Source: Patescibacteria group bacterium (lineage in GTDB: Bacteria > Patescibacteriota > Minisyncoccia > Portnoybacterales > GWB1-42-6). Taken from it: DNA of 35,592 nt. Shown here in pieces: positions 1 through 35,592 of this stretch. Positions within the stretch are counted from its first letter, which is position 1, and each line of letters begins with the position of its first letter. A model generated the notes under the pieces. It searched no databases and had not been told where the DNA came from. It saw only the letters and a program-made list of their open reading frames with translations. The position numbers were made by a program, and so were the translations under genes. The DNA is taken from assembly GCA_022709865.1 (NCBI GenBank), contig JAKLIA010000001.1, positions 1 to 35,592 of the forward strand, read 5' to 3'.

Positions 1-903
1 CACGGCGCGCTAGCTGAACGGGTCTTGATGCAAATCATTCCAACAGAAAAAGATTTTCCTTATACTATTCGCGTCGTATCGGAAATCTTATCTTCCAACG
101 GTTCCTCTTCCATGGCTTCCGTTTGCGGCTCTTCTATGGCTTTAATGGATGCGGGCGTACCGCTTAAGGCGCCGGCCGCTGGCATTGCGATGGGCTTAAT
201 GATGAACGATAAAGGCGAATATAAAGTCTTAACCGATATCCAGGGGCCAGAAGACCATCATGGCGATATGGATTGCAAAGTGGCTGGCACCGCCAATGGC
301 GTTTGCGGACTGCAAATGGATGTTAAAATCGAGGGCGTTGATCTTAATGTTTTGCGCGATACTTTAGCCCAAGCCAAGCAAGCCCGGCTTCACATTCTTG
401 AGTGCATGAACGGTGCTATTAAATCCCATAAACCTGAACTTTCTCCTTTTGCGCCAAGAATCCTGTCTATCCAAATAAATCCGGATAAGATCCGCGATGT
501 TATTGGGCCGGGCGGAAAAGTTATCAATGAGATCACTGCCCAAACCGGCGCCAAGATCGATATCGACGATTCCGGCTTGATCTTTGTCACTTCCAGCGAT
601 GCGGCTGGCGGTCAACAAGCCTTGGAATGGATAAAAAACCTTACCCACGAGGTGACTACCGGAGAAACTTACCAAGGAAAAGTTACGCGCATAATTAATT
701 TTGGCGCGTTCGTGGAAATCCTGCCCGGGCAGGAAGGGCTTGTTCATATTTCCGAACTTGCCCCCTTTCGCGTCGAAAGAGTTGATGATATAGTAAAAGT
801 AGGGGATACAGTCACGGTCAAAGTAAAAAACATCGACGATATGGGACGCATTAATCTGACTATGCGCAACTCGCAAAAGAATAATTTCTCAGAAAATCTC
901 TAG
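1..903 (+). CDS. pnp: Polyribonucleotide nucleotidyltransferase (PNPase), C-terminal part; 5' end lies outside the window
   Basis: Frame 1 is open from nt 1 (HGALAERVL precedes the first Met of the 25..903 ORF). The translation shows the end of the second RNase PH core (DIQGPEDHHGDMDCKVAGT), a KH domain (IGPGGKVINEITAQTGAKIDID) and an S1 domain (YQGKVTRIINFGAFVEILPGQEGLVHISEL). Stop TAG at 901..903. Confidence 0.9.
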   Translation, partial: HGALAERVLMQIIPTEKDFPYTIRVVSEILSSNGSSSMASVCGSSMALMDAGVPLKAPAAGIAMGLMMNDKGEYKVLTDIQGPEDHHGDMDCKVAGTANGVCGLQMDVKIEGVDLNVLRDTLAQAKQARLHILECMNGAIKSHKPELSPFAPRILSIQINPDKIRDVIGPGGKVINEITAQTGAKIDIDDSGLIFVTSSDAAGGQQALEWIKNLTHEVTTGETYQGKVTRIINFGAFVEILPGQEGLVHISELAPFRVERVDDIVKVGDTVTVKVKNIDDMGRINLTMRNSQKNNFSENL

Positions 904-996
904 AATCGCGCTTTTCCGCAATTTTTCCCTAAAAGATCATTATCATCGGCCAAAGATCGCTTTTGCTGATTTCGGCCGCTTATCCTTATAGGGATT

Positions 997-2925
997 ATGG
1001 ATATAATAAAACAAACCAAGCCCAGCCTTTCTCAAGAAGCCAGCTTAGCGCTAGGTTCCAAAAGCGACTCTGGTAATTCGTCATCTCCTATGGCGCAATT
1101 TACCATCCGCACAATGGAGGGAGACCTAAAGAATGCATCTTTGCAACCAACTCCGGCTGCCAGTGTTAAAGCTGCCACGCCTGTGCCGCCAACTAGCTAT
1201 CTAAAAACAGTCGCCCCAACTCCAACCGCGCCCATTGCGCCGCGCCAAGACCAGATCAAGCCCGTTCAAAAAACCGCGCCTTTTGTTGCTTCACCTACAG
1301 CTTCTTTGCCTAAGGCACCTGAAGCCGTAAAAAATATCGTGCCGCCTCTAGTAAAAAAAGAATCCGCGGCCATAACCGAAGAGCAAAACAAAAAGGCGGC
1401 TATTTTAGCCCAAAAAGAAAAAGATAAAGCAGCAGCTCTAGTGGCCAAAGAAGCGGCCCGCGCCGTCAAAGAAAAAGAGAAAGCCGCAGCCCTGGCAGCC
1501 AAAGAAAAACTAAAACAAGAAGAAGAGGCGCAAGAAAAAGAATTGCGAGATCTTTTTGAATTGGCGAAATCAAAAATAATTACTAAAGACTTTAAAGCTG
1601 CTTCTTTGGCCGCCCAAAAAGTAGCCGATAACCCCCAGGCTGGCTGGCTAATTAAATGGCAAGCTAAAAGAATTATCAATAAAGCTCAAAAAGAGGCTGC
1701 AAAAGAAATACCGTTGCCTGCTCCGGCTCCAATAAAAAACATTGTGCCTATTCCACCAAAAGCAACAATAGCTCCAGCCGCGCCCGCTGTCAGCCCAGTC
1801 TCACCTAAAATCGAACCTGTTAAGCCGCCCTTTACGCCTAGCATCCCGGCAAATCTGCCCGTTGTCGACGAAACACCAATCGCCAAAAAAGAAGAAGCAT
1901 TGAATGATTTGCTATTTTCTAAGGAACCTTCCCTAGAAAAAATCCAGACTCCTCCGGCCCCAGCCGCCATTTTGCCAAAAGTTTTCCAACCTAGCGCTCC
2001 GGCACCAGTAACTCCAGCACCAAAACCCTTTAAAATGGCGACTAATATTATTCCCGGCTTAAATGAATTGCCAACCAATGAACCGGCTGAGGTTTTAGAT
2101 GTCAAAAAAATCGTTCTAGTGGTTTTTGCTTCAGTTGTTGTTATGACTTTAATTATCGGCGGCTTATACTTTTTCCTAAGAGAATCCCAAACAGTAGTTC
2201 AAGTTTCTCAATCTCCTTCGCCCACGCCAAGCCAAGCCACTCAAACACCAAGCCCCGCCCCATCACCTCTTTTTGTTGCTGACTCACAAAAAATATTTGA
2301 ATTAAAAACCGGCCAAGAAAAAGCCAATTTTCAAGAAGCGCTGGCGCAAATAGCCCAGACAGAAGAGCCCGCCCAAAGCCTTGCTTATATTTCTTTTAAG
2401 AATAGCGAGGGAGCTTATCTTTCTTTAACCGATATCGCTACTTTAGCCGAGATAGACTTTTTCGACCTGCCAACTCAAGTCGCCACCGGCCCGCTGCGGA
2501 CGCAGCTAGAAACAGATTCTTTCTCTTTCTTTAATTTTAGCCAACCTTCCGCCAGCTCCTCGCCCTTCACCATGCAAGCAAACTCCGGCCGTTTGGGATT
2601 GGTTATTTCTATCAATAATTCGACTACCACTTCGCTTGAAGATCTAACAAAAAGCTTGAAGGACTTGGAACAGTTAATGATCCCTAGCTTAAAGATCTTA
2701 TTGCCGGACGATATAAAAAATAGCTTGCCAGCCAACCCCGTCTGGTTAAATAACACTTACCGCAACATAGCTATACGCTATGTTAATCTGCCGGAAGCCA
2801 GCCTTTCTTTTGATTATGCTATCTTAAACAACAAGCTTATCTTTGCCACGTCCAAAGACAGCATGCTGGCCATGATCGACCGCCTTTTGTCGGAGATAAC
2901 CACTATTAATAATGACCAGCCATAA
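997..2925 (+). CDS. Pro/Ala/Lys-rich single-pass membrane protein, function unknown
   Basis: 642-aa ORF. The N-terminal ~370 aa are low complexity (AP/PxP runs, KEKAAALAAKEK-type charged repeats, duplicated KNIVP motif). One hydrophobic helix (IVLVVFASVVVMTLIIGGLYFFL) is followed by a Ser/Pro linker and a ~230-aa C-terminal globular part. No catalytic motif recognised. Confidence 0.6.
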   Translation: MDIIKQTKPSLSQEASLALGSKSDSGNSSSPMAQFTIRTMEGDLKNASLQPTPAASVKAATPVPPTSYLKTVAPTPTAPIAPRQDQIKPVQKTAPFVASPTASLPKAPEAVKNIVPPLVKKESAAITEEQNKKAAILAQKEKDKAAALVAKEAARAVKEKEKAAALAAKEKLKQEEEAQEKELRDLFELAKSKIITKDFKAASLAAQKVADNPQAGWLIKWQAKRIINKAQKEAAKEIPLPAPAPIKNIVPIPPKATIAPAAPAVSPVSPKIEPVKPPFTPSIPANLPVVDETPIAKKEEALNDLLFSKEPSLEKIQTPPAPAAILPKVFQPSAPAPVTPAPKPFKMATNIIPGLNELPTNEPAEVLDVKKIVLVVFASVVVMTLIIGGLYFFLRESQTVVQVSQSPSPTPSQATQTPSPAPSPLFVADSQKIFELKTGQEKANFQEALAQIAQTEEPAQSLAYISFKNSEGAYLSLTDIATLAEIDFFDLPTQVATGPLRTQLETDSFSFFNFSQPSASSSPFTMQANSGRLGLVISINNSTTTSLEDLTKSLKDLEQLMIPSLKILLPDDIKNSLPANPVWLNNTYRNIAIRYVNLPEASLSFDYAILNNKLIFATSKDSMLAMIDRLLSEITTINNDQP

Positions 2926-3856
2926 CCAAGCCTTAATTGCTCCGCTAATTTATTACGACTTGCTGGAGCGCCCGCTTACGGCGCTTGAAATCTTCAAATA
3001 TCTCCGGGCGGGCGACCCGGAGATTTCGTTTTTTAGCGTTTGGCAAGAACTAAAAAGATCCAACTTAGCCCAACAAAAAAATGGCTTGTATTTTTTGCCC
3101 GGTCAAGACCAGCTTATTGCCGTCCGTCAAAAAAGAATGAAGCTGGCGCAAATGAAATGGAAAAAATTAAAAAGATCAGGGAAATACTTAGCCTTAGTGC
3201 CTTGGCTGAGACTCGCGGCCGTGACCGGATCTTTAACCGCCCACAATACCAAAGAATCCAGCGATTTTGACCTACTCATTGTTCTTAAAAAAAATCGCCT
3301 CTGGTTAGGCAGGCTTCTGCTAACCGGCCTGGTGGGATTGCTTAAAAAAAGGCGCCACGGCCAACTAACCCAAGACCGCCTCTGTTTAAATTGTTATTTA
3401 ACAGAAAATAATTTAGAGATTACCGCGCAAGCCAAATCCCGAGACTGGCATTCAGCCCAAGAATACGGCCGGCTCACCCCGATCCTGGAAATCCAAAAAG
3501 GGAGTTACGCCAAGTTTGTCGGCGCCAACAATTGGCTTAGCAGTTTTTTAAAAAATTACCCCTGGCCAAACAGCCGAAATGCTAAAAAAATTAAAGCGCC
3601 GTTATTTTTTTCCTGGCTGCGCCAAACAGCAGAAGCTCTTATGGGCGGCCGAATAGGGGACACCTTGGAAAAGATCGCCGGCCAATGGCAAAAAAAACGC
3701 ATCAATAAAAAAAGGCTGTTAGAACAAAGCGGCGCCCAAGACCAAGTTTTTGTCAGCGACTATTGCTTAATGTTTCACCCGCAATCAAAAAGTGATAGAC
3801 TAATGAAAGAGTTTAATTTAAAAATGGCTCAATATTATGCAACCGACTCAAATTAA
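2912..3856 (+). CDS. Nucleotidyltransferase-fold protein (Pol-beta-like NTase signature), function unknown
   Basis: 314-aa ORF overlapping the upstream gene by 14 nt. It contains the hG[GS]-x10-DxD signature (AVTGSLTAHNTKESSDFDLLIV) of the minimal NTase fold. The N-terminal ~60 aa look like a small helical or winged-helix module (LIYYDLLERPLTALEIFKYL). Confidence 0.5.
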   Translation: MTSHNQALIAPLIYYDLLERPLTALEIFKYLRAGDPEISFFSVWQELKRSNLAQQKNGLYFLPGQDQLIAVRQKRMKLAQMKWKKLKRSGKYLALVPWLRLAAVTGSLTAHNTKESSDFDLLIVLKKNRLWLGRLLLTGLVGLLKKRRHGQLTQDRLCLNCYLTENNLEITAQAKSRDWHSAQEYGRLTPILEIQKGSYAKFVGANNWLSSFLKNYPWPNSRNAKKIKAPLFFSWLRQTAEALMGGRIGDTLEKIAGQWQKKRINKKRLLEQSGAQDQVFVSDYCLMFHPQSKSDRLMKEFNLKMAQYYATDSN

Positions 3857-4535
3857 AATAAATAAAAACGCCAATAACCAGCCAGAGCCGGCTAAACCCC
3901 TAAAAAACATTTTAAATCTAAACGGCTTATTAAATCGGCCGTCTACCGACAATCGCTGGAAAAAATATCTTTGGCTGTTATTAGTTATGGTCGTAGTAGA
4001 GGGAGGCGCTATTGCTTGGCTTTATTTTCTAAAACCCGTCTCGCCTTATTTTAAGCTTCTGCCTCAAGACACTGCCGTTTCTTCGTATTTTAACCAAACT
4101 TCGCTTTTAGCCTTGATAAAGTCCCAAAAATCCCTTCAACCAGATTGGCCGCCGCTAGCCTGGAGCGCCAACGCGCTGAAAGATTTTTTCTCTTTAGCTA
4201 AAATTGAGCAGCCAGAACAACTATTAACCGCCTTTTCAGACCAAATGGCGCTGGCTATTTTGCCTCAAAACCCCGATACTCCAGCCACTTGGCTTATTTT
4301 ATCTTCAATTAAAGCTCCTTCTGATATCTTTTCCCAAACCAGAGACAAAACCGAAGAAGGATTAAAACAAAACTTCAATCTAATAAACGAGTCTTATCGC
4401 CAGATCAAGATATCTCAGGTTCAGTCTCTAAATAAAGACAAACAAAGCCTTTTTTATGCCGCGGCTAACGGCTATTTTATCCTTACTAATGACCTTTCTC
4501 TAGCCAAGTCGACAATTGATAGGATAATTAAATAA
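3837..4535 (+). CDS. Membrane-anchored hypothetical protein
   Basis: 232-aa ORF overlapping the upstream gene by 20 nt. One N-terminal TM helix (YLWLLLVMVVVEGGAIAWLYFL). The C-terminal ending (FYAAANGYFILTNDLSLAKSTIDRII) resembles the ending of the 997..2925 product (YAILNNKLIFATSKDSMLAMIDRLL). Confidence 0.5.
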   Translation: MQPTQIKINKNANNQPEPAKPLKNILNLNGLLNRPSTDNRWKKYLWLLLVMVVVEGGAIAWLYFLKPVSPYFKLLPQDTAVSSYFNQTSLLALIKSQKSLQPDWPPLAWSANALKDFFSLAKIEQPEQLLTAFSDQMALAILPQNPDTPATWLILSSIKAPSDIFSQTRDKTEEGLKQNFNLINESYRQIKISQVQSLNKDKQSLFYAAANGYFILTNDLSLAKSTIDRIIK

Positions 4536-4572
4536 AACTTAAAGGCCGAGCTGATAAATCAGCCCTGGAGAG

Positions 4573-4592
4573 TGTGGACAAAGTGTGGAAAA
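4573..4592. promoter_or_regulatory. Two tandem DnaA-box-like 9-mers (TGTGGACAA, TGTGGAAAA), 11-nt period
   Basis: Each 9-mer (4573..4581 and 4584..4592) differs at one position from TGTGGATAA, the reverse complement of the TTATCCACA consensus. They form the direct repeat AGTGTGGA-N3-AGTGTGGA and end 8 nt upstream of a -35 hexamer. Confidence 0.3.
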
Positions 4593-4599
4593 GGCGCGC

Positions 4600-4629
4600 T
4601 TGACGGGTTTTCGCTTAACCTGTTAAAAT
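4600..4629 (+). promoter_or_regulatory. Sigma-70-type promoter (TTGACG-N18-TAAAAT with TGn extended -10)
   Basis: TTGACG at 4600..4605 and TAAAAT at 4624..4629, preceded by TGT at 4621..4623 (TGnTAAAAT). It lies in a 450-nt non-coding gap. Confidence 0.45.
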
Positions 4630-4635
4630 AATGAC

Positions 4636-4914
4636 AGCTCCTTGAAACTGGCTAAATATTTATCAAATTGATCAGTTCTTTTTTTAGCCTATTAAAAAGG
4701 CATGGCTGGTCAAGGAGAGCTTTGTTTCCTTTTTGTGTCGCGTATAGTTTGCGGGCCGTATAAAAAAAAGGCCTTAGGACTTTCTTAATAGACGAGGTAC
4801 AAAGAGGCTGAGGGGCGTTAGCCCCATTAAATTATATTTTTTCGGGCTATTAACGCCCCTCAAACAGTTTACCCCTCAGCCAAGACACCCATCACCGTTA
4901 AGCGGTGTTTTTTT
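4636..4914 (+). ncRNA. Candidate ~280-nt structured RNA (independent sRNA or cis leader), family not recognised
   Basis: Bounded by the promoter at 4600..4629 and a hairpin plus T7 at 4893..4914. Long imperfect hairpin 4637..4720 (AGCTCCTTGA / TCAAGGAGAGCT, inner GGCTAAA / TTTAGCC). Mutually exclusive helices: GAGGGGCGTTA (4810..4820) pairs with TAACGCCCCTC (4851..4861), or GGCTGAGGGG (4806..4815) pairs with CCCCTCAGCC (4872..4881). No convincing ORF. Confidence 0.35.
4893..4914 (+). terminator. Weak intrinsic terminator (CACCG-TTAA-GCGGTG plus T7)
   Basis: A 5-6 bp stem followed by seven T (4908..4914). The stem is short, so efficiency is uncertain. Confidence 0.4.
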
Positions 4915-4943
4915 ATTTCCGCCTCAAATATTTGGCTCTGCTC

Positions 4944-4973
4944 TTGCCTTATCTTAACTTCTTAACCTATACT
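4944..4973 (+). promoter_or_regulatory. Possible promoter of the DksA-like gene (TTGCCT-N18-TATACT)
   Basis: The -10 ends 12 nt before the ATG at 4986 and there is no Shine-Dalgarno sequence in between, which implies a very short leader or none. Confidence 0.3.
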
Positions 4974-4985
4974 ATAAATAACGAT

Positions 4986-5351
4986 ATGGATAAAAACTCT
5001 TTATCACAACTGAAAAAGAAGCTGGAAGACAGACGGTTAAAGCTGCAAGACGAGCTGGCTTCTTTTAGCAAAAAGGACGAACAGGTAAAAGGGGATTATG
5101 ATACCAATTTCCCTGATTTTGGTACGACTCAAAGCGTTGACGAAGAAGCACTGGAAGTAGCTGCCTACGACAGCGCTCTGCCCGTTGAGTATGCGCTGGA
5201 GCTGCGCTTGGCCAATATCAATAAAGCTTTGGACAAGATAAAAAATGGCTCCTACGGCCAATGTGAAAAATGCTCCGAAAAAATAGATATTAAGAGGCTA
5301 GAAGCAATGCCCGAAGCGACACTCTGCTTAAAGTGCCAACAAAATAACTAA
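4986..5351 (+). CDS. DksA/TraR-family C4 zinc-finger protein
   Basis: Start chosen at the internal ATG (MDKNSLSQLKKKLEDRR...). The ORF-track start at 4905 would run through the terminator T-run. Coiled-coil N-terminus and a C-terminal CxxC-x17-CxxC motif (CEKCSEKIDIKRLEAMPEATLCLKCQ) are typical of DksA/TraR. Confidence 0.8.
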   Translation: MDKNSLSQLKKKLEDRRLKLQDELASFSKKDEQVKGDYDTNFPDFGTTQSVDEEALEVAAYDSALPVEYALELRLANINKALDKIKNGSYGQCEKCSEKIDIKRLEAMPEATLCLKCQQNN

Positions 5352-5364
5352 CCAGCTTATCATT

Positions 5365-5388
5365 AAAAGCACCTTCGGGTGCTTTTTT
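5365..5388 (+). terminator. Intrinsic terminator (AAAA-GCACC-TTCG-GGTGC-TTTTTT)
   Basis: GC-rich 5-bp stem extended by A/T pairs, a UUCG tetraloop and a T6 tail, 14 nt after the DksA-like stop. Confidence 0.75.
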
Positions 5389-5399
5389 ATTAAGATATT

Positions 5400-6941
5400 A
5401 TGCCTTCTCCTGCCAAAGTTTTCTCGGCTGCGGTTTTAGGCCTCTCTTGCCAGCCGATAGAGGTTGAAGTTGATATGTCTCCCGGGCTCCACACCTTTCA
5501 AATCGTTGGACTGCCCGATACCGCGGTTAACGAATCCAAGGAACGGGTTTCTTCCGCCATTAAAAACTCTGGGGCTTCGCCTCCGCACCACACTAACCGC
5601 CGAGTTATCGTTAACCTGGCTCCGGCCGATATTAAAAAAGAAGGGCCAAGCTACGATCTGCCCGTCGCCGTGGCTTTTTTATTAGCCTCAGAACAGCTTT
5701 TAGCCAGCGAGATCTCAAATAAAATATTTGTCGGCGAATTGTCGCTGGAAGGCAAACTTCGGCCAATCAGCGGCGCCCTGCCGATTGCCTTGATGGCGCG
5801 CGAAAGGGGATTTGGCGAGTTATTCGTGCCTCGCGCCAATGCGGCTGAAGCCGCCCTAATAAAAGAAATTAAAGTTTTCGGCCTAGACTCGCTGGAACAA
5901 TTATTTTTGCATTTGGAACAAAAAGAAGTTTTAGCACCCCAGCCGCCAACTGAGCTTAATTTCGATTTTGATGCTTTGGAAAGCGGCGCAGATATGGCCT
6001 ATATCCGCGGGCAAGAACAGGCCAAGCGGGCCTTGGAAATTGCCGCGGCCGGGCACCACAATATTTTAATGTCCGGCCCGCCCGGCACCGGTAAAACTTT
6101 GTTGGCGCGCACCCTGCCCACCATCTTGCCGCCCCTATCTTTTGCCGAAGCGCTGGAAACAACTAAGATCTTCAGTATCGCTGGCCGGCTTAATCAAGAG
6201 AAGCCCGTTCTGACACAGCGACCCTTCCGCAGCCCGCATCATACCGCTTCAGCCGTAGCGCTGGTTGGCGGCGGCAACCATCCTAGGCCCGGAGAAATCA
6301 CGCTGGCGCACCGGGGCGTGCTGTTTTTAGATGAACTGCCGGAGTTTCATCGGGATGTCCTGGAGGCCTTGCGCCAGCCCTTGGAAGATGGGATCATCAC
6401 AGTTTCCCGCGCTTCAGGGGCCCTGGAGTTCCCAGCCCAATTTATGCTAGTCGCCGCTATGAATCCTTGCCCTTGCGGCCACGCCACCAACCCCGACAAG
6501 CAATGCATCTGCTCTCCGGCTCAGGTCAGCAAATACAAACGCCGCATTTCCGGACCCTTGCTGGACCGCATTGACCTGCATATTGATGTGCCGGCTATTA
6601 AATATGAGAAGCTGGCTTCAGAAAAAGTAGGAGAAGATTCTCGCACTGTGAGAGCCCGCGTGCAAAATGCCCGCCAAAAACAGCAAGACAGGTTTAAAGA
6701 TGATAAAATCCAAACTAATTCAGAAATGAACCTGCAACAAATGAAAGCTTACTGCCAATTAGATAATGCAAGCCAGGAGATATTAAAAACTGCCGTACAA
6801 AATCTCAAATTATCCGCCCGAGCCTACCATCGAGTCCTAAAACTTGCCCGCACTATTGCCGACTTAGCCCTGGAAACCAATATCCAGCCGCAGCATTTAG
6901 CCGAAGCCCTGCAATACCGGCCCAGAGAAGATAGCTTTTAA
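5400..6941 (+). CDS. comM: YifB/ComM-family Mg-chelatase-like AAA+ ATPase
   Basis: 513 aa. N-terminal Lon-protease-like domain (VEVDMSPGLHTFQIVGLPDTAVNESKERV), Walker A (MSGPPGTGKTLLAR), Walker B (GVLFLDELPEF), Cys cluster (NPCPCGH...CICS) and ComM-type C-terminus (SARAYHRVLKLARTIADL). Confidence 0.9.
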   Translation: MPSPAKVFSAAVLGLSCQPIEVEVDMSPGLHTFQIVGLPDTAVNESKERVSSAIKNSGASPPHHTNRRVIVNLAPADIKKEGPSYDLPVAVAFLLASEQLLASEISNKIFVGELSLEGKLRPISGALPIALMARERGFGELFVPRANAAEAALIKEIKVFGLDSLEQLFLHLEQKEVLAPQPPTELNFDFDALESGADMAYIRGQEQAKRALEIAAAGHHNILMSGPPGTGKTLLARTLPTILPPLSFAEALETTKIFSIAGRLNQEKPVLTQRPFRSPHHTASAVALVGGGNHPRPGEITLAHRGVLFLDELPEFHRDVLEALRQPLEDGIITVSRASGALEFPAQFMLVAAMNPCPCGHATNPDKQCICSPAQVSKYKRRISGPLLDRIDLHIDVPAIKYEKLASEKVGEDSRTVRARVQNARQKQQDRFKDDKIQTNSEMNLQQMKAYCQLDNASQEILKTAVQNLKLSARAYHRVLKLARTIADLALETNIQPQHLAEALQYRPREDSF

Positions 6942-6946
6942 ATATT

Positions 6947-6988
6947 TAAAAGCCCCTTAATTTCGTAAAAACGAAACGGGGGCTTTTT
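6947..6988. terminator. Bidirectional intrinsic terminator between convergent comM and the M23 peptidase gene
   Basis: AGCCCC (6951..6956) pairs with GGGGCT (6979..6984), with an inner stem TTTCG / CGAAA. It is flanked by an A-run upstream and a T-run downstream, so it reads as a terminator on both strands. Confidence 0.65.
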
Positions 6989-7018
6989 ATTTTCTTATTC
7001 ACTTATTCACTTCTCCGT

Positions 7019-8179
7019 CTATTTAATAGTCTTGGCTCCCACCAGCGGGTTCTTGGCCCCTCGCACTTCAAAGTGCAAGTGGCATCCTGTCGAACGGCCG
7101 GTCGTTCCCATTAACATTATCAATTGGCCTTGGCCAACCTGCTGGCCCACTTCAGCTATCAGCCGAGAAGCATGGCCATAAACTGTCACCACGCCATTTG
7201 AATGCTTTATCATAATATACTTGCCATAACCAAAGTTCCATCCGATATCATCCGATAGTATAACTGTTCCCGCCGCGGCCGCATAAACCGGTGTTCCGCA
7301 GGCATTAGCCACGTCAACCGCATTATTGCCATGCAGCCGGCCCCAATCCTTACCTGTTGTCGGCGCTATCAGCCAGCTCCCGCTCAAAGATGTCCCGCTG
7401 GAATACTTTGGCGCTGTCACTTTAGGCGCAACATAAACAGTTGGCATTTCGCCATCCGGAATAATTATATAATTGCCAACCACTAATTTTGAATCCTCAT
7501 AAAGCCCATTAAAGGCCTTGATTTCGTCCTCCTTACCCTTATATTTTTTAGCTAAAGCGGCAATCGTGTCTTTAGCCGCGATCTTTACCCTGACGCCGTT
7601 AATCGGCAAAATGATCAAAGTTTGGCCCGGTTTAATATAATCGCCATCACGCAGGTTGTTGGCCGACAAAACCGTGTCCGTATTAATATTGAACTTAACC
7701 GCGATAGAAGAAGGAGTGTCTCCTTGCTGCACAACATAAGTTGTGGCTTCCTTTTGCATCCCAAAGAATGCGTTCCCGGACATTTCGGGAGATAGAAGCC
7801 CCGAACCTTCCATAATCGCCAAGTCTTGGTTTTCCAATTCATCGTCAGCTGAAAAGTCCACGCTCGCTTGAGCCGCTGGAATCGCTGCGGCTGAAAAGTC
7901 CAAAGCTCCGCCTAAAATACCCACATTTAAGTTAGCCGCCGTCTCTTCTATTAATTCTTCTCCGCCGCTTTGCCACCACTTATTGCCCACTGCTTCTTTT
8001 TTCTCTTTTATCGGCAGATCAAGATAATTCAAACCCCAGAAAGCAATAAAAATAACCGCAACAACAATCAGGCATCGCCTATGGCAAGCCATTGATTGAA
8101 GCGGTTTTTGAAGATTCCCTAAAATTACCTTTATTACCCGAAGCAAACGATGGTGTATTTTATCGGAATTATTATTCAT
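7019..8179 (-). CDS. LysM-domain M23 family peptidoglycan metalloendopeptidase
   Basis: N-terminal TM anchor, LysM (YVVQQGDTPSSIAVKFNINTDTVLSANNL...GQTLIILP) and a second LysM-like segment. M23 motifs are HGNNAVDV (HxxxD) and GRSTGCHLHFEV (HxH). Start placed at the ATG at 8179 (MNNNSDK); the ORF track extends to a TTG at 8209. Confidence 0.85.
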   Translation of the reverse strand: MNNNSDKIHHRLLRVIKVILGNLQKPLQSMACHRRCLIVVAVIFIAFWGLNYLDLPIKEKKEAVGNKWWQSGGEELIEETAANLNVGILGGALDFSAAAIPAAQASVDFSADDELENQDLAIMEGSGLLSPEMSGNAFFGMQKEATTYVVQQGDTPSSIAVKFNINTDTVLSANNLRDGDYIKPGQTLIILPINGVRVKIAAKDTIAALAKKYKGKEDEIKAFNGLYEDSKLVVGNYIIIPDGEMPTVYVAPKVTAPKYSSGTSLSGSWLIAPTTGKDWGRLHGNNAVDVANACGTPVYAAAAGTVILSDDIGWNFGYGKYIMIKHSNGVVTVYGHASRLIAEVGQQVGQGQLIMLMGTTGRSTGCHLHFEVRGAKNPLVGAKTIK

Positions 8180-8281
8180 TTTTCGCCTAAAGATAAGCCT
8201 TCTTACCAATTAAAAAACCCTCCCTTTAAGCACCTTCATGCTACTAAAAATCGGCTTTAGGGTCAATATTTTTATCTTTAT

Positions 8282-8310
8282 TTGGGATTTTTATTTTAAT
8301 GGTTTATACT
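8282..8310 (+). promoter_or_regulatory. Possible pcrA promoter (TTGGGA-N17-TATACT)
   Basis: The -10 TATACT at 8305..8310 ends 8 nt before the ATG at 8319, with no Shine-Dalgarno sequence. Confidence 0.3.
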
Positions 8311-8318
8311 TACTGCGT

Positions 8319-10271
8319 ATGATTTTAAAAGGACTCAACCAAAAACAGATCGAGGCGGTTTCACAAATCGCCGGACCCGTATTGATCATTGCCGGGCCAG
8401 GTTCTGGAAAAACTCGCGTTCTAACCCATCGCGTGGCCTATTTAATAAACCAAGGTATCCCGGCTGAGCAAATCTTAGCGGTCACTTTCACCAATAAAGC
8501 GGCCAACGAGATGAAAGACCGCATTGCCAAATTGATCGCCTTGCAGGCCAAGCGCGATTTTAAGATGCCTACTATCGGCACCTTCCATGCTGTTTGCGCC
8601 CAATTCTTGCGCCATGAAGCCAAGCACCTGGGCTATAAAAGCGACTTCATAATTTTTGATGCCGCCGACAGCAAGTCTATGATAAAAAAAGCGATGGCCA
8701 GCCTCGCTATTTCCGAAGACCAATTCAATCCCGCGGCCGTCGCTGAAACAATTTCGCAAGCCAAAAACGAATTAAAAAACGCGGCTACTTTTTCGGCTGA
8801 AGCTTATGATTTTTGGCCACAAACCGTAGCCAAGATATTTACCGCATATGAAGAACAATTGAAAAAGGCCAACGCTATGGATTTTGACGACCTCATCATG
8901 TTGATGGTCAAGCTTTGGCAAGAGAATCCCGATATCCTGAAAAAATACCAGGAAAAGTTCCGGTATCTGATGGTGGACGAATACCAAGATACTAACCACG
9001 CCCAATATCTTTTGATCAACCTTCTGGCGGCCAAATATAAAAATCTATTTGTCATCGGCGACGAAGCCCAATCAATTTATTCCTGGCGCGGCGCGGACTT
9101 CCGTAATATTTTAAACTTTGAAAAAGATTATCCGGAAGCCAAGGTTATTTTGCTGGAACAAAATTATCGCTCGACGCAAAATATTTTAAACGCCGCGCAT
9201 CAAGTTATAATTAAAAATAAAAATCGCAAAGAAAAAGAACTCTGGACGGAAAATCCGGCGGGGCACTTAATAACAATTTTTGGCGCGCAAGACGAGCGAG
9301 AAGAGGGGAGTTATATTATTAGCGAGATCCTCAAACTAAAAAGAACCCAGCCAAAATTAAAATTAAGCGACTTCACGGTGCTTTATCGCACCAACGCCCA
9401 ATCGCGAGCCCTGGAAGAAAGATTCTTAAAAGCCGGGCTGCCTTATAAAGTTGTGGGCACTTTAAAGTTCTACGACCGCCGCGAGATAAAAGATATGCTG
9501 GCTTATTTTCGCCTAGTCCAAAACCCCAGCGATGTGGTGGCGATGGAACGCATTATTAATGTGCCGGCTCGCGGTTTTGGCAAAGATGTTAATTGCCAAA
9601 AGTTAATTGGCTTAGGCCAAGGTCAATTATTAACTGACGCCACGCCCCAGCGCCGCCGCGCTTGGGATAAGTTTTCTAATTTGATGGACGAACTGCGCCA
9701 AGCCGCCCAAACTTTGCCGCTTAGCCAATTATTAAAATTAATAATTGATAAAACCGGCTACGAAGAATATATTAACGATAAAACCGAGGAAGGCCGCGAA
9801 CGCTGGGAAAATCTAAAAGAACTTTTCACGGTCACAAAAAAATATGATGTGATAGCCAAGTCCGATCTAGCCAGCGGTTTGCAACTATTTCTTGAAGAGG
9901 CATCTTTGATGTCCAACCACGACGAAGTTGTAACCGGGAAAGACTTAGTTAACTTAATGACCCTGCATTGCGCCAAGGGCTTGGAGTTTCCGGTGGTTTT
10001 TATGGCCGGAATGGAAGACGGCATTTTCCCTCATTCACGCAGCCTGATCGATTTTTCACAGATGGAAGAAGAGCGACGTTTGTGTTATGTCGGTATCACC
10101 CGCGCCAAAGACAAGCTTTATCTAATTGCCGCCCGGCTACGAAATCTTTTTGGCTCAACAACCGTGAATCCGCCTTCTAGATTTTTAAATGATATTCCGC
10201 CGCATTTGGTAGAACTAATAAACTTCAACGATGAAGAAACAGATGAAGACGGAATAGAATTGCCGTTCTAA
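8319..10271 (+). CDS. pcrA: UvrD/PcrA-type superfamily 1 ATP-dependent DNA helicase
   Basis: Motifs seen: LNQKQIEAV, Walker A IIAGPGSGKTRVL, FTNKAANEM, VDEYQDTN, QNYRST, TLHCAKGLEFPVVFM, EERRLCYVGITRAK. Start set at the ATG at 8319 (MILKGLNQKQ). The 27 upstream codons in the ORF track are AT-rich and hydrophobic and look non-coding. Confidence 0.9.
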   Translation: MILKGLNQKQIEAVSQIAGPVLIIAGPGSGKTRVLTHRVAYLINQGIPAEQILAVTFTNKAANEMKDRIAKLIALQAKRDFKMPTIGTFHAVCAQFLRHEAKHLGYKSDFIIFDAADSKSMIKKAMASLAISEDQFNPAAVAETISQAKNELKNAATFSAEAYDFWPQTVAKIFTAYEEQLKKANAMDFDDLIMLMVKLWQENPDILKKYQEKFRYLMVDEYQDTNHAQYLLINLLAAKYKNLFVIGDEAQSIYSWRGADFRNILNFEKDYPEAKVILLEQNYRSTQNILNAAHQVIIKNKNRKEKELWTENPAGHLITIFGAQDEREEGSYIISEILKLKRTQPKLKLSDFTVLYRTNAQSRALEERFLKAGLPYKVVGTLKFYDRREIKDMLAYFRLVQNPSDVVAMERIINVPARGFGKDVNCQKLIGLGQGQLLTDATPQRRRAWDKFSNLMDELRQAAQTLPLSQLLKLIIDKTGYEEYINDKTEEGRERWENLKELFTVTKKYDVIAKSDLASGLQLFLEEASLMSNHDEVVTGKDLVNLMTLHCAKGLEFPVVFMAGMEDGIFPHSRSLIDFSQMEEERRLCYVGITRAKDKLYLIAARLRNLFGSTTVNPPSRFLNDIPPHLVELINFNDEETDEDGIELPF

Positions 10272-10280
10272 AAAATACAT

Positions 10281-11078
10281 ATGGAGAGAGAAAATATAAA
10301 ACCAAATAAGCTTCTCGGCCAAAACTTTTTGCGCGATAAAAATGTTTTAGACAAAATTATCGCCGCGGCCAATTTAACTTCCAACGATACTATTTTGGAA
10401 ATAGGGCCGGGGGAGGGGATTTTAACCGAAGCGCTGGCCCAATCAGCCGGCCGCGTTATTGCCGTAGAAAAAGACCGAAACTTAGCAGCGCTGCTTAAAA
10501 TAAAATTAGCCGCGGCCAAAAACATAGAGATCGTTGAGGGCGATATTTTAGAATGTTTAAACAACGACTCTCTTTCTTTGCCTCAACCCTATAAAGTTGT
10601 TGCCAATATTCCTTATTACTTAACCTCGCATCTCATCCGCTTATTATTGGAAAGCGCCAAGCCGCCACAAGATATTATTTTAATGATCCAAAAAGAAGTG
10701 GCTAAGCGCATCTGTGCCAAAGTTCCGGAAATGTCGCTGCTGGCTGCAGCCACGCAATTTTATGCTACACCAAAAATTATCACTTCAGTTTCCAAAAATG
10801 CTTTCTGGCCTAAGCCCAAAGTTGATTCGGCTATAATAAAAATTACTCCGCATAATAACTATTCAAGCAAAATAAATACTAATTTATTTTTTAAAGTCGC
10901 CCACGCTGGCTTCAGCCATCCACGGAAACAGCTTTTAAATAATTTGAGCCAAGAACTAAAACTAAGCAAAGAAATAATTGCTACCGCGCTAGAAACCTCC
11001 GAAATAAAAAATAGCCAGCGCGCTGAAACGCTGACCGTTGAAGATTGGCTTACCCTGGCAAAAAATCTAGATCTTTAA
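10281..11078 (+). CDS. rsmA: 16S rRNA (adenine1518/1519-N6)-dimethyltransferase
   Basis: LGQNFLRD, SAM-binding ILEIGPGEGILTEAL, VANIPYYLTS, and a C-terminal helical domain ending RAETLTVEDW. Confidence 0.9.
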   Translation: MERENIKPNKLLGQNFLRDKNVLDKIIAAANLTSNDTILEIGPGEGILTEALAQSAGRVIAVEKDRNLAALLKIKLAAAKNIEIVEGDILECLNNDSLSLPQPYKVVANIPYYLTSHLIRLLLESAKPPQDIILMIQKEVAKRICAKVPEMSLLAAATQFYATPKIITSVSKNAFWPKPKVDSAIIKITPHNNYSSKINTNLFFKVAHAGFSHPRKQLLNNLSQELKLSKEIIATALETSEIKNSQRAETLTVEDWLTLAKNLDL

Positions 11079-11144
11079 CCCTTGAAGCATTTTATAAATA
11101 ATTGCTTCCACCGGCGCCCAATCGTCTGTAAAAATGGGCGCTTT
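11067..11144 (-). pseudogene. Relic 3' end (25 codons plus stop) of a spermidine-synthase-like gene
   Basis: The minus-strand translation KAPIFTDDWAPVEAIIYKMLQGLKI* matches the C-terminus of the intact 12847..14340 product (KAPIFTDDWAPVEKITYRMLKGLNL*) at 19 of 25 residues. A TGA lies immediately upstream in frame (11145..11147). The relic overlaps the last 12 nt of rsmA. Confidence 0.55.
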
Positions 11145-11145
11145 T
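11106..11145. repeat. Copy 1 of a perfect 40-nt direct repeat; also a terminator-like hairpin downstream of rsmA
   Basis: TTCCACCGGCGCCCAATCGTCTGTAAAAATGGGCGCTTTT is identical to 12886..12925. On the plus strand GCGCCCA (11114..11120) pairs with TGGGCGC (11135..11141) and is followed by TTTT. Confidence 0.9.
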
Positions 11146-11151
11146 CATTTA

Positions 11152-12801
11152 TTAGCGTGTAATCAACGAAATAATACAAATCGTTATATAAATAAAGAAA
11201 GCGCCAAAAATCGACTTTTCTTCATAGTCTCTCCGATTTATAAGCAAGAAAAAGATAATAGAAAAAATTAAAGAAGCGACCATAATGCCCTTTAGGCTTG
11301 TGAGCAAAGCGACTGCCAACAAAGCCAAAAATGCCAAAGCCGCGATAATTCTCTTGCCCCACAAGAGACCAAAAACAACCGGGATAGTATTAATATTATC
11401 TGCCTTATCGCCCTCGTAATCTTTTATGTCTTTTATGTTAACGCCTAATGTGAATCCAAAAAGTAACATGATAAGAACATTCTTAGGAAAATTGATCAAA
11501 GACTGTTGGGGAGAGACAAAGTAGAACCCCGCCATTGTTATAACCAGAGCATTAAGCCCAACCAATAAAGAGGAAAGACCAAAAGCCTGCTTAAGACGAA
11601 AAGGGGGGCTTGAATAGATAAAATAAACTCCCTGAAACAATAAAAGCAAGATCAAAACCCAGCAATTTATTAAAAGAGAACCGATTATAATAGCCACGAA
11701 TAAAAATAAATTAATTGCGTTTTGTTCTTTATCGGTAATTGTTTTTTTAACCAGCGGCCTATCCGGATTGCTAATGCTGTCTGTTTTTAAATCGGCTTGG
11801 TCATTAATTCCGACTGCCAGCCAGAAGCTTAAAGCCACTAAAACAAAGAAAATTAAAAGGCCTAAAAAATCAATAAAACCAAAGGAATAACCAAACAAAT
11901 AAAGAGAAAGGCCTAAAAACATTCCCAAAACACTCAAGGCCAAATAGTAAAGAACCCTTTCCCAGCGTAAATTGTTTAACCAGGGAAAAAATGACTGTTT
12001 ATTTTTTAAATAAAAAATCAGTCCGCCTTGGAAAAGAAGGACCAGCCATAATATCCGGCTGCATAAAATATCAAATTGCTGGTTAAAAAGCACTGCTCTG
12101 TTAGAAGACAAAACTTCTGAAAAATGTATAGTTTTTAACAGACTGCCAGAGAAGAGACTGCTTAAAACAAGAGAGAAAGCGCTAGAACCTCCATCCTGAT
12201 TCAAAGCTAAATAATTGCTGTGATCGAACAGGACAACTATAAAGCCAGGGAATGCGAGGTATATAAAAAAAACAATATAGCAAAAAAACGCGCCCAAAAT
12301 TGTTCTTTTTATATTCCGAGTTTTTAAATAGATTAAATAAGCAACGCCAGCTAGAACCAAAAAGATTTCAATTCTCATCCCTAAAGTAATTCCCGGATCA
12401 ACGAATTTTCCAAAAAAAGTCAGGAAATCAAAAAACGCTTCCCTGAAATTATTGAAAAAAAGATACGCGGTATTGGCGCCAGCCCCCCCGGTAAAAATTA
12501 GATCTACTATCGGCGGCAAGCACATTATTGGCGAAAAAAGAACCCCTAGATTTATTGCCTGTTTTATTTCTAACTTAGCAAAAAAAAGAATAGCTAAAAA
12601 CAATGAAGCAATAATTGAAATATAAAACAAAGGGATATGCAAAAAAACACCGGAAATCAAAGTAAACGAACTTTGGGGCCCTGTACTAGAAAAGTTCTCC
12701 AAAAAAATCCTAAGAAAAATTATCGAAAAAACCGTAGCCAATGATTTTGGCCAGCTTATTTCTCTGTTTATGGCCTGATTTATTATTTCTCTTAAGGTCA
12801 T
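11152..12801 (-). CDS. Polytopic membrane protein with a C-terminal UbiA-type prenyltransferase domain
   Basis: 549 aa, very hydrophobic throughout. First Asp-rich motif NDQADLKTD followed by RPL (aa 333-350). Second motif DIKDYEGD (aa 457-464). The spacing is typical of the UbiA superfamily. The first ~300 aa are an additional multi-TM region with no recognisable motif. Confidence 0.7.
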   Translation of the reverse strand: MTLREIINQAINREISWPKSLATVFSIIFLRIFLENFSSTGPQSSFTLISGVFLHIPLFYISIIASLFLAILFFAKLEIKQAINLGVLFSPIMCLPPIVDLIFTGGAGANTAYLFFNNFREAFFDFLTFFGKFVDPGITLGMRIEIFLVLAGVAYLIYLKTRNIKRTILGAFFCYIVFFIYLAFPGFIVVLFDHSNYLALNQDGGSSAFSLVLSSLFSGSLLKTIHFSEVLSSNRAVLFNQQFDILCSRILWLVLLFQGGLIFYLKNKQSFFPWLNNLRWERVLYYLALSVLGMFLGLSLYLFGYSFGFIDFLGLLIFFVLVALSFWLAVGINDQADLKTDSISNPDRPLVKKTITDKEQNAINLFLFVAIIIGSLLINCWVLILLLLFQGVYFIYSSPPFRLKQAFGLSSLLVGLNALVITMAGFYFVSPQQSLINFPKNVLIMLLFGFTLGVNIKDIKDYEGDKADNINTIPVVFGLLWGKRIIAALAFLALLAVALLTSLKGIMVASLIFSIIFFLLINRRDYEEKSIFGAFFIYITICIISLITR

Positions 12802-12846
12802 GGCTTTTTCTTATTGAAACTTTATAATATCTCAAAAAACTACGAA

Positions 12847-14340
12847 TTACAAGTTTAACCCTTTTAGCATTCTATAGGTAATTTTTTCCACCGGCGCCCA
12901 ATCGTCTGTAAAAATGGGCGCTTTTTTGTTCGCTTCATATGGCTCTATATAATCTTGAACATAAACAACAGCTGGCTTCAGATCTTCTGGCGCTAGTTTT
13001 ATAGCTCCTTCTAATTCATTTTTTATTGCTTCCAAAGAAGTGGCAGATCTGGTAGCTAAAATAATAAAATTACTACGCAATGGTATTTTATACACAGAAG
13101 GATAAACTGAAGCAATAGCATTTAAAACCGGACCTAAAAGTTCTTGATGACCTGGCGCAAAAACGTTCATCATTATAAACCCGTTCTGGCTAAGCCGCTT
13201 GCTAGTTAATTCAAAAAATTCTTGGGTCATAGTATAAAATGGGCTGTAGGGACCGCCTTGAAATAGGTCTATTTCGATCATATCGTATTGTTTCTGATTA
13301 TTGGATAAAAATGGGCGGGCATCGGCTTGCCAGATACTAAGGTTTTCGTTTTCTTTTAAACCAAATTGCTCCTTGGCAATGGCAATAATTTTGGGGTCAA
13401 TCTCCACGGCGTCAATTTTAATTTGCGGAGAAAATGCTTGGTGCTGTAAAACAGTAGAGCCGGCCGCCATGCCCAAAACCAACAAGCTGTCTACCGGTTT
13501 AATTAACGGACCAACCCCAAATAAGTTATTAAGGTAAGACCAATTATCACCGGAACTAATATTTGAATAGCCAGAATGCACCAATGAGTCCTGTTGAGAG
13601 TTTAAAGTTAGTAATATTTTTCCATCTCTATTAATAAGCCTTATCTGATTATACGCTGATTCAGTTTCTAAAATGACACCCTGGACTAGAACCGACGAAC
13701 TTAGAACCGCTAAAGAAATTAAAAAAAATAAAATCGGCAATAAAATTATTTTGCGGTCAACCATTAAAAATAATCCCACCAAAACCAAAAGGGAAATAAA
13801 AAAACAACCATAAAGAGTCAAACGAGAGCCAAAATAGGGGACCGACCAAAAAGTTGTTAAAAAAGTGCCTAAAATACTGCCTGCCGTTCCCCAGGCATAA
13901 ACTAATCCCGCTGCCTTGCCAGTTTTTTCTTGTTCCGACAAAATCTTAATTACCAAGGGAGAGACCGCAGCCAAGGCCACCATCGGAACGCAAAAAAGCA
14001 TTAATGATGCCGCTAACGTTCCCCAAACCGCGTCCCAAGAAGACAACCATTTTAAAATTGCCACATAAGAGAAAAGGTCAAAAAGCAAAAAAACAGCCAC
14101 AACCAAAAATAATTTATCTAGAAATCTTTTAGAACTTTCTCCTTGATTTTGTGGCAATTCTGCCAGCCAACCGCCTAAATAATATCCACCAGCCAACGCC
14201 GTTAAGATCAAACCAATCAAGCTTCCCCAAACATAAATTGAGGCGCCAAAATATGGTGCTAGAACCCGAGAACCCAAAAGTTCTAAAGACATTATCAAAT
14301 ATCCGGCGACAAAAACGACAAAAATCAATAATTTTTTCAT
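12847..14340 (-). CDS. Membrane-tethered spermidine synthase-like (aminopropyltransferase-fold) protein
   Basis: 497 aa. The N-terminal ~220 aa carry about 7 TM helices. The C-terminal domain has a SAM/dcSAM-type fold (LVLGMAAGST, VEIDPKIIAIAKEQF, ADARPFL, YDMIEIDLFQGGPYSPFYTMTQEFF). Confidence 0.8.
   Translation of the reverse strand: MKKLLIFVVFVAGYLIMSLELLGSRVLAPYFGASIYVWGSLIGLILTALAGGYYLGGWLAELPQNQGESSKRFLDKLFLVVAVFLLFDLFSYVAILKWLSSWDAVWGTLAASLMLFCVPMVALAAVSPLVIKILSEQEKTGKAAGLVYAWGTAGSILGTFLTTFWSVPYFGSRLTLYGCFFISLLVLVGLFLMVDRKIILLPILFFLISLAVLSSSVLVQGVILETESAYNQIRLINRDGKILLTLNSQQDSLVHSGYSNISSGDNWSYLNNLFGVGPLIKPVDSLLVLGMAAGSTVLQHQAFSPQIKIDAVEIDPKIIAIAKEQFGLKENENLSIWQADARPFLSNNQKQYDMIEIDLFQGGPYSPFYTMTQEFFELTSKRLSQNGFIMMNVFAPGHQELLGPVLNAIASVYPSVYKIPLRSNFIILATRSATSLEAIKNELEGAIKLAPEDLKPAVVYVQDYIEPYEANKKAPIFTDDWAPVEKITYRMLKGLNL
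12886..12925. repeat. Copy 2 of the perfect 40-nt direct repeat, inside the 3' end of the spermidine-synthase-like CDS
   Basis: Identical to 11106..11145, offset exactly 1780 nt. Here it encodes KAPIFTDDWAPVE on the minus strand. Confidence 0.9.
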
Positions 14341-14394
14341 ACTTTTTTATAAGAATACCACTTTAAATCACCGAAAGATAGGGAAGCCTTTCTT

Positions 14395-14403
14395 TGTGGA
14401 TAA
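14395..14403. promoter_or_regulatory. Perfect consensus DnaA box (TGTGGATAA, reverse complement of TTATCCACA)
   Basis: Exact 9-mer, 17 nt upstream of the -35 region of the T4SS-like operon promoter, in the divergent intergenic region. Confidence 0.4.
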
Positions 14404-14420
14404 ATAAAGACAAAAATCAA

Positions 14421-14449
14421 TTGTTGACATGCTTAAAATACTGTATAAT
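14421..14449 (+). promoter_or_regulatory. Promoter of the 13-gene operon (TATAAT -10 with overlapping -35-like hexamers)
   Basis: TATAAT at 14444..14449. TTGTTG at 14421..14426 gives a 17-nt spacer and overlaps TTGACA at 14424..14429 (14-nt spacer). Only 7 nt separate the -10 from the ATG at 14457, which suggests a leaderless mRNA. Confidence 0.45.
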
Positions 14450-14456
14450 TAAGCAA

Positions 14457-15449
14457 ATGACAAATACTAAAAATCACTCGCGAAAGATCAGTTTGCTTGT
14501 GGCAATTTTAATATTGCTAACCGGCGTTTTTTTAGGTGGTTATTTAGTCTTAAAAAGCGGCCAAGTCTCTGCCGGCCAGCTCAGCGATATTTTAAAAGGA
14601 ACCACCCTTGATGCCACAACTTGCCAACCAAATGCTAACGATGCTAATAAAGACTCTGATGATGATGGGTTAAAAGATTGGCAAGAACTTCAAGTTTATT
14701 TTTCTGATGCCTGCAAAACCGATACTGATGGCGACGGCTATTTTGATGGGGAAGAAGTTTCTTCTGGATATGACCCAGCTAAAAAAGCGCCGGGAGACGA
14801 ATTGCCAGGCACCACGCCAAAAACTCCGCGCCCCCTGCCCTCTAACTTAACCATCGCCTTGAAACAAAAACTTTCCGAACAGTTAACCCAAGACAAAATT
14901 AGCTCTTTTGGCGCTGACGGCAACTTGCTTTCTTCTAGTGAACTAGAGGAGTTTCCCGGCATCCAGCAATCGGTTTGGGAAATAACCCAACATAAAGATC
15001 AGTTTTTTGCTCCAGACCCTATTGATGAAAATCAAATAAAAACGACTACCGATAATAGCCGGGGGTCTATCCAGCGCTACGCAGAAAAAGCCGCCGCCGC
15101 TATTCCGTCTTTATCAGAAAACCCACCAGTCGAAGAAACAGAAGCTGCTCTTTTTTTAACCGCTGTCCAAAACAACGATTTTTCCGAGTTAAATAGCATC
15201 TTATCGGTTTGCCAAACCGCTTATGCTAACTTAAAAAATCTCAATGTAGCCGTACCAACCGATTTATTATCTACTCATAAAGAGCAGTTAAATATGCTTT
15301 CCAGCTTAATTAAAATATATCTAGCAATAAAAGATATTAACACCGACCCGTTAAAAGCCAATCTTGCGATACAAGAATATGAAATAGTTTCTCTAGAAAT
15401 GAGCAACTGGCTGAAAAATGTTTCTAATATTATCTCCACACATCCATAA
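14457..15449 (+). CDS. Membrane-anchored secreted protein with thrombospondin-type-3-like Ca-binding repeats; first gene of the T4SS-like operon
   Basis: Start set at MTNTKNHSRK, because the ORF-track start at 14394 would overlap the promoter and DnaA box. TM anchor ISLLVAILILLTGVFLGGYLVL. Two Asp-rich loops (DSDDDGLKDWQE and DTDGDGYFDGEE). The remaining ~220 aa look helical with no known motif. Confidence 0.6.
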   Translation: MTNTKNHSRKISLLVAILILLTGVFLGGYLVLKSGQVSAGQLSDILKGTTLDATTCQPNANDANKDSDDDGLKDWQELQVYFSDACKTDTDGDGYFDGEEVSSGYDPAKKAPGDELPGTTPKTPRPLPSNLTIALKQKLSEQLTQDKISSFGADGNLLSSSELEEFPGIQQSVWEITQHKDQFFAPDPIDENQIKTTTDNSRGSIQRYAEKAAAAIPSLSENPPVEETEAALFLTAVQNNDFSELNSILSVCQTAYANLKNLNVAVPTDLLSTHKEQLNMLSSLIKIYLAIKDINTDPLKANLAIQEYEIVSLEMSNWLKNVSNIISTHP

Positions 15450-15460
15450 AAACGTTTTCT

Positions 15461-17482
15461 ATGATTAACTCTGGTCTATTTTTTAATAGCGCTTTCTCTC
15501 AACAACATTTTGCCCTTATTGTTCTTGTGGTTCTTCTGGCTAATTTAATTGTCGGCGGGGTTATGTTACCGTACCAGCAAAACCAACGAGCTCAGGCAAT
15601 CTGGTCTTCTCTCGCCGTTCAAATCCCCCAGTGGATAACAGAAGTATTAGATTATGTTTGGAGCGGAATTCAAGAAGCTTATACCGGCGCTCAAGCAGCA
15701 ATTTCTGCCGCTACAGCATTATGGGAAAAAGGAAATACTATTTTAAAAGAAGCAGCCAAGATTGCCTGGAACATTCTGAGAAAACAGCTGCTTAATATGA
15801 TAGTTAATGATATTGTTAAATGGATTCAAAACGGCACCACACCAAGGTTTGTGACTGATTGGCAAGGCTTTTTAACCAAAGCCGCCGACACAGCAGCTGG
15901 CAATTTTATAAGCCAATATCTTGGTATGGGCTTTTTATGCGACACCTTCGACTTTAAACTAAAAATTGCCCTATCAAAACCCCAAGAGTTTAATGAATCG
16001 GCCATTAAATGCACTCTTTCTAAAATAACCTCCAATATTAATAATTTCTTTAATAATTTTTCCAATGGCGGCTGGGCTGGCTGGATAGAGGTTTCTGAAA
16101 CCCAAAATAATATTATGGGGGCAACCCTGATGGTTCTAGACCAAAAATATGATGTAATGGCCAAAGCCCAAGAAGCGGCAAAAAATGAAGTATCCTCAGC
16201 TGCTGGGTTCGAAGGCGATAAAGTTTGTTCCCAAAGACAGTGTGTTGATCCTATGGTTGGCGAAACATACAAAGAGACCTATTCTGGCTCGTCTCTTGGC
16301 TGGACCAAAGAGCAGATGAGCTCTTCTTGCACCTGCTTGAAATGGGAAATTAGGACTCCGGGCCGAGTAGCCGGAGACGCTCTTTCGCAAGCTGCAGGCG
16401 TTGATATTGAAAATCTTATACAATCCAAAGAGTTTGCCGAATATGCCGCCGCGATTATTGATGCCGTCATTAATCGAGTTATCAAAGAAGGCGTAGCAGC
16501 GATGAAAACCGGAGCTGGCAGCTCTGGCGCATCGGGGCCAGGTATAACTACTGCGACACCTCCCATTGTGAACATCTCTCCGTATACCAACGCTTCAAAC
16601 GCCGGAGCAGAGATTAAGGCCCTCAATGCGCAACAAGAATTGCTAAAAGAAAACCTAAAAAACGTTATTACAGACTATCAAGCAAGCGTGAGCATCCTTG
16701 ATTCCATAAAAAACGCTCAAAATAATACTCTCGACAGCCTAAAAGACATTGTTCAAAATAATTGCACCGTACCTTCTGGAGTAACAATAACCCAAATCCC
16801 CAACACCCAAAGCACGTCCACCACCTGCGTTATAACTAACAATTACCGAGCTTGCCCTTGTACCGACACCCTTACAGAAAAAATTAAATTCACTATTCCG
16901 GGAACAGGGGAAGGTTTATTTTTAAAAACCACCAATCTACAATATAACACTATCACCGAATTTAATGTTTGCGAACTAAACCAAACAATAATTAAATACG
17001 AAAAAATATCCTCTTCCGTAGCCATTGAAAATGAAATAGCCTCCGTCAATAAAAAAATATCCGAACTTCAAGATACAATAACAAAAGTTGATATAGCGAT
17101 CAAAGACTCCCTAGATTATAAAAAAACGGCCGAAAATTATATGGCCCTCTATGAAGAATGGCAAAACAGCGGGGGATTAAATAATAATATCTCCACCAGC
17201 ACCGCGGAGACAGCCATGAATACTGCTAAGACCAAAGCAATTGCATCTAACCAAGCCTTACTTTCTAGCAGTTCTACCGATTTTAGCGACTTCACACAAG
17301 AAACAACTACAAAGTCTGGAAGAACAGCAACAGACCGACAAGAAATTATGACCAGAAAAGGATTCATACAAGATTGTGCTTATGCTCAATCTGGATCTTA
17401 TTATAAAGATCTCTGTAATGCTCAAACAGTTGAATTAACTTATAAAAACGCCCGGAATAGTTGCATGGGAGTAGACTTTTAG
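15461..17482 (+). CDS. Large Cys-containing extracytoplasmic protein, unknown family (operon gene 2)
   Basis: 673 aa with an N-terminal TM (FALIVLVVLLANLIVGGVMLPY). 14 Cys residues, several in CxC or Cx3C pairs. The C-terminal half has Asn/Thr/Ser-rich and coiled-coil-like segments. Confidence 0.6.
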   Translation: MINSGLFFNSAFSQQHFALIVLVVLLANLIVGGVMLPYQQNQRAQAIWSSLAVQIPQWITEVLDYVWSGIQEAYTGAQAAISAATALWEKGNTILKEAAKIAWNILRKQLLNMIVNDIVKWIQNGTTPRFVTDWQGFLTKAADTAAGNFISQYLGMGFLCDTFDFKLKIALSKPQEFNESAIKCTLSKITSNINNFFNNFSNGGWAGWIEVSETQNNIMGATLMVLDQKYDVMAKAQEAAKNEVSSAAGFEGDKVCSQRQCVDPMVGETYKETYSGSSLGWTKEQMSSSCTCLKWEIRTPGRVAGDALSQAAGVDIENLIQSKEFAEYAAAIIDAVINRVIKEGVAAMKTGAGSSGASGPGITTATPPIVNISPYTNASNAGAEIKALNAQQELLKENLKNVITDYQASVSILDSIKNAQNNTLDSLKDIVQNNCTVPSGVTITQIPNTQSTSTTCVITNNYRACPCTDTLTEKIKFTIPGTGEGLFLKTTNLQYNTITEFNVCELNQTIIKYEKISSSVAIENEIASVNKKISELQDTITKVDIAIKDSLDYKKTAENYMALYEEWQNSGGLNNNISTSTAETAMNTAKTKAIASNQALLSSSSTDFSDFTQETTTKSGRTATDRQEIMTRKGFIQDCAYAQSGSYYKDLCNAQTVELTYKNARNSCMGVDF

Positions 17483-17503
17483 TTTTTCTAGCGCCTTCCG
17501 TTT

Positions 17504-19345
17504 ATGCCAACCCTAACTAAAAACAAAAAAATCGCAATCGGTTTTATCTCGGTTTTTTTAGTTTTGGGTTCTATCTTTGTTTTTAATGTTTCCAACGCTC
17601 AAGCTGGCTTTCTTGATGCCATAACAAAGCCGGGGGATTTTGTAATGGAGGTGCTGGCGTGGGGAGCATATGGGATTTTATGGCTATTCAGCAAATTGAT
17701 AGCCATAGCAGCTTTTCTTTTGGAAACATCGTTCAAAATAGAGGACATCGGATTTACTAAGGCATCGATCGTAACTAACGGCTGGGAAGTAACCCGTGGG
17801 CTTTGCAATATGATATTTGCGCTTCTTTTATTATTAATGGCCTTTGACACAATTTTACAAACCGATAAGTTTCCGGTTAAGAGCATCCTACCCAAGTTAA
17901 TCATTGTTGCCCTAACAATTAATTTCAGCTTGATGCTCCTGGGCATTATTATTGATTTTTCCCAAATCCTCACGCGTTATTTCATCGATGCAGCCGGCGG
18001 TTCTTCCGGCAGCATTTCAGAACAATTAGCCAATAGCCTTAATATTGCCAAAGTTTTCCAAGTTAACACCAACCTCAACGACACTGCCAATATTCAAAAA
18101 AGTCTTGGTGGCGGCTCAGCTAGCCTGCTCCAAATATTTGGCACCCTGGTTTTTGGAATAGTAATCATATTAATTGCCACTTTTTCTTTAGCGGCCGGAG
18201 CAATTTTTATGCTCCTTCGATTAGTCTCTCTTTGGGTTTTATTGATTTTTGCCCCCATTGCCTGGATGGGCATGATAGCGCCCTTGCCGGGGCTAAAAGG
18301 TTTTATTGATGATTGGTGGAATAAGTTTTTTAAATGGACTTTCTTTGCGCCAATTTACGCCTTCTTTATTTATCTAGCTGTTTCCGTTGCCAGCGTTTCA
18401 AGCCTTTTTAATATTGGGTCATCGGCCACCCAAAAAGCTATAGGCAATGTATTTGTTAGTGATTTCTTATCGGATATAGGAAAGCTAATGCAGTATATAG
18501 TTGTTATTGCCCTGCTTATTATGGGCATCAAAACCGCCGAGCAAGTCGGGCTTTCAGGCGCTAACACCGTAGTTGGCTGGGGTAAAAAAGCGGGAAGCAA
18601 ACTAAGAAGTTTGCCTCAAAAAGCATTCGAGGCTACCGGCATTCCTGGAGGCGTCAAAGAGCGCTACGGAGAGCTCAAAGATAAATATCTGGCCGCTCCT
18701 CTAGCAAAGAGACAGGCGCAAGTAGCGACGGCTTTAGGCTCAAGCAGCGCCCTAGAAAAAAATATGAAAACCAGGGCTGGAGAATATGAGAAAAATAAAT
18801 CTTTGCCGGATATTCAAAGCCTGGCCAAAAGAGGGGACGCTTCAGCGGTCTATGCCCTAGCCAATATGGGAGAAATAGATGCAGCAACTTATCAAGCCTT
18901 CAGCTCTAACAACAAAAATGGGAAAATACAAAAATCAGTTGACGTAAAAGTTGGCAAAAAAAGAGCTGATCTCGTTGCTTTTAACAACGCCAAAGAGAAA
19001 GCCAAAAAGATCCTTAAAGAGAAAGCAACAGATCCTACTTATGCCGCAATTAAGGCCGCCAATCCAACATGGAGCGATAATGATATAGCGGAACAAATTG
19101 AAGACGACACCGTTGAACAAGAGATAGGGAAACTAACAACAGAAAAATTAACCGACCTAAAATGGTCCGAAATAGAAAAGAACTTGCTTTCTGGAAGTAA
19201 AGATAGGACCAGGATGGCATCGGCAACCTTTAAGTCTCTTAGCTCAATGATTAGCAAACCGGGGGTTCAAGCTGACCTTGCCAAAAGGTTAAGTCCAACC
19301 GATGCAGCAGCCATAAATAAATTAGTCGGCACAAATATAGTTTAA
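17504..19345 (+). CDS. Polytopic membrane protein, VirB6/TrbL-like by topology and context
   Basis: 613 aa. Signal peptide ending NAQA, then about 7 TM helices with a loop after TM1, then a ~250-aa Lys/Ala-rich hydrophilic C-terminal tail. The assignment rests on architecture and position next to VirB3/VirB4-like genes, not on a diagnostic motif. Confidence 0.45.
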   Translation: MPTLTKNKKIAIGFISVFLVLGSIFVFNVSNAQAGFLDAITKPGDFVMEVLAWGAYGILWLFSKLIAIAAFLLETSFKIEDIGFTKASIVTNGWEVTRGLCNMIFALLLLLMAFDTILQTDKFPVKSILPKLIIVALTINFSLMLLGIIIDFSQILTRYFIDAAGGSSGSISEQLANSLNIAKVFQVNTNLNDTANIQKSLGGGSASLLQIFGTLVFGIVIILIATFSLAAGAIFMLLRLVSLWVLLIFAPIAWMGMIAPLPGLKGFIDDWWNKFFKWTFFAPIYAFFIYLAVSVASVSSLFNIGSSATQKAIGNVFVSDFLSDIGKLMQYIVVIALLIMGIKTAEQVGLSGANTVVGWGKKAGSKLRSLPQKAFEATGIPGGVKERYGELKDKYLAAPLAKRQAQVATALGSSSALEKNMKTRAGEYEKNKSLPDIQSLAKRGDASAVYALANMGEIDAATYQAFSSNNKNGKIQKSVDVKVGKKRADLVAFNNAKEKAKKILKEKATDPTYAAIKAANPTWSDNDIAEQIEDDTVEQEIGKLTTEKLTDLKWSEIEKNLLSGSKDRTRMASATFKSLSSMISKPGVQADLAKRLSPTDAAAINKLVGTNIV

Positions 19346-19349
19346 CCTA

Positions 19350-20633
19350 ATGATAAAAGATTCTTTTATAAAATCTCTCCAAGAGTTTCAAGATGCCAAG
19401 AATTATAATCCTTGGCTTGTTTCTACTACAAAAAACCCGAGTGATGAAACGCCAGAAAAAGTAGAAGAAAGGCAAAAAAAGTTTTTGCAAATACCAGAAT
19501 CCGCACAAAACATATTAGCTTCACAAGATACAGCTAATATTATAAAAAAAATTAGCCAAGACCTTAAACTAACGCTTTGGCAAGCCGCTGAGATATCCCG
19601 ATCGGTCAGGGCTTATTATTTTAGAGAAATGGCCCCAGCAGAGATTATTTCTTCCTTAACAATAAACGCCGACATAGACACAAAGCGAGCCGAAGAGATT
19701 TACCAAAGGCTAGCCACAGAGATTTTTAATGCCCGCCTCGCCAGCCAAAGAAAATTGATCTATTTGCCTATAGATAAGGCCTTAACTGAATATCCCAAGA
19801 TAAAGAAACAAGCGATTAGCTCAAACCCAATTAAGATCCGCGGTTTCATCGATTTGGTCGCGCCTTCGGTTGAAAACTGGCTTCAAGATTATAAAGAGAC
19901 CGCTGGAGCTCAAGACCATGAGGCCGACGAAAGAGCGGAATATCTTTTTAACAGTCAAAACACCAAAAACCTAGCACAGCAAGACCGGCAACAGCTTTCT
20001 AAAGTAATTGAAGCCGTCGACGAGAACTCTACTATTGGGATAGATCCGGATAACCAACTAATCATTTTTGAACGGGCAGAAACAGAAAGCGAAGAAAAAC
20101 AGATAAAACCACAGCCAAGCATCCAGGCGGTTTTTAGCCAAAAAACTCTTCGCCAAATAGCTAAGGATAACAAAGATTTGCTAAACCAAAACCTAACTAG
20201 CGCCCCGATAAAAATTGCCGATTTTGAGCAACCGGTCCGCCCCACAATTAAAAATTGGCTGGTGGATTATGTAAAAATTAAAGGGGCCGGGCACCACGAA
20301 TCCCTGGAACGCGGCGATTATTTATTTAGTAACCCCAACGCCAAGCAATTATCAGAAACAGAGCGAAACTTAGTCTCGGCCATATTAAAAGCCTATGATG
20401 ATGATCTGCCTTTGCCTGTTAATGCTCAAGATCAAACTATTCTATTAGAAAATATAATAACAGAGAAAACAATTGCCCAGGCGCCTATTTCGGCCACCTC
20501 CTTAAATACTCCCAGCGGCTACCGAGAACCAATTGCCAAAGAAGATTTAATCGGGCCGCTAAAGAACCAAACACCACCGAAAAACACGCCCAAATTAAGC
20601 GGCAATATCATTGATTTAAAAGATATACAATAA
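19350..20633 (+). CDS. Soluble hypothetical protein with an internal ~85-aa duplication (operon gene 4)
   Basis: 427 aa with no TM. Repeat A covers aa ~157-241 (PIKIRGFIDLVAPSVENWLQDYKETAGAQDHEADERAEYLFNSQNTKNL...). Repeat B covers aa ~283-367 (PIKIADFEQPVRPTIKNWLVDYVKIKGAGHHESLERGDYLFSNPNAKQL...). Confidence 0.6.
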   Translation: MIKDSFIKSLQEFQDAKNYNPWLVSTTKNPSDETPEKVEERQKKFLQIPESAQNILASQDTANIIKKISQDLKLTLWQAAEISRSVRAYYFREMAPAEIISSLTINADIDTKRAEEIYQRLATEIFNARLASQRKLIYLPIDKALTEYPKIKKQAISSNPIKIRGFIDLVAPSVENWLQDYKETAGAQDHEADERAEYLFNSQNTKNLAQQDRQQLSKVIEAVDENSTIGIDPDNQLIIFERAETESEEKQIKPQPSIQAVFSQKTLRQIAKDNKDLLNQNLTSAPIKIADFEQPVRPTIKNWLVDYVKIKGAGHHESLERGDYLFSNPNAKQLSETERNLVSAILKAYDDDLPLPVNAQDQTILLENIITEKTIAQAPISATSLNTPSGYREPIAKEDLIGPLKNQTPPKNTPKLSGNIIDLKDIQ

Positions 20634-20636
20634 TTT

Positions 20637-20921
20637 ATGCGCTTTAATGTTCCGCAATTCGTTGATATTGAAGATACCATTATTGGGCCGCTAACGCTTA
20701 AACAATTTTTTCTGGTGATTGGCGGGGGAGTTGTGATCGCTATCTTGTGGTATATGTTCAAGCTTTGGTTTGTTTTTTTATTAGGCGTGCCTTTGGCGCT
20801 GGTTATTATAGCGATAGTCTTTGTTAAGATAGGTGGCCGGCCCATTACCCAAATTTTTACTTCTTGGCTGAATTATTGGATCAAACCCAGATTTTATACT
20901 TGGAAAAAAAGTAATAAATAA
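20637..20921 (+). CDS. PrgI/VirB3-like small membrane protein
   Basis: 94 aa. N-terminus MRFNVPQFVDIEDTIIGPLTLKQFF is followed by two TM helices. This is the pattern of PrgI-family (VirB3-analogue) proteins that precede VirB4 in Gram-positive-type T4SS. Confidence 0.6.
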   Translation: MRFNVPQFVDIEDTIIGPLTLKQFFLVIGGGVVIAILWYMFKLWFVFLLGVPLALVIIAIVFVKIGGRPITQIFTSWLNYWIKPRFYTWKKSNK

Positions 20922-20932
20922 TAATTTATTTT

Positions 20933-21562
20933 ATGGCTGCTCCGGTGCAACAAAAAATTGTGGTTGAAGAAATAAAAGAGGGGGTTGTTATCTTAAAAGG
21001 CGGCGATTTGCGCGGCGTTTTAATGGCTTCTTCTATTAACTTTTCTTTAAAATCCACCGATGAACAAGATTCTTTGATCTTTAAATACCAAAGTTTTTTA
21101 AACTCCCTTGATTTTCCTATTCAGATATTAATGGCCTCTCGGCATTTGAACATCGAAGAATACTTGGCTTCTGTTGAACAAAAAAGAAAAGAGCAAGACA
21201 ACGAATTATTGCAAATCCAAATCGCCGAATATTATGATTTTATAAAAAACTTAGTTGAGGTCGGCAATATTATGGACCAATCTTTTTTTGTTGTTGTGCC
21301 CTTGGCGCGCGTAGAAAAAAAAGAATCTGGAATAATTGAAAAATTAGGGATATTCCAAAGCTCAAAACCCAAAGGAAACGAAGAAACCAAGAGCTTTGAC
21401 GAATTAAGAGTTCAGCTTTGGCAAAGGCTAGAGTATGTGGGTTCGGGCCTGGCCGGCATAGGTATAAAGTCCACCATCTTAAATACAGAAGAATTAACCC
21501 AACTTTTCTATCGAATGTATAATATGGGCTCAAAAAATGTGCCCACCACCCCAAAAGAATAA
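20933..21562 (+). CDS. Hypothetical protein resembling a stand-alone VirB4 N-terminal-type domain
   Basis: 209 aa. The segment IVVEEIKEGVVILKGGDLRGVLMASSINFSLKSTDEQDSLIFKYQSFLNSLDFPIQILMASRHLNIEEYL follows the same pattern as the N-terminus of VirB4/TraE-type ATPases. It is in the same reading frame as the downstream VirB4 gene, separated by two stop codons. Confidence 0.45.
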   Translation: MAAPVQQKIVVEEIKEGVVILKGGDLRGVLMASSINFSLKSTDEQDSLIFKYQSFLNSLDFPIQILMASRHLNIEEYLASVEQKRKEQDNELLQIQIAEYYDFIKNLVEVGNIMDQSFFVVVPLARVEKKESGIIEKLGIFQSSKPKGNEETKSFDELRVQLWQRLEYVGSGLAGIGIKSTILNTEELTQLFYRMYNMGSKNVPTTPKE

Positions 21563-21592
21563 TCAAAAAAATAATTCCTGCACTTCATCTTT

Positions 21593-23404
21593 ATGCCATT
21601 TGATTTTTTCAAAAAACCAAACCCCGCTATAAATAATCCAGCAGTAAATCTGTCTTCGCCTTTTGAGGGCTCGCCGGAAACCAGCGGCCCCACAATAAAA
21701 GATTTGATCTCGCCAGCGGGCATTAAAATAGAATCTAGCTATCTGCAAGTTGACCAAAAACTTGCCCGCACCCTTTTTGTTTTTACTTACCCCCGGTATT
21801 TGTCCACCAATTGGTTCTCGCCGATCATGTCCCTGGATAAAGAGTTCAATGTCTCCATGTTCGTGCACCCGATAGAAACCCCTTGGATAATGAACCAGCT
21901 AAAGAAAAAAGTGGTTCAAGTCCAATCACAAATCAATGAACGCCAAGAAAAGGGGCAAGTGAGAGACCCGATGCTAGAAACAGCTTTAAATGATATTGAA
22001 GCTCTCCGGGATAATTTATTGCAGGGCAATGAAAAGTTTTTTAAGTTTGGCCTTTATATCACTATTTTTGGCGATAATGAGAAAGAATTAAATGACCTGG
22101 AAAATGAGATGCGCTCTCTCCTTGAAGGCCGCATGGTCTATATCAAGCCCGCCTCCTTCCAGCAAGAACAGGGCTTTAATTCCACTTTGCCAATGGCTAA
22201 AGACGAGCTACAGATCCACACTTCAATGAATACCGGGCCCCTCTCCAGTACCTTTCCCTTTGTCTCGGTCAATCTATCTGATAACAAAGGAGTTTTCTAC
22301 GGCATTAACCGGCATAATAATTCCTTGATCATTTTTGACCGTTTTAGTCTGGAGAACGCCAACGCCGTGGTTTTTGCCAAATCCGGCTCTGGCAAAAGCT
22401 ACACGGTTAAATTAGAGGTTTTGCGTTCTTTAATGATGGGAACGGACGTTATTATTATTGACCCGGAAAACGAATACCAATATCTAGCTGAAACCGTCGG
22501 CGGCTCTTTTATAAAGGTCTCTCTTAATTCCCCAAACCACTTAAACCCCTTTGACCTGCCAATTCCAGCCAAAGGAGAGCAGCCCGGAGACGTTTTGCGC
22601 TCTACCATAATTACCTTGGTAGGATTGTTGCGTATAATGCTTGGGGGCATTTCAGCAGCCGAAGATTCTATTATTGACCGCGCTATCAGCGAAACTTATG
22701 CTTCACGGGATATCACTCCGCAATCGGATTTTTCTAAGATCACTCCGCCGCTGCTTTCTGATCTTTATTCCATTTTAAAAAATACCGAAGGTGGCGCTTC
22801 ATTGGCTTCGCGCCTGGAACGTTTTATTACCGGGTCGTACTCGGGGCTATTTAATCAGCACACCAATGTTGAATTAAAAAATAAATTAATTTGTTTCTCT
22901 ATCCGCGATATGGAAGATGAGTTGCGGCCTATCGCCATGTACGTAGTGCTGCACTATATCTGGAACACCATTCGAGGCGAGCTTAAACGGCGAATCCTGG
23001 TGGTGGACGAAGCCTGGGTTATGATGCGCCACGATGATGCCGCCTCTTTCCTTTTTGGCATTGCTAAGCGTTGCCGTAAATATTATTTAGGGCTAACTAC
23101 TATCACACAAGACGTCGCTGACTTTATGAACTCGCCCTATGGCAAACCGATCGTCACCAACTCCTCGATGCAGATCCTTCTGCGCCAATCGCCGGCCACT
23201 ATTGATATTATTCAAAAAACCTTCAACCTAACCGAGCAAGAAAAATATTTATTGCTGGAATGCGGAGTGGGGGAGGGAATATTTTTTGCTGGGCTGCAGC
23301 ATGCCGCAATAAAAATTACCGCTTCTTATACCGAAGACCAGATCATAACTTCCGATCCGCGACAATTATTAAAAATCGAGAAAGCTAAAGAAGAATTAGC
23401 TTAA
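21593..23404 (+). CDS. virB4: VirB4/TraE/PrgJ-type T4SS ATPase
   Basis: 603 aa. N-terminal domain ISPAGIKIESSYLQVDQKLARTLFVFTYPRYLSTNWFSPIM, Walker A VVFAKSGSGKSYTVK (around nt 22384), DPENEY, Walker B RRILVVDEAW (around nt 23000) and GLTTITQDVADF. Confidence 0.8.
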   Translation: MPFDFFKKPNPAINNPAVNLSSPFEGSPETSGPTIKDLISPAGIKIESSYLQVDQKLARTLFVFTYPRYLSTNWFSPIMSLDKEFNVSMFVHPIETPWIMNQLKKKVVQVQSQINERQEKGQVRDPMLETALNDIEALRDNLLQGNEKFFKFGLYITIFGDNEKELNDLENEMRSLLEGRMVYIKPASFQQEQGFNSTLPMAKDELQIHTSMNTGPLSSTFPFVSVNLSDNKGVFYGINRHNNSLIIFDRFSLENANAVVFAKSGSGKSYTVKLEVLRSLMMGTDVIIIDPENEYQYLAETVGGSFIKVSLNSPNHLNPFDLPIPAKGEQPGDVLRSTIITLVGLLRIMLGGISAAEDSIIDRAISETYASRDITPQSDFSKITPPLLSDLYSILKNTEGGASLASRLERFITGSYSGLFNQHTNVELKNKLICFSIRDMEDELRPIAMYVVLHYIWNTIRGELKRRILVVDEAWVMMRHDDAASFLFGIAKRCRKYYLGLTTITQDVADFMNSPYGKPIVTNSSMQILLRQSPATIDIIQKTFNLTEQEKYLLLECGVGEGIFFAGLQHAAIKITASYTEDQIITSDPRQLLKIEKAKEELA

Positions 23405-23409
23405 AACTT

Positions 23410-23757
23410 ATGCCGGAAACAGATAATAAACAAACGAACGAAAAACAATCCACCCCCTTCCCCTCAGGCATGCTTTGTTTGGCTATTTTATTTGATCTGA
23501 TCGGCTTGGTTCCTATTCTTAATTTTTTTACTGAAACTCTGGCCGGATTAATCTTTGGCATGTGGCAATCTTCTTATAACCCCAAGCTTGATCCGGTTCT
23601 TTCTTTCTTTATAGCCAAAATAATTGATGTTGCCTCGCTTGGGATCTTGCCCAGCAACACCGGCATTGTTGTTTATTCTTATCTAAAAAAGAAAGCAGCC
23701 AGCGCGGCACAAACTCCTGCGGGAATGGCCCTGGCCAATAAAATGCTAAAAAGCTAA
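23410..23757 (+). CDS. Small membrane protein (operon gene 8), unknown function
   Basis: 115 aa with 2-3 hydrophobic helices (MLCLAILFDLIGLVPILNFF, LAGLIFGMW, IIDVASLGILP...IVVYSYL). 5-nt gap from virB4. Confidence 0.5.
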   Translation: MPETDNKQTNEKQSTPFPSGMLCLAILFDLIGLVPILNFFTETLAGLIFGMWQSSYNPKLDPVLSFFIAKIIDVASLGILPSNTGIVVYSYLKKKAASAAQTPAGMALANKMLKS

Positions 23758-23761
23758 AAAT

Positions 23762-24511
23762 ATGCTCAATAAAATTAAAAAATCAATTCTCATAAATCTC
23801 TTGCTGTTAATCGCACTAATTAGCATTGGACTTTATATTGCCGAGCAAACACCCAGCGCCAACGCCGGCACTAATGATTTTTTAATGACCTGGTCCAGCA
23901 ATTCTTATATCCCGCCGCAATACGCCGGCAAGGCTTTGCCTACCATTGGAACAACAGTAGAAATAGTGGTTTTGCCTGTTAAAAAACTTTCTCAAGACGC
24001 AGACGCTTTTACCTATCTTTGGGTGTTAGATGGTAAACAAGCCTATTCTTCCCAGGGGAAAGGAAAAAGCTCTTTCCAATTCCAAATTACCAAATGGGAC
24101 GGGGATAAACATGAAGTCGAAGCTCGGGTGTTAGACGCACAAGAAAATATGCTTTGGCGGGGATTTTTAACTATAAAAGTCCGGCAGCCGCAAATATTAT
24201 TTAACACGCCAAACAACAACTATGCTGTTTCCGAATCTATGTCGGTGAACACAGGAAAAGAACTGACAATTTATGCTATTCCTTTATTTTTCCGCGCCAA
24301 CAAGATTTCAGATCTGGTTTTTAATTGGCAATTAAATGAACAAACCCTAACTCCCGCGCTAGGGGAGCAAAACCCGGACAAGCTGATCATCAAGGTTCCG
24401 GCTGGCACTTTATCTGGTTCTGTTTTTAAAAATCTGTCTTTGTCTATTCAAAATCCGCTAGATGCCCTGCAGCAAATATCCGCCGGCTTAAACATAGAAA
24501 TAAAACAATAA
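23762..24511 (+). CDS. Membrane-anchored secreted protein with two beta-sandwich-like repeats (operon gene 9)
   Basis: 249 aa with an N-terminal TM (ILINLLLLIALISIGLYIA). Two ~90-aa segments share an FxYxWxLDG-like pattern (FTYLWVLDGKQ and LVFNWQLNEQT). Confidence 0.5.
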   Translation: MLNKIKKSILINLLLLIALISIGLYIAEQTPSANAGTNDFLMTWSSNSYIPPQYAGKALPTIGTTVEIVVLPVKKLSQDADAFTYLWVLDGKQAYSSQGKGKSSFQFQITKWDGDKHEVEARVLDAQENMLWRGFLTIKVRQPQILFNTPNNNYAVSESMSVNTGKELTIYAIPLFFRANKISDLVFNWQLNEQTLTPALGEQNPDKLIIKVPAGTLSGSVFKNLSLSIQNPLDALQQISAGLNIEIKQ

Positions 24512-24515
24512 ACTC

Positions 24516-25388
24516 TTGCCTCATTTTTTCTCAAAAAATAAATTGTTTCTTTTCTGTTTGGCAGGCTGGTTTCTGTTCTTTTTCGCTAGCAATGTCTTGG
24601 CGGCCGGCTATGAGCTAGAAGTTAAGCTCCCCGGCATGCCCGATTCTGTTTCCGACCCGGGGGCATACATGAGGTATCTTTTTATCTTCGGCGTATCTTT
24701 AGCTGGATTCCTGGCAGTAGGCATGATCATCTATGGCGGAGTAAAATATATGCTAGCAGCTTCTGTGGGCTCAACCCAAGATGCCAAAGATAAGATCTTA
24801 GGGGCTTTGGGTGGAGTCGCCTTGATACTTTGTTCGTATTTATTGCTCTATACTATTGATCCGAGCTTAACGAATCTGTCGCCCCTGCCGGTAAGCCAAA
24901 TTATGGCCGCTGATGTGGAAGCTCCCAGCCCTCAAGACTCCGGCCTAACCGAAGCCACCACTGCAACCGCGACTGGAACAGGAGAGCTTGCTTGTAAAAC
25001 CAATAAAATATGCCAAGACATAGAAAGTGGAAAAGTAAGCTCTACTTTGACCAACAGCCTCCGCTCTTTGCCGGTCGAGGTCACCGTTACCGAAACAACC
25101 GGCAGCCACGGTTGCGCTTCCTCTGATAGCTGTGTTTCTGGCGCTGCCTGCGGCACTTCAACGCATTGCAGCGGCAACGCAGCTGATATCAGGGTCTCTA
25201 ATTTAACTACTGAACAAAAAAAAGAAGTAATGCAAAGTCTTAGCCAAAATAAATGCGTTGACCAGCTTTTTTATTCCGGGTTTCCGGAATATTGCAAGGC
25301 GGGCGGCGGGCAGAATGCCTCAAAAAGTAAAAGCTGCTCCGCCCATTCCGACCATATTCACTACAGCGTTAAATCCGGCTGCACTTAA
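24516..25388 (+). CDS. VirB2/TrbC-like pilin hairpin fused to a Cys-rich M15/LAS-type peptidoglycan-hydrolase-like domain
   Basis: TTG start; there is no in-frame ATG before the conserved module. Signal peptide ...ASNVLAA. Two TM helices flank a short polar loop (YLFIFGVSLAGFLAVGMIIYGGV - KYMLAASVGSTQDAKDKI - LGALGGVALILCSYLLLYTI). The C-terminal ~165 aa have 12 Cys and the motifs STHCSGNAAD (SxHxxGxAxD, nt 25158..25187) and DHIH (nt 25350..25361). Confidence 0.65.
   Translation: MPHFFSKNKLFLFCLAGWFLFFFASNVLAAGYELEVKLPGMPDSVSDPGAYMRYLFIFGVSLAGFLAVGMIIYGGVKYMLAASVGSTQDAKDKILGALGGVALILCSYLLLYTIDPSLTNLSPLPVSQIMAADVEAPSPQDSGLTEATTATATGTGELACKTNKICQDIESGKVSSTLTNSLRSLPVEVTVTETTGSHGCASSDSCVSGAACGTSTHCSGNAADIRVSNLTTEQKKEVMQSLSQNKCVDQLFYSGFPEYCKAGGGQNASKSKSCSAHSDHIHYSVKSGCT
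24630..24884 (+). repeat. Copy 1 of a 255-nt pilin-module direct repeat
   Basis: Aligns without gaps to 25505..25759 (offset 875 nt) with 7 mismatches, all synonymous. The encoded 85 aa are identical. Confidence 0.9.
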
Positions 25389-25399
25389 ATTAAAAAATT

Positions 25400-25978
25400 A
25401 TGAGCCCTACTCTTAATAAAAAAATCATTGCCTTATCCTTCGCCGGCTTATTTTTACTGTTGGCTGCTCCTGCTTGCTACGCCTATAAAGTAGAGGTTAG
25501 TTTGCCCGGCATGCCCGATTCCGTCTCCGACCCGGGGGCATACATGAGGTATCTTTTTATCTTCGGCGTATCTTTAGCCGGATTCCTGGCAGTAGGCATG
25601 ATCATCTATGGCGGAGTGAAATACATGCTAGCAGCTTCTGTGGGCTCAACCCAAGACGCCAAAGATAAGATCTTAGGGGCTTTGGGTGGAGTCGCCTTAA
25701 TACTTTGTTCGTATTTATTGCTCTATACTATTGATCCGAGCTTAACGAATCTGTCGCCCAACATTAAACCCGTAGGTAATATTTCCTCTCCGTCAGAAAC
25801 CCCCCGTTATGGCATAACCACCACAGAAACAACAATTACTCAATACTTTGATTCTACTGCAGTAAACTATAATACAGCAGAAAAATGCGAAGCAATCGGA
25901 AAAAGCTCCTATGGAAGCCGTTTTGTCAGTTCCACTTTTAATAGTCAAAATTGCATAATTACAATAAAAAAATTATAG
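25400..25978 (+). CDS. VirB2/TrbC-like pilin paralog with a short unrelated C-terminal domain
   Basis: 192 aa with a signal peptide ending ACYA. The 85-aa pilin module (PGMPDSV...SLTNLSP) is identical to the upstream paralog. It is followed by a ~70-aa Thr-rich tail with 2 Cys (GITTTETTITQYFDS...CEAIGK...NCIITIKKL). Confidence 0.65.
   Translation: MSPTLNKKIIALSFAGLFLLLAAPACYAYKVEVSLPGMPDSVSDPGAYMRYLFIFGVSLAGFLAVGMIIYGGVKYMLAASVGSTQDAKDKILGALGGVALILCSYLLLYTIDPSLTNLSPNIKPVGNISSPSETPRYGITTTETTITQYFDSTAVNYNTAEKCEAIGKSSYGSRFVSSTFNSQNCIITIKKL
25505..25759 (+). repeat. Copy 2 of the 255-nt pilin-module direct repeat
   Basis: See copy 1: about 97% nucleotide identity and 100% amino-acid identity. 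Confidence 0.9.
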
Positions 25979-25993
25979 TAATATTATAAGATT

Positions 25994-27172
25994 ATGAATA
26001 CAAAAAAAATATTGATCATCGCTTCAATTTTATTGGTTCTGTCATTGGGCGCTCTTTTAGTTTATAATTTATTTTTTAAACCTTCTTCCACCGAAACAAC
26101 GGAAAACGGCAGCACCCTGCCAACCTCCAGCGGAGGAAGCAACGGCTCTAACTCCTCTTTGCCAAACAGCAGTAATTCTAGCGGCTCAGGCAGCCAAACA
26201 GACTCAAAGATCAGGGTTCTTAGCAAAGAGCCGGTTTTATCACCAACCATGGGCGAAGACGGCAAAACTATTAAATATTATGTCAGTTCAAATGGCAATG
26301 TTTTTGAATCAGACTTTCTGGGCGCCAACATTAAAAAAATCTCTTCTGTTGCCTTAAACGGCCTATTGAAAGCCGTCTGGTCGCCAGATAAAACTAAAGT
26401 GATCGGCTTTTTCTCTGATAACAATAAAATTAAAAAATATTTCTACGATTATAACAATAAGCAGTCTTCTTTGCTTAACGAAAAAATGGGAAACGTTGCC
26501 TGGTCGCCGGATAGCAAGCGCATTGCTTATCAATTTGTTGACGCAACCACCGGCCAGCACAATATCAGTATAGCCAACCCTGATGGCTCTAATTGGAAAA
26601 ATATTTTCAAAACTCGCCTGGACGATTTGATCGTGGAATGGCCGGGAAAAGAAAAAATATCTATTAGGCAGGCTCCCAGCGGCTTAGCCCAAGGCATACT
26701 TTATGCCATCAATTCCGAAACCGGCGACTTCAATAAAGTTTTAAGCGATATTTTTGGTTTAAATGTTAAGTGGTCTCCCAAGGCTGATAAAATCCTTTAT
26801 TCAGCCACCAACGACCAAGGAAAAAATCCTAAACTATATCTAACCGACAGCACCGGCACTAACCAAAAAGACCTGAATCTTTCCGGCTTGATAGACAAGT
26901 GCGTTTGGAGCACCGATGACCGGACTATTTTTTGCGCCTTGCCAAAAGAACTTTCCGCTAATGCCACTTGGCCAGATGATTATTATAAGGGTATTGTCAT
27001 CCTAGCGGACGACTTCTATAAAATCAACCTCGAGACTAACGAAAAAACAAAAATCCTGGGCTCCACCAGCCAGATCAGCTTTGATGCCCAGGAATTAATT
27101 ATTTCGCCAAAAGAAGACTACCTATTTTTTGTTAACAAGCACGATGGCCTGCTTTATAGCCTAAAAATATAA
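25994..27172 (+). CDS. Membrane-anchored TolB-like (PD40/WD40-like) beta-propeller protein; last gene of the operon
   Basis: 392 aa. N-terminal TM, then a Ser/Gly/Asn-rich linker (SSGGSNGSNSSLPNSSNSSGSGSQ). Repeated (V/A)WSPD-type blades follow (AVWSPDKTKV, VAWSPDSKRIAY, VKWSPKADKILY, CVWSTDDRTIF). Confidence 0.65.
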   Translation: MNTKKILIIASILLVLSLGALLVYNLFFKPSSTETTENGSTLPTSSGGSNGSNSSLPNSSNSSGSGSQTDSKIRVLSKEPVLSPTMGEDGKTIKYYVSSNGNVFESDFLGANIKKISSVALNGLLKAVWSPDKTKVIGFFSDNNKIKKYFYDYNNKQSSLLNEKMGNVAWSPDSKRIAYQFVDATTGQHNISIANPDGSNWKNIFKTRLDDLIVEWPGKEKISIRQAPSGLAQGILYAINSETGDFNKVLSDIFGLNVKWSPKADKILYSATNDQGKNPKLYLTDSTGTNQKDLNLSGLIDKCVWSTDDRTIFCALPKELSANATWPDDYYKGIVILADDFYKINLETNEKTKILGSTSQISFDAQELIISPKEDYLFFVNKHDGLLYSLKI

Positions 27173-28421
27173 CTAGCCAAAAGATCAGCGCTAGGTCGTT
27201 TTTCCAGAACGGGGTATCTATTAAACCGTGCATCAAAAAAAATACCATTATTGCCATTAAAAAAACCTCTGGCAGTGATGGTATTTTTAATAGAACTCTT
27301 TTTATTTGCTTAAAAAATCCTATTATCAGCCAAAAAAATCCGACTAGCCCCGCCAACCCCGCCTGCAACCACCAAGCTAAAAATAAATTATGGGGCTGCG
27401 GCACCGCCCATTCCAGATACGGCACAGAAAAATATTGCTGATAAGCCAAATAATATTTTTGGAATAAGCCCGGCCCAACTCCTAAAAACCAATTATCTTT
27501 TAAGATTTCCAGCGCCGCCTGCCAGACCATCAGGCGCGACTGCCAAGAAGAGCGTGGCGAAGAAAAAATGTCTAATAATTTTTCGCTCTTGGCGCCAAAT
27601 AATTGGGAAGCCAAAACCAGGCTGCCAAGCAGCAAAGCGCCACCAAACAACACTAGCCACTGTTTTTTGGTCATTCCTTTTAGAGCTCCTAAAACTAAAG
27701 CCAAAAAGATCAAGGCCGCGCCTAATCCCAGCCAAGCGCCATAAGAATAAGTAAAATATAAAATTGCCAGCAACAAAACATAAACTATAAGCCATAAGCT
27801 TTTTTGGTAATTTTTTTTAAACGCCGGCCAAAGAGCGACGCCGGCCAAAAGCCCGGGCACCAGCCACATAGCCAAATGGTTAGGGGAGAGATAAAAAGAA
27901 GACAGGCGCCCATCAAAAGTCAGCTGGTTAAAAAATAAAAAAAATAAACTTATTGCCGCCACAATCCCAGACGAAGCAAATAAAGCAGAAAAAAACAGGT
28001 TCAATAGGTTTTCTTTTTTAAAAGCGCTTCCCAAAACAAAGCAAAAAGCCAGCGGAGCAATAAAATAAGCCTTTAAAATACCAAAGCTAACACGCCAATC
28101 AGCAGAAAACACAGAGGCTAAAAAAACACCGATCAAGACCAAAATTATAGCCAAAATAAAGTTTCGGCTATAACCCTTTATCCATTGGCTATTAATCTCG
28201 TGGTTAATAATTTTTTTAACCAGCCAGGCTCCCACGAAAAGCCAGATCAAAGCCTCTAAAACCGTTATGGGCCAAGAGTTTATTTTTAATAAATAAAGAG
28301 GTGCCAAAAAAATAACCAGCCAGGCGCTAGCTTTCGGCCAACGCCAAGAGACAACCGCAAAAGCGGCCAACCCCAAACCAAGTAAGATCAATTGCCAAAC
28401 TAGATGCAAAGAATAGAACAT
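27132..28421 (-). CDS. O-antigen ligase / Wzy_C-family polytopic membrane protein (paralog 1)
   Basis: 429 aa with 10 or more TM helices. Periplasmic-loop motif VPQPHNLFLAWWLQAGLAGL (HN-x-[FY]-L...G-L-x-G), typical of the Wzy_C/O-antigen ligase family. Its 3' end overlaps the convergent upstream gene by 41 nt. Confidence 0.7.
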   Translation of the reverse strand: MFYSLHLVWQLILLGLGLAAFAVVSWRWPKASAWLVIFLAPLYLLKINSWPITVLEALIWLFVGAWLVKKIINHEINSQWIKGYSRNFILAIILVLIGVFLASVFSADWRVSFGILKAYFIAPLAFCFVLGSAFKKENLLNLFFSALFASSGIVAAISLFFLFFNQLTFDGRLSSFYLSPNHLAMWLVPGLLAGVALWPAFKKNYQKSLWLIVYVLLLAILYFTYSYGAWLGLGAALIFLALVLGALKGMTKKQWLVLFGGALLLGSLVLASQLFGAKSEKLLDIFSSPRSSWQSRLMVWQAALEILKDNWFLGVGPGLFQKYYLAYQQYFSVPYLEWAVPQPHNLFLAWWLQAGLAGLVGFFWLIIGFFKQIKRVLLKIPSLPEVFLMAIMVFFLMHGLIDTPFWKNDLALIFWLVIFLGYKAGHRAC

Positions 28422-29737
28422 TAATTTTTTTCTTGGCTAATTATTGCTTCATCTCTTAAAACTGCCAGGCCCAACACCACCATTAAAAAAGCTAACACCG
28501 TCGGGTTAAAAATTGCACTTTCAAAAAATGAATGGGTTAAAAAATAAGCTAAAGCCCCCAGAATACCAAAGGCAACAACCGGCGCCTGGTCTATTTTTTT
28601 TATGGCCGCCTTAATGGCCGCCCAGAATAATAGAAGCCAAGACGCTAGCCCCAAAAGTCCTGTTTCCGCTAAAATATCCAAATATAAATTATGGCTCGTA
28701 ATTGAATTGCGGTAATCCTGCCCCAGCCCCACCGACAAAGAATAGTTTCCCAACCCCACGCCCAATAACGGGCTTTTTTTGATCACCTCTATGGAATCTT
28801 GCCAGATAGCTAGGCGCCCGGCATTTGACCCTTCGCTTAGATCAAAGCTTGAAAAGAGGCGCGATACCACCGGCCAGCCAAAAAACAAAAAAATGACAGC
28901 AGCAACCATCAGGCTGGCGAAAAAGAACTTTTTTGCCTTAGCGCCAAAAGAACGCCCACCAAAAAAGGCAAGAACAATTAAAGAAGAAATCACCCCCAAA
29001 TAACCGCCGCGGGAAAAAGTTAGCAACAAAACAATAAATAATAAAAAATAAATAATAAAAAAAACTAACCGGCGTTTTTTAGAAAAAAGCGCCCAAGCCA
29101 GAGCCAGGGGAGAGGTTAACCCTAAATAAAAAGATAGCATATGGGGATCTGGAAATAGCCCGATTGCCCTCATAATTGTTTGGCCGCCAATAGCCACTTG
29201 CCAACTAGGAGAAGCAGCCACCAAAGAGCCGAATTGGGCGCCAGAGAATAAGGGTAAAATATGCTCTGTCCAAAAACCCATAACAACTTCTTGCCCAAAA
29301 ATAAATTGGCCCAAAAATTGCGCCAAAGCAACAAGAGCAGAAATAATTGCGCCACCCAAAATCACATAGGCTAGTTTTTGCCAATCTTTGGCGTTTTTTA
29401 TAAAAGACTTAACCAGCCAAAACAACGGGAAAATTGAAGCGAAAACCAAAAGTTTGCGCATGCCCCAAACCTGATTATTGGCCACTAAGATCGAAAGGGC
29501 CGCCAAAGAAAAAAGGGTTATTAAAAAGATCGATGCCGGTTCTTTAATAAAAGAAACTAGTCGTTCTTTATTCTGGCTGAACTCCTTAATTAGCCAAACA
29601 AAAAATAAGCCTAAAATTAAAATCCGCCCAGACATTAAATCTATATCTGAGGTTAGATTTAATGCCAATTGAAAAGGCAAATAAGCAACCAATAAGGAAA
29701 AAGCGGCCAAAAGAAGAGAGTCTAAGCGCTTGCTCAT
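28421..29737 (-). CDS. O-antigen ligase / Wzy_C-family polytopic membrane protein (paralog 2)
   Basis: 438 aa. Motifs LLTFSRGGYLGV and SITSHNLYLDILAETGLLGL. Stop and start overlap the downstream paralog (TAATG at 28421). Confidence 0.7.
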   Translation of the reverse strand: MSKRLDSLLLAAFSLLVAYLPFQLALNLTSDIDLMSGRILILGLFFVWLIKEFSQNKERLVSFIKEPASIFLITLFSLAALSILVANNQVWGMRKLLVFASIFPLFWLVKSFIKNAKDWQKLAYVILGGAIISALVALAQFLGQFIFGQEVVMGFWTEHILPLFSGAQFGSLVAASPSWQVAIGGQTIMRAIGLFPDPHMLSFYLGLTSPLALAWALFSKKRRLVFFIIYFLLFIVLLLTFSRGGYLGVISSLIVLAFFGGRSFGAKAKKFFFASLMVAAVIFLFFGWPVVSRLFSSFDLSEGSNAGRLAIWQDSIEVIKKSPLLGVGLGNYSLSVGLGQDYRNSITSHNLYLDILAETGLLGLASWLLLFWAAIKAAIKKIDQAPVVAFGILGALAYFLTHSFFESAIFNPTVLAFLMVVLGLAVLRDEAIISQEKN

Positions 29738-29744
29738 AATAATT

Positions 29745-31169
29745 TTATAATTTTATTTCTTCTCCCTTTATTAGGCTTTTAAGCTCCTGCCGCGGCAAGC
29801 CGCGCAAAAAATATAAAACCAAAAAATAAACAATAACGGCGATAACAATTAAAAACCCTAAATTAAAGCCAGCCAACAGCCACAAGACCAACGCCATAGC
29901 TATCGACGCCAACAAGCTTTTTAAAAAGACACTGAACGATGGCAACCAATGGAAAAAATGATAAATAGCCGCGGCCATTAAAATCGCCACCAAAGCTTCG
30001 GTTAACACAGTGGTTGTTGCGGCCGCATAATAAGAATAACGCGGAATAAGGATTAGGTTGGCCGCCACATTAAAAACGGCCCCAACAGCTGAAATCCATA
30101 AAAGCATTTTTTGTTTTTCTAAAGCGATCAGAACGTAAGAAAAAAGCGTCCCTAAAAAGATTATTCCTACCGCCACTATTAAAATATTTAAAATTATTGC
30201 CGATTCACTGTATTTTCCGCCCCCCAAAAGCCCAATAATAGCGGGAGAAAGAAAAATGGTTCCCAATATCAAAGGAGCGATCAACACAACTAAAATATCG
30301 CTTCCTCGCTGAAAGATATCTTTAAACTTTATCTGGTCTGTGAAAGCAGAACGAGAAAGAAGTGGCATTATTAATCCCACGAACATAGAGGGAAAGAAAA
30401 TTAAGCTCTCCAGAACCTTATAGGGCAGGCGATAGGCGCCCACATCCGCCGCCGGTTTAAGCGCCGACAAAAACAAAGAGTCCGAAGAAAAATATATCAT
30501 CACCAAAACACTAGAGATAGCCAAAGGATAACCCTGCTTAAAAATATTTTTCCAATAAGGCCAATCAAAAGCCAATTTTAAATTACAATATTTTTTGGCG
30601 CCCAAAAAAACCAAAAGGAAGTTAGCTATGCCGCTTATACTTAAAGCCGCCACAATATATAAAAAATCGTAGCCACGCCAAATAAACAGCCAAACCAAAC
30701 CTAATTGAATAACTCGGCCCGCCAACTCGGCTATCGCCACCCAACCCATCTGAAGATATTTTTGGAATAAGCCCATTAAAACCTGGCTATTGGCCAAAAA
30801 CCAAAAACCGGCCATACCAACTAAAATCCCGAGCCTGGCCTGTCCGGAATAAGGAAAAAGGAAACTAACCAATGGGGCCACCGCAAAAATAAAAAAACCG
30901 CTCAGCAATCTTATGGTAAAGATATTGCTAGCGATCTTTTGTTCGTCTGCCCCGGGCCGGGATATCTCCCGCACCATTAATTGGTATAATCCCAAGTCCG
31001 CTAAAACGGCAAATATTCCACCGAAAGTGAGCATGATAGAATATTCACCCCACTCGTTCTTAGTTAAATATCGAGTGATCAACCCTATAGTTAAAAGAGC
31101 CAGAAGCGTGCCCAAAACTCTTGCTGTCGCCGAAACTATTGTATTGGTGGCGATCTTTTTTGCCAACAT
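29745..31169 (-). CDS. Wzx/MOP-superfamily oligosaccharide flippase-like protein
   Basis: 474 aa with about 14 TM helices. The N-terminus KIATNTIVSATARVLGTLLALLTIGLITRYL...WGEY is typical of polysaccharide-biosynthesis flippases. Confidence 0.7.
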   Translation of the reverse strand: MLAKKIATNTIVSATARVLGTLLALLTIGLITRYLTKNEWGEYSIMLTFGGIFAVLADLGLYQLMVREISRPGADEQKIASNIFTIRLLSGFFIFAVAPLVSFLFPYSGQARLGILVGMAGFWFLANSQVLMGLFQKYLQMGWVAIAELAGRVIQLGLVWLFIWRGYDFLYIVAALSISGIANFLLVFLGAKKYCNLKLAFDWPYWKNIFKQGYPLAISSVLVMIYFSSDSLFLSALKPAADVGAYRLPYKVLESLIFFPSMFVGLIMPLLSRSAFTDQIKFKDIFQRGSDILVVLIAPLILGTIFLSPAIIGLLGGGKYSESAIILNILIVAVGIIFLGTLFSYVLIALEKQKMLLWISAVGAVFNVAANLILIPRYSYYAAATTTVLTEALVAILMAAAIYHFFHWLPSFSVFLKSLLASIAMALVLWLLAGFNLGFLIVIAVIVYFLVLYFLRGLPRQELKSLIKGEEIKL

Positions 31170-31213
31170 TTTTTTAAACCATCAGATAAGTAGCCAAAGA
31201 GAATTAAAAACTA

Positions 31214-31702
31214 TTATATTTGGCCTAGATCGATTGTTCCGGGATTTCCCGCCGGCTTAATAACTACCCGGCGTTCTTCTCCGTCTCCTTCTGATTCTGT
31301 TTTAATGCCGGGCAGATCAATTAAGGTCATATGAATTATTCGCCGCTCATAAGCATTCATCGGCGGCAGATACCGCGCCGAACCCTGTCTAACCACTTCT
31401 CGCGCCAAACTTTGCGCCGCGCTTTTTAACATCTCGATTCTTTCTTGCTGATAATTATTAATATCCAGGGTTAAACGGGGAGCATCAACAATTTTCTTGC
31501 TAACCATCGCCCGAGCCAATTGCTGCAAAGAGCGCAGACTGTCTCCGTTGCGGCCTATTAAATAGCCCGCCTCCTGGCTTTCTATTTGCACCAGCACGCT
31601 ACCTTCGCTTTCAGACAGCTCCGCCACGTGCCCTTCAAGGCCGGAACTGCTTATTAACCCTTCTATTAATTCTTTAATTTTTGCTAATTTTTCCTGTTCC
31701 AT
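31214..31702 (-). CDS. jag: Jag/KhpB-type RNA-binding protein (KH plus R3H domains)
   Basis: 162 aa. KH-like segment VLVQIESQEAGYLIGRNGDSLRSLQQL and R3H segment YERRIIHMTLIDLPGIKTESEG. Conserved position downstream of yidC. Confidence 0.85.
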   Translation of the reverse strand: MEQEKLAKIKELIEGLISSSGLEGHVAELSESEGSVLVQIESQEAGYLIGRNGDSLRSLQQLARAMVSKKIVDAPRLTLDINNYQQERIEMLKSAAQSLAREVVRQGSARYLPPMNAYERRIIHMTLIDLPGIKTESEGDGEERRVVIKPAGNPGTIDLGQI

Positions 31703-32429
31703 TTTTTTTAATTACATAATATTGCTGTCCGATACCAAACAGGGTTGTTACTATCCAATAAAGAGTTAAGCCTGCCGGCAAGTTCCAAGCGATAAAAATT
31801 GTGAATAAGGGCATAAAATAAACCATCTGCTTATTCATTATGGCGCTAAAATCAGAGCCCTTGCCGCTAGAGGGCGTTTGGGTCGCAGACATCATTTTCG
31901 ACTGCCAAAAAGTCAGAACGCCTGCTAAAATCGCCATTATTTTATTAGCCGCCGCTAAGCTTATTAACCCTAAAAACATCGGGTCGATCGCCTCTGGCCG
32001 GCTAACAAAAGAATATAAAAGATTTAAGCTTTCCGGCTTTAAGCCATTCCAGAACACTTGGTATAGAGCGATCAAGATCGGCAATTGAATTAAGATCGGC
32101 AAGCAGCCAGAAGCAGGATTAATATTATTACTCTTATAAAGCTCCATTAAGGCCTGGGACTGTTTAACCTTATCTGTTGGGTGCTTAGCTTGTATATCTT
32201 TGATTTGCGGCTGAAGGTCGCCTAGCGCTTTTTGGGATTTGATCGCCTTTTGGTTTAAAGGGAACAGGGCTAAGCGGATAATAATAGTCAATAAAATTAT
32301 AGCCACGCCAAAATCATGCGGCGGGATTATGTTATATAAAAAAACAAGTCCGTTAAACAACGGCTGATAAAGAACCTCATTAAAGATATTTACAATAAAA
32401 CTTATCATATTATTAATTGTTAAAAACAA
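31674..32429 (-). CDS. yidC: Membrane protein insertase YidC (short Gram-positive-type form)
   Basis: 251 aa. Motifs PLNQKAIKSQKALGDLQPQIKDIQAKH, MELYKSNNINPASGCLPILIQLPILIALY and AGLTLYWIVTTLFGIGQQY. It overlaps the jag start by 29 nt. Confidence 0.9.
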   Translation of the reverse strand: MFLTINNMISFIVNIFNEVLYQPLFNGLVFLYNIIPPHDFGVAIILLTIIIRLALFPLNQKAIKSQKALGDLQPQIKDIQAKHPTDKVKQSQALMELYKSNNINPASGCLPILIQLPILIALYQVFWNGLKPESLNLLYSFVSRPEAIDPMFLGLISLAAANKIMAILAGVLTFWQSKMMSATQTPSSGKGSDFSAIMNKQMVYFMPLFTIFIAWNLPAGLTLYWIVTTLFGIGQQYYVIKKNGTGKISKN

Positions 32430-32444
32430 TAAGCTTACAGATAA

Positions 32445-32675
32445 TTATAGAAGGGGATCATAGCCGCCCTTATGGAAAGGATGGCAGCGGCTTAACCTAA
32501 TTAAACCTTTTTTTATTCCCGCCGCTAATCCATGTTTTTCTATCGCTTGTTTAGTATATTCTGAGCAAGAGGGATAAAAACGGCAAACCGGCGTTCCTTG
32601 GCGAAAAAGCCCTTGGTCTGGAGACAAAATCAATTGGTAAAGATTAATTAAAAATATTATCCCTTTTTTAAACAT
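32445..32675 (-). CDS. yidD: Membrane protein insertion efficiency factor YidD
   Basis: 76 aa with CRFYPSCSEYTKQAIEKHG...RCHPFHKGGYDP. Confidence 0.9.
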   Translation of the reverse strand: MFKKGIIFLINLYQLILSPDQGLFRQGTPVCRFYPSCSEYTKQAIEKHGLAAGIKKGLIRLSRCHPFHKGGYDPLL

Positions 32676-33009
32676 ACAGGTTAAGCTTTTTCAGCAGGTT
32701 AAGTATTCTTTTCTCTAGGTCCTTGTATTCAGCTTTACTTGAACCGGGCTTAGCCACCAAAACAATATCCGCGCCAGTTTTAATTTTATCAAGATTTAAC
32801 CGAATAATTTCACTTAATCTTCTCCTAATAAGATTTCTCACCACCGCTTTTTTTGATACCCGGGAACTAACAATTAAGCCAAATCGGGAAATATTTTGCT
32901 GGTTTGGCTTAGCCTTAACAACTAAAAAATCGTCTTGCTTGGCTTGGCCTTGCTTGAAAATACCATCAAAATCCTTTTGTTTATTTAGCCTGTTATCTTT
33001 TGATAACAT
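32668..33009 (-). CDS. rnpA: Ribonuclease P protein component
   Basis: 113 aa, basic. Motifs RLNKQKDFDGIFKQG and SKKAVVRNLIRRRLSEIIR. Located between rpmH and yidD; overlaps yidD by 8 nt. Confidence 0.85.
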   Translation of the reverse strand: MLSKDNRLNKQKDFDGIFKQGQAKQDDFLVVKAKPNQQNISRFGLIVSSRVSKKAVVRNLIRRRLSEIIRLNLDKIKTGADIVLVAKPGSSKAEYKDLEKRILNLLKKLNLYV

Positions 33010-33014
33010 ACTCC

Positions 33015-33149
33015 TTAAACGGTCAGTTTTTTTCTTTGCTTCCGCCTTCTTTTGGCTAGAACCCGGCGGCCATAAGAAGTCCTTTGGCGAACCAAAAAAC
33101 CATGAGTCCTTTTTCTCTTTCTTTTCTTGGGTTGATAAGTGACGCTCAT
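33015..33149 (-). CDS. rpmH: 50S ribosomal protein L34 (too short for the ORF track)
   Basis: Manual minus-strand translation gives [44 protein letters not shown] (44 aa). ATG at 33149..33147 and TAA at 33017..33015. This is the canonical L34 sequence and position. Confidence 0.9.
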
Positions 33150-33229
33150 TGAAGTATTTTAATAATTATTGTAGTTTTAGTATACTATTTTAAAAGCCAT
33201 AAGTCAATTTAGATTTTTTGTTTTTTCGG

Positions 33230-33260
33230 CCATCCACCGTTAATCCACAGCTTATCAACA
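33230..33260. promoter_or_regulatory. DnaA-box-like cluster in the rpmH-dnaA intergenic region
   Basis: TAATCCACA (33241..33249, 1 mismatch to TTATCCACA), TTATCAACA (33252..33260, 1 mismatch) and a weaker CCATCCACC (33230..33238, 3 mismatches). Confidence 0.5.
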
Positions 33261-33362
33261 AAAACATCTTTTCTTGCTATTTTTACGATATTTTTTTACA
33301 CTTGACGGTATGTTATGCTAGAGGCAAGGAGGGGATAATCTCAATTTGTCGTTACCACCAAT

Positions 33363-34739
33363 ATGACCAATGAACAACTTTGGCAAACCGCCCTTGGCGA
33401 GGTCGAACTAAATATTTCTCGAGCTAATTTTATCACTTGGTTTCGAGATACATTTATACTAAAAAATAAAGATGGCTTGGTAACGATCGGCGTGCCCAAT
33501 GGTTTTAGTAAGGAATGGCTGGAAAACAAATATAACAAACTTATCTTGCGGTCCCTCAGGAATGTTTCCAACGATATAAAAGAATTGAAGTTTTTGATCA
33601 GCGCCAACTCTTCTTCTCCCATCGGCCCGATCGAAAAGATCGCCGGCGACCACCACAAAAAGAGCCAAATAGAAAACCAAACCCAAACCTTCAAAGAGCT
33701 TGAAGCCGACAAAGAAACGAATCTTAATCCTAAATATACTTTTAATAATTTTATAGTTGGCTCTTTTAATGAGCTTGCCCAAGCGGCGGCTAAGGCGGTT
33801 ATTAATAGCCCGGGTGAAGCTTATAATCCTCTTTTTATTTATGGCGGGGTGGGACTAGGAAAAACCCACTTATTGCAAGCAATGGGCAACGAAGTTATTG
33901 AAAAATACAAAAGAAAAAAGAAAGTAAAGTATGTTAGCTCAGAAAAGTTTACCTCAGAGCTCGTTAACTCCCTCCACAACGGAAAAGTGGAAGAGTTTAA
34001 AGAAGCCTATCGGCAAATTGACGTTTTAATCATTGATGATATCCAATTTTTATCAGGCAAAGAAAAAACCCAAGAAGAGTTTTTTCACACCTTTAACTTC
34101 CTTTACCAAAAAAATAAACAAATAGTTTTAAGTTCAGACCGCCCACCCAAAGCCATCGCCACCCTAGAAGAACGCCTTAGGTCGCGCTTTGAAGGGGGGA
34201 TGATAGCGGATATTTCCCAGCCAGACATGGAAACGCGTCTCGCCATTTTAAAGTGCAAAACAACAGAAAAAAAGATTATAGTTTCCGACGAGATCTTAAG
34301 CTATATAGCGGTTAATGTTCAAAAAAATATTAGAGAGCTTGAGGGCGCACTCAACCGAATTATTGCTTCAAAAAGCGCCTCTTTAACAAACCCCGACCTC
34401 ACAATGGTCGCAAAAATATTAAACGATATTATTAATTCTCCCAAAAAACTAACCAACCATAAAAACATAATCCAGGCCGTAGCGGAGTTTTATGATATAA
34501 ATGCGACCGAACTGATTAATCGCTGCCGCCGCAAAGAAGTTGTTTATCCCCGGCAAGTTGCCATGTATTTAATGCGGGAAGAGCTAAAAAAATCTTTTCC
34601 TTTTATTGGAGAAAAATTAGGCGGCCGAGACCACACCACTGTTATGTATGCTTGCGATAAATTAACCAGGGAGTTTGAAAAAAACGAAACCCTGCAGCAA
34701 GAAATCAACTTAATTAAAGAAAGAATCTACAGTAAATAG
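33363..34739 (+). CDS. dnaA: Chromosomal replication initiator protein DnaA
   Basis: 458 aa. N-terminus LWQTALGEVELNISRANFITWF, Walker A GGVGLGKTHLLQA, Walker B LIIDDIQFL, sensor and box VII, and the C-terminal DNA-binding domain (VYPRQVAMYLMRE...GGRDHTTVMYA). Confidence 0.95.
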   Translation: MTNEQLWQTALGEVELNISRANFITWFRDTFILKNKDGLVTIGVPNGFSKEWLENKYNKLILRSLRNVSNDIKELKFLISANSSSPIGPIEKIAGDHHKKSQIENQTQTFKELEADKETNLNPKYTFNNFIVGSFNELAQAAAKAVINSPGEAYNPLFIYGGVGLGKTHLLQAMGNEVIEKYKRKKKVKYVSSEKFTSELVNSLHNGKVEEFKEAYRQIDVLIIDDIQFLSGKEKTQEEFFHTFNFLYQKNKQIVLSSDRPPKAIATLEERLRSRFEGGMIADISQPDMETRLAILKCKTTEKKIIVSDEILSYIAVNVQKNIRELEGALNRIIASKSASLTNPDLTMVAKILNDIINSPKKLTNHKNIIQAVAEFYDINATELINRCRRKEVVYPRQVAMYLMREELKKSFPFIGEKLGGRDHTTVMYACDKLTREFEKNETLQQEINLIKERIYSK

Positions 34740-34976
34740 TTAATAAAGTGTTTATAAGTTTGTTTATAAACCTGTTTATATTATTAAGGATAAGTTTCTA
34801 ATAAAAATAGGATATTTATTTTCTAAAAACCAAAGTTAAAATTATCAACTACAACACACAGAATAATCAACAATAAACATCTTTTTATTTTTCAAGACTG
34901 TATTGAAAAAATAACTTTTTCCACAGAATTATAAACTCTTATTAATAACTTATTTAATTAATTAAAGTATTTAATT
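34740..34976. other. Probable oriC unwinding region (very AT-rich dnaA-dnaN spacer)
   Basis: Three TGTTTATA repeats with an exact 12-nt period (34749, 34761, 34773). DnaA-box-like 9-mers are TTATCAACT (34842..34850), TAATCAACA (34864..34872) and TTTTCCACA (34917..34925). Confidence 0.55.
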
Positions 34977-35592
34977 ATGAAAATCACTTGTTTGCAAGAA
35001 AATCTAAAATACAGTTTAAATATTGCCCAAAATATAATAGGGCGCAATTTAACACTGCCGATTTTAAATAATATTTTATTAGATACAGAAGATGGCCGAT
35101 TAAAGATCTCTTCAACCAACTTAGAAATAGGCATAAACACTTGGACCTCGGGAAAAATTGAAAAAAAAGGCGCTATAACCTGCCCGGCAAAAGTTTTAGC
35201 TAGCTTTGTTAATAATCTGCCGAATAAAAAAATAGAGATAGAGGTTAAAAATAATAATTTAACTTTAAAGTGCGATAATTATAAGGCTAGTTTAAATTGT
35301 TTGTCAGCTGAAGATTTTCCAATTATTCCTAAAATAGATGAAAAACCCTTAATAGAAATAAAAAATAATATTTTAAGGGAGGCGTTATTGGGGGTGGTTG
35401 GCTCAGCTTCTTTATCTGAATCTCGGCCCGAAATAACAGGGGTTTTATTTAAGTTTGAAAAGGGGGAATTAAGGTTAGCGGCAACTGATAGTTTTCGCTT
35501 AGCGGAAAAAGTTATTTTTGAGATAAGCAAGGGTTCTAGTGAATCCCGGTCGTTAATTGTCCCACAAAAAACAATTCAAGAAATAGTCCGGG
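34977..35592 (+). CDS. dnaN: DNA polymerase III beta sliding clamp, N-terminal part (runs off the window end)
   Basis: Manual translation from the ATG at 34977 gives MKITCLQENLKYSLNIAQNIIGRNLTLPILNNILLDTEDGRLKISSTNLEIGI...LRLAATDSFRLAEK. The frame is open to nt 35592. Absent from the ORF track because there is no stop in the window. Confidence 0.9.
   Translation, partial: MKITCLQENLKYSLNIAQNIIGRNLTLPILNNILLDTEDGRLKISSTNLEIGINTWTSGKIEKKGAITCPAKVLASFVNNLPNKKIEIEVKNNNLTLKCDNYKASLNCLSAEDFPIIPKIDEKPLIEIKNNILREALLGVVGSASLSESRPEITGVLFKFEKGELRLAATDSFRLAEKVIFEISKGSSESRSLIVPQKTIQEIVR

Follow-up and report, generated by a model that had tools for sequence, protein, structure and literature searches.

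A run of closely spaced genes near the replication origin of a Patescibacteria chromosome, among them one for a VirB4-type ATPase, raises the question of which kind of machine it encodes, whether it belongs to a mobile element and what it moves. We analysed the surrounding stretch of 35,592 nt (the window). The initial annotation had described a 13-gene co-directional operon with gaps of 3–30 nt; the co-directional run and the gaps were found as described, but the operon consists of 12 genes on the + strand (14457..27172). The same 12 genes were called independently on three other assemblies, each 100% identical to the window. From gene spacing alone we infer a single transcript; promoter and terminator scans of the window were at chance level. 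The operon is a genuine type IV secretion (T4SS) locus, of a kind already described for Patescibacteria (CPR), and its genes are as follows.

14457..15449, + strand: gene 1, surface protein anchored by a single TM segment, with a calcium-binding repeat of the TSP3 type (PF18884)
15461..17482, + strand: gene 2, extracellular protein anchored at its N-terminus, evolving fast and containing 14 Cys (topology, AF2)
17504..19345, + strand: gene 3, VirB6/TrbL-like polytopic protein with a hydrophilic C-terminal extension, or 'extended VirB6' (topology, orthologue match)
19350..20633, + strand: gene 4, acidic cytoplasmic protein with a duplicated ~120-aa internal domain (repeat alignment)
20637..20921, + strand: gene 5, small PrgI/VirB3-like protein with two TM segments (PF12666)
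20933..21562, + strand: gene 6, TrsD/TraC-like, homologous to the N-terminal domain of VirB4 but encoded separately (NCBIfam, PF26593)
21593..23404, + strand: gene 7, VirB4 ATPase of the monoderm CD1110/MPF-FATA-like kind (NF045971)
23410..23757, + strand: gene 8, small membrane protein with 2–3 hydrophobic segments (hydrophobicity)
23762..24511, + strand: gene 9, N-terminally anchored or exported, beta-rich protein (sequence read by eye)
24516..25388, + strand: gene 10, signal peptide, VirB2-like pilin module (residues ~39–121), Pro/Ser linker and M15/hedgehog-type (LAS) zinc peptidase (profiles, motifs, Foldseek)
25400..25978, + strand: gene 11, signal peptide, pilin module and small Cys-containing C-terminal domain (module identity to gene 10)
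25994..27172, + strand: gene 12, TolB-like beta-propeller protein, membrane-anchored through a segment followed by a Ser-rich linker (TIGR02800)

The motor and channel parts are supported by profile searches to differing degrees. Gene 7 matches the VirB4 model NF045971 at 3.5e-118 (395.9 bits, exceeding the cut-off of 325) and carries both expected motifs, Walker A (AKSGSGKS, residues 262–269) and Walker B (ILVVDE, at 468); it also matches P-loop_TraG in Pfam (3.8e-27) and, in a PDB profile search, 4ag5 (1.1e-42) and TrwK (5.5e-6). Within the operon it is, as claimed, the sole ATPase. The VirB4 protein aligns at model positions 182–728, and gene 6 at positions 2–107 of the CD1110 VirB4 model (NCBIfam, 3.4e-5); this match and that of gene 6 to TrsD (1.4e-6) are both sub-cut-off, and a protein identical to gene 6 has a precomputed PF26593 TraC-like match. 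Gene 5 exceeds the gathering score of PF12666 (E 1.5e-8, 35.5 bits against 27) and adjoins the TrsD-like gene in all relatives compared. Gene 3 has ~7 TM or hydrophobic segments, as annotated, followed by a ~265-aa C-terminal tail. The window protein has no Pfam match of its own; its VirB6 assignment follows from the L003 orthologue (36% identity, E 3e-84), which matches TrbL (PF04610) at 5.9e-5, slightly under the gathering score, and from the agreeing topology. Homology shows four putative machine parts to be present: VirB4 (gene 7), a TrsD/TraC-like protein (gene 6), PrgI/VirB3 (gene 5) and a VirB6/TrbL-like protein (gene 3).

Genes 10 and 11 had been read as two VirB2-like hairpins, one with a cell-wall-hydrolase-like domain, and this reading was borne out. 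Their pilin modules are identical at 86/86 residues, with nine nucleotide differences, all synonymous. An identical module shared by proteins with differing C-terminal cargo was not found described in the literature searched. Gene 10 itself matches T4SS_pilin weakly (3e-3), and for VirB2, as for VirB6, the window proteins stay under the Pfam gathering score. Profile support comes from relatives: PF18895 matches 83 of the 105 long module-family members scanned (best 9.8e-28). The family comprises 11,892 representative clusters, and its modules group by genome, not by cargo. A Mycoplasma ICE pilin-like protein was also matched weakly among the operon products. In gene 10, H217-x6-D224 and H280-x-H282 are invariant among 14 homologues, 10 of which match M15_3 (best 1.4e-4). 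The top 16 PDB profile matches, without exception to hedgehog N-domains, align at the zinc motif (E 0.3–1.7), and Foldseek against BFVD returned Peptidase M15A, hedgehog and cell-wall hydrolase proteins with probability 0.94–1.0; against the PDB, neither of two predicted models gave a significant Foldseek match. The cargo slot of gene 10 is occupied by SLT in L003 and L010, and YkuD is attached to the same pilin module in P0142 and P0143. C-terminal domains of 70–170 aa on pilin-like proteins might prevent packing.

The remaining products are largely membrane or surface proteins. Seven genes had been regarded as unclassifiable; three now have a family assignment, namely 14457 (TSP3), 20933 (TrsD/TraC-like) and 25994 (TolB-like), and the other four (15461, 19350, 23410 and 23762) gave no family match in profile searches. 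Gene 1, with one TM segment, exceeds the PF18884 cut-off of 25 at 27.8 bits, and L001, L003 and L005 have positionally equivalent orthologues (55/47/29% identity). Gene 12, with one N-terminal TM segment, matches TIGR02800 TolB at 1.1e-10, below cut-off (orthologues 74/57/44% identical); its 3' end overlaps a convergent wzy-like gene by 41 nt, an overlap repeated in relatives. Structure prediction, suggested earlier for the unclassified genes, was confident for the C-terminal half of gene 2 (AF2, pLDDT >90 for residues ~370–670), predicted as long helices and a three-stranded sheet, and nothing significant was retrieved by Foldseek or PDB profile search. Gene 2 is only 35/37/29% identical to its orthologues, compared with 85/76/67% for VirB4, and could act in host contact or as a stalk. 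It was also considered as a second ATPase, which the lack of a Walker A motif rules out. Gene 4 has no TM segment, and both its repeats align to the single copy of the L003 orthologue; gene 8 orthologues share 57/51/27% identity. Gene 9 keeps its position in relatives and, by that position alone, resembles SEML1_0004/0005, the Ig-like proteins of S. epibionticum. Read by eye, gene 9 has the appearance of two repeated beta domains.

Two further features lie upstream of gene 1.

14395..14403, − strand: perfect DnaA-box consensus TTATCCACA, ~20 nt 5' of the −35-like element
14421..14449, + strand: promoter-like region with −35-like TTGTTGACA and −10 TATAAT at 14444–14449

The generic promoter scan left this region unlisted because of its spacer rule; the −10 element is kept in all four aligned lineages. 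As it ends only 7 nt 5' of ATG 14457, gene 1 is suggested to be leaderless or nearly so, a prediction from sequence. ATG 14457 is most likely the start of gene 1; an ORF extended to the TTG at 14394 would span the promoter-like region. As a candidate site for regulating this promoter, the DnaA box is only a lead. L001 has a perfect box at the equivalent place, L003 has one on the opposite strand with a single mismatch, and in L005 the box is absent. Over the whole window, DnaA boxes are not above chance.

Whether the locus is mobile can be judged from its content and neighbourhood. CD1110, TrsD and PrgI all point to conjugation machinery as the source of its parts, as would be expected if the operon belonged to an integrative conjugative element (ICE), either as a working part or as a relic. 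However, in profile searches none of the large ORFs of the window matched a relaxase, T4CP, VirB11 or integrase family; the window also contains no tRNA genes, and no repeats were found flanking the operon, in line with the absences reported initially. The flanks are core genes, as had been noted, and dnaA (33363..34739) lies 6.2 kb past the operon end. When gene order was compared as the initial annotation had proposed, it proved to be conserved together with both flanks (ksgA ... operon ... wzy-wzy-flippase-jag-yidC-yidD-rnpA-rpmH / dnaA) in three other Patescibacteria lineages, L001, L003 and L005, indicating a core locus and not an ICE. VirB4 is the region's most conserved gene, with 67–85% identity between the window's protein and those of these lineages, more than its housekeeping neighbours YidC or KsgA, and G+C is uniform over operon and flanks with no compositional step. 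The locus is chromosomal, core and fixed near the replication origin, and is not a conjugative element, as first proposed; that it is a part or relic of an ICE we regard as extremely improbable. Very probably it is a vertically inherited chromosomal T4SS typical of Patescibacteria, in which conjugation functions were lost from MPF-FATA monoderm machinery, a confidence that applies to the identity of the system and leaves its cargo aside. All matches with a source name are from Portnoybacteria, Parcubacteria or Patescibacteria (one is named only 'bacterium'), which supports a reduced-genome Patescibacterium; the initial annotation had spoken of a reduced-genome episymbiont.

What the machine moves is a separate matter. 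The initial annotation had likened it to the ComB DNA-uptake system of Helicobacter pylori, acting with ComM in natural transformation. ComB likewise works without relaxase, VirD4 or VirB11, all missing from this locus, and has VirB2/3/4/6-like parts; comM is present in the window, and the VirB4 is weakly and partly similar to the archaeal DNA importer CedB (3.1e-11, far under cut-off and limited to the P-loop region). The analogy does not hold further. ComB belongs to a diderm and depends on VirB7–10-type outer-membrane parts (ComB7–10), none of which, nor any VirB8-like/NTF2 protein, was recognised among the operon products, consistent with the annotated lack of VirB8/9/10-like proteins; and the operon's VirB4 belongs to another subtype, that of monoderm conjugation systems. 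The argument from proximity fails too, as comM (5400..6941) is 7.5 kb from the operon with five unrelated genes on both strands intervening, and transformation in S. epibionticum requires ComEC together with type IV pili (PMC12857230). That species tolerates deletion of comEC, but its T4SS is essential (PMC12857230; PMC12102498), so the essential T4SS role is not transformation. DNA import was raised as one possibility by Quinonero-Coronel 2025 (PMC12102498); for this operon we consider ComB-like uptake quite improbable. Alternatively, the operon could export effectors or enzymes, pushing proteins that include the pilin-borne wall hydrolases onto or into the host, on the model of antibacterial or Gram-positive effector T4SSs. 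Protein export was suggested by Wang 2023 because coupling protein and relaxase are missing (PMC10633639), and the lineage-dependent wall-cutting domains (M15, SLT, YkuD) and fast-evolving surface parts would suit such a role. Against it, neither a T4CP nor a recognisable effector with a secretion signal was found in the locus, the hydrolase-bearing proteins have Sec signal peptides and so can cross the membrane without the T4SS channel, and in one cultured Patescibacterium host RNA was observed to move toward the parasite (bioRxiv 10.64898/2026.06.21.733656). We rank export second, and rather unlikely.

Ranked above export is a host-contact conduit that takes up macromolecules from the host cytoplasm, RNA or DNA, to supply nucleotides, a reading we hold tentatively; what probability remains falls to other or structural roles. 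In a cultured Microgenomatia strain, host RNA uptake and tubular parasite-to-host structures have been observed (bioRxiv 10.64898/2026.06.21.733656), and S. epibionticum cannot grow epibiotically without its T4SS genes, among them those for pilins, for lysozyme-like proteins and for a protein with a DD-peptidase fold (PMC10633639). The host-contact filament first suggested for this locus agrees with the field's proposals (PMC10633639, PMC12102498, PMC12857230, bioRxiv 10.64898/2026.06.21.733656). As to how the machine most likely works, whatever its cargo, the products of genes 3, 5, 6 and 7 would, judging by their homologies, form a cytoplasmic-membrane motor and channel. By analogy with other T4SSs, VirB4 would extract the Sec-inserted VirB2-like modules of genes 10 and 11 from the membrane, and these may assemble into an extracellular tube or stub. 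The C-terminal cargo domains would ride on this structure or be released, and presumably cut peptidoglycan, either in the cell's own wall during assembly, in that of the host where the two cells touch, or in both. Outside the cell, the membrane-anchored surface proteins of genes 1, 2, 9 and 12 could serve as a scaffold or for adhesion. Genes 2, 3 and 9 change rapidly, as expected of host-facing parts.

The identity of the system is ordinary for the phylum, its architecture, lack of a relaxase and dnaA/ksgA/rnpA vicinity having been published in 2023–2025. Quinonero-Coronel et al. 2025 described the same component set, relaxase-free and near dnaA/ksgA/rnpA, in ~2,400 genomes (PMC12102498), with VirD4-like genes located elsewhere in most; a T4CP may likewise be encoded at a distance from the present operon. 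The published Patescibacteria T4SSs (PMC12102498; S. epibionticum ML1 SEML1_0004-0019, PMC10633639) share with this operon VirB4, TrsD-like, PrgI/VirB3, VirB6 and VirB2-like pilins, the absence of a relaxase or adjoining T4CP, the chromosomal position near dnaA, ksgA and rnpA and, downstream of virB4, wall-hydrolase genes that include a domain of the hedgehog/DD-peptidase fold, along with surface proteins rich in beta structure. Unlike them, the operon has no recognised NTF2/VirB8-like protein. It has two pilins with an identical module, whereas Saccharimonadia arrays have about six divergent ones, ~25% identical on average (PMC12102498); its DD-peptidase domain is fused to the pilin module, compared with a 1,113-aa protein in the S. 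epibionticum system, and its PrgI has 94 aa against 300 aa there. Gene 2 and the TolB-like propeller components are not discussed in PMC12102498 or PMC10633639.

Among monoderm MPF-FATA systems (CTn2 CD1110, pGO1 Trs, pCF10 Prg, ICEBs1; Mycoplasma ICE Mbov_0395/0397), likeness extends to the best curated VirB4 model, CD1110, followed by Mbov_0397, to the TrsD and PrgI homologues, the weak Mycoplasma ICE pilin-like match and the operon-encoded wall hydrolase. In contrast to these systems, the operon is not mobile, is without relaxase, T4CP (PcfC, ConQ or TcpA type), oriT and integrase, and has VirB2-like pilins, which are generally missing in Gram-positive systems (PMC12857230). Like the T4SS cell-wall hydrolases VirB1, PrgK, CwlT and TcpG, gene 10 provides an operon-encoded peptidoglycan-cutting domain with an N-terminal hydrophobic membrane tether. 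Here, however, a whole VirB2-like pilin module does the tethering and recurs, residue for residue, in a second paralogue, and the enzyme class attached to it varies by lineage (M15/LAS, SLT, YkuD).

Twelve co-directional genes on the + strand make up the type IV secretion (T4SS) locus, which runs from 14457 (14394 with a TTG extension) to 27172, with intergenic gaps of, in order, 11, 21, 4, 3, 11, 30, 5, 4, 4, 11 and 15 nt. The window is matched at 100% identity, over 11.6-33.4 kb, by three other public assemblies, and because gene callers give the same 12 genes in them, the 13 genes counted in the initial annotation are one too many. A generic promoter and terminator scan gave counts at shuffle, or chance, level, so the apparent single operon is judged from spacing and conserved gene order only. 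Rfam returned no matches within the window. At the downstream end, gene 12 shares its last 41 nt (27132-27172) with the 3' end of a convergent wzy-like gene, and there is therefore no space for an intrinsic terminator; in L001, L003 and L005, the loci of three other Patescibacteria lineages, this overlap is 41-44 nt in the first two and longer in the third.

At the upstream end, a conserved TATAAT at 14444-14449 stands 7 nt ahead of ATG 14457, and a -35-like element, TTGTTGACA, is also found upstream of this codon (promoter-like region 14421-14449). Since both elements sit just upstream, ATG 14457 is the likely start, and gene 1 may be leaderless. The same region carries a further element:

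14395-14403, - strand, perfect DnaA box in the operon promoter region, just upstream of the promoter-like element

L001 has a perfect copy at the matching site and L003 a copy with one mismatch, and L005 lacks the box. Such a conserved box would tie expression of the operon to replication status, pointing to direct replication coupling rather than gene dosage alone; no mention of a DnaA box in the operon promoter was found in the literature searched. Clustering of DnaA boxes was also considered as evidence for oriC and was rejected, the window-wide count being not above chance.

The motor of the predicted machine is the best-defined part. Gene 7 (21593..23404) encodes a VirB4 ATPase with Walker A (AKSGSGKS) and Walker B (ILVVDE) motifs, which matches the CD1110-family model NF045971 at 3.5e-118 (395.9 bits, cut-off 325), Pfam P-loop_TraG at 3.8e-27, the solved Gram-positive-type VirB4 (PDB 4ag5) at 1.1e-42 and R388 TrwK at 5.5e-6. 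Its best 120 homologues all show 65% identity or more, and the named ones are all Patescibacteria except one ('bacterium'). The sequence relationships indicate a VirB4 related to the MPF-FATA class and probably lying within the Patescibacteria clade. Gene 6 (20933..21562), directly upstream of virB4, had been listed in the initial annotation as having no recognisable family, which is not so, as it is TrsD/TraC-like. It matches NF041427 TrsD at 1.4e-6, below that model's cut-off, and VirB4 N-domain models at 7e-7 and 3.4e-5, and a protein identical to its product has a precomputed PF26593 TraC-like match. Because genes 6 and 7 cover different parts of the CD1110 VirB4 model (the N-terminal 107 positions and positions 182-728, respectively), the VirB4 N-domain is here a protein of its own. 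The product of gene 5 is PrgI/VirB3 (PF12666, 35.5 bits; gathering score 27). The gene 3 protein of the window gave no family match of its own; about seven hydrophobic/TM segments are predicted in it, with a hydrophilic C-terminal tail of ~265 aa, and a 36% identical orthologue matches TrbL at 5.9e-5 (23.4 bits, under the cut-off of 25.9). Gene 3 is probably VirB6/TrbL-like. The structural reading first given to this locus, that of type IV secretion-like parts, was right.

Among the other genes, gene 1 contains a TSP3 calcium-binding repeat and gene 12 encodes a membrane-anchored TolB-like propeller. Profile searches gave no family match for genes 4, 8 and 9. A ~120-aa domain is duplicated internally in gene 4 (19350..20633) and occurs once in the L003 orthologue (332 aa); those of L001 (339 aa) and L005 (290 aa) are likewise short. 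PDB sequence searches with genes 2, 3 and 4 yielded nothing usable. The AF2 model of gene 2 is confident in the C-terminal half only, comprising long helices and a three-stranded sheet, and gave nothing significant by Foldseek against PDB (E <= 0.001) or by PDB profile. Three candidate identities of gene 2 were rejected: a second ATPase, the weak KaiC match being noise because Walker A is absent; a VirB8-like protein, for which the NTF2-like Foldseek matches were too weak (probability 0.6-0.8, TM 0.26-0.29); and DotF (E 0.015), the PDB profile being otherwise coiled-coil noise.

The operon occupies a conserved chromosomal position. L001 (Ca. Portnoybacteria GCA_028710785.1), L003 and L005 share the order ksgA, a variable gene, the TSP3 protein, gene 2, VirB6, gene 4, PrgI, TraC-like, VirB4, gene 8, gene 9, pilin(s) and propeller, followed by convergent wzy-wzy-flippase-jag-yidC-yidD-(rnpA)-rpmH and divergent dnaA, so that order and flanks alike are kept. 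The window itself has the classical arrangement of rpmH-rnpA-yidD-yidC-jag and dnaA. Among the large ORFs of the window, none gave a relaxase, T4CP, VirB11 or integrase family, and the window shows no tRNA and no compositional step; att-like repeats flanking the operon were sought, and only short, chance-like matches came up.

Identity (%) of window proteins to their L001 / L003 / L005 orthologues
VirB4: 85 / 76 / 67
YidC: 79 / 68 / 56
KsgA: - / 61 / 48
TrsD-like: 74 / 65 / 52
Propeller: 74 / 57 / 44
PrgI: 61 / 57 / 47
Gene 2: 35 / 37 / 29
VirB6: 37 / 36 / 33
Gene 9: 41 / 34 / 27

As judged from these identities, the cytoplasmic motor is very strongly constrained and the exposed parts diverge fast.

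Two other features of the window were recorded. A 72-nt direct repeat, 90% identical between its copies (11074-11145 and 12854-12925), brackets a 1.78-kb segment with a UbiA-family gene; one copy forms the 3' end of a fused MFS/spermidine-synthase gene and the other lies between ksgA and the UbiA-family gene. The latter gene looks like an insertion, because in L001 ksgA directly precedes the synthase gene. Three overlapping co-directional genes at 997..4535 encode proteins of 642, 314 and 232 aa, the first of them rich in Pro and Ala, with a single TM segment; Pfam, NCBIfam and PHROGs gave no match for any of the three, and core genes set them apart from the T4SS operon.

Genes 10 (24516..25388) and 11 (25400..25978) both encode a cleavable signal peptide followed by a two-helix hydrophobic hairpin, with the helices at 48-79 and 87-114 in the AF2 prediction. 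Both match Pfam T4SS_pilin (PF18895) at E 3e-3, below the gathering score. The 90-aa pilin module (query 24621-24890) retrieved 11,892 representative clusters, and PF18895 was matched by 83 of the 105 long module relatives scanned (best E 9.8e-28). The module family, the signal peptide and the two hydrophobic helices identify these as VirB2-like pilin genes near virB4. The mature products, ~260 and ~165 aa, exceed the ~70-120 aa of VirB2/TrbC pilin because of their C-terminal domains, here called cargo. A length of at least 200 aa is reached by 106 of the best 150 module relatives, and 2-9 tandem modules occur in some (four in the homologue P0180, nine in P0236). The cargo recognised among module relatives (P0180-P0324) comprises SLT (9 proteins), Lysozyme_like, SLT_2, YkuD and Big_12. 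No mention of fusions of a pilin module to cargo was found in the literature searched. In the window, the two copies are as follows:

24605-24884, + strand, pilin module of gene 10
25480-25759, + strand, pilin module of gene 11, with the same amino-acid sequence and a different C-terminal domain

The two modules are identical at 86 of 86 residues and differ at 9 nt, all of them synonymous (0 non-synonymous). In L001 (12961-14547) the paired modules are identical at 88/88 residues with 2 synonymous differences, and in the related contig L009 (3001-4560) the two are 80% identical; in L010 (3001-4650), another such contig, an assembly gap with identical flanks stands in place of the second module. 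From one genome to another, module identity is only 59-66%, though the M15 cargo is orthologous. The modules thus group by genome (100, 100 and 80% within, 59-66% between) and not by cargo: the module shows concerted evolution while the cargo diverges, which is consistent with gene conversion together with purifying selection. A further contig, L002 (6684-7352), has a VirB4 protein identical to that of L001, yet one chimeric pilin gene where L001 has two; the chimera has the signal peptide of pilin gene 1 ahead of the shared module and the cargo of pilin gene 2 after it, and is either a product of module recombination or a repeat-collapse artefact of metagenome assembly.

Zinc ligands of the pattern H-x(3-6)-D and H-x-H are typical of LAS/peptidase M15 enzymes (hedgehog/DD-peptidase fold). 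Across 14 homologues, the C-terminal domain of gene 10 keeps H217-x6-D224 and H280-x-H282 without variation, and an SxHxxGxAxD-like motif is present. M15_3 matches 10 of these 14 homologues (best 1.4e-4, below the gathering score), and the top 16 matches in a PDB profile search are hedgehog N-domains, aligned on the zinc motif at E 0.3-1.7. Foldseek against BFVD returned Peptidase M15A, hedgehog and cell-wall hydrolase (probability 0.94-1.0, E 0.016-0.06), while the AF2 model gave no match against PDB with E <= 0.001; the one match from PHROGs, a marginal endolysin, was to gene 10. Gene 10 is accordingly annotated as carrying a predicted LAS/M15-type zinc peptidase domain. In relatives, an SLT domain occupies the cargo slot of gene 10, and other module relatives bear YkuD. 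It is conceivable, if unlikely, that the VirB2-like module is an interchangeable carrier within a mixed T4SS filament that is set with wall-cutting enzymes and serves to drill into the host envelope. Under such a scheme, tandem paralogues in this Paceibacteria-type lineage may keep an identical polymerisation module and differ in cargo (M15 peptidase, SLT glycosylase, YkuD transpeptidase, small Cys-rich domains), and recombination between modules may add or remove cargo. The modularity of pilin and enzyme, with concerted evolution, offers a testable idea for a filament breaching the host wall, and also marks host-facing parts.

Taken together, VirB4, TrsD-like, PrgI and the probable VirB6, assigned by homology, would form a membrane motor and channel, and the subunit that polymerises would probably be the Sec-exported VirB2-like module. 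The machine would build a surface structure carrying or releasing wall-cutting enzymes, and the fast-evolving surface proteins would contact the host.

A ComB-type DNA-uptake T4SS is defined by a VirB7/8/9/10-like envelope core together with VirB4. The initial annotation had drawn an analogy with ComB that is not borne out: profile searches gave no VirB8/9/10 family match in any operon protein, so the VirB7-10 parts that define the system were not found, and the VirB4 is of a different subtype. Its supporting link to comM is mere co-occurrence, 7.5 kb away across five unrelated genes on both strands. Transformation-type DNA uptake is quite improbable for this operon; in S. epibionticum, deletion of comEC abolishes competence but not viability, and the essential role of the T4SS is therefore not transformation (PMC12857230). 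Conjugation is barely credible. The relaxase, coupling protein, integrase and att boundaries of an ICE are not found in the window, and synteny is kept; the initial statement that this is not a conjugative element or ICE was right.

As to cargo and direction, import of host nucleic acid or cytoplasm is the reading that we tentatively adopt, and it may well prove wrong; protein export through the T4SS is somewhat unlikely. Import of DNA or other macromolecules is what the authors of a Patescibacteria-wide survey propose (PMC12102498), and a 2026 preprint on a cultured Microgenomatia strain reports host RNA uptake and tubes that 'may be T4SS pili' extending into the host. The host-contact filament offered initially as an alternative to DNA uptake agrees with current opinion, which is not proof from the window.

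Apart from that of the Patescibacteria, no T4SS is known to be essential for the growth of the cell that owns it. The T4SS that Wang et al. 2023 (PMC10633639) described in S. epibionticum is unusual, Gram-positive-like and equipped with pilins; it has no recognisable coupling protein or relaxase and is essential in co-culture. The need for it in epibiotic growth is known only for S. epibionticum ML1, by Tn-seq. Next to virB4, the structure-based table of that study places Ig-like proteins, lysozyme-like domains and a hedgehog/DD-peptidase-fold domain. In the survey of Quinonero-Coronel et al. 2025 (PMC12102498), 2,417 of 3,035 Patescibacteria genomes have VirB4, most of it in a single clade nested within MPF-FATA. 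Their clusters include TrsD, PrgI/VirB3, VirB6 and VirB2-like pilins, rarely a relaxase, and often lie near dnaA, dnaN, rnpA, ksgA and rpmH (PMC12102498), a picture restated in a 2025 review (PMC12857230). The window matches the kind described, with no relaxase or T4CP in the cluster and a site near dnaA, ksgA and rnpA. Its T4SS is a real, correctly recognised and already described system, and because the same system has been published, the operon is one more member of that kind: a further clean case, from the little-studied Paceibacteria side, that leaves the general picture unchanged.

Follow-up and report, generated by a model that had tools for sequence, protein, structure and literature searches.

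Two adjacent genes of a Parcubacteria/Paceibacteria-type Patescibacterium encode the same VirB2-like pilin module joined to unlike C-terminal parts, and comparison with related loci shows that the module copies of each genome are evidently kept nearly identical by recurrent gene conversion. The copies also serve as direct repeats, at which the C-terminal parts (hereafter, cargo) are exchanged or lost in natural populations. Taken as a whole, the data make it probable that the genes are T4SS_pilin paralogues with conversion and selection acting on the module, that the repeats drive cargo turnover, and that the products take part in a shared assembly with wall-cutting enzymes.

The module genes and their T4SS locus

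The window is the whole stretch of DNA analysed here, 35,592 nucleotides of contig JAKLIA010000001.1. Its relevant features are listed below.

20637-20921, + strand: PrgI/VirB3-like gene (Pfam PrgI, E = 1.5e-8)
20933-21562, + strand: TrsD/TraC-like gene (NCBIfam TrsD, E = 1.4e-6)
21593-23404, + strand: VirB4 ATPase gene (VirB4-like CD1110 family, E = 3.5e-118)
23410-24511, + strand: two unannotated, conserved genes (115-aa membrane protein and 249-aa secreted protein)
24516-25388, + strand: gene 1, 290 aa, TTG start (open reading frame; identical protein in JGI and NCBI assemblies)
24516-24605, + strand: signal peptide of gene 1, about aa 1-30 (hydrophobic helix, residues 4-25, in the AF2 model)
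24605-24884, + strand: module copy 1, core 24630-24884 (repeat, PF18895 match, AF2 helices)
24885-24968, + strand: Pro/Thr/Ala-rich, low-confidence linker (pLDDT <50 at residues 122-133 and 152-154)
24969-25385, + strand: LAS-type (M15/MepA/Hedgehog-N-like) domain with 10 Cys, probable zinc peptidoglycan peptidase (fold and profile matches)
25400-25978, + strand: gene 2, 192 aa (open reading frame)
25480-25759, + strand: module copy 2, core 25505-25759 (repeat; PF18895 E = 2.9e-3 for the whole protein)
25760-25975, + strand: tail of gene 2, no recognisable family
25994-27172, + strand: TolB-like beta-propeller protein gene (NCBIfam TolB propeller, E = 1.1e-10)

Both genes are in a chromosomal, origin-proximal T4SS locus. 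The VirB4 gene, preceded by PrgI and TrsD, ends 1.1 kb upstream of the module genes, and rnpA, yidC and dnaA are located 6-8 kb downstream, with dnaA at a distance of about 8 kb; this layout agrees with that of published Patescibacteria T4SS loci (PMC12102498). The gene order is retained in nine related loci. The 115-aa and 249-aa genes between virB4 and the module genes have equal order and sizes in loci L001, L003, L008/9 and L026-L029, and the TolB-like propeller gene always comes next after the module array in the related loci. No relaxase gene was seen and no Rfam RNA family was found within the window.

The product of gene 1 comprises a signal peptide, a VirB2-like T4SS_pilin module, a linker and a predicted Cys-rich LAS-type peptidase domain, and full-length orthologues share 42-70% identity with it. 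Judged by eye, its signal peptide would be cleaved after ...NVLA(A). Helices occupy residues 4-25, 48-82 and 87-114 of the AF2 model, in which the module (about 90 aa) is a hairpin of two long hydrophobic helices. The hairpin is predicted to be transmembrane, and the C-terminal part would be outside the membrane. The linker is variable and gappy across the alignment of homologues. Gene 2, whose exact protein is present on eight contigs of up to 376 kb, encodes a signal peptide, the identical module and a tail. The C-terminal parts are indeed unlike, as had been proposed earlier, being 163 aa with 10 Cys in gene 1 and 72 aa, Thr-rich and with two Cys in gene 2. The tail of gene 2 gave nothing in Pfam at E<=10, and its first 28 or so residues resemble the tail encoded by L001_C, the third array gene of that locus (BLASTP E = 2e-4 over 29 aa).

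Profile matches place the shared module in the VirB2-like T4SS_pilin family PF18895 and the two genes as tandem paralogues. Module 1 alone matches PF18895 at E = 4.6e-4 and 20.7 bits; this score and those of the whole proteins (18.0 bits for gene 1, 18.1 bits for gene 2) fall below the gathering cut-off of 26.6 bits. The same family is matched by 11 of 12 close family members (best E = 3.9e-7) and by 61 of 94 extended relatives, and the module profile finds PF18895-annotated proteins of about 130 aa at E-values from 1e-30 to 1e-6, as well as 27,968 cluster representatives. A profile made from a five-sequence module alignment gave only 14 GTDB loci, of which a single one was close. The description of these genes as pilin-like in the earlier note therefore stands as to the pilin family, but the family is that of T4SS VirB2-like pilins (PF18895) and not of type IV pilus pilins. 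Searching the PDB with the module profile gave no significant solved pilin (pilin 7jsv, at E = 1.6, only), and Foldseek with the full-length model of gene 1 returned generic helical hairpins that linked it to no solved VirB2/TraA pilin.

A predicted wall enzyme and alternative cargo

The C-terminal domain of gene 1, formerly described as enzyme-like, is most likely a divergent, disulfide-rich LAS-type zinc peptidase, a refinement based on motif, fold and profile matches. Because Foldseek searches with the full-length model were diluted by the helical hairpin, the domain was re-modelled alone (AF2 pLDDT 90, pTM 0.85). Nearly all of its top 45 or so matches in the PDB have the LAS fold, among them MepA, Hedgehog-N, VldE, the Zn DD-peptidase 1lbu, LdcB, Ply500 and ChiX, with a best E-value of 0.067 and TM-scores of 0.3-0.46. 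Profile matches to Hedgehog-N extend across the motif S-x-H-x-x-G-x-A-x-D, which aligns with SLHYEGRAVDI of Hedgehog, and Peptidase_M15_3 was matched below the Pfam cut-off (16 bits against 23.2; E = 0.014). In an alignment of 15 sequences, the zinc-ligand pattern H-x6-D plus distal HxH is represented by the invariant H217 and D224 and by H280 and H282, each at least 90% conserved. The LAS assignment, which is the most likely one, consists of many weak but concordant matches, none of them significant singly. The domain is most likely to cut the peptide stems of peptidoglycan. A single-sequence phmmer search of the PDB with this domain gave only spurious polyketide-synthase matches, and the C-terminal domain of gene A in L012 ('...GGHFHCNF') was left out of the M15-like family for its unconvincing alignment.

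The domain has in common with LAS metallopeptidases (MepA of M74, VanX/VanY/LdcB of M15, the Streptomyces Zn DD-peptidase, Ply500 and the Hedgehog N-domain) the H-x6-D plus C-terminal His motif and the S-x-H-x-x-G-x-A-x-D-I signature. It differs from known members in its great divergence, as seen in the low TM-scores and sub-threshold Pfam scores, in its ten conserved cysteines and in an extra invariant T-E-T...H-G-C...D segment. So far, homologue searches have found this type of LAS domain only in fusion with the pilin module.

It had been suggested that the module is a common part bearing alternative cargo domains, and a survey of relatives bears this out. Among the 94 closest extended relatives, the cargo recognised by Pfam consists of SLT (seven proteins), YkuD (three), lysozyme-like (two), M23, CHAP and NlpC/P60 domains (one each), every one of which is a peptidoglycan enzyme. 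The module is also fused to M15/LAS-like domains and to small, Cys-rich tails. Gene B of L001 carries an SLT domain, and Pfam found neither SLT/lysozyme-like nor CHAP/NlpC-P60 domains in the window proteins.

Gene conversion and cassette exchange

Offset by 875 nt, segments 24630-24884 and 25505-25759 form a gapless alignment with mismatches at seven of 255 positions (24647, 24650, 24704, 24743, 24749, 24782 and 24824). As claimed before, the differences are exclusively synonymous: all seven are third-codon-position transitions and the 85 encoded residues are identical in both proteins. Under random placement, the probability that all seven changes would be synonymous is 5.8e-5, or 6.8e-4 when only transitions are considered. 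Independent repeat detection gave a longer pair, 24605-24884 and 25480-25759 (280 nt, 94% identity). The repeat had been described as ending abruptly on both sides, which is correct for the 3' edge only, where identity stops at 24885, directly past ...TNLSP. The 5' edge is gradual, with about 25 nt more (24605-24629) at 64% identity including non-synonymous changes, and the signal peptides of the two genes differ in sequence but retain a faint similarity.

Collapsed or chimeric joins at the repeat in short-read metagenome assemblies would be a trivial source of both the repeat and the variant alleles described below. Indeed, one NCBI MAG contig begins at window position 25311, between the module copies; some variant contigs are short (1.3 kbp in L040, 2.2 kbp in L007); and L007 and L034, where the 5' flank is 100% identical but the 3' flank is so for 72-86% only, could be chimeric. 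However, the longest exact run common to the two window copies is 60 nt, below the assembler k of 141, and three independent assemblies agree with the window base for base: L030, a 189-kb JGI contig (0 mismatches over 6873 nt), L005, an NCBI MAG contig (0 over 10668 nt), and L006, an ENA contig (0 over 921 nt). Both module copies lie within L030 and carry the same seven differences there. Furthermore, both the M15 allele and the YkuD allele turn up in three or four samples of independent origin; their breakpoints are exact, and the flanks on either side are 100% identical. Short exact runs, concordant assemblies and recurring alleles led us to reject an artefact, which we regard as scarcely credible.

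Similar pairs exist in other genomes. The tract shared by paralogues is about 240 nt with no mismatch in L003, about 258 nt with none in L029 and about 262 nt with one in L012, and identity ends sharply at the 3' junction of module and cargo. For the modules of four lineages, dS within a genome is 0.09-0.16; the median between genomes is 1.7, at which synonymous sites are saturated. At the protein level, module identity is 0.84-0.97 within a genome and has a median of about 0.62 between genomes. The nearest neighbour of each module copy is the paralogue in its own genome, except in the closely related L003/L009 lineages. In contrast, the M15-like cargo domains of different genomes are orthologues (41-93% identity), so the paralogues are old.

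If nothing but the window is considered, the 97% identity across 255 nt has the look of a young duplicate, either of the module or of an entire gene whose tail was later replaced, and ongoing conversion would then not be needed. However, the gene with M15-like cargo and a second module gene are syntenic in at least eight lineages whose modules are saturated in synonymous divergence, and since each lineage has its own near-identical pair, independent and identically bounded duplications would be needed every time. A polymorphic mosaic reveals conversion directly. Gene B of L034, in which the 5' flank is 100% identical to that of L001, contains A-type sequence over at least 115 nt, a tract missing from L001, and its module, read against L001, passes from B-type to A-type to C-type/other sequence. 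Recent duplication was therefore rejected on the grounds of cargo orthology and lineage-specific identical tracts, and we consider it very improbable.

Orthologous cargo, together with within-genome identity of the modules, shows instead that recurrent gene conversion between adjacent copies evidently keeps the modules nearly identical in each genome, and that purifying selection eliminates the amino-acid changes that arise from one conversion event to the next. The earlier note had offered conversion and strong purifying selection as alternatives, and according to the dS contrast, the seven synonymous changes out of seven and the low dN/dS, both operate. Homogenisation is not universal, the dS between paralogues being 0.3-1.0 in L027, L008/9 and L001, and arrays of more distant lineages have 39-68% identity. 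In view of these diverged paralogues and of the distant and published arrays, module identity may not be required.

The repeat had also been predicted to be a substrate for recombination, and alleles whose breakpoints coincide with the repeats or fall within them bear out that prediction. Identity between L008 and L009 is complete through the final base of repeat 1 and resumes exactly where repeat 2 starts, and the segment between the repeats encodes either YkuD or M15-like cargo. Three alleles with 100%-identical flanks were found, namely M15 (four contigs), YkuD (three) and deleted (one), and in L032 the SLT domain is attached to a module that is an A/B hybrid. Two natural populations, in each of which the flanks are identical, thus have the inter-repeat segment exchanged (M15-like for YkuD), deleted or partly converted. 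These alleles show that homologous recombination uses the homogenised modules as direct repeats, and that cargo, intergenic spacer and the next signal peptide are thereby exchanged, deleted or partly overwritten in natural populations.

Possible functions and comparison with known systems

The paralogues may share one module because both enter one assembly, either a T4SS pilus or a membrane platform. Enzyme-bearing subunits would be minority members that bring cell-wall-cutting activity to the secretion apparatus, a built-in VirB1-like function that might open the organism's own wall, that of a host bacterium, or both. Incorporation of the module into a filament, which we infer, would be unprecedented; we know of no VirB2 pilus whose subunits bear a globular domain of 160 aa. 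A bolder proposal, which we judge unlikely, is that enzyme-bearing and short-tailed subunits, by virtue of their identical modules, join in one T4SS pilus, that the pilus displays strain-specific enzymes, and that recombination between repeats retunes host range. If it were true, enzymes (LAS peptidase, YkuD, SLT and others) would be presented against the wall of the host bacterium, the array would be a host-range locus in which cassette shuffling sets the host wall types that an epibiotic Patescibacterium can breach, and the logic would be comparable to the swapping of phage receptor-binding proteins.

Alternatively, the module might be a membrane anchor only, one that tethers wall enzymes beside the T4SS and never polymerises, with the identity of its copies being a neutral by-product of conversion. 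Such an anchor would be like the N-terminal transmembrane segment of Gram-positive VirB1-like hydrolases. It would fit the restriction of recognised cargo to peptidoglycan enzymes and the tolerance of diverged modules (dS 0.3-1.0) in some genomes, a bulky domain on each pilus subunit would be sterically difficult, and most Patescibacteria with VirB2-like genes are without a separate VirB1 (PMC12102498). On the other hand, the module is in a family annotated as T4SS pilin and dominated by stand-alone members of about 130 aa, the same module bears no more than a small, non-enzymatic tail in gene 2 and in many relatives, and seven of seven synonymous changes with low dN/dS argue for selection on module sequence and not on hydrophobicity alone. 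We therefore give a mere anchor a minor but real chance, and prefer the shared assembly.

In one large clade, then, a pilin-family module carries extracellular domains; those that are recognisable all act on peptidoglycan, and strains that are otherwise identical differ in the domain carried, since the carriers stay alike and recombine. The module as carrier, the peptidoglycan-directed cargo and its polymorphism point to the cell wall, own or host, as the target of the apparatus. In the one Patescibacterium examined genetically, epibiotic life depends on the T4SS and its pilin array (PMC10633639). The locus described here is also an unusually clean bacterial case of concerted evolution that affects a single domain of multi-domain paralogues, with conversion tracts and products of unequal crossover both segregating in natural populations.

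Arrays of VirB2-like pilins (PF18895 / PF04956) have been described in Patescibacteria T4SS loci (PMC12102498), and a six-pilin array is essential in Southlakia epibionticum ML1 (PMC10633639; reviewed in PMC12857230). The window array shares with them the family, the locus type (MPF-FATA-like VirB4, PrgI and TrsD, near dnaA) and the position of tandem pilin genes downstream of virB4. However, identity within published arrays averages 25% with a maximum of 54% (PMC12102498), whereas the modules described here are 84-100% identical and homogenised at the nucleotide level; and the published accounts speak of small pilins, whereas the members described here have C-terminal domains of 70-300 aa, several of which are cell-wall enzymes. 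Within the limited literature covered, we found no report of pilin-hydrolase fusions, VirB2 gene conversion or concerted evolution in Patescibacteria.

Gram-positive T4SSs have VirB1-like peptidoglycan hydrolases, such as PrgK, TraG of pIP501 and TcpG (as cited in PMC12102498). They resemble the product of gene 1 in having a wall-cutting domain encoded within a T4SS locus and an N-terminal hydrophobic tether, and relatives of the window genes bear SLT, CHAP, NlpC/P60 and M23 domains. Here, in contrast, the anchor is a two-helix module of the pilin family that is also present on a non-enzymatic paralogue, and the window enzyme is LAS/M15-like, not SLT or CHAP.

In Neisseria pilE/pilS variation and in Rhs/CdiA toxin swapping, a conserved 5' part is retained while recombination replaces the variable C-terminal part. 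The window array shares with these systems the homology of a conserved module and strain-variable alleles. However, it has no silent donor cassettes; its repeats are the 5' modules of adjacent genes that are both expressed, and its conversion homogenises the constant part instead of diversifying the variable one.

Repeat pair and genomic setting

Each of the two tandem paralogues encodes its own signal peptide, a shared two-helix module of about 90 residues resembling VirB2-like pilins, and a different C-terminal part, the cargo:

24516-25388, + strand: gene 1, 290 amino acids
25400-25978, + strand: gene 2, 192 amino acids

Direct alignment of 24630-24884 with 25505-25759 reproduced the 255-nt gapless repeat of the earlier note, at an 875-nt offset with seven mismatches, and a repeat finder independently returned the same pair in longer form (24605-24884 and 25480-25759, 280 nt, 94%). 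All seven mismatches are synonymous third-codon-position transitions, so that the 85 encoded residues are the same; the probability of seven synonymous changes out of seven by random placement is 5.8e-5, or 6.8e-4 for transitions only. The abrupt loss of similarity claimed for both sides holds at the 3' edge, which is sharp directly after ...TNLSP, but not at the 5' edge, where similarity fades across about 25 nt holding amino-acid changes; the signal peptides retain faint similarity only. No exact run common to both copies exceeds 60 nt, too short for an assembly at k=141 to confuse them. A JGI contig of 189 kb (L030) covers both copies and reproduces the region without a mismatch; L005, an NCBI MAG contig, and L006, from ENA, likewise match the window without mismatches. 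An assembly artefact is thereby ruled out as the source of the repeat. The 173-kb L005 contig (DAOTEY010000001.1), of the same sequence as the window, starts at 25311, within gene 1 towards its 3' end and between the module copies, which suggests that its assembly was broken at the repeat.

The module genes are preceded by PrgI/VirB3-like and TrsD/TraC-like genes and the gene of a VirB4 ATPase (CD1110 family, E 3.5e-118). Downstream come genes for a TolB-like propeller, two Wzy_C proteins and a polysaccharide flippase, then khpB-like, yidC, rnpA and dnaA genes and the start of dnaN. This is an origin-proximal, chromosomal, MPF-FATA-like type IV secretion (T4SS) locus of Patescibacteria, as in PMC12102498, and source names of homologues indicate Parcubacteria/Portnoybacteria. 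VirB4 is represented by two genes, one (20933-21562) for a 209-aa TrsD/TraC-like protein that matches VirB4 models in their N-terminal part and one (21593-23404) for an ATPase of 603 aa; all related loci keep this arrangement, which agrees with the TrsD and VirB4 pairing reported in PMC12102498. Six large + strand ORFs at 997-4535 and 15461-20633 (642, 314, 232, 673, 613 and 427 aa) had no match in Pfam and NCBIfam searches. The last three stand directly upstream of PrgI, are also conserved in the contig of origin, and may encode the T4SS parts otherwise missing here, those like VirB6 and VirB8. A separate LysM and Peptidase_M23 protein is encoded at 7019-8209 (- strand), 12 kb ahead of the T4SS genes, which gives the genome a free-standing cell-wall peptidase of the LAS clan as well. 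Related loci carry palindromic intergenic repeats of about 100-136 nt between T4SS genes, often adjoining small insertions that code for 23S_rRNA_IVP/Avd-like or PDDEXK_3 proteins; both the repeats and these inserted genes are absent from the window.

Palindromic repeats in related loci
L001: 1695-1800, 4323-4419, 14309-14411
L009: 4559-4682, 6571-6665, 7830-7965
L003: 4741-4854

Module family and cargo domains

The window proteins score 18-20.7 bits against PF18895 (T4SS_pilin), under the 26.6-bit threshold; 11 of 12 close homologues match it (best E 3.9e-7). A module profile recovers PF18895-annotated proteins of about 130 aa, and its exhaustive search matched 27,968 cluster representatives. 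By sequence comparison, membership of the wider group in T4SS_pilin is clear. The AlphaFold model has a signal-peptide helix and then long helices at 48-82 and 87-114; neither a fold search with the full model nor a profile search of the PDB gave a significant match to solved pilins. Some relatives (P0107, P0110, P0113; L050 1232-2536) are 'poly-pilins', in which two to four tandem modules, each opened by a (Y/F)-x-L-E-x-P-L motif, precede a single C-terminal SLT lytic transglycosylase.

The closest 94 cluster representatives with one N-terminal module plus an extension were scanned with Pfam. The cargoes were SLT (7), YkuD (3), lysozyme-like (2), M23, CHAP, NlpC/P60 and SLT_2 (1 each), with none beyond these except a single weak DUF3792 match (E 6e-4), and the remaining extensions are mostly small Cys-rich tails. 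Every Pfam-recognisable cargo is thus a predicted peptidoglycan enzyme, and the proposal of a common module with alternative cargo is borne out among these relatives. In locus L026, the gene after the M15-like one (6867-7650) is annotated as an SLT protein of only 120 aa, lacking the module; in the near-identical population contig L042, a second module copy begins directly after gene A (1206-1442), and the L026 gene may be truncated or miscalled.

Residues ~150-290 of gene 1 are conserved among 14 orthologues, with invariant positions including T-E-T, H198-G-C, D204 and S215-x-H217-C-x-x-x-A-x-D224, nearly invariant H277, H280 and H282, and ten cysteines. Individually non-significant lines of evidence agree: Pfam gives Peptidase_M15_3 (E 0.014); a profile search of the PDB gives nearly only Hedgehog N-domains, over SLHYEGRAVDI (E 0.3-1); and a fold search with the domain modelled alone (pLDDT 90, pTM 0.85) fills nearly all of the first ~45 places with LAS-fold proteins (MepA, best-placed at E 0.067, Hedgehog-N, VldE, Streptomyces Zn DD-peptidase, LdcB, Ply500 and ChiX). 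From motifs and model together, the cargo is probably a zinc peptidase of LAS type, divergent and rich in disulfides, that acts on peptidoglycan peptides. For the gene 2 tail of 72 aa Pfam gives no family, and its one resemblance, over a short stretch, is to the tail encoded by the third gene of the L001 array. In the published genome GW2011_GWA2_43_9b (L034 4344-4645, protein P0011), an in-frame internal deletion of ~46 aa takes out the N-terminal helical part of the M15-like enzyme domain and retains the metal-ligand motifs. A second Cys-rich cargo type (L012 4996-5913; P0139), containing DGQHASSCH...GDF and ending ...GGHFHCNF, gave no convincing alignment with the M15-like family, and is possibly a further metallopeptidase of the H...D / HxH kind, again very divergent.

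Module homogenisation and cassette exchange at the repeats

Nine syntenic loci of other genomes and 25 more from metagenomes were compared. Tandem module genes, two or three per array, have modules nearly alike within each genome, and in four lineages the tracts start near the mature N-terminus and end at the module/cargo junction.

Paralogue tracts
L003: ~240 nt, 0 mismatches
L029: ~258 nt, 0 mismatches
L012: ~262 nt, 1 mismatch
Window: 255 nt, 7 mismatches

Inside a genome, dS between modules is 0.09-0.16 for these four lineages and 0.3-1.0 for L001, L008/9 and L027, against a between-genome median of 1.7 (median module protein identity 0.62). The nearest neighbour of each module copy is its own-genome paralogue, except in the closely related L003/L009 lineage pair, and the M15-like cargo is orthologous across genomes (41-93% identity). 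The paralogues are therefore old and their identity is renewed in each lineage, which disposes of recent module duplication, one option of the earlier note, and establishes gene conversion, with purifying selection in between, as the synonymous changes and low dN/dS indicate. Conversion and selection, posed there as alternatives, thus act together. Arrays of lineages further away show 39-68% identity, in line with published ones (25% average, 54% maximum; PMC12102498), and homogenisation is therefore a feature of the window's clade.

The repeat had also been proposed as a substrate for cargo deletion or swapping, and populations contain such products. L008 and L009 are one strain-level locus (flanks 99.1% and 99.9% identical), base-identical to the last base of repeat 1 (R1), with identity resuming at the first base of the repeat 2 (R2) core; the cargo in between is YkuD in L008 and M15-like in L009, and each comes with a spacer and a next signal peptide of its own.

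Alleles of this locus (flanks 99-100% identical, mostly 100%)
M15: four contigs (L009, L010, L011, L037)
YkuD: three contigs (L008, L039, L044)
Cassette-less: L040, with a hybrid R1/R2 repeat

In the L001 population, L032 has lost the M15 cargo, and its gene A signal peptide leads into a hybrid A/B module that carries SLT; in gene B of L034, an A-type stretch at least 115 nt long interrupts an otherwise B-type module (5' flank 100% identical). In L007 and L034 an identical 5' flank is also combined with a 3' flank of 72-86% identity, through recombination with a diverged lineage or as chimeras, and both contigs are uncertain.

Proposed role and known systems

The data demonstrate module homogenisation, selection on the module's protein sequence, and exchange, deletion and conversion of sequence at the repeats. 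The signal peptide, even helix number, many cysteines and cell-wall enzyme domains indicate that the cargo is extracytoplasmic. On our preferred reading, the paralogues would need the same module because both would enter one assembly, the pilus or its membrane platform, and the subunits with an enzyme would act in the manner of VirB1, opening the wall of the cell itself, of the host, or of both where the apparatus sits. The main rival explanation, which we regard as unlikely, makes the module merely an anchor and its identity a neutral by-product.

Earlier work has described the VirB2-like arrays of Patescibacteria, their origin-proximal position and their essentiality (PMC12102498, PMC10633639, PMC12857230). 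The searchable literature yielded no report of pilin modules fused to peptidoglycan enzymes, nucleotide-level module homogenisation or segregating cargo alleles. The published arrays are divergent, whereas the modules of the window's clade are homogenised at the nucleotide level.

Follow-up and report, generated by a model that had tools for sequence, protein, structure and literature searches.

The window analysed here comprises 35,592 nt and carries a T4SS gene cluster at positions 14394-27172, near dnaA, rnpA and ksgA, a location that matches the description for Paceibacteria. The producer is an ultra-small bacterium of the Patescibacteria type. Pfam and NCBIfam identify, all on the forward strand, genes for a PrgI (VirB3-like) protein (20637-20921), a TrsD/TraC-like protein (20933-21562) and a VirB4-type ATPase (21593-23404), the last of which ends 1.1 kb upstream of the fusion gene described below. 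The order PrgI, TraC-like, VirB4, small ORF, ORF of ~245 aa and pilin is shared in the relative loci L002, L009 and L010. No relaxase is recognisable in the T4SS cluster, and the described VirB2-like arrays of Patescibacteria likewise combine a monoderm-type T4SS cluster that has no recognisable relaxase with two pilin genes in tandem downstream of virB4 (Wang 2023, PMC10633639; Quinonero-Coronel 2025, PMC12102498). Apart from the fusion gene, Pfam recognises no hydrolase within 14394-27172, where the large ORFs at 15461-19345 have no family assignment and could conceal another one. A LysM-M23 peptidase is encoded 7 kb upstream of the T4SS cluster.

The fusion gene spans 24516..25388 on the + strand, has a TTG start and encodes a pilin with a C-terminal LAS-fold domain (290 aa plus stop; ORF list and full-length AlphaFold2 model), hereafter the window protein. 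From N to C terminus it consists of a signal peptide, a two-helix T4SS pilin hairpin, a linker and the C-terminal domain, all encoded on the same strand. The signal peptide (residues 1-29, 24516..24602; MPHFFSKNKLF...SNVLA, with the putative cleavage site before AG) is indicated by a hydrophobic segment and a model helix at 3-29. The hairpin (residues about 48-115, 24657..24860) is supported by Pfam, BLASTP and model helices and has two transmembrane helices. The hydrophobic stretches, three in number (about 9-31 for the signal peptide, about 52-80 for TM1 and about 92-115 for TM2), together with the helices of the full-length AlphaFold2 model (3-29, 48-80 and 84-114) place the C-terminus outside the membrane, in agreement with the topology proposed in the initial annotation. 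The Pro/Thr/Ala-rich linker of ~35 aa (residues 121-155, 24876..24980) appears flexible from its low pLDDT, with block means of 43-63 over residues 121-160 and values <50 at 123-132 and 151-154; its only regular secondary structure in the model is one short strand, and it varies in sequence and length among relatives. The LAS-fold (Hedgehog / DD-peptidase / M15-like) zinc-peptidase-like domain, assigned from AlphaFold2, Foldseek and hhalign, occupies residues 156-290 (24981..25385). The range initially annotated, 24885-25388, corresponds to residues 124-290 and the stop codon of ORF 24516-25388, and the domain of ~165 aa claimed for it has to be shortened to a folded part of ~135 aa, as 121-155 is low-confidence linker. 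The claimed 12 Cys are likewise reduced to ten in the domain (160, 166, 200, 206, 212, 218, 247, 260, 274 and 289), with C14 and C106 lying in the signal peptide and TM2, respectively.

Several observations identify the N-terminal part as a T4SS pilin. It combines a signal peptide with a homologous two-helix hydrophobic hairpin, and the gene lies in a VirB4-containing T4SS cluster. The window protein itself scores 18 bits against Pfam T4SS_pilin (PF18895), under the cut-off of 26.6, and the same model matches nine of ten relatives (best 1.3e-5). In L001, the gene that follows the pilin–M15-like fusion encodes three pilin hairpins and an SLT lytic transglycosylase domain (E = 4e-28). This L001 protein clears the T4SS_pilin cut-off with 46 bits, and BLASTP aligns the window protein to its three hairpins with E = 2e-19, 3e-12 and 4e-10. 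The pilin–SLT neighbour also implies that pilin-tethered wall hydrolases recur.

Directly downstream, at 25400..25978 on the + strand, lies a second pilin paralog of 192 aa, which has the common stalk and a small, unrelated C-terminal head of ~70 aa. The stalk of both paralogs is encoded by a 280-nt direct repeat (24605..24884 on the + strand, copy at 25480-25759) with 94% nucleotide identity. Within it the 76-aa hairpins are 100% identical, and the codon differences comprise five synonymous and no non-synonymous changes; paralog stalks are kept identical under purifying selection in three genomes. The arrays described from Patescibacteria contain 2-11 divergent small pilins with a mean identity of 25% and a maximum of 54% (PMC12102498), whereas the pair in the window has fully identical stalks and differs in the C-terminal heads alone. 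The heads differ among related genomes as well, being M15-like, SLT or small Cys-rich domains.

The sequence STHCSGNAAD (residues 215-224, 25158..25187, + strand) fits the pattern S-x-H-x-x-G-x-A-x-D exactly, with the putative zinc ligands H217 and D224 seven residues apart, just as the initial annotation had stated. It is the single match to S.H..G.A.D in a six-frame translation of the whole window, for which the amino-acid composition predicts 0.008 chance matches; for the 290-aa protein the expectation is 3e-5. Among 13 relatives with 35-69% identity to the window protein, residues T192, H198, S215, H217, D224, H277, H280, I281 and H282 are invariant, which argues that STHCSGNAAD is no chance match; A222 is invariant in sets of 10 to 12 sequences and nearly so among the 13. 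H198, within TETTGSHG (25107..25109, +), is the counterpart of H134 of Shh (human numbering), a residue to which a catalytic role is assigned. The invariant active-site residues are retained even in the Cys-free relative P0009. The distal DHIH motif proposed earlier as a source of the third ligand and the catalytic residue is part of an H-x-x-H-x-H sequence (HSDHIH, 25344..25361, +), in which D279 precedes the invariant H280 and H282. D279 itself is D, T or N among relatives; it was considered as a catalytic Asp in the M15C style (D-x-x-H) and rejected on the ground that several relatives have T or N there, which leaves H280 as the likely catalytic residue; the third zinc ligand would be H282. 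In LAS enzymes with an H-x-H motif the first His is catalytic and the second is the third zinc ligand (PMC6027127). Both hallmarks of the fold's active site are found in the domain, an H-x(3-6)-D motif as H217-x6-D224 and an H-x-H motif as H280-I-H282.

Cysteines are lost pairwise across relatives (160/166, 206/212 and 260/274), which suggests disulfides and fits an extracellular location; the C-terminal domain probably contains five of them. A Cys-rich loop between H198 and H-x6-D (residues 199-214, 25110..25157, +), delimited from alignments, is absent from ShhN and P0009, is longer in P0008, and has a lower AlphaFold2 pLDDT of 85-87 for its block.

At the level of sequence profiles the domain is remote from known families. 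The window protein stays below the gathering threshold of every curated M15 or LAS Pfam model, and a check against Peptidase_M15 models, suggested in the initial annotation, gives 15.1 bits for Peptidase_M15_3 (PF08291), below the cut-off of 23.2. Ten relatives give sub-threshold matches only, mostly to LAS-fold families (M15_3, VanY, M15_4, Extensin-like_C and HH_signal): M15_3 matches five of them (best E = 0.003), HH_signal (PF01085) one (E = 0.0037), and the best E-values for VanY (PF02557) and Peptidase_M15_4 (PF13539) are 0.068 and 0.028. As the scores stay below the PF08291, PF02557 and PF13539 thresholds, the domain is best placed in a new, divergent family within the Peptidase_MD clan. 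PHROG endolysin family 894 is matched with E = 8e-4. Searches of the PDB with the window protein alone or a four-sequence profile returned nothing meaningful, and P0009 alone returned nothing. With the family profile the PDB gives 35 matches, in which Hedgehog N-domains occupy the first 22 places (best E = 0.0025), and hhalign against ShhN gives a probability of 91.6% and E = 8e-7. This alignment pairs H198, H217, D224, H280 and H282 with H134, H140, D147, H180 and H182 of Shh, and places STHCSGNAAD opposite SLHYEGRAVD and HIH opposite AHIH.

The predicted structure points in the same direction. AlphaFold2 models the C-terminal domain with confidence (pLDDT 93.7, pTM 0.88), and the overall fold agrees with that of solved LAS structures, in which a central antiparallel sheet packs on helices. 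All but two of the 50 PDB matches listed by Foldseek are LAS proteins, including MepA, Shh/Ihh/Dhh, 1lbu, VldE, LysECD7, Ply500, VanY, ChiX and LdcB, with probabilities up to 0.92 and a weak E-value (1.5e-2). Among viral structures (BFVD) it mostly finds M15A peptidases, cell-wall hydrolases and tape-measure proteins, with a probability of 1.0, TM scores up to 0.59 and a best E-value that is again weak (7.7e-4). TM scores over both databases are no more than 0.35-0.59. These weak scores (E >= 7.7e-4, low TM) indicate a divergent member of the fold; the full-length model retrieves only generic helical hairpins. The assignment of the C-terminal domain to the LAS fold (lysostaphin / D-Ala-D-Ala metallopeptidase / Sonic hedgehog; MEROPS clan MD, M15-like) is thus largely supported by sequence and modelling. 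An LAS-type domain on a T4SS pilin is supported by four independent lines of evidence: Pfam, the PDB profile search with hhalign, AlphaFold2 with Foldseek, and the invariance of the ligands. The original proposal of an M15/LAS-type domain is therefore partly supported: it agrees with the fold and its zinc motif, although no M15 Pfam threshold is passed; its comparison to a VanX/VanY-type signature does not hold to the same extent, since by sequence the nearest relatives are of the Hedgehog/M15A type (H-x6-D plus H-x-H) and not VanX/VanY.

The Hedgehog N-domain and the bacterial Hh/DD-peptidases (M15A-type; Roelink 2018, PMC6027127) share with the window domain the motifs SxHxxGxAxDI and HIHxSVK. 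A "VTE...GxH" strand-loop precedes the first motif in both the Hedgehog N-domain and the window domain, and Hedgehog N-domains are not only the best PDB profile matches but also among the top Foldseek matches. The differences are nevertheless substantial, and pairwise identity in structural alignments is just 16-19%. The Ca2+-binding acidic cluster of Hedgehog (GWDED and others) is missing: of the residues that form it (E90, E91, D96, E127, D130 and D132), the E127 equivalent alone aligns (E193, in VTE), and the GWDED segment is deleted. Nor does hhalign reveal an aligned counterpart of E176/E177, of which E177 (mouse) is the general-base Glu; a clear counterpart of the general base of VanX is not found either. 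The window domain further differs from Hedgehog in an inserted Cys-rich loop of 13-16 aa between H198 and H217, in its ten Cys, and in being fused to a membrane pilin hairpin, whereas Hedgehog is a secreted or lipidated ligand. With respect to Hedgehog (PF01085) the zinc motif is thus present, but the domain falls short of full family membership.

Among LAS peptidoglycan peptidases we compared the domain to MepA (E. coli, M74, 1u10), 1lbu (Streptomyces albus Zn DD-carboxypeptidase, M15A), the phage Ply500 / T5-type L-Ala-D-Glu peptidases and ChiX (M15C), and VanY/LdcB (M15B). The predicted fold and the His/Asp/His pattern of zinc ligands are shared, but TM scores are 0.26-0.52, VanX/VanY have E-x-x-H where the window domain has H-x-H, and the D-x-x-H Asp of the M15C enzymes, D279 here, is not kept in the pilin-fused family. 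Phage virion-associated lysins also carry an M15A-like peptidase on a structural filament protein, often together with a transglycosylase, to breach the wall, and tape-measure and tail lysins are the top structural matches in BFVD. They lack a pilin hairpin, however, and the likeness is at the level of the fold only, with 13-26% identity.

The pilin-fused LAS family is rare. HMMER, run exhaustively against 1.8 billion representatives, yields eight clusters, of which six are full-length (239-309 aa), with the match at the C-terminus and the pilin hairpin within the alignment; the remaining two are fragmentary, and the hairpin is retained in one of them. Among the 13 relatives all full-length ones are fused to a pilin. 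Word-indexed homologue searches find only three to six relatives, and a word-indexed search with the pilin hairpin finds five short pilins, none with a fused domain, which is no gauge of how frequent the fusion is. A scan of a contig collection with a narrow alignment finds at least one locus (on the same contig as L002), a lower bound given the narrow patterns. The rarity implies that the fusion is not a general solution for Patescibacteria T4SSs. In these T4SSs the pilins are unlike those of other monoderm T4SSs and a recognisable VirB1 hydrolase is mostly missing (PMC12102498, PMC12857230, PMC10633639). A search of full texts and supplements, of incomplete coverage, found no description of pilin–hydrolase fusions or of enzymatic pilin heads.

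Known T4SS peptidoglycan hydrolases include VirB1 (SLT), PrgK of pCF10 (LytM/SLT/CHAP), TraG of pIP501 (SLT+CHAP) and TcpG, and the pairing of a peptidase with a glycosidase occurs in those of Gram-positive T4SSs (PMC12102498). The adjacent pilin–M15-like and pilin–SLT genes of L001 mirror this pairing of peptidase and transglycosylase. Like these hydrolases, the window protein is encoded in a T4SS cluster, tethered to the membrane and predicted to act locally on the wall for assembly. The resemblance is functional and not one of homology: the window domain has the LAS fold where VirB1, PrgK and TraG have SLT, CHAP or M23 domains, none of which Pfam detects in the window protein, and its anchor is a pilin hairpin where theirs is a dedicated N-terminal transmembrane helix. 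Profiles of VirB1, TrsG and CD419 do not detect the window protein.

We consider the chances about even that the protein is a T4SS pilin with a built-in LAS zinc peptidase that opens the wall locally, most likely that of the producer itself. The VirB2-like pilin would display the LAS-fold domain on its flexible linker at the extracytoplasmic C-terminus. There H217, D224 and H282 would hold one Zn2+, and H280, aided by H198 and/or H277, would activate water for cleavage of a peptide bond in peptidoglycan stem peptides or cross-links. A covalent link to the pilin stalk would confine the enzyme to sites of pilin insertion or polymerisation, where it may open a local wall gap for the T4SS or its pilus, a role that separate membrane-anchored hydrolases (VirB1, PrgK, TraG) fill in other T4SSs. 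The producer's own wall is the most likely target; the main alternative, compatible with action on the producer's own wall, is that the wall of a host is attacked where the cells touch.

In that main alternative the same active peptidase would serve as a weapon or drill: on an extended T4SS pilus that mixes both same-stalk paralogs, it would cut host peptidoglycan at the contact site and give the episymbiont access to its host, much as phage M15/SLT tail lysins do. We regard this as possible but less probable than action on the producer's wall. The identical stalks in three genomes are what co-assembly into one filament with different heads would predict, the variation of the heads among related genomes is consistent with it, and the heavily disulfide-bonded domain suits extracellular exposure. 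The best viral structural matches, moreover, include tape-measure proteins and multi-domain cell-wall hydrolases with M15A and transglycosylase domains, and the T4SS and pilin arrays of Patescibacteria are essential for epibiotic growth and proposed to act as a host conduit (PMC10633639; PMC12857230). Against this, a pilus in Patescibacteria is a hypothesis (PMC12857230), that of the present T4SS included; subunits that each carry a 135-aa head may not pack into a VirB2-type filament; and the cluster of L010 has no recognisable pilin besides the fusion.

It is also conceivable, if rather unlikely, that the domain resembles Hedgehog in being a pseudo-active LAS module, in which the zinc cleft binds a ligand instead of cleaving it and the pilin acts as an adhesin or wall anchor; a peptidoglycan stem peptide, a host-surface glycan-peptide or a partner protein could be the ligand. 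By sequence profile the domain is closest to Hedgehog N-domains, the classic example of an LAS zinc site that is intact but whose part in catalysis is disputed; in them this site serves to bind HHIP and Patched (PMC6027127). The general-base Glu equivalent is not identified by hhalign, and PrgB-type adhesins are not found in Patescibacteria T4SS clusters (PMC12102498), which leaves the role of adhesin vacant. However, H280, H198 and H277 are invariant beyond the three ligands at 35-69% identity, which exceeds the conservation usual for mere binding, the Ca2+-site residues of Hedgehog are missing, and the neighbouring pilin–SLT fusion of L001 has a canonical enzyme domain. A chance motif in a Cys-rich extracellular domain of unrelated fold is highly improbable: the window protein alone has no significant curated Pfam or PDB sequence match, but this reading is contradicted by the invariance of the motif residues across all relatives and the low expected count in the protein, and profile, profile–profile and structure searches converge on the LAS fold.

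For some Patescibacteria lineages, a pilin-borne wall-cutting domain would be one concrete way of opening the wall. Together with stalks that stay identical under differing heads, the pilin–SLT fusion suggests that these pilins serve as modular supports for extracellular activities: the head is an LAS peptidase in the window protein, one relative has an SLT transglycosylase, and others have small Cys-rich heads. That such "one stalk, interchangeable heads" pilins co-assemble into a T4SS filament as an enzymatic drill against the host wall is a doubtful extension; if true, a T4SS pilus with catalytic subunits would be a previously undescribed route by which episymbionts breach their hosts. The idea lends itself to direct tests, since the domain is of small size, is modelled with confidence and offers clear point mutants. 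With this family the Hedgehog/DD-peptidase fold would also gain a bacterial branch that is highly divergent.

The open reading frame at 24516–25388 on the forward strand (290 aa, TTG start) encodes a T4SS pilin hairpin fused to a C-terminal domain with a predicted LAS (lysostaphin / D-Ala-D-Ala peptidase / Sonic hedgehog) fold; the range 24885–25388 corresponds to its last 167 codons and the stop codon. Hydropathy analysis finds three hydrophobic segments (9–31, 52–80 and 92–115), and a full-length AlphaFold2 model from 11 sequences (mean pLDDT 76.8) has helices at 3–29, 48–80 and 84–114, a low-confidence linker at residues 121–155 and then a confident globular domain. The modelled layout is a signal peptide, a two-helix hairpin (the stalk), a Pro/Thr-rich tether of ~35 residues and a 135-residue head. 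If the signal peptide is cleaved and the Lys-containing loop (77–93) is cytoplasmic, the positive-inside rule applied to this loop would place the head outside the membrane. The window protein scores 18 bits against Pfam T4SS_pilin (PF18895), under the cut-off of 26.6, and nine of ten relatives match this family. The hairpin also matches each of three hairpins in a pilin–SLT protein from locus L001 in another genome (BLASTP E = 2e-19, 3e-12 and 4e-10), which is itself over the T4SS_pilin threshold with 46 bits. Judged by sequence similarity, the hairpin of the window protein is a T4SS pilin.

The initial annotation had recognized a zinc-binding signature in the head, and the motif STHCSGNAAD is present at residues 215–224, with H217 and D224 seven residues apart and DHIH at 279–282. 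The pattern S.H..G.A.D occurs only once in the six-frame translation of the entire window. The 12 Cys that had been ascribed to the domain are the total for the protein: the C-terminal domain has 10, and of the other two, C14 belongs to the signal peptide and C106 to the second membrane helix. For the head, no sequence taken alone passes a curated threshold. Against Peptidase_M15_3 the window protein has 15.1 bits (cut-off 23.2), and the weak Pfam matches in relatives are mostly to LAS-fold families: Peptidase_M15_3 (five of ten, best E = 0.003), Extensin-like_C, VanY, HH_signal and Peptidase_M15_4. PHROGs returns an endolysin family (E = 8e-4). When a 10-sequence profile is searched against PDB sequences, the best 22 of 35 matches are Hedgehog N-terminal domains (best E = 0.0025), in which SLHYEGRAVDI and AHIHCSVKA align with the two motifs of the head. 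An hhalign comparison of a 12-sequence profile with the human Sonic hedgehog N-domain (ShhN) gives 91.6% probability and E = 8e-7, and pairs H198, H217, D224, H280 and H282 with H134, H140, D147, H180 and H182 of human Shh, respectively. The defining signature of LAS/DD-peptidases is H-x6-D together with H-x-H, and the zinc ligands in Shh are H141, D148 and H183 in mouse numbering (PMC6027127).

An AlphaFold2 model of the head, based on 12 sequences only, is of high confidence, with a pLDDT of 93.7 and a pTM of 0.88. Foldseek against the PDB returns almost exclusively LAS-fold proteins: MepA (1u10/1tzp), Sonic, Indian and Desert hedgehog and 1lbu (the zinc DD-peptidase of Streptomyces albus), together with VldE, LysECD7, Ply500 (2vo9, TM 0.52), VanY, ChiX and LdcB. 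The BFVD matches are phage “Peptidase M15A” proteins, cell-wall hydrolases and tape-measure proteins (probability up to 1.0, TM up to 0.59, best E = 7.7e-4). Profile and structure searches both lead to LAS-fold proteins, albeit at modest scores, in agreement with the M15-like fold proposed initially. The uniform match lists argue that the modelled head is a branch of the LAS fold, and the modest E-values and TM scores that this branch is divergent.

The head carries H-x-H, like M15A, MepA and Hedgehog, whereas VanX/VanY have E-x-x-H. D279 was considered as an M15C-style catalytic Asp (the D-x-x-H of L-Ala-D-Glu peptidases), but several relatives have T or N at this position, which makes a catalytic role unlikely. 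In the alignment with ShhN, the head has no counterpart of the Hedgehog Ca2+-site residues or of the general-base Glu. Because of these three features we file the head as a new divergent family in the LAS / Peptidase_MD clan, outside the current M15 Pfam families and Hedgehog proper. The Cys-rich relatives have a loop inserted between H198 and H217 (residues 199–214), longer in the relative P0008 and absent from both ShhN and the Cys-free relative P0009; this loop adjoins the putative active site.

The head-domain family is rare. Word-indexed searches recover 3–6 relatives, the closest named one from a Parcubacteria genome, and when 1.84 billion representative proteins are searched exhaustively with HMMER, only eight clusters emerge at E ≤ 0.001; a metagenome scan adds nine loci, and a scan of the GTDB species representatives finds at least one. 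The same pilin hairpin precedes the head in every full-length relative, so that the head is known from pilin fusions alone. Across 13 sequences with 35–69% identity to the window protein, T192, H198, S215, H217, D224, H277, H280, I281 and H282 are invariant, and all five His of the head are conserved. Cys 160 and 166 are jointly absent in three sequences, as are 206 and 212 in one and 260 and 274 in one, as would be expected if these were disulfide pairs of an extracytoplasmic domain. P0009 has no Cys, yet it retains all His and the Asp. Together with the Cys-loss pattern, this sequence indicates that the functional core would be the His/Asp set, not the Cys. In the GenBank protein P0002 (Parcubacteria GW2011_GWA2_43_9b) the ~45-aa N-terminal subdomain of the head is missing, “...DSGLTE” running straight into “TTGSHG”; it is present in an otherwise identical metagenome ORF (L006, 5524–6405). 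Either a deletion in frame from “LTE” to “VTE” or a faulty assembly accounts for the gap.

The next gene (25400–25978) encodes a second pilin paralog, whose stalk is that of the window protein. The two genes share a 280-nt repeat (24605–24884 and 25480–25759) of 94% identity, and the 76-aa hairpins that it encodes are 100% identical, with five synonymous and no non-synonymous codon differences; the C-terminal heads of the two paralogs are unrelated. The pattern recurs in two other genomes: paralog stalks differ by one synonymous and no non-synonymous change at locus L002 (5951–7466) and by 21 and two, respectively, at L009 (5539–7112), compared to a stalk identity of only 59–75% between genomes. 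In the second paralogs the head is small and variable, and it contains Cys. Stalk identity within genomes has the appearance of concerted evolution, or of selection for a common assembly interface. Identical stalks, maintained by selection and joined to differing heads, suggest that the two paralogs use one assembly interface, and they may possibly co-assemble.

At L001 the gene for P0009 is directly followed by that of the pilin–SLT protein (1281–2774, 497 aa), in which three tandem T4SS-pilin hairpins precede a canonical SLT lytic transglycosylase domain (E = 3.9e-28). Pilin-tethered wall hydrolases therefore appear to be a recurring design, and this pairing of peptidase and glycosidase resembles TraG and PrgK, the multi-domain hydrolases of Gram-positive T4SSs (summarized in PMC12102498). 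The source label of P0009 is “pilin [Candidatus Nanoarchaeia archaeon]” (GCA_038849925.1, JAWCMI010000036.1). On this contig, however, the neighbours of the T4SS genes are bacterial (YidC, YidD, RNase P protein, L34 and a DnaA N-terminus), and the bin probably represents Patescibacteria sequence that is misclassified or contaminated.

The analysis shows the architecture, the class of fold, the conserved residues, the genomic context and the exclusive fusion to pilin; zinc binding, catalysis, substrate and target are inferred. The most likely reading, to which we give about an even chance, is that the head works as an active zinc peptidase. Its Zn2+ would be bound by H217, D224 and H282, and H280, with H198 and/or H277, would assist catalysis. 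Being tethered to the pilin, the head would cut peptidoglycan peptides locally and fill a VirB1-like wall-opening role for the T4SS; the most probable target would be the wall of the producing cell. In a less likely rival reading, this enzyme would be displayed on a filament and attack the wall of a host. The Hedgehog matches would also suit a non-catalytic Hedgehog-like binding module acting as an adhesin or wall anchor, which we consider improbable in view of the conserved His. A chance motif is considered excluded; S.H..G.A.D is expected 0.008 times in the six-frame window and 3e-5 times in the window protein, on the basis of amino-acid composition.

The published descriptions of Patescibacteria T4SSs that we examined report VirB2-like pilin arrays and state that VirB1 is missing from most genomes with pilins; hydrolase heads on pilins are not mentioned in them. 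That T4SSs need an associated hydrolase is already known, as is the enzyme fold. New, as far as we could determine, are the divergent, disulfide-rich family of LAS domains, its fusion to a pilin hairpin and the paralogs with identical stalks. The fusion, although prediction-based and from a rare family, would be surprising and testable for specialists in T4SSs and Patescibacteria.

The cluster is a monoderm-type T4SS, with PrgI (20637–20921), a TrsD/TraC-like protein (20933–21562) and a VirB4-type ATPase (21593–23404). Between virB4 and the pilins lie a 115-aa small membrane protein (23410–23757) and a 249-aa protein (23762–24511), both without family matches. The pair is kept in position and size at L002 (159/248 aa), L009 (148/243 aa) and L010 (106/243 aa), and both are likely uncharacterized T4SS components. 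Three large ORFs heading the cluster (673, 613 and 427 aa; 15461–19345 and 19350–20633) have no significant Pfam or NCBIfam match, and a bacterial TSP3 repeat is recognized in the ORF at 14394–15449; a VirB6-like, a VirB8-like or a hydrolase function could go unrecognized among these ORFs. Pfam recognizes no other hydrolase in the cluster. A LysM and Peptidase_M23 protein, likewise a LAS-type wall peptidase, is encoded on the reverse strand at 7019–8209, about 6–7 kb upstream of the cluster (first ORF at 14394), and probably serves in housekeeping or division. Immediately after the pilins, a 392-aa protein (25994–27172) has weak beta-propeller (PD40 / DPPIV_N-like) matches and a Ser/Gly/Asn-rich N-terminal stretch, and its position is kept at L001, L002, L009 and L010. 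KsgA is encoded upstream of the cluster, and the region downstream of the pilins (27132–34739) encodes two Wzy_C (O-antigen-ligase-type) proteins, a flippase-type polysaccharide-biosynthesis protein, Jag (KH/R3H), YidC, RnpA and DnaA. The cluster thus adjoins the replication origin, the same arrangement as described for Paceibacteria (Quinonero-Coronel et al. 2025, PMC12102498).
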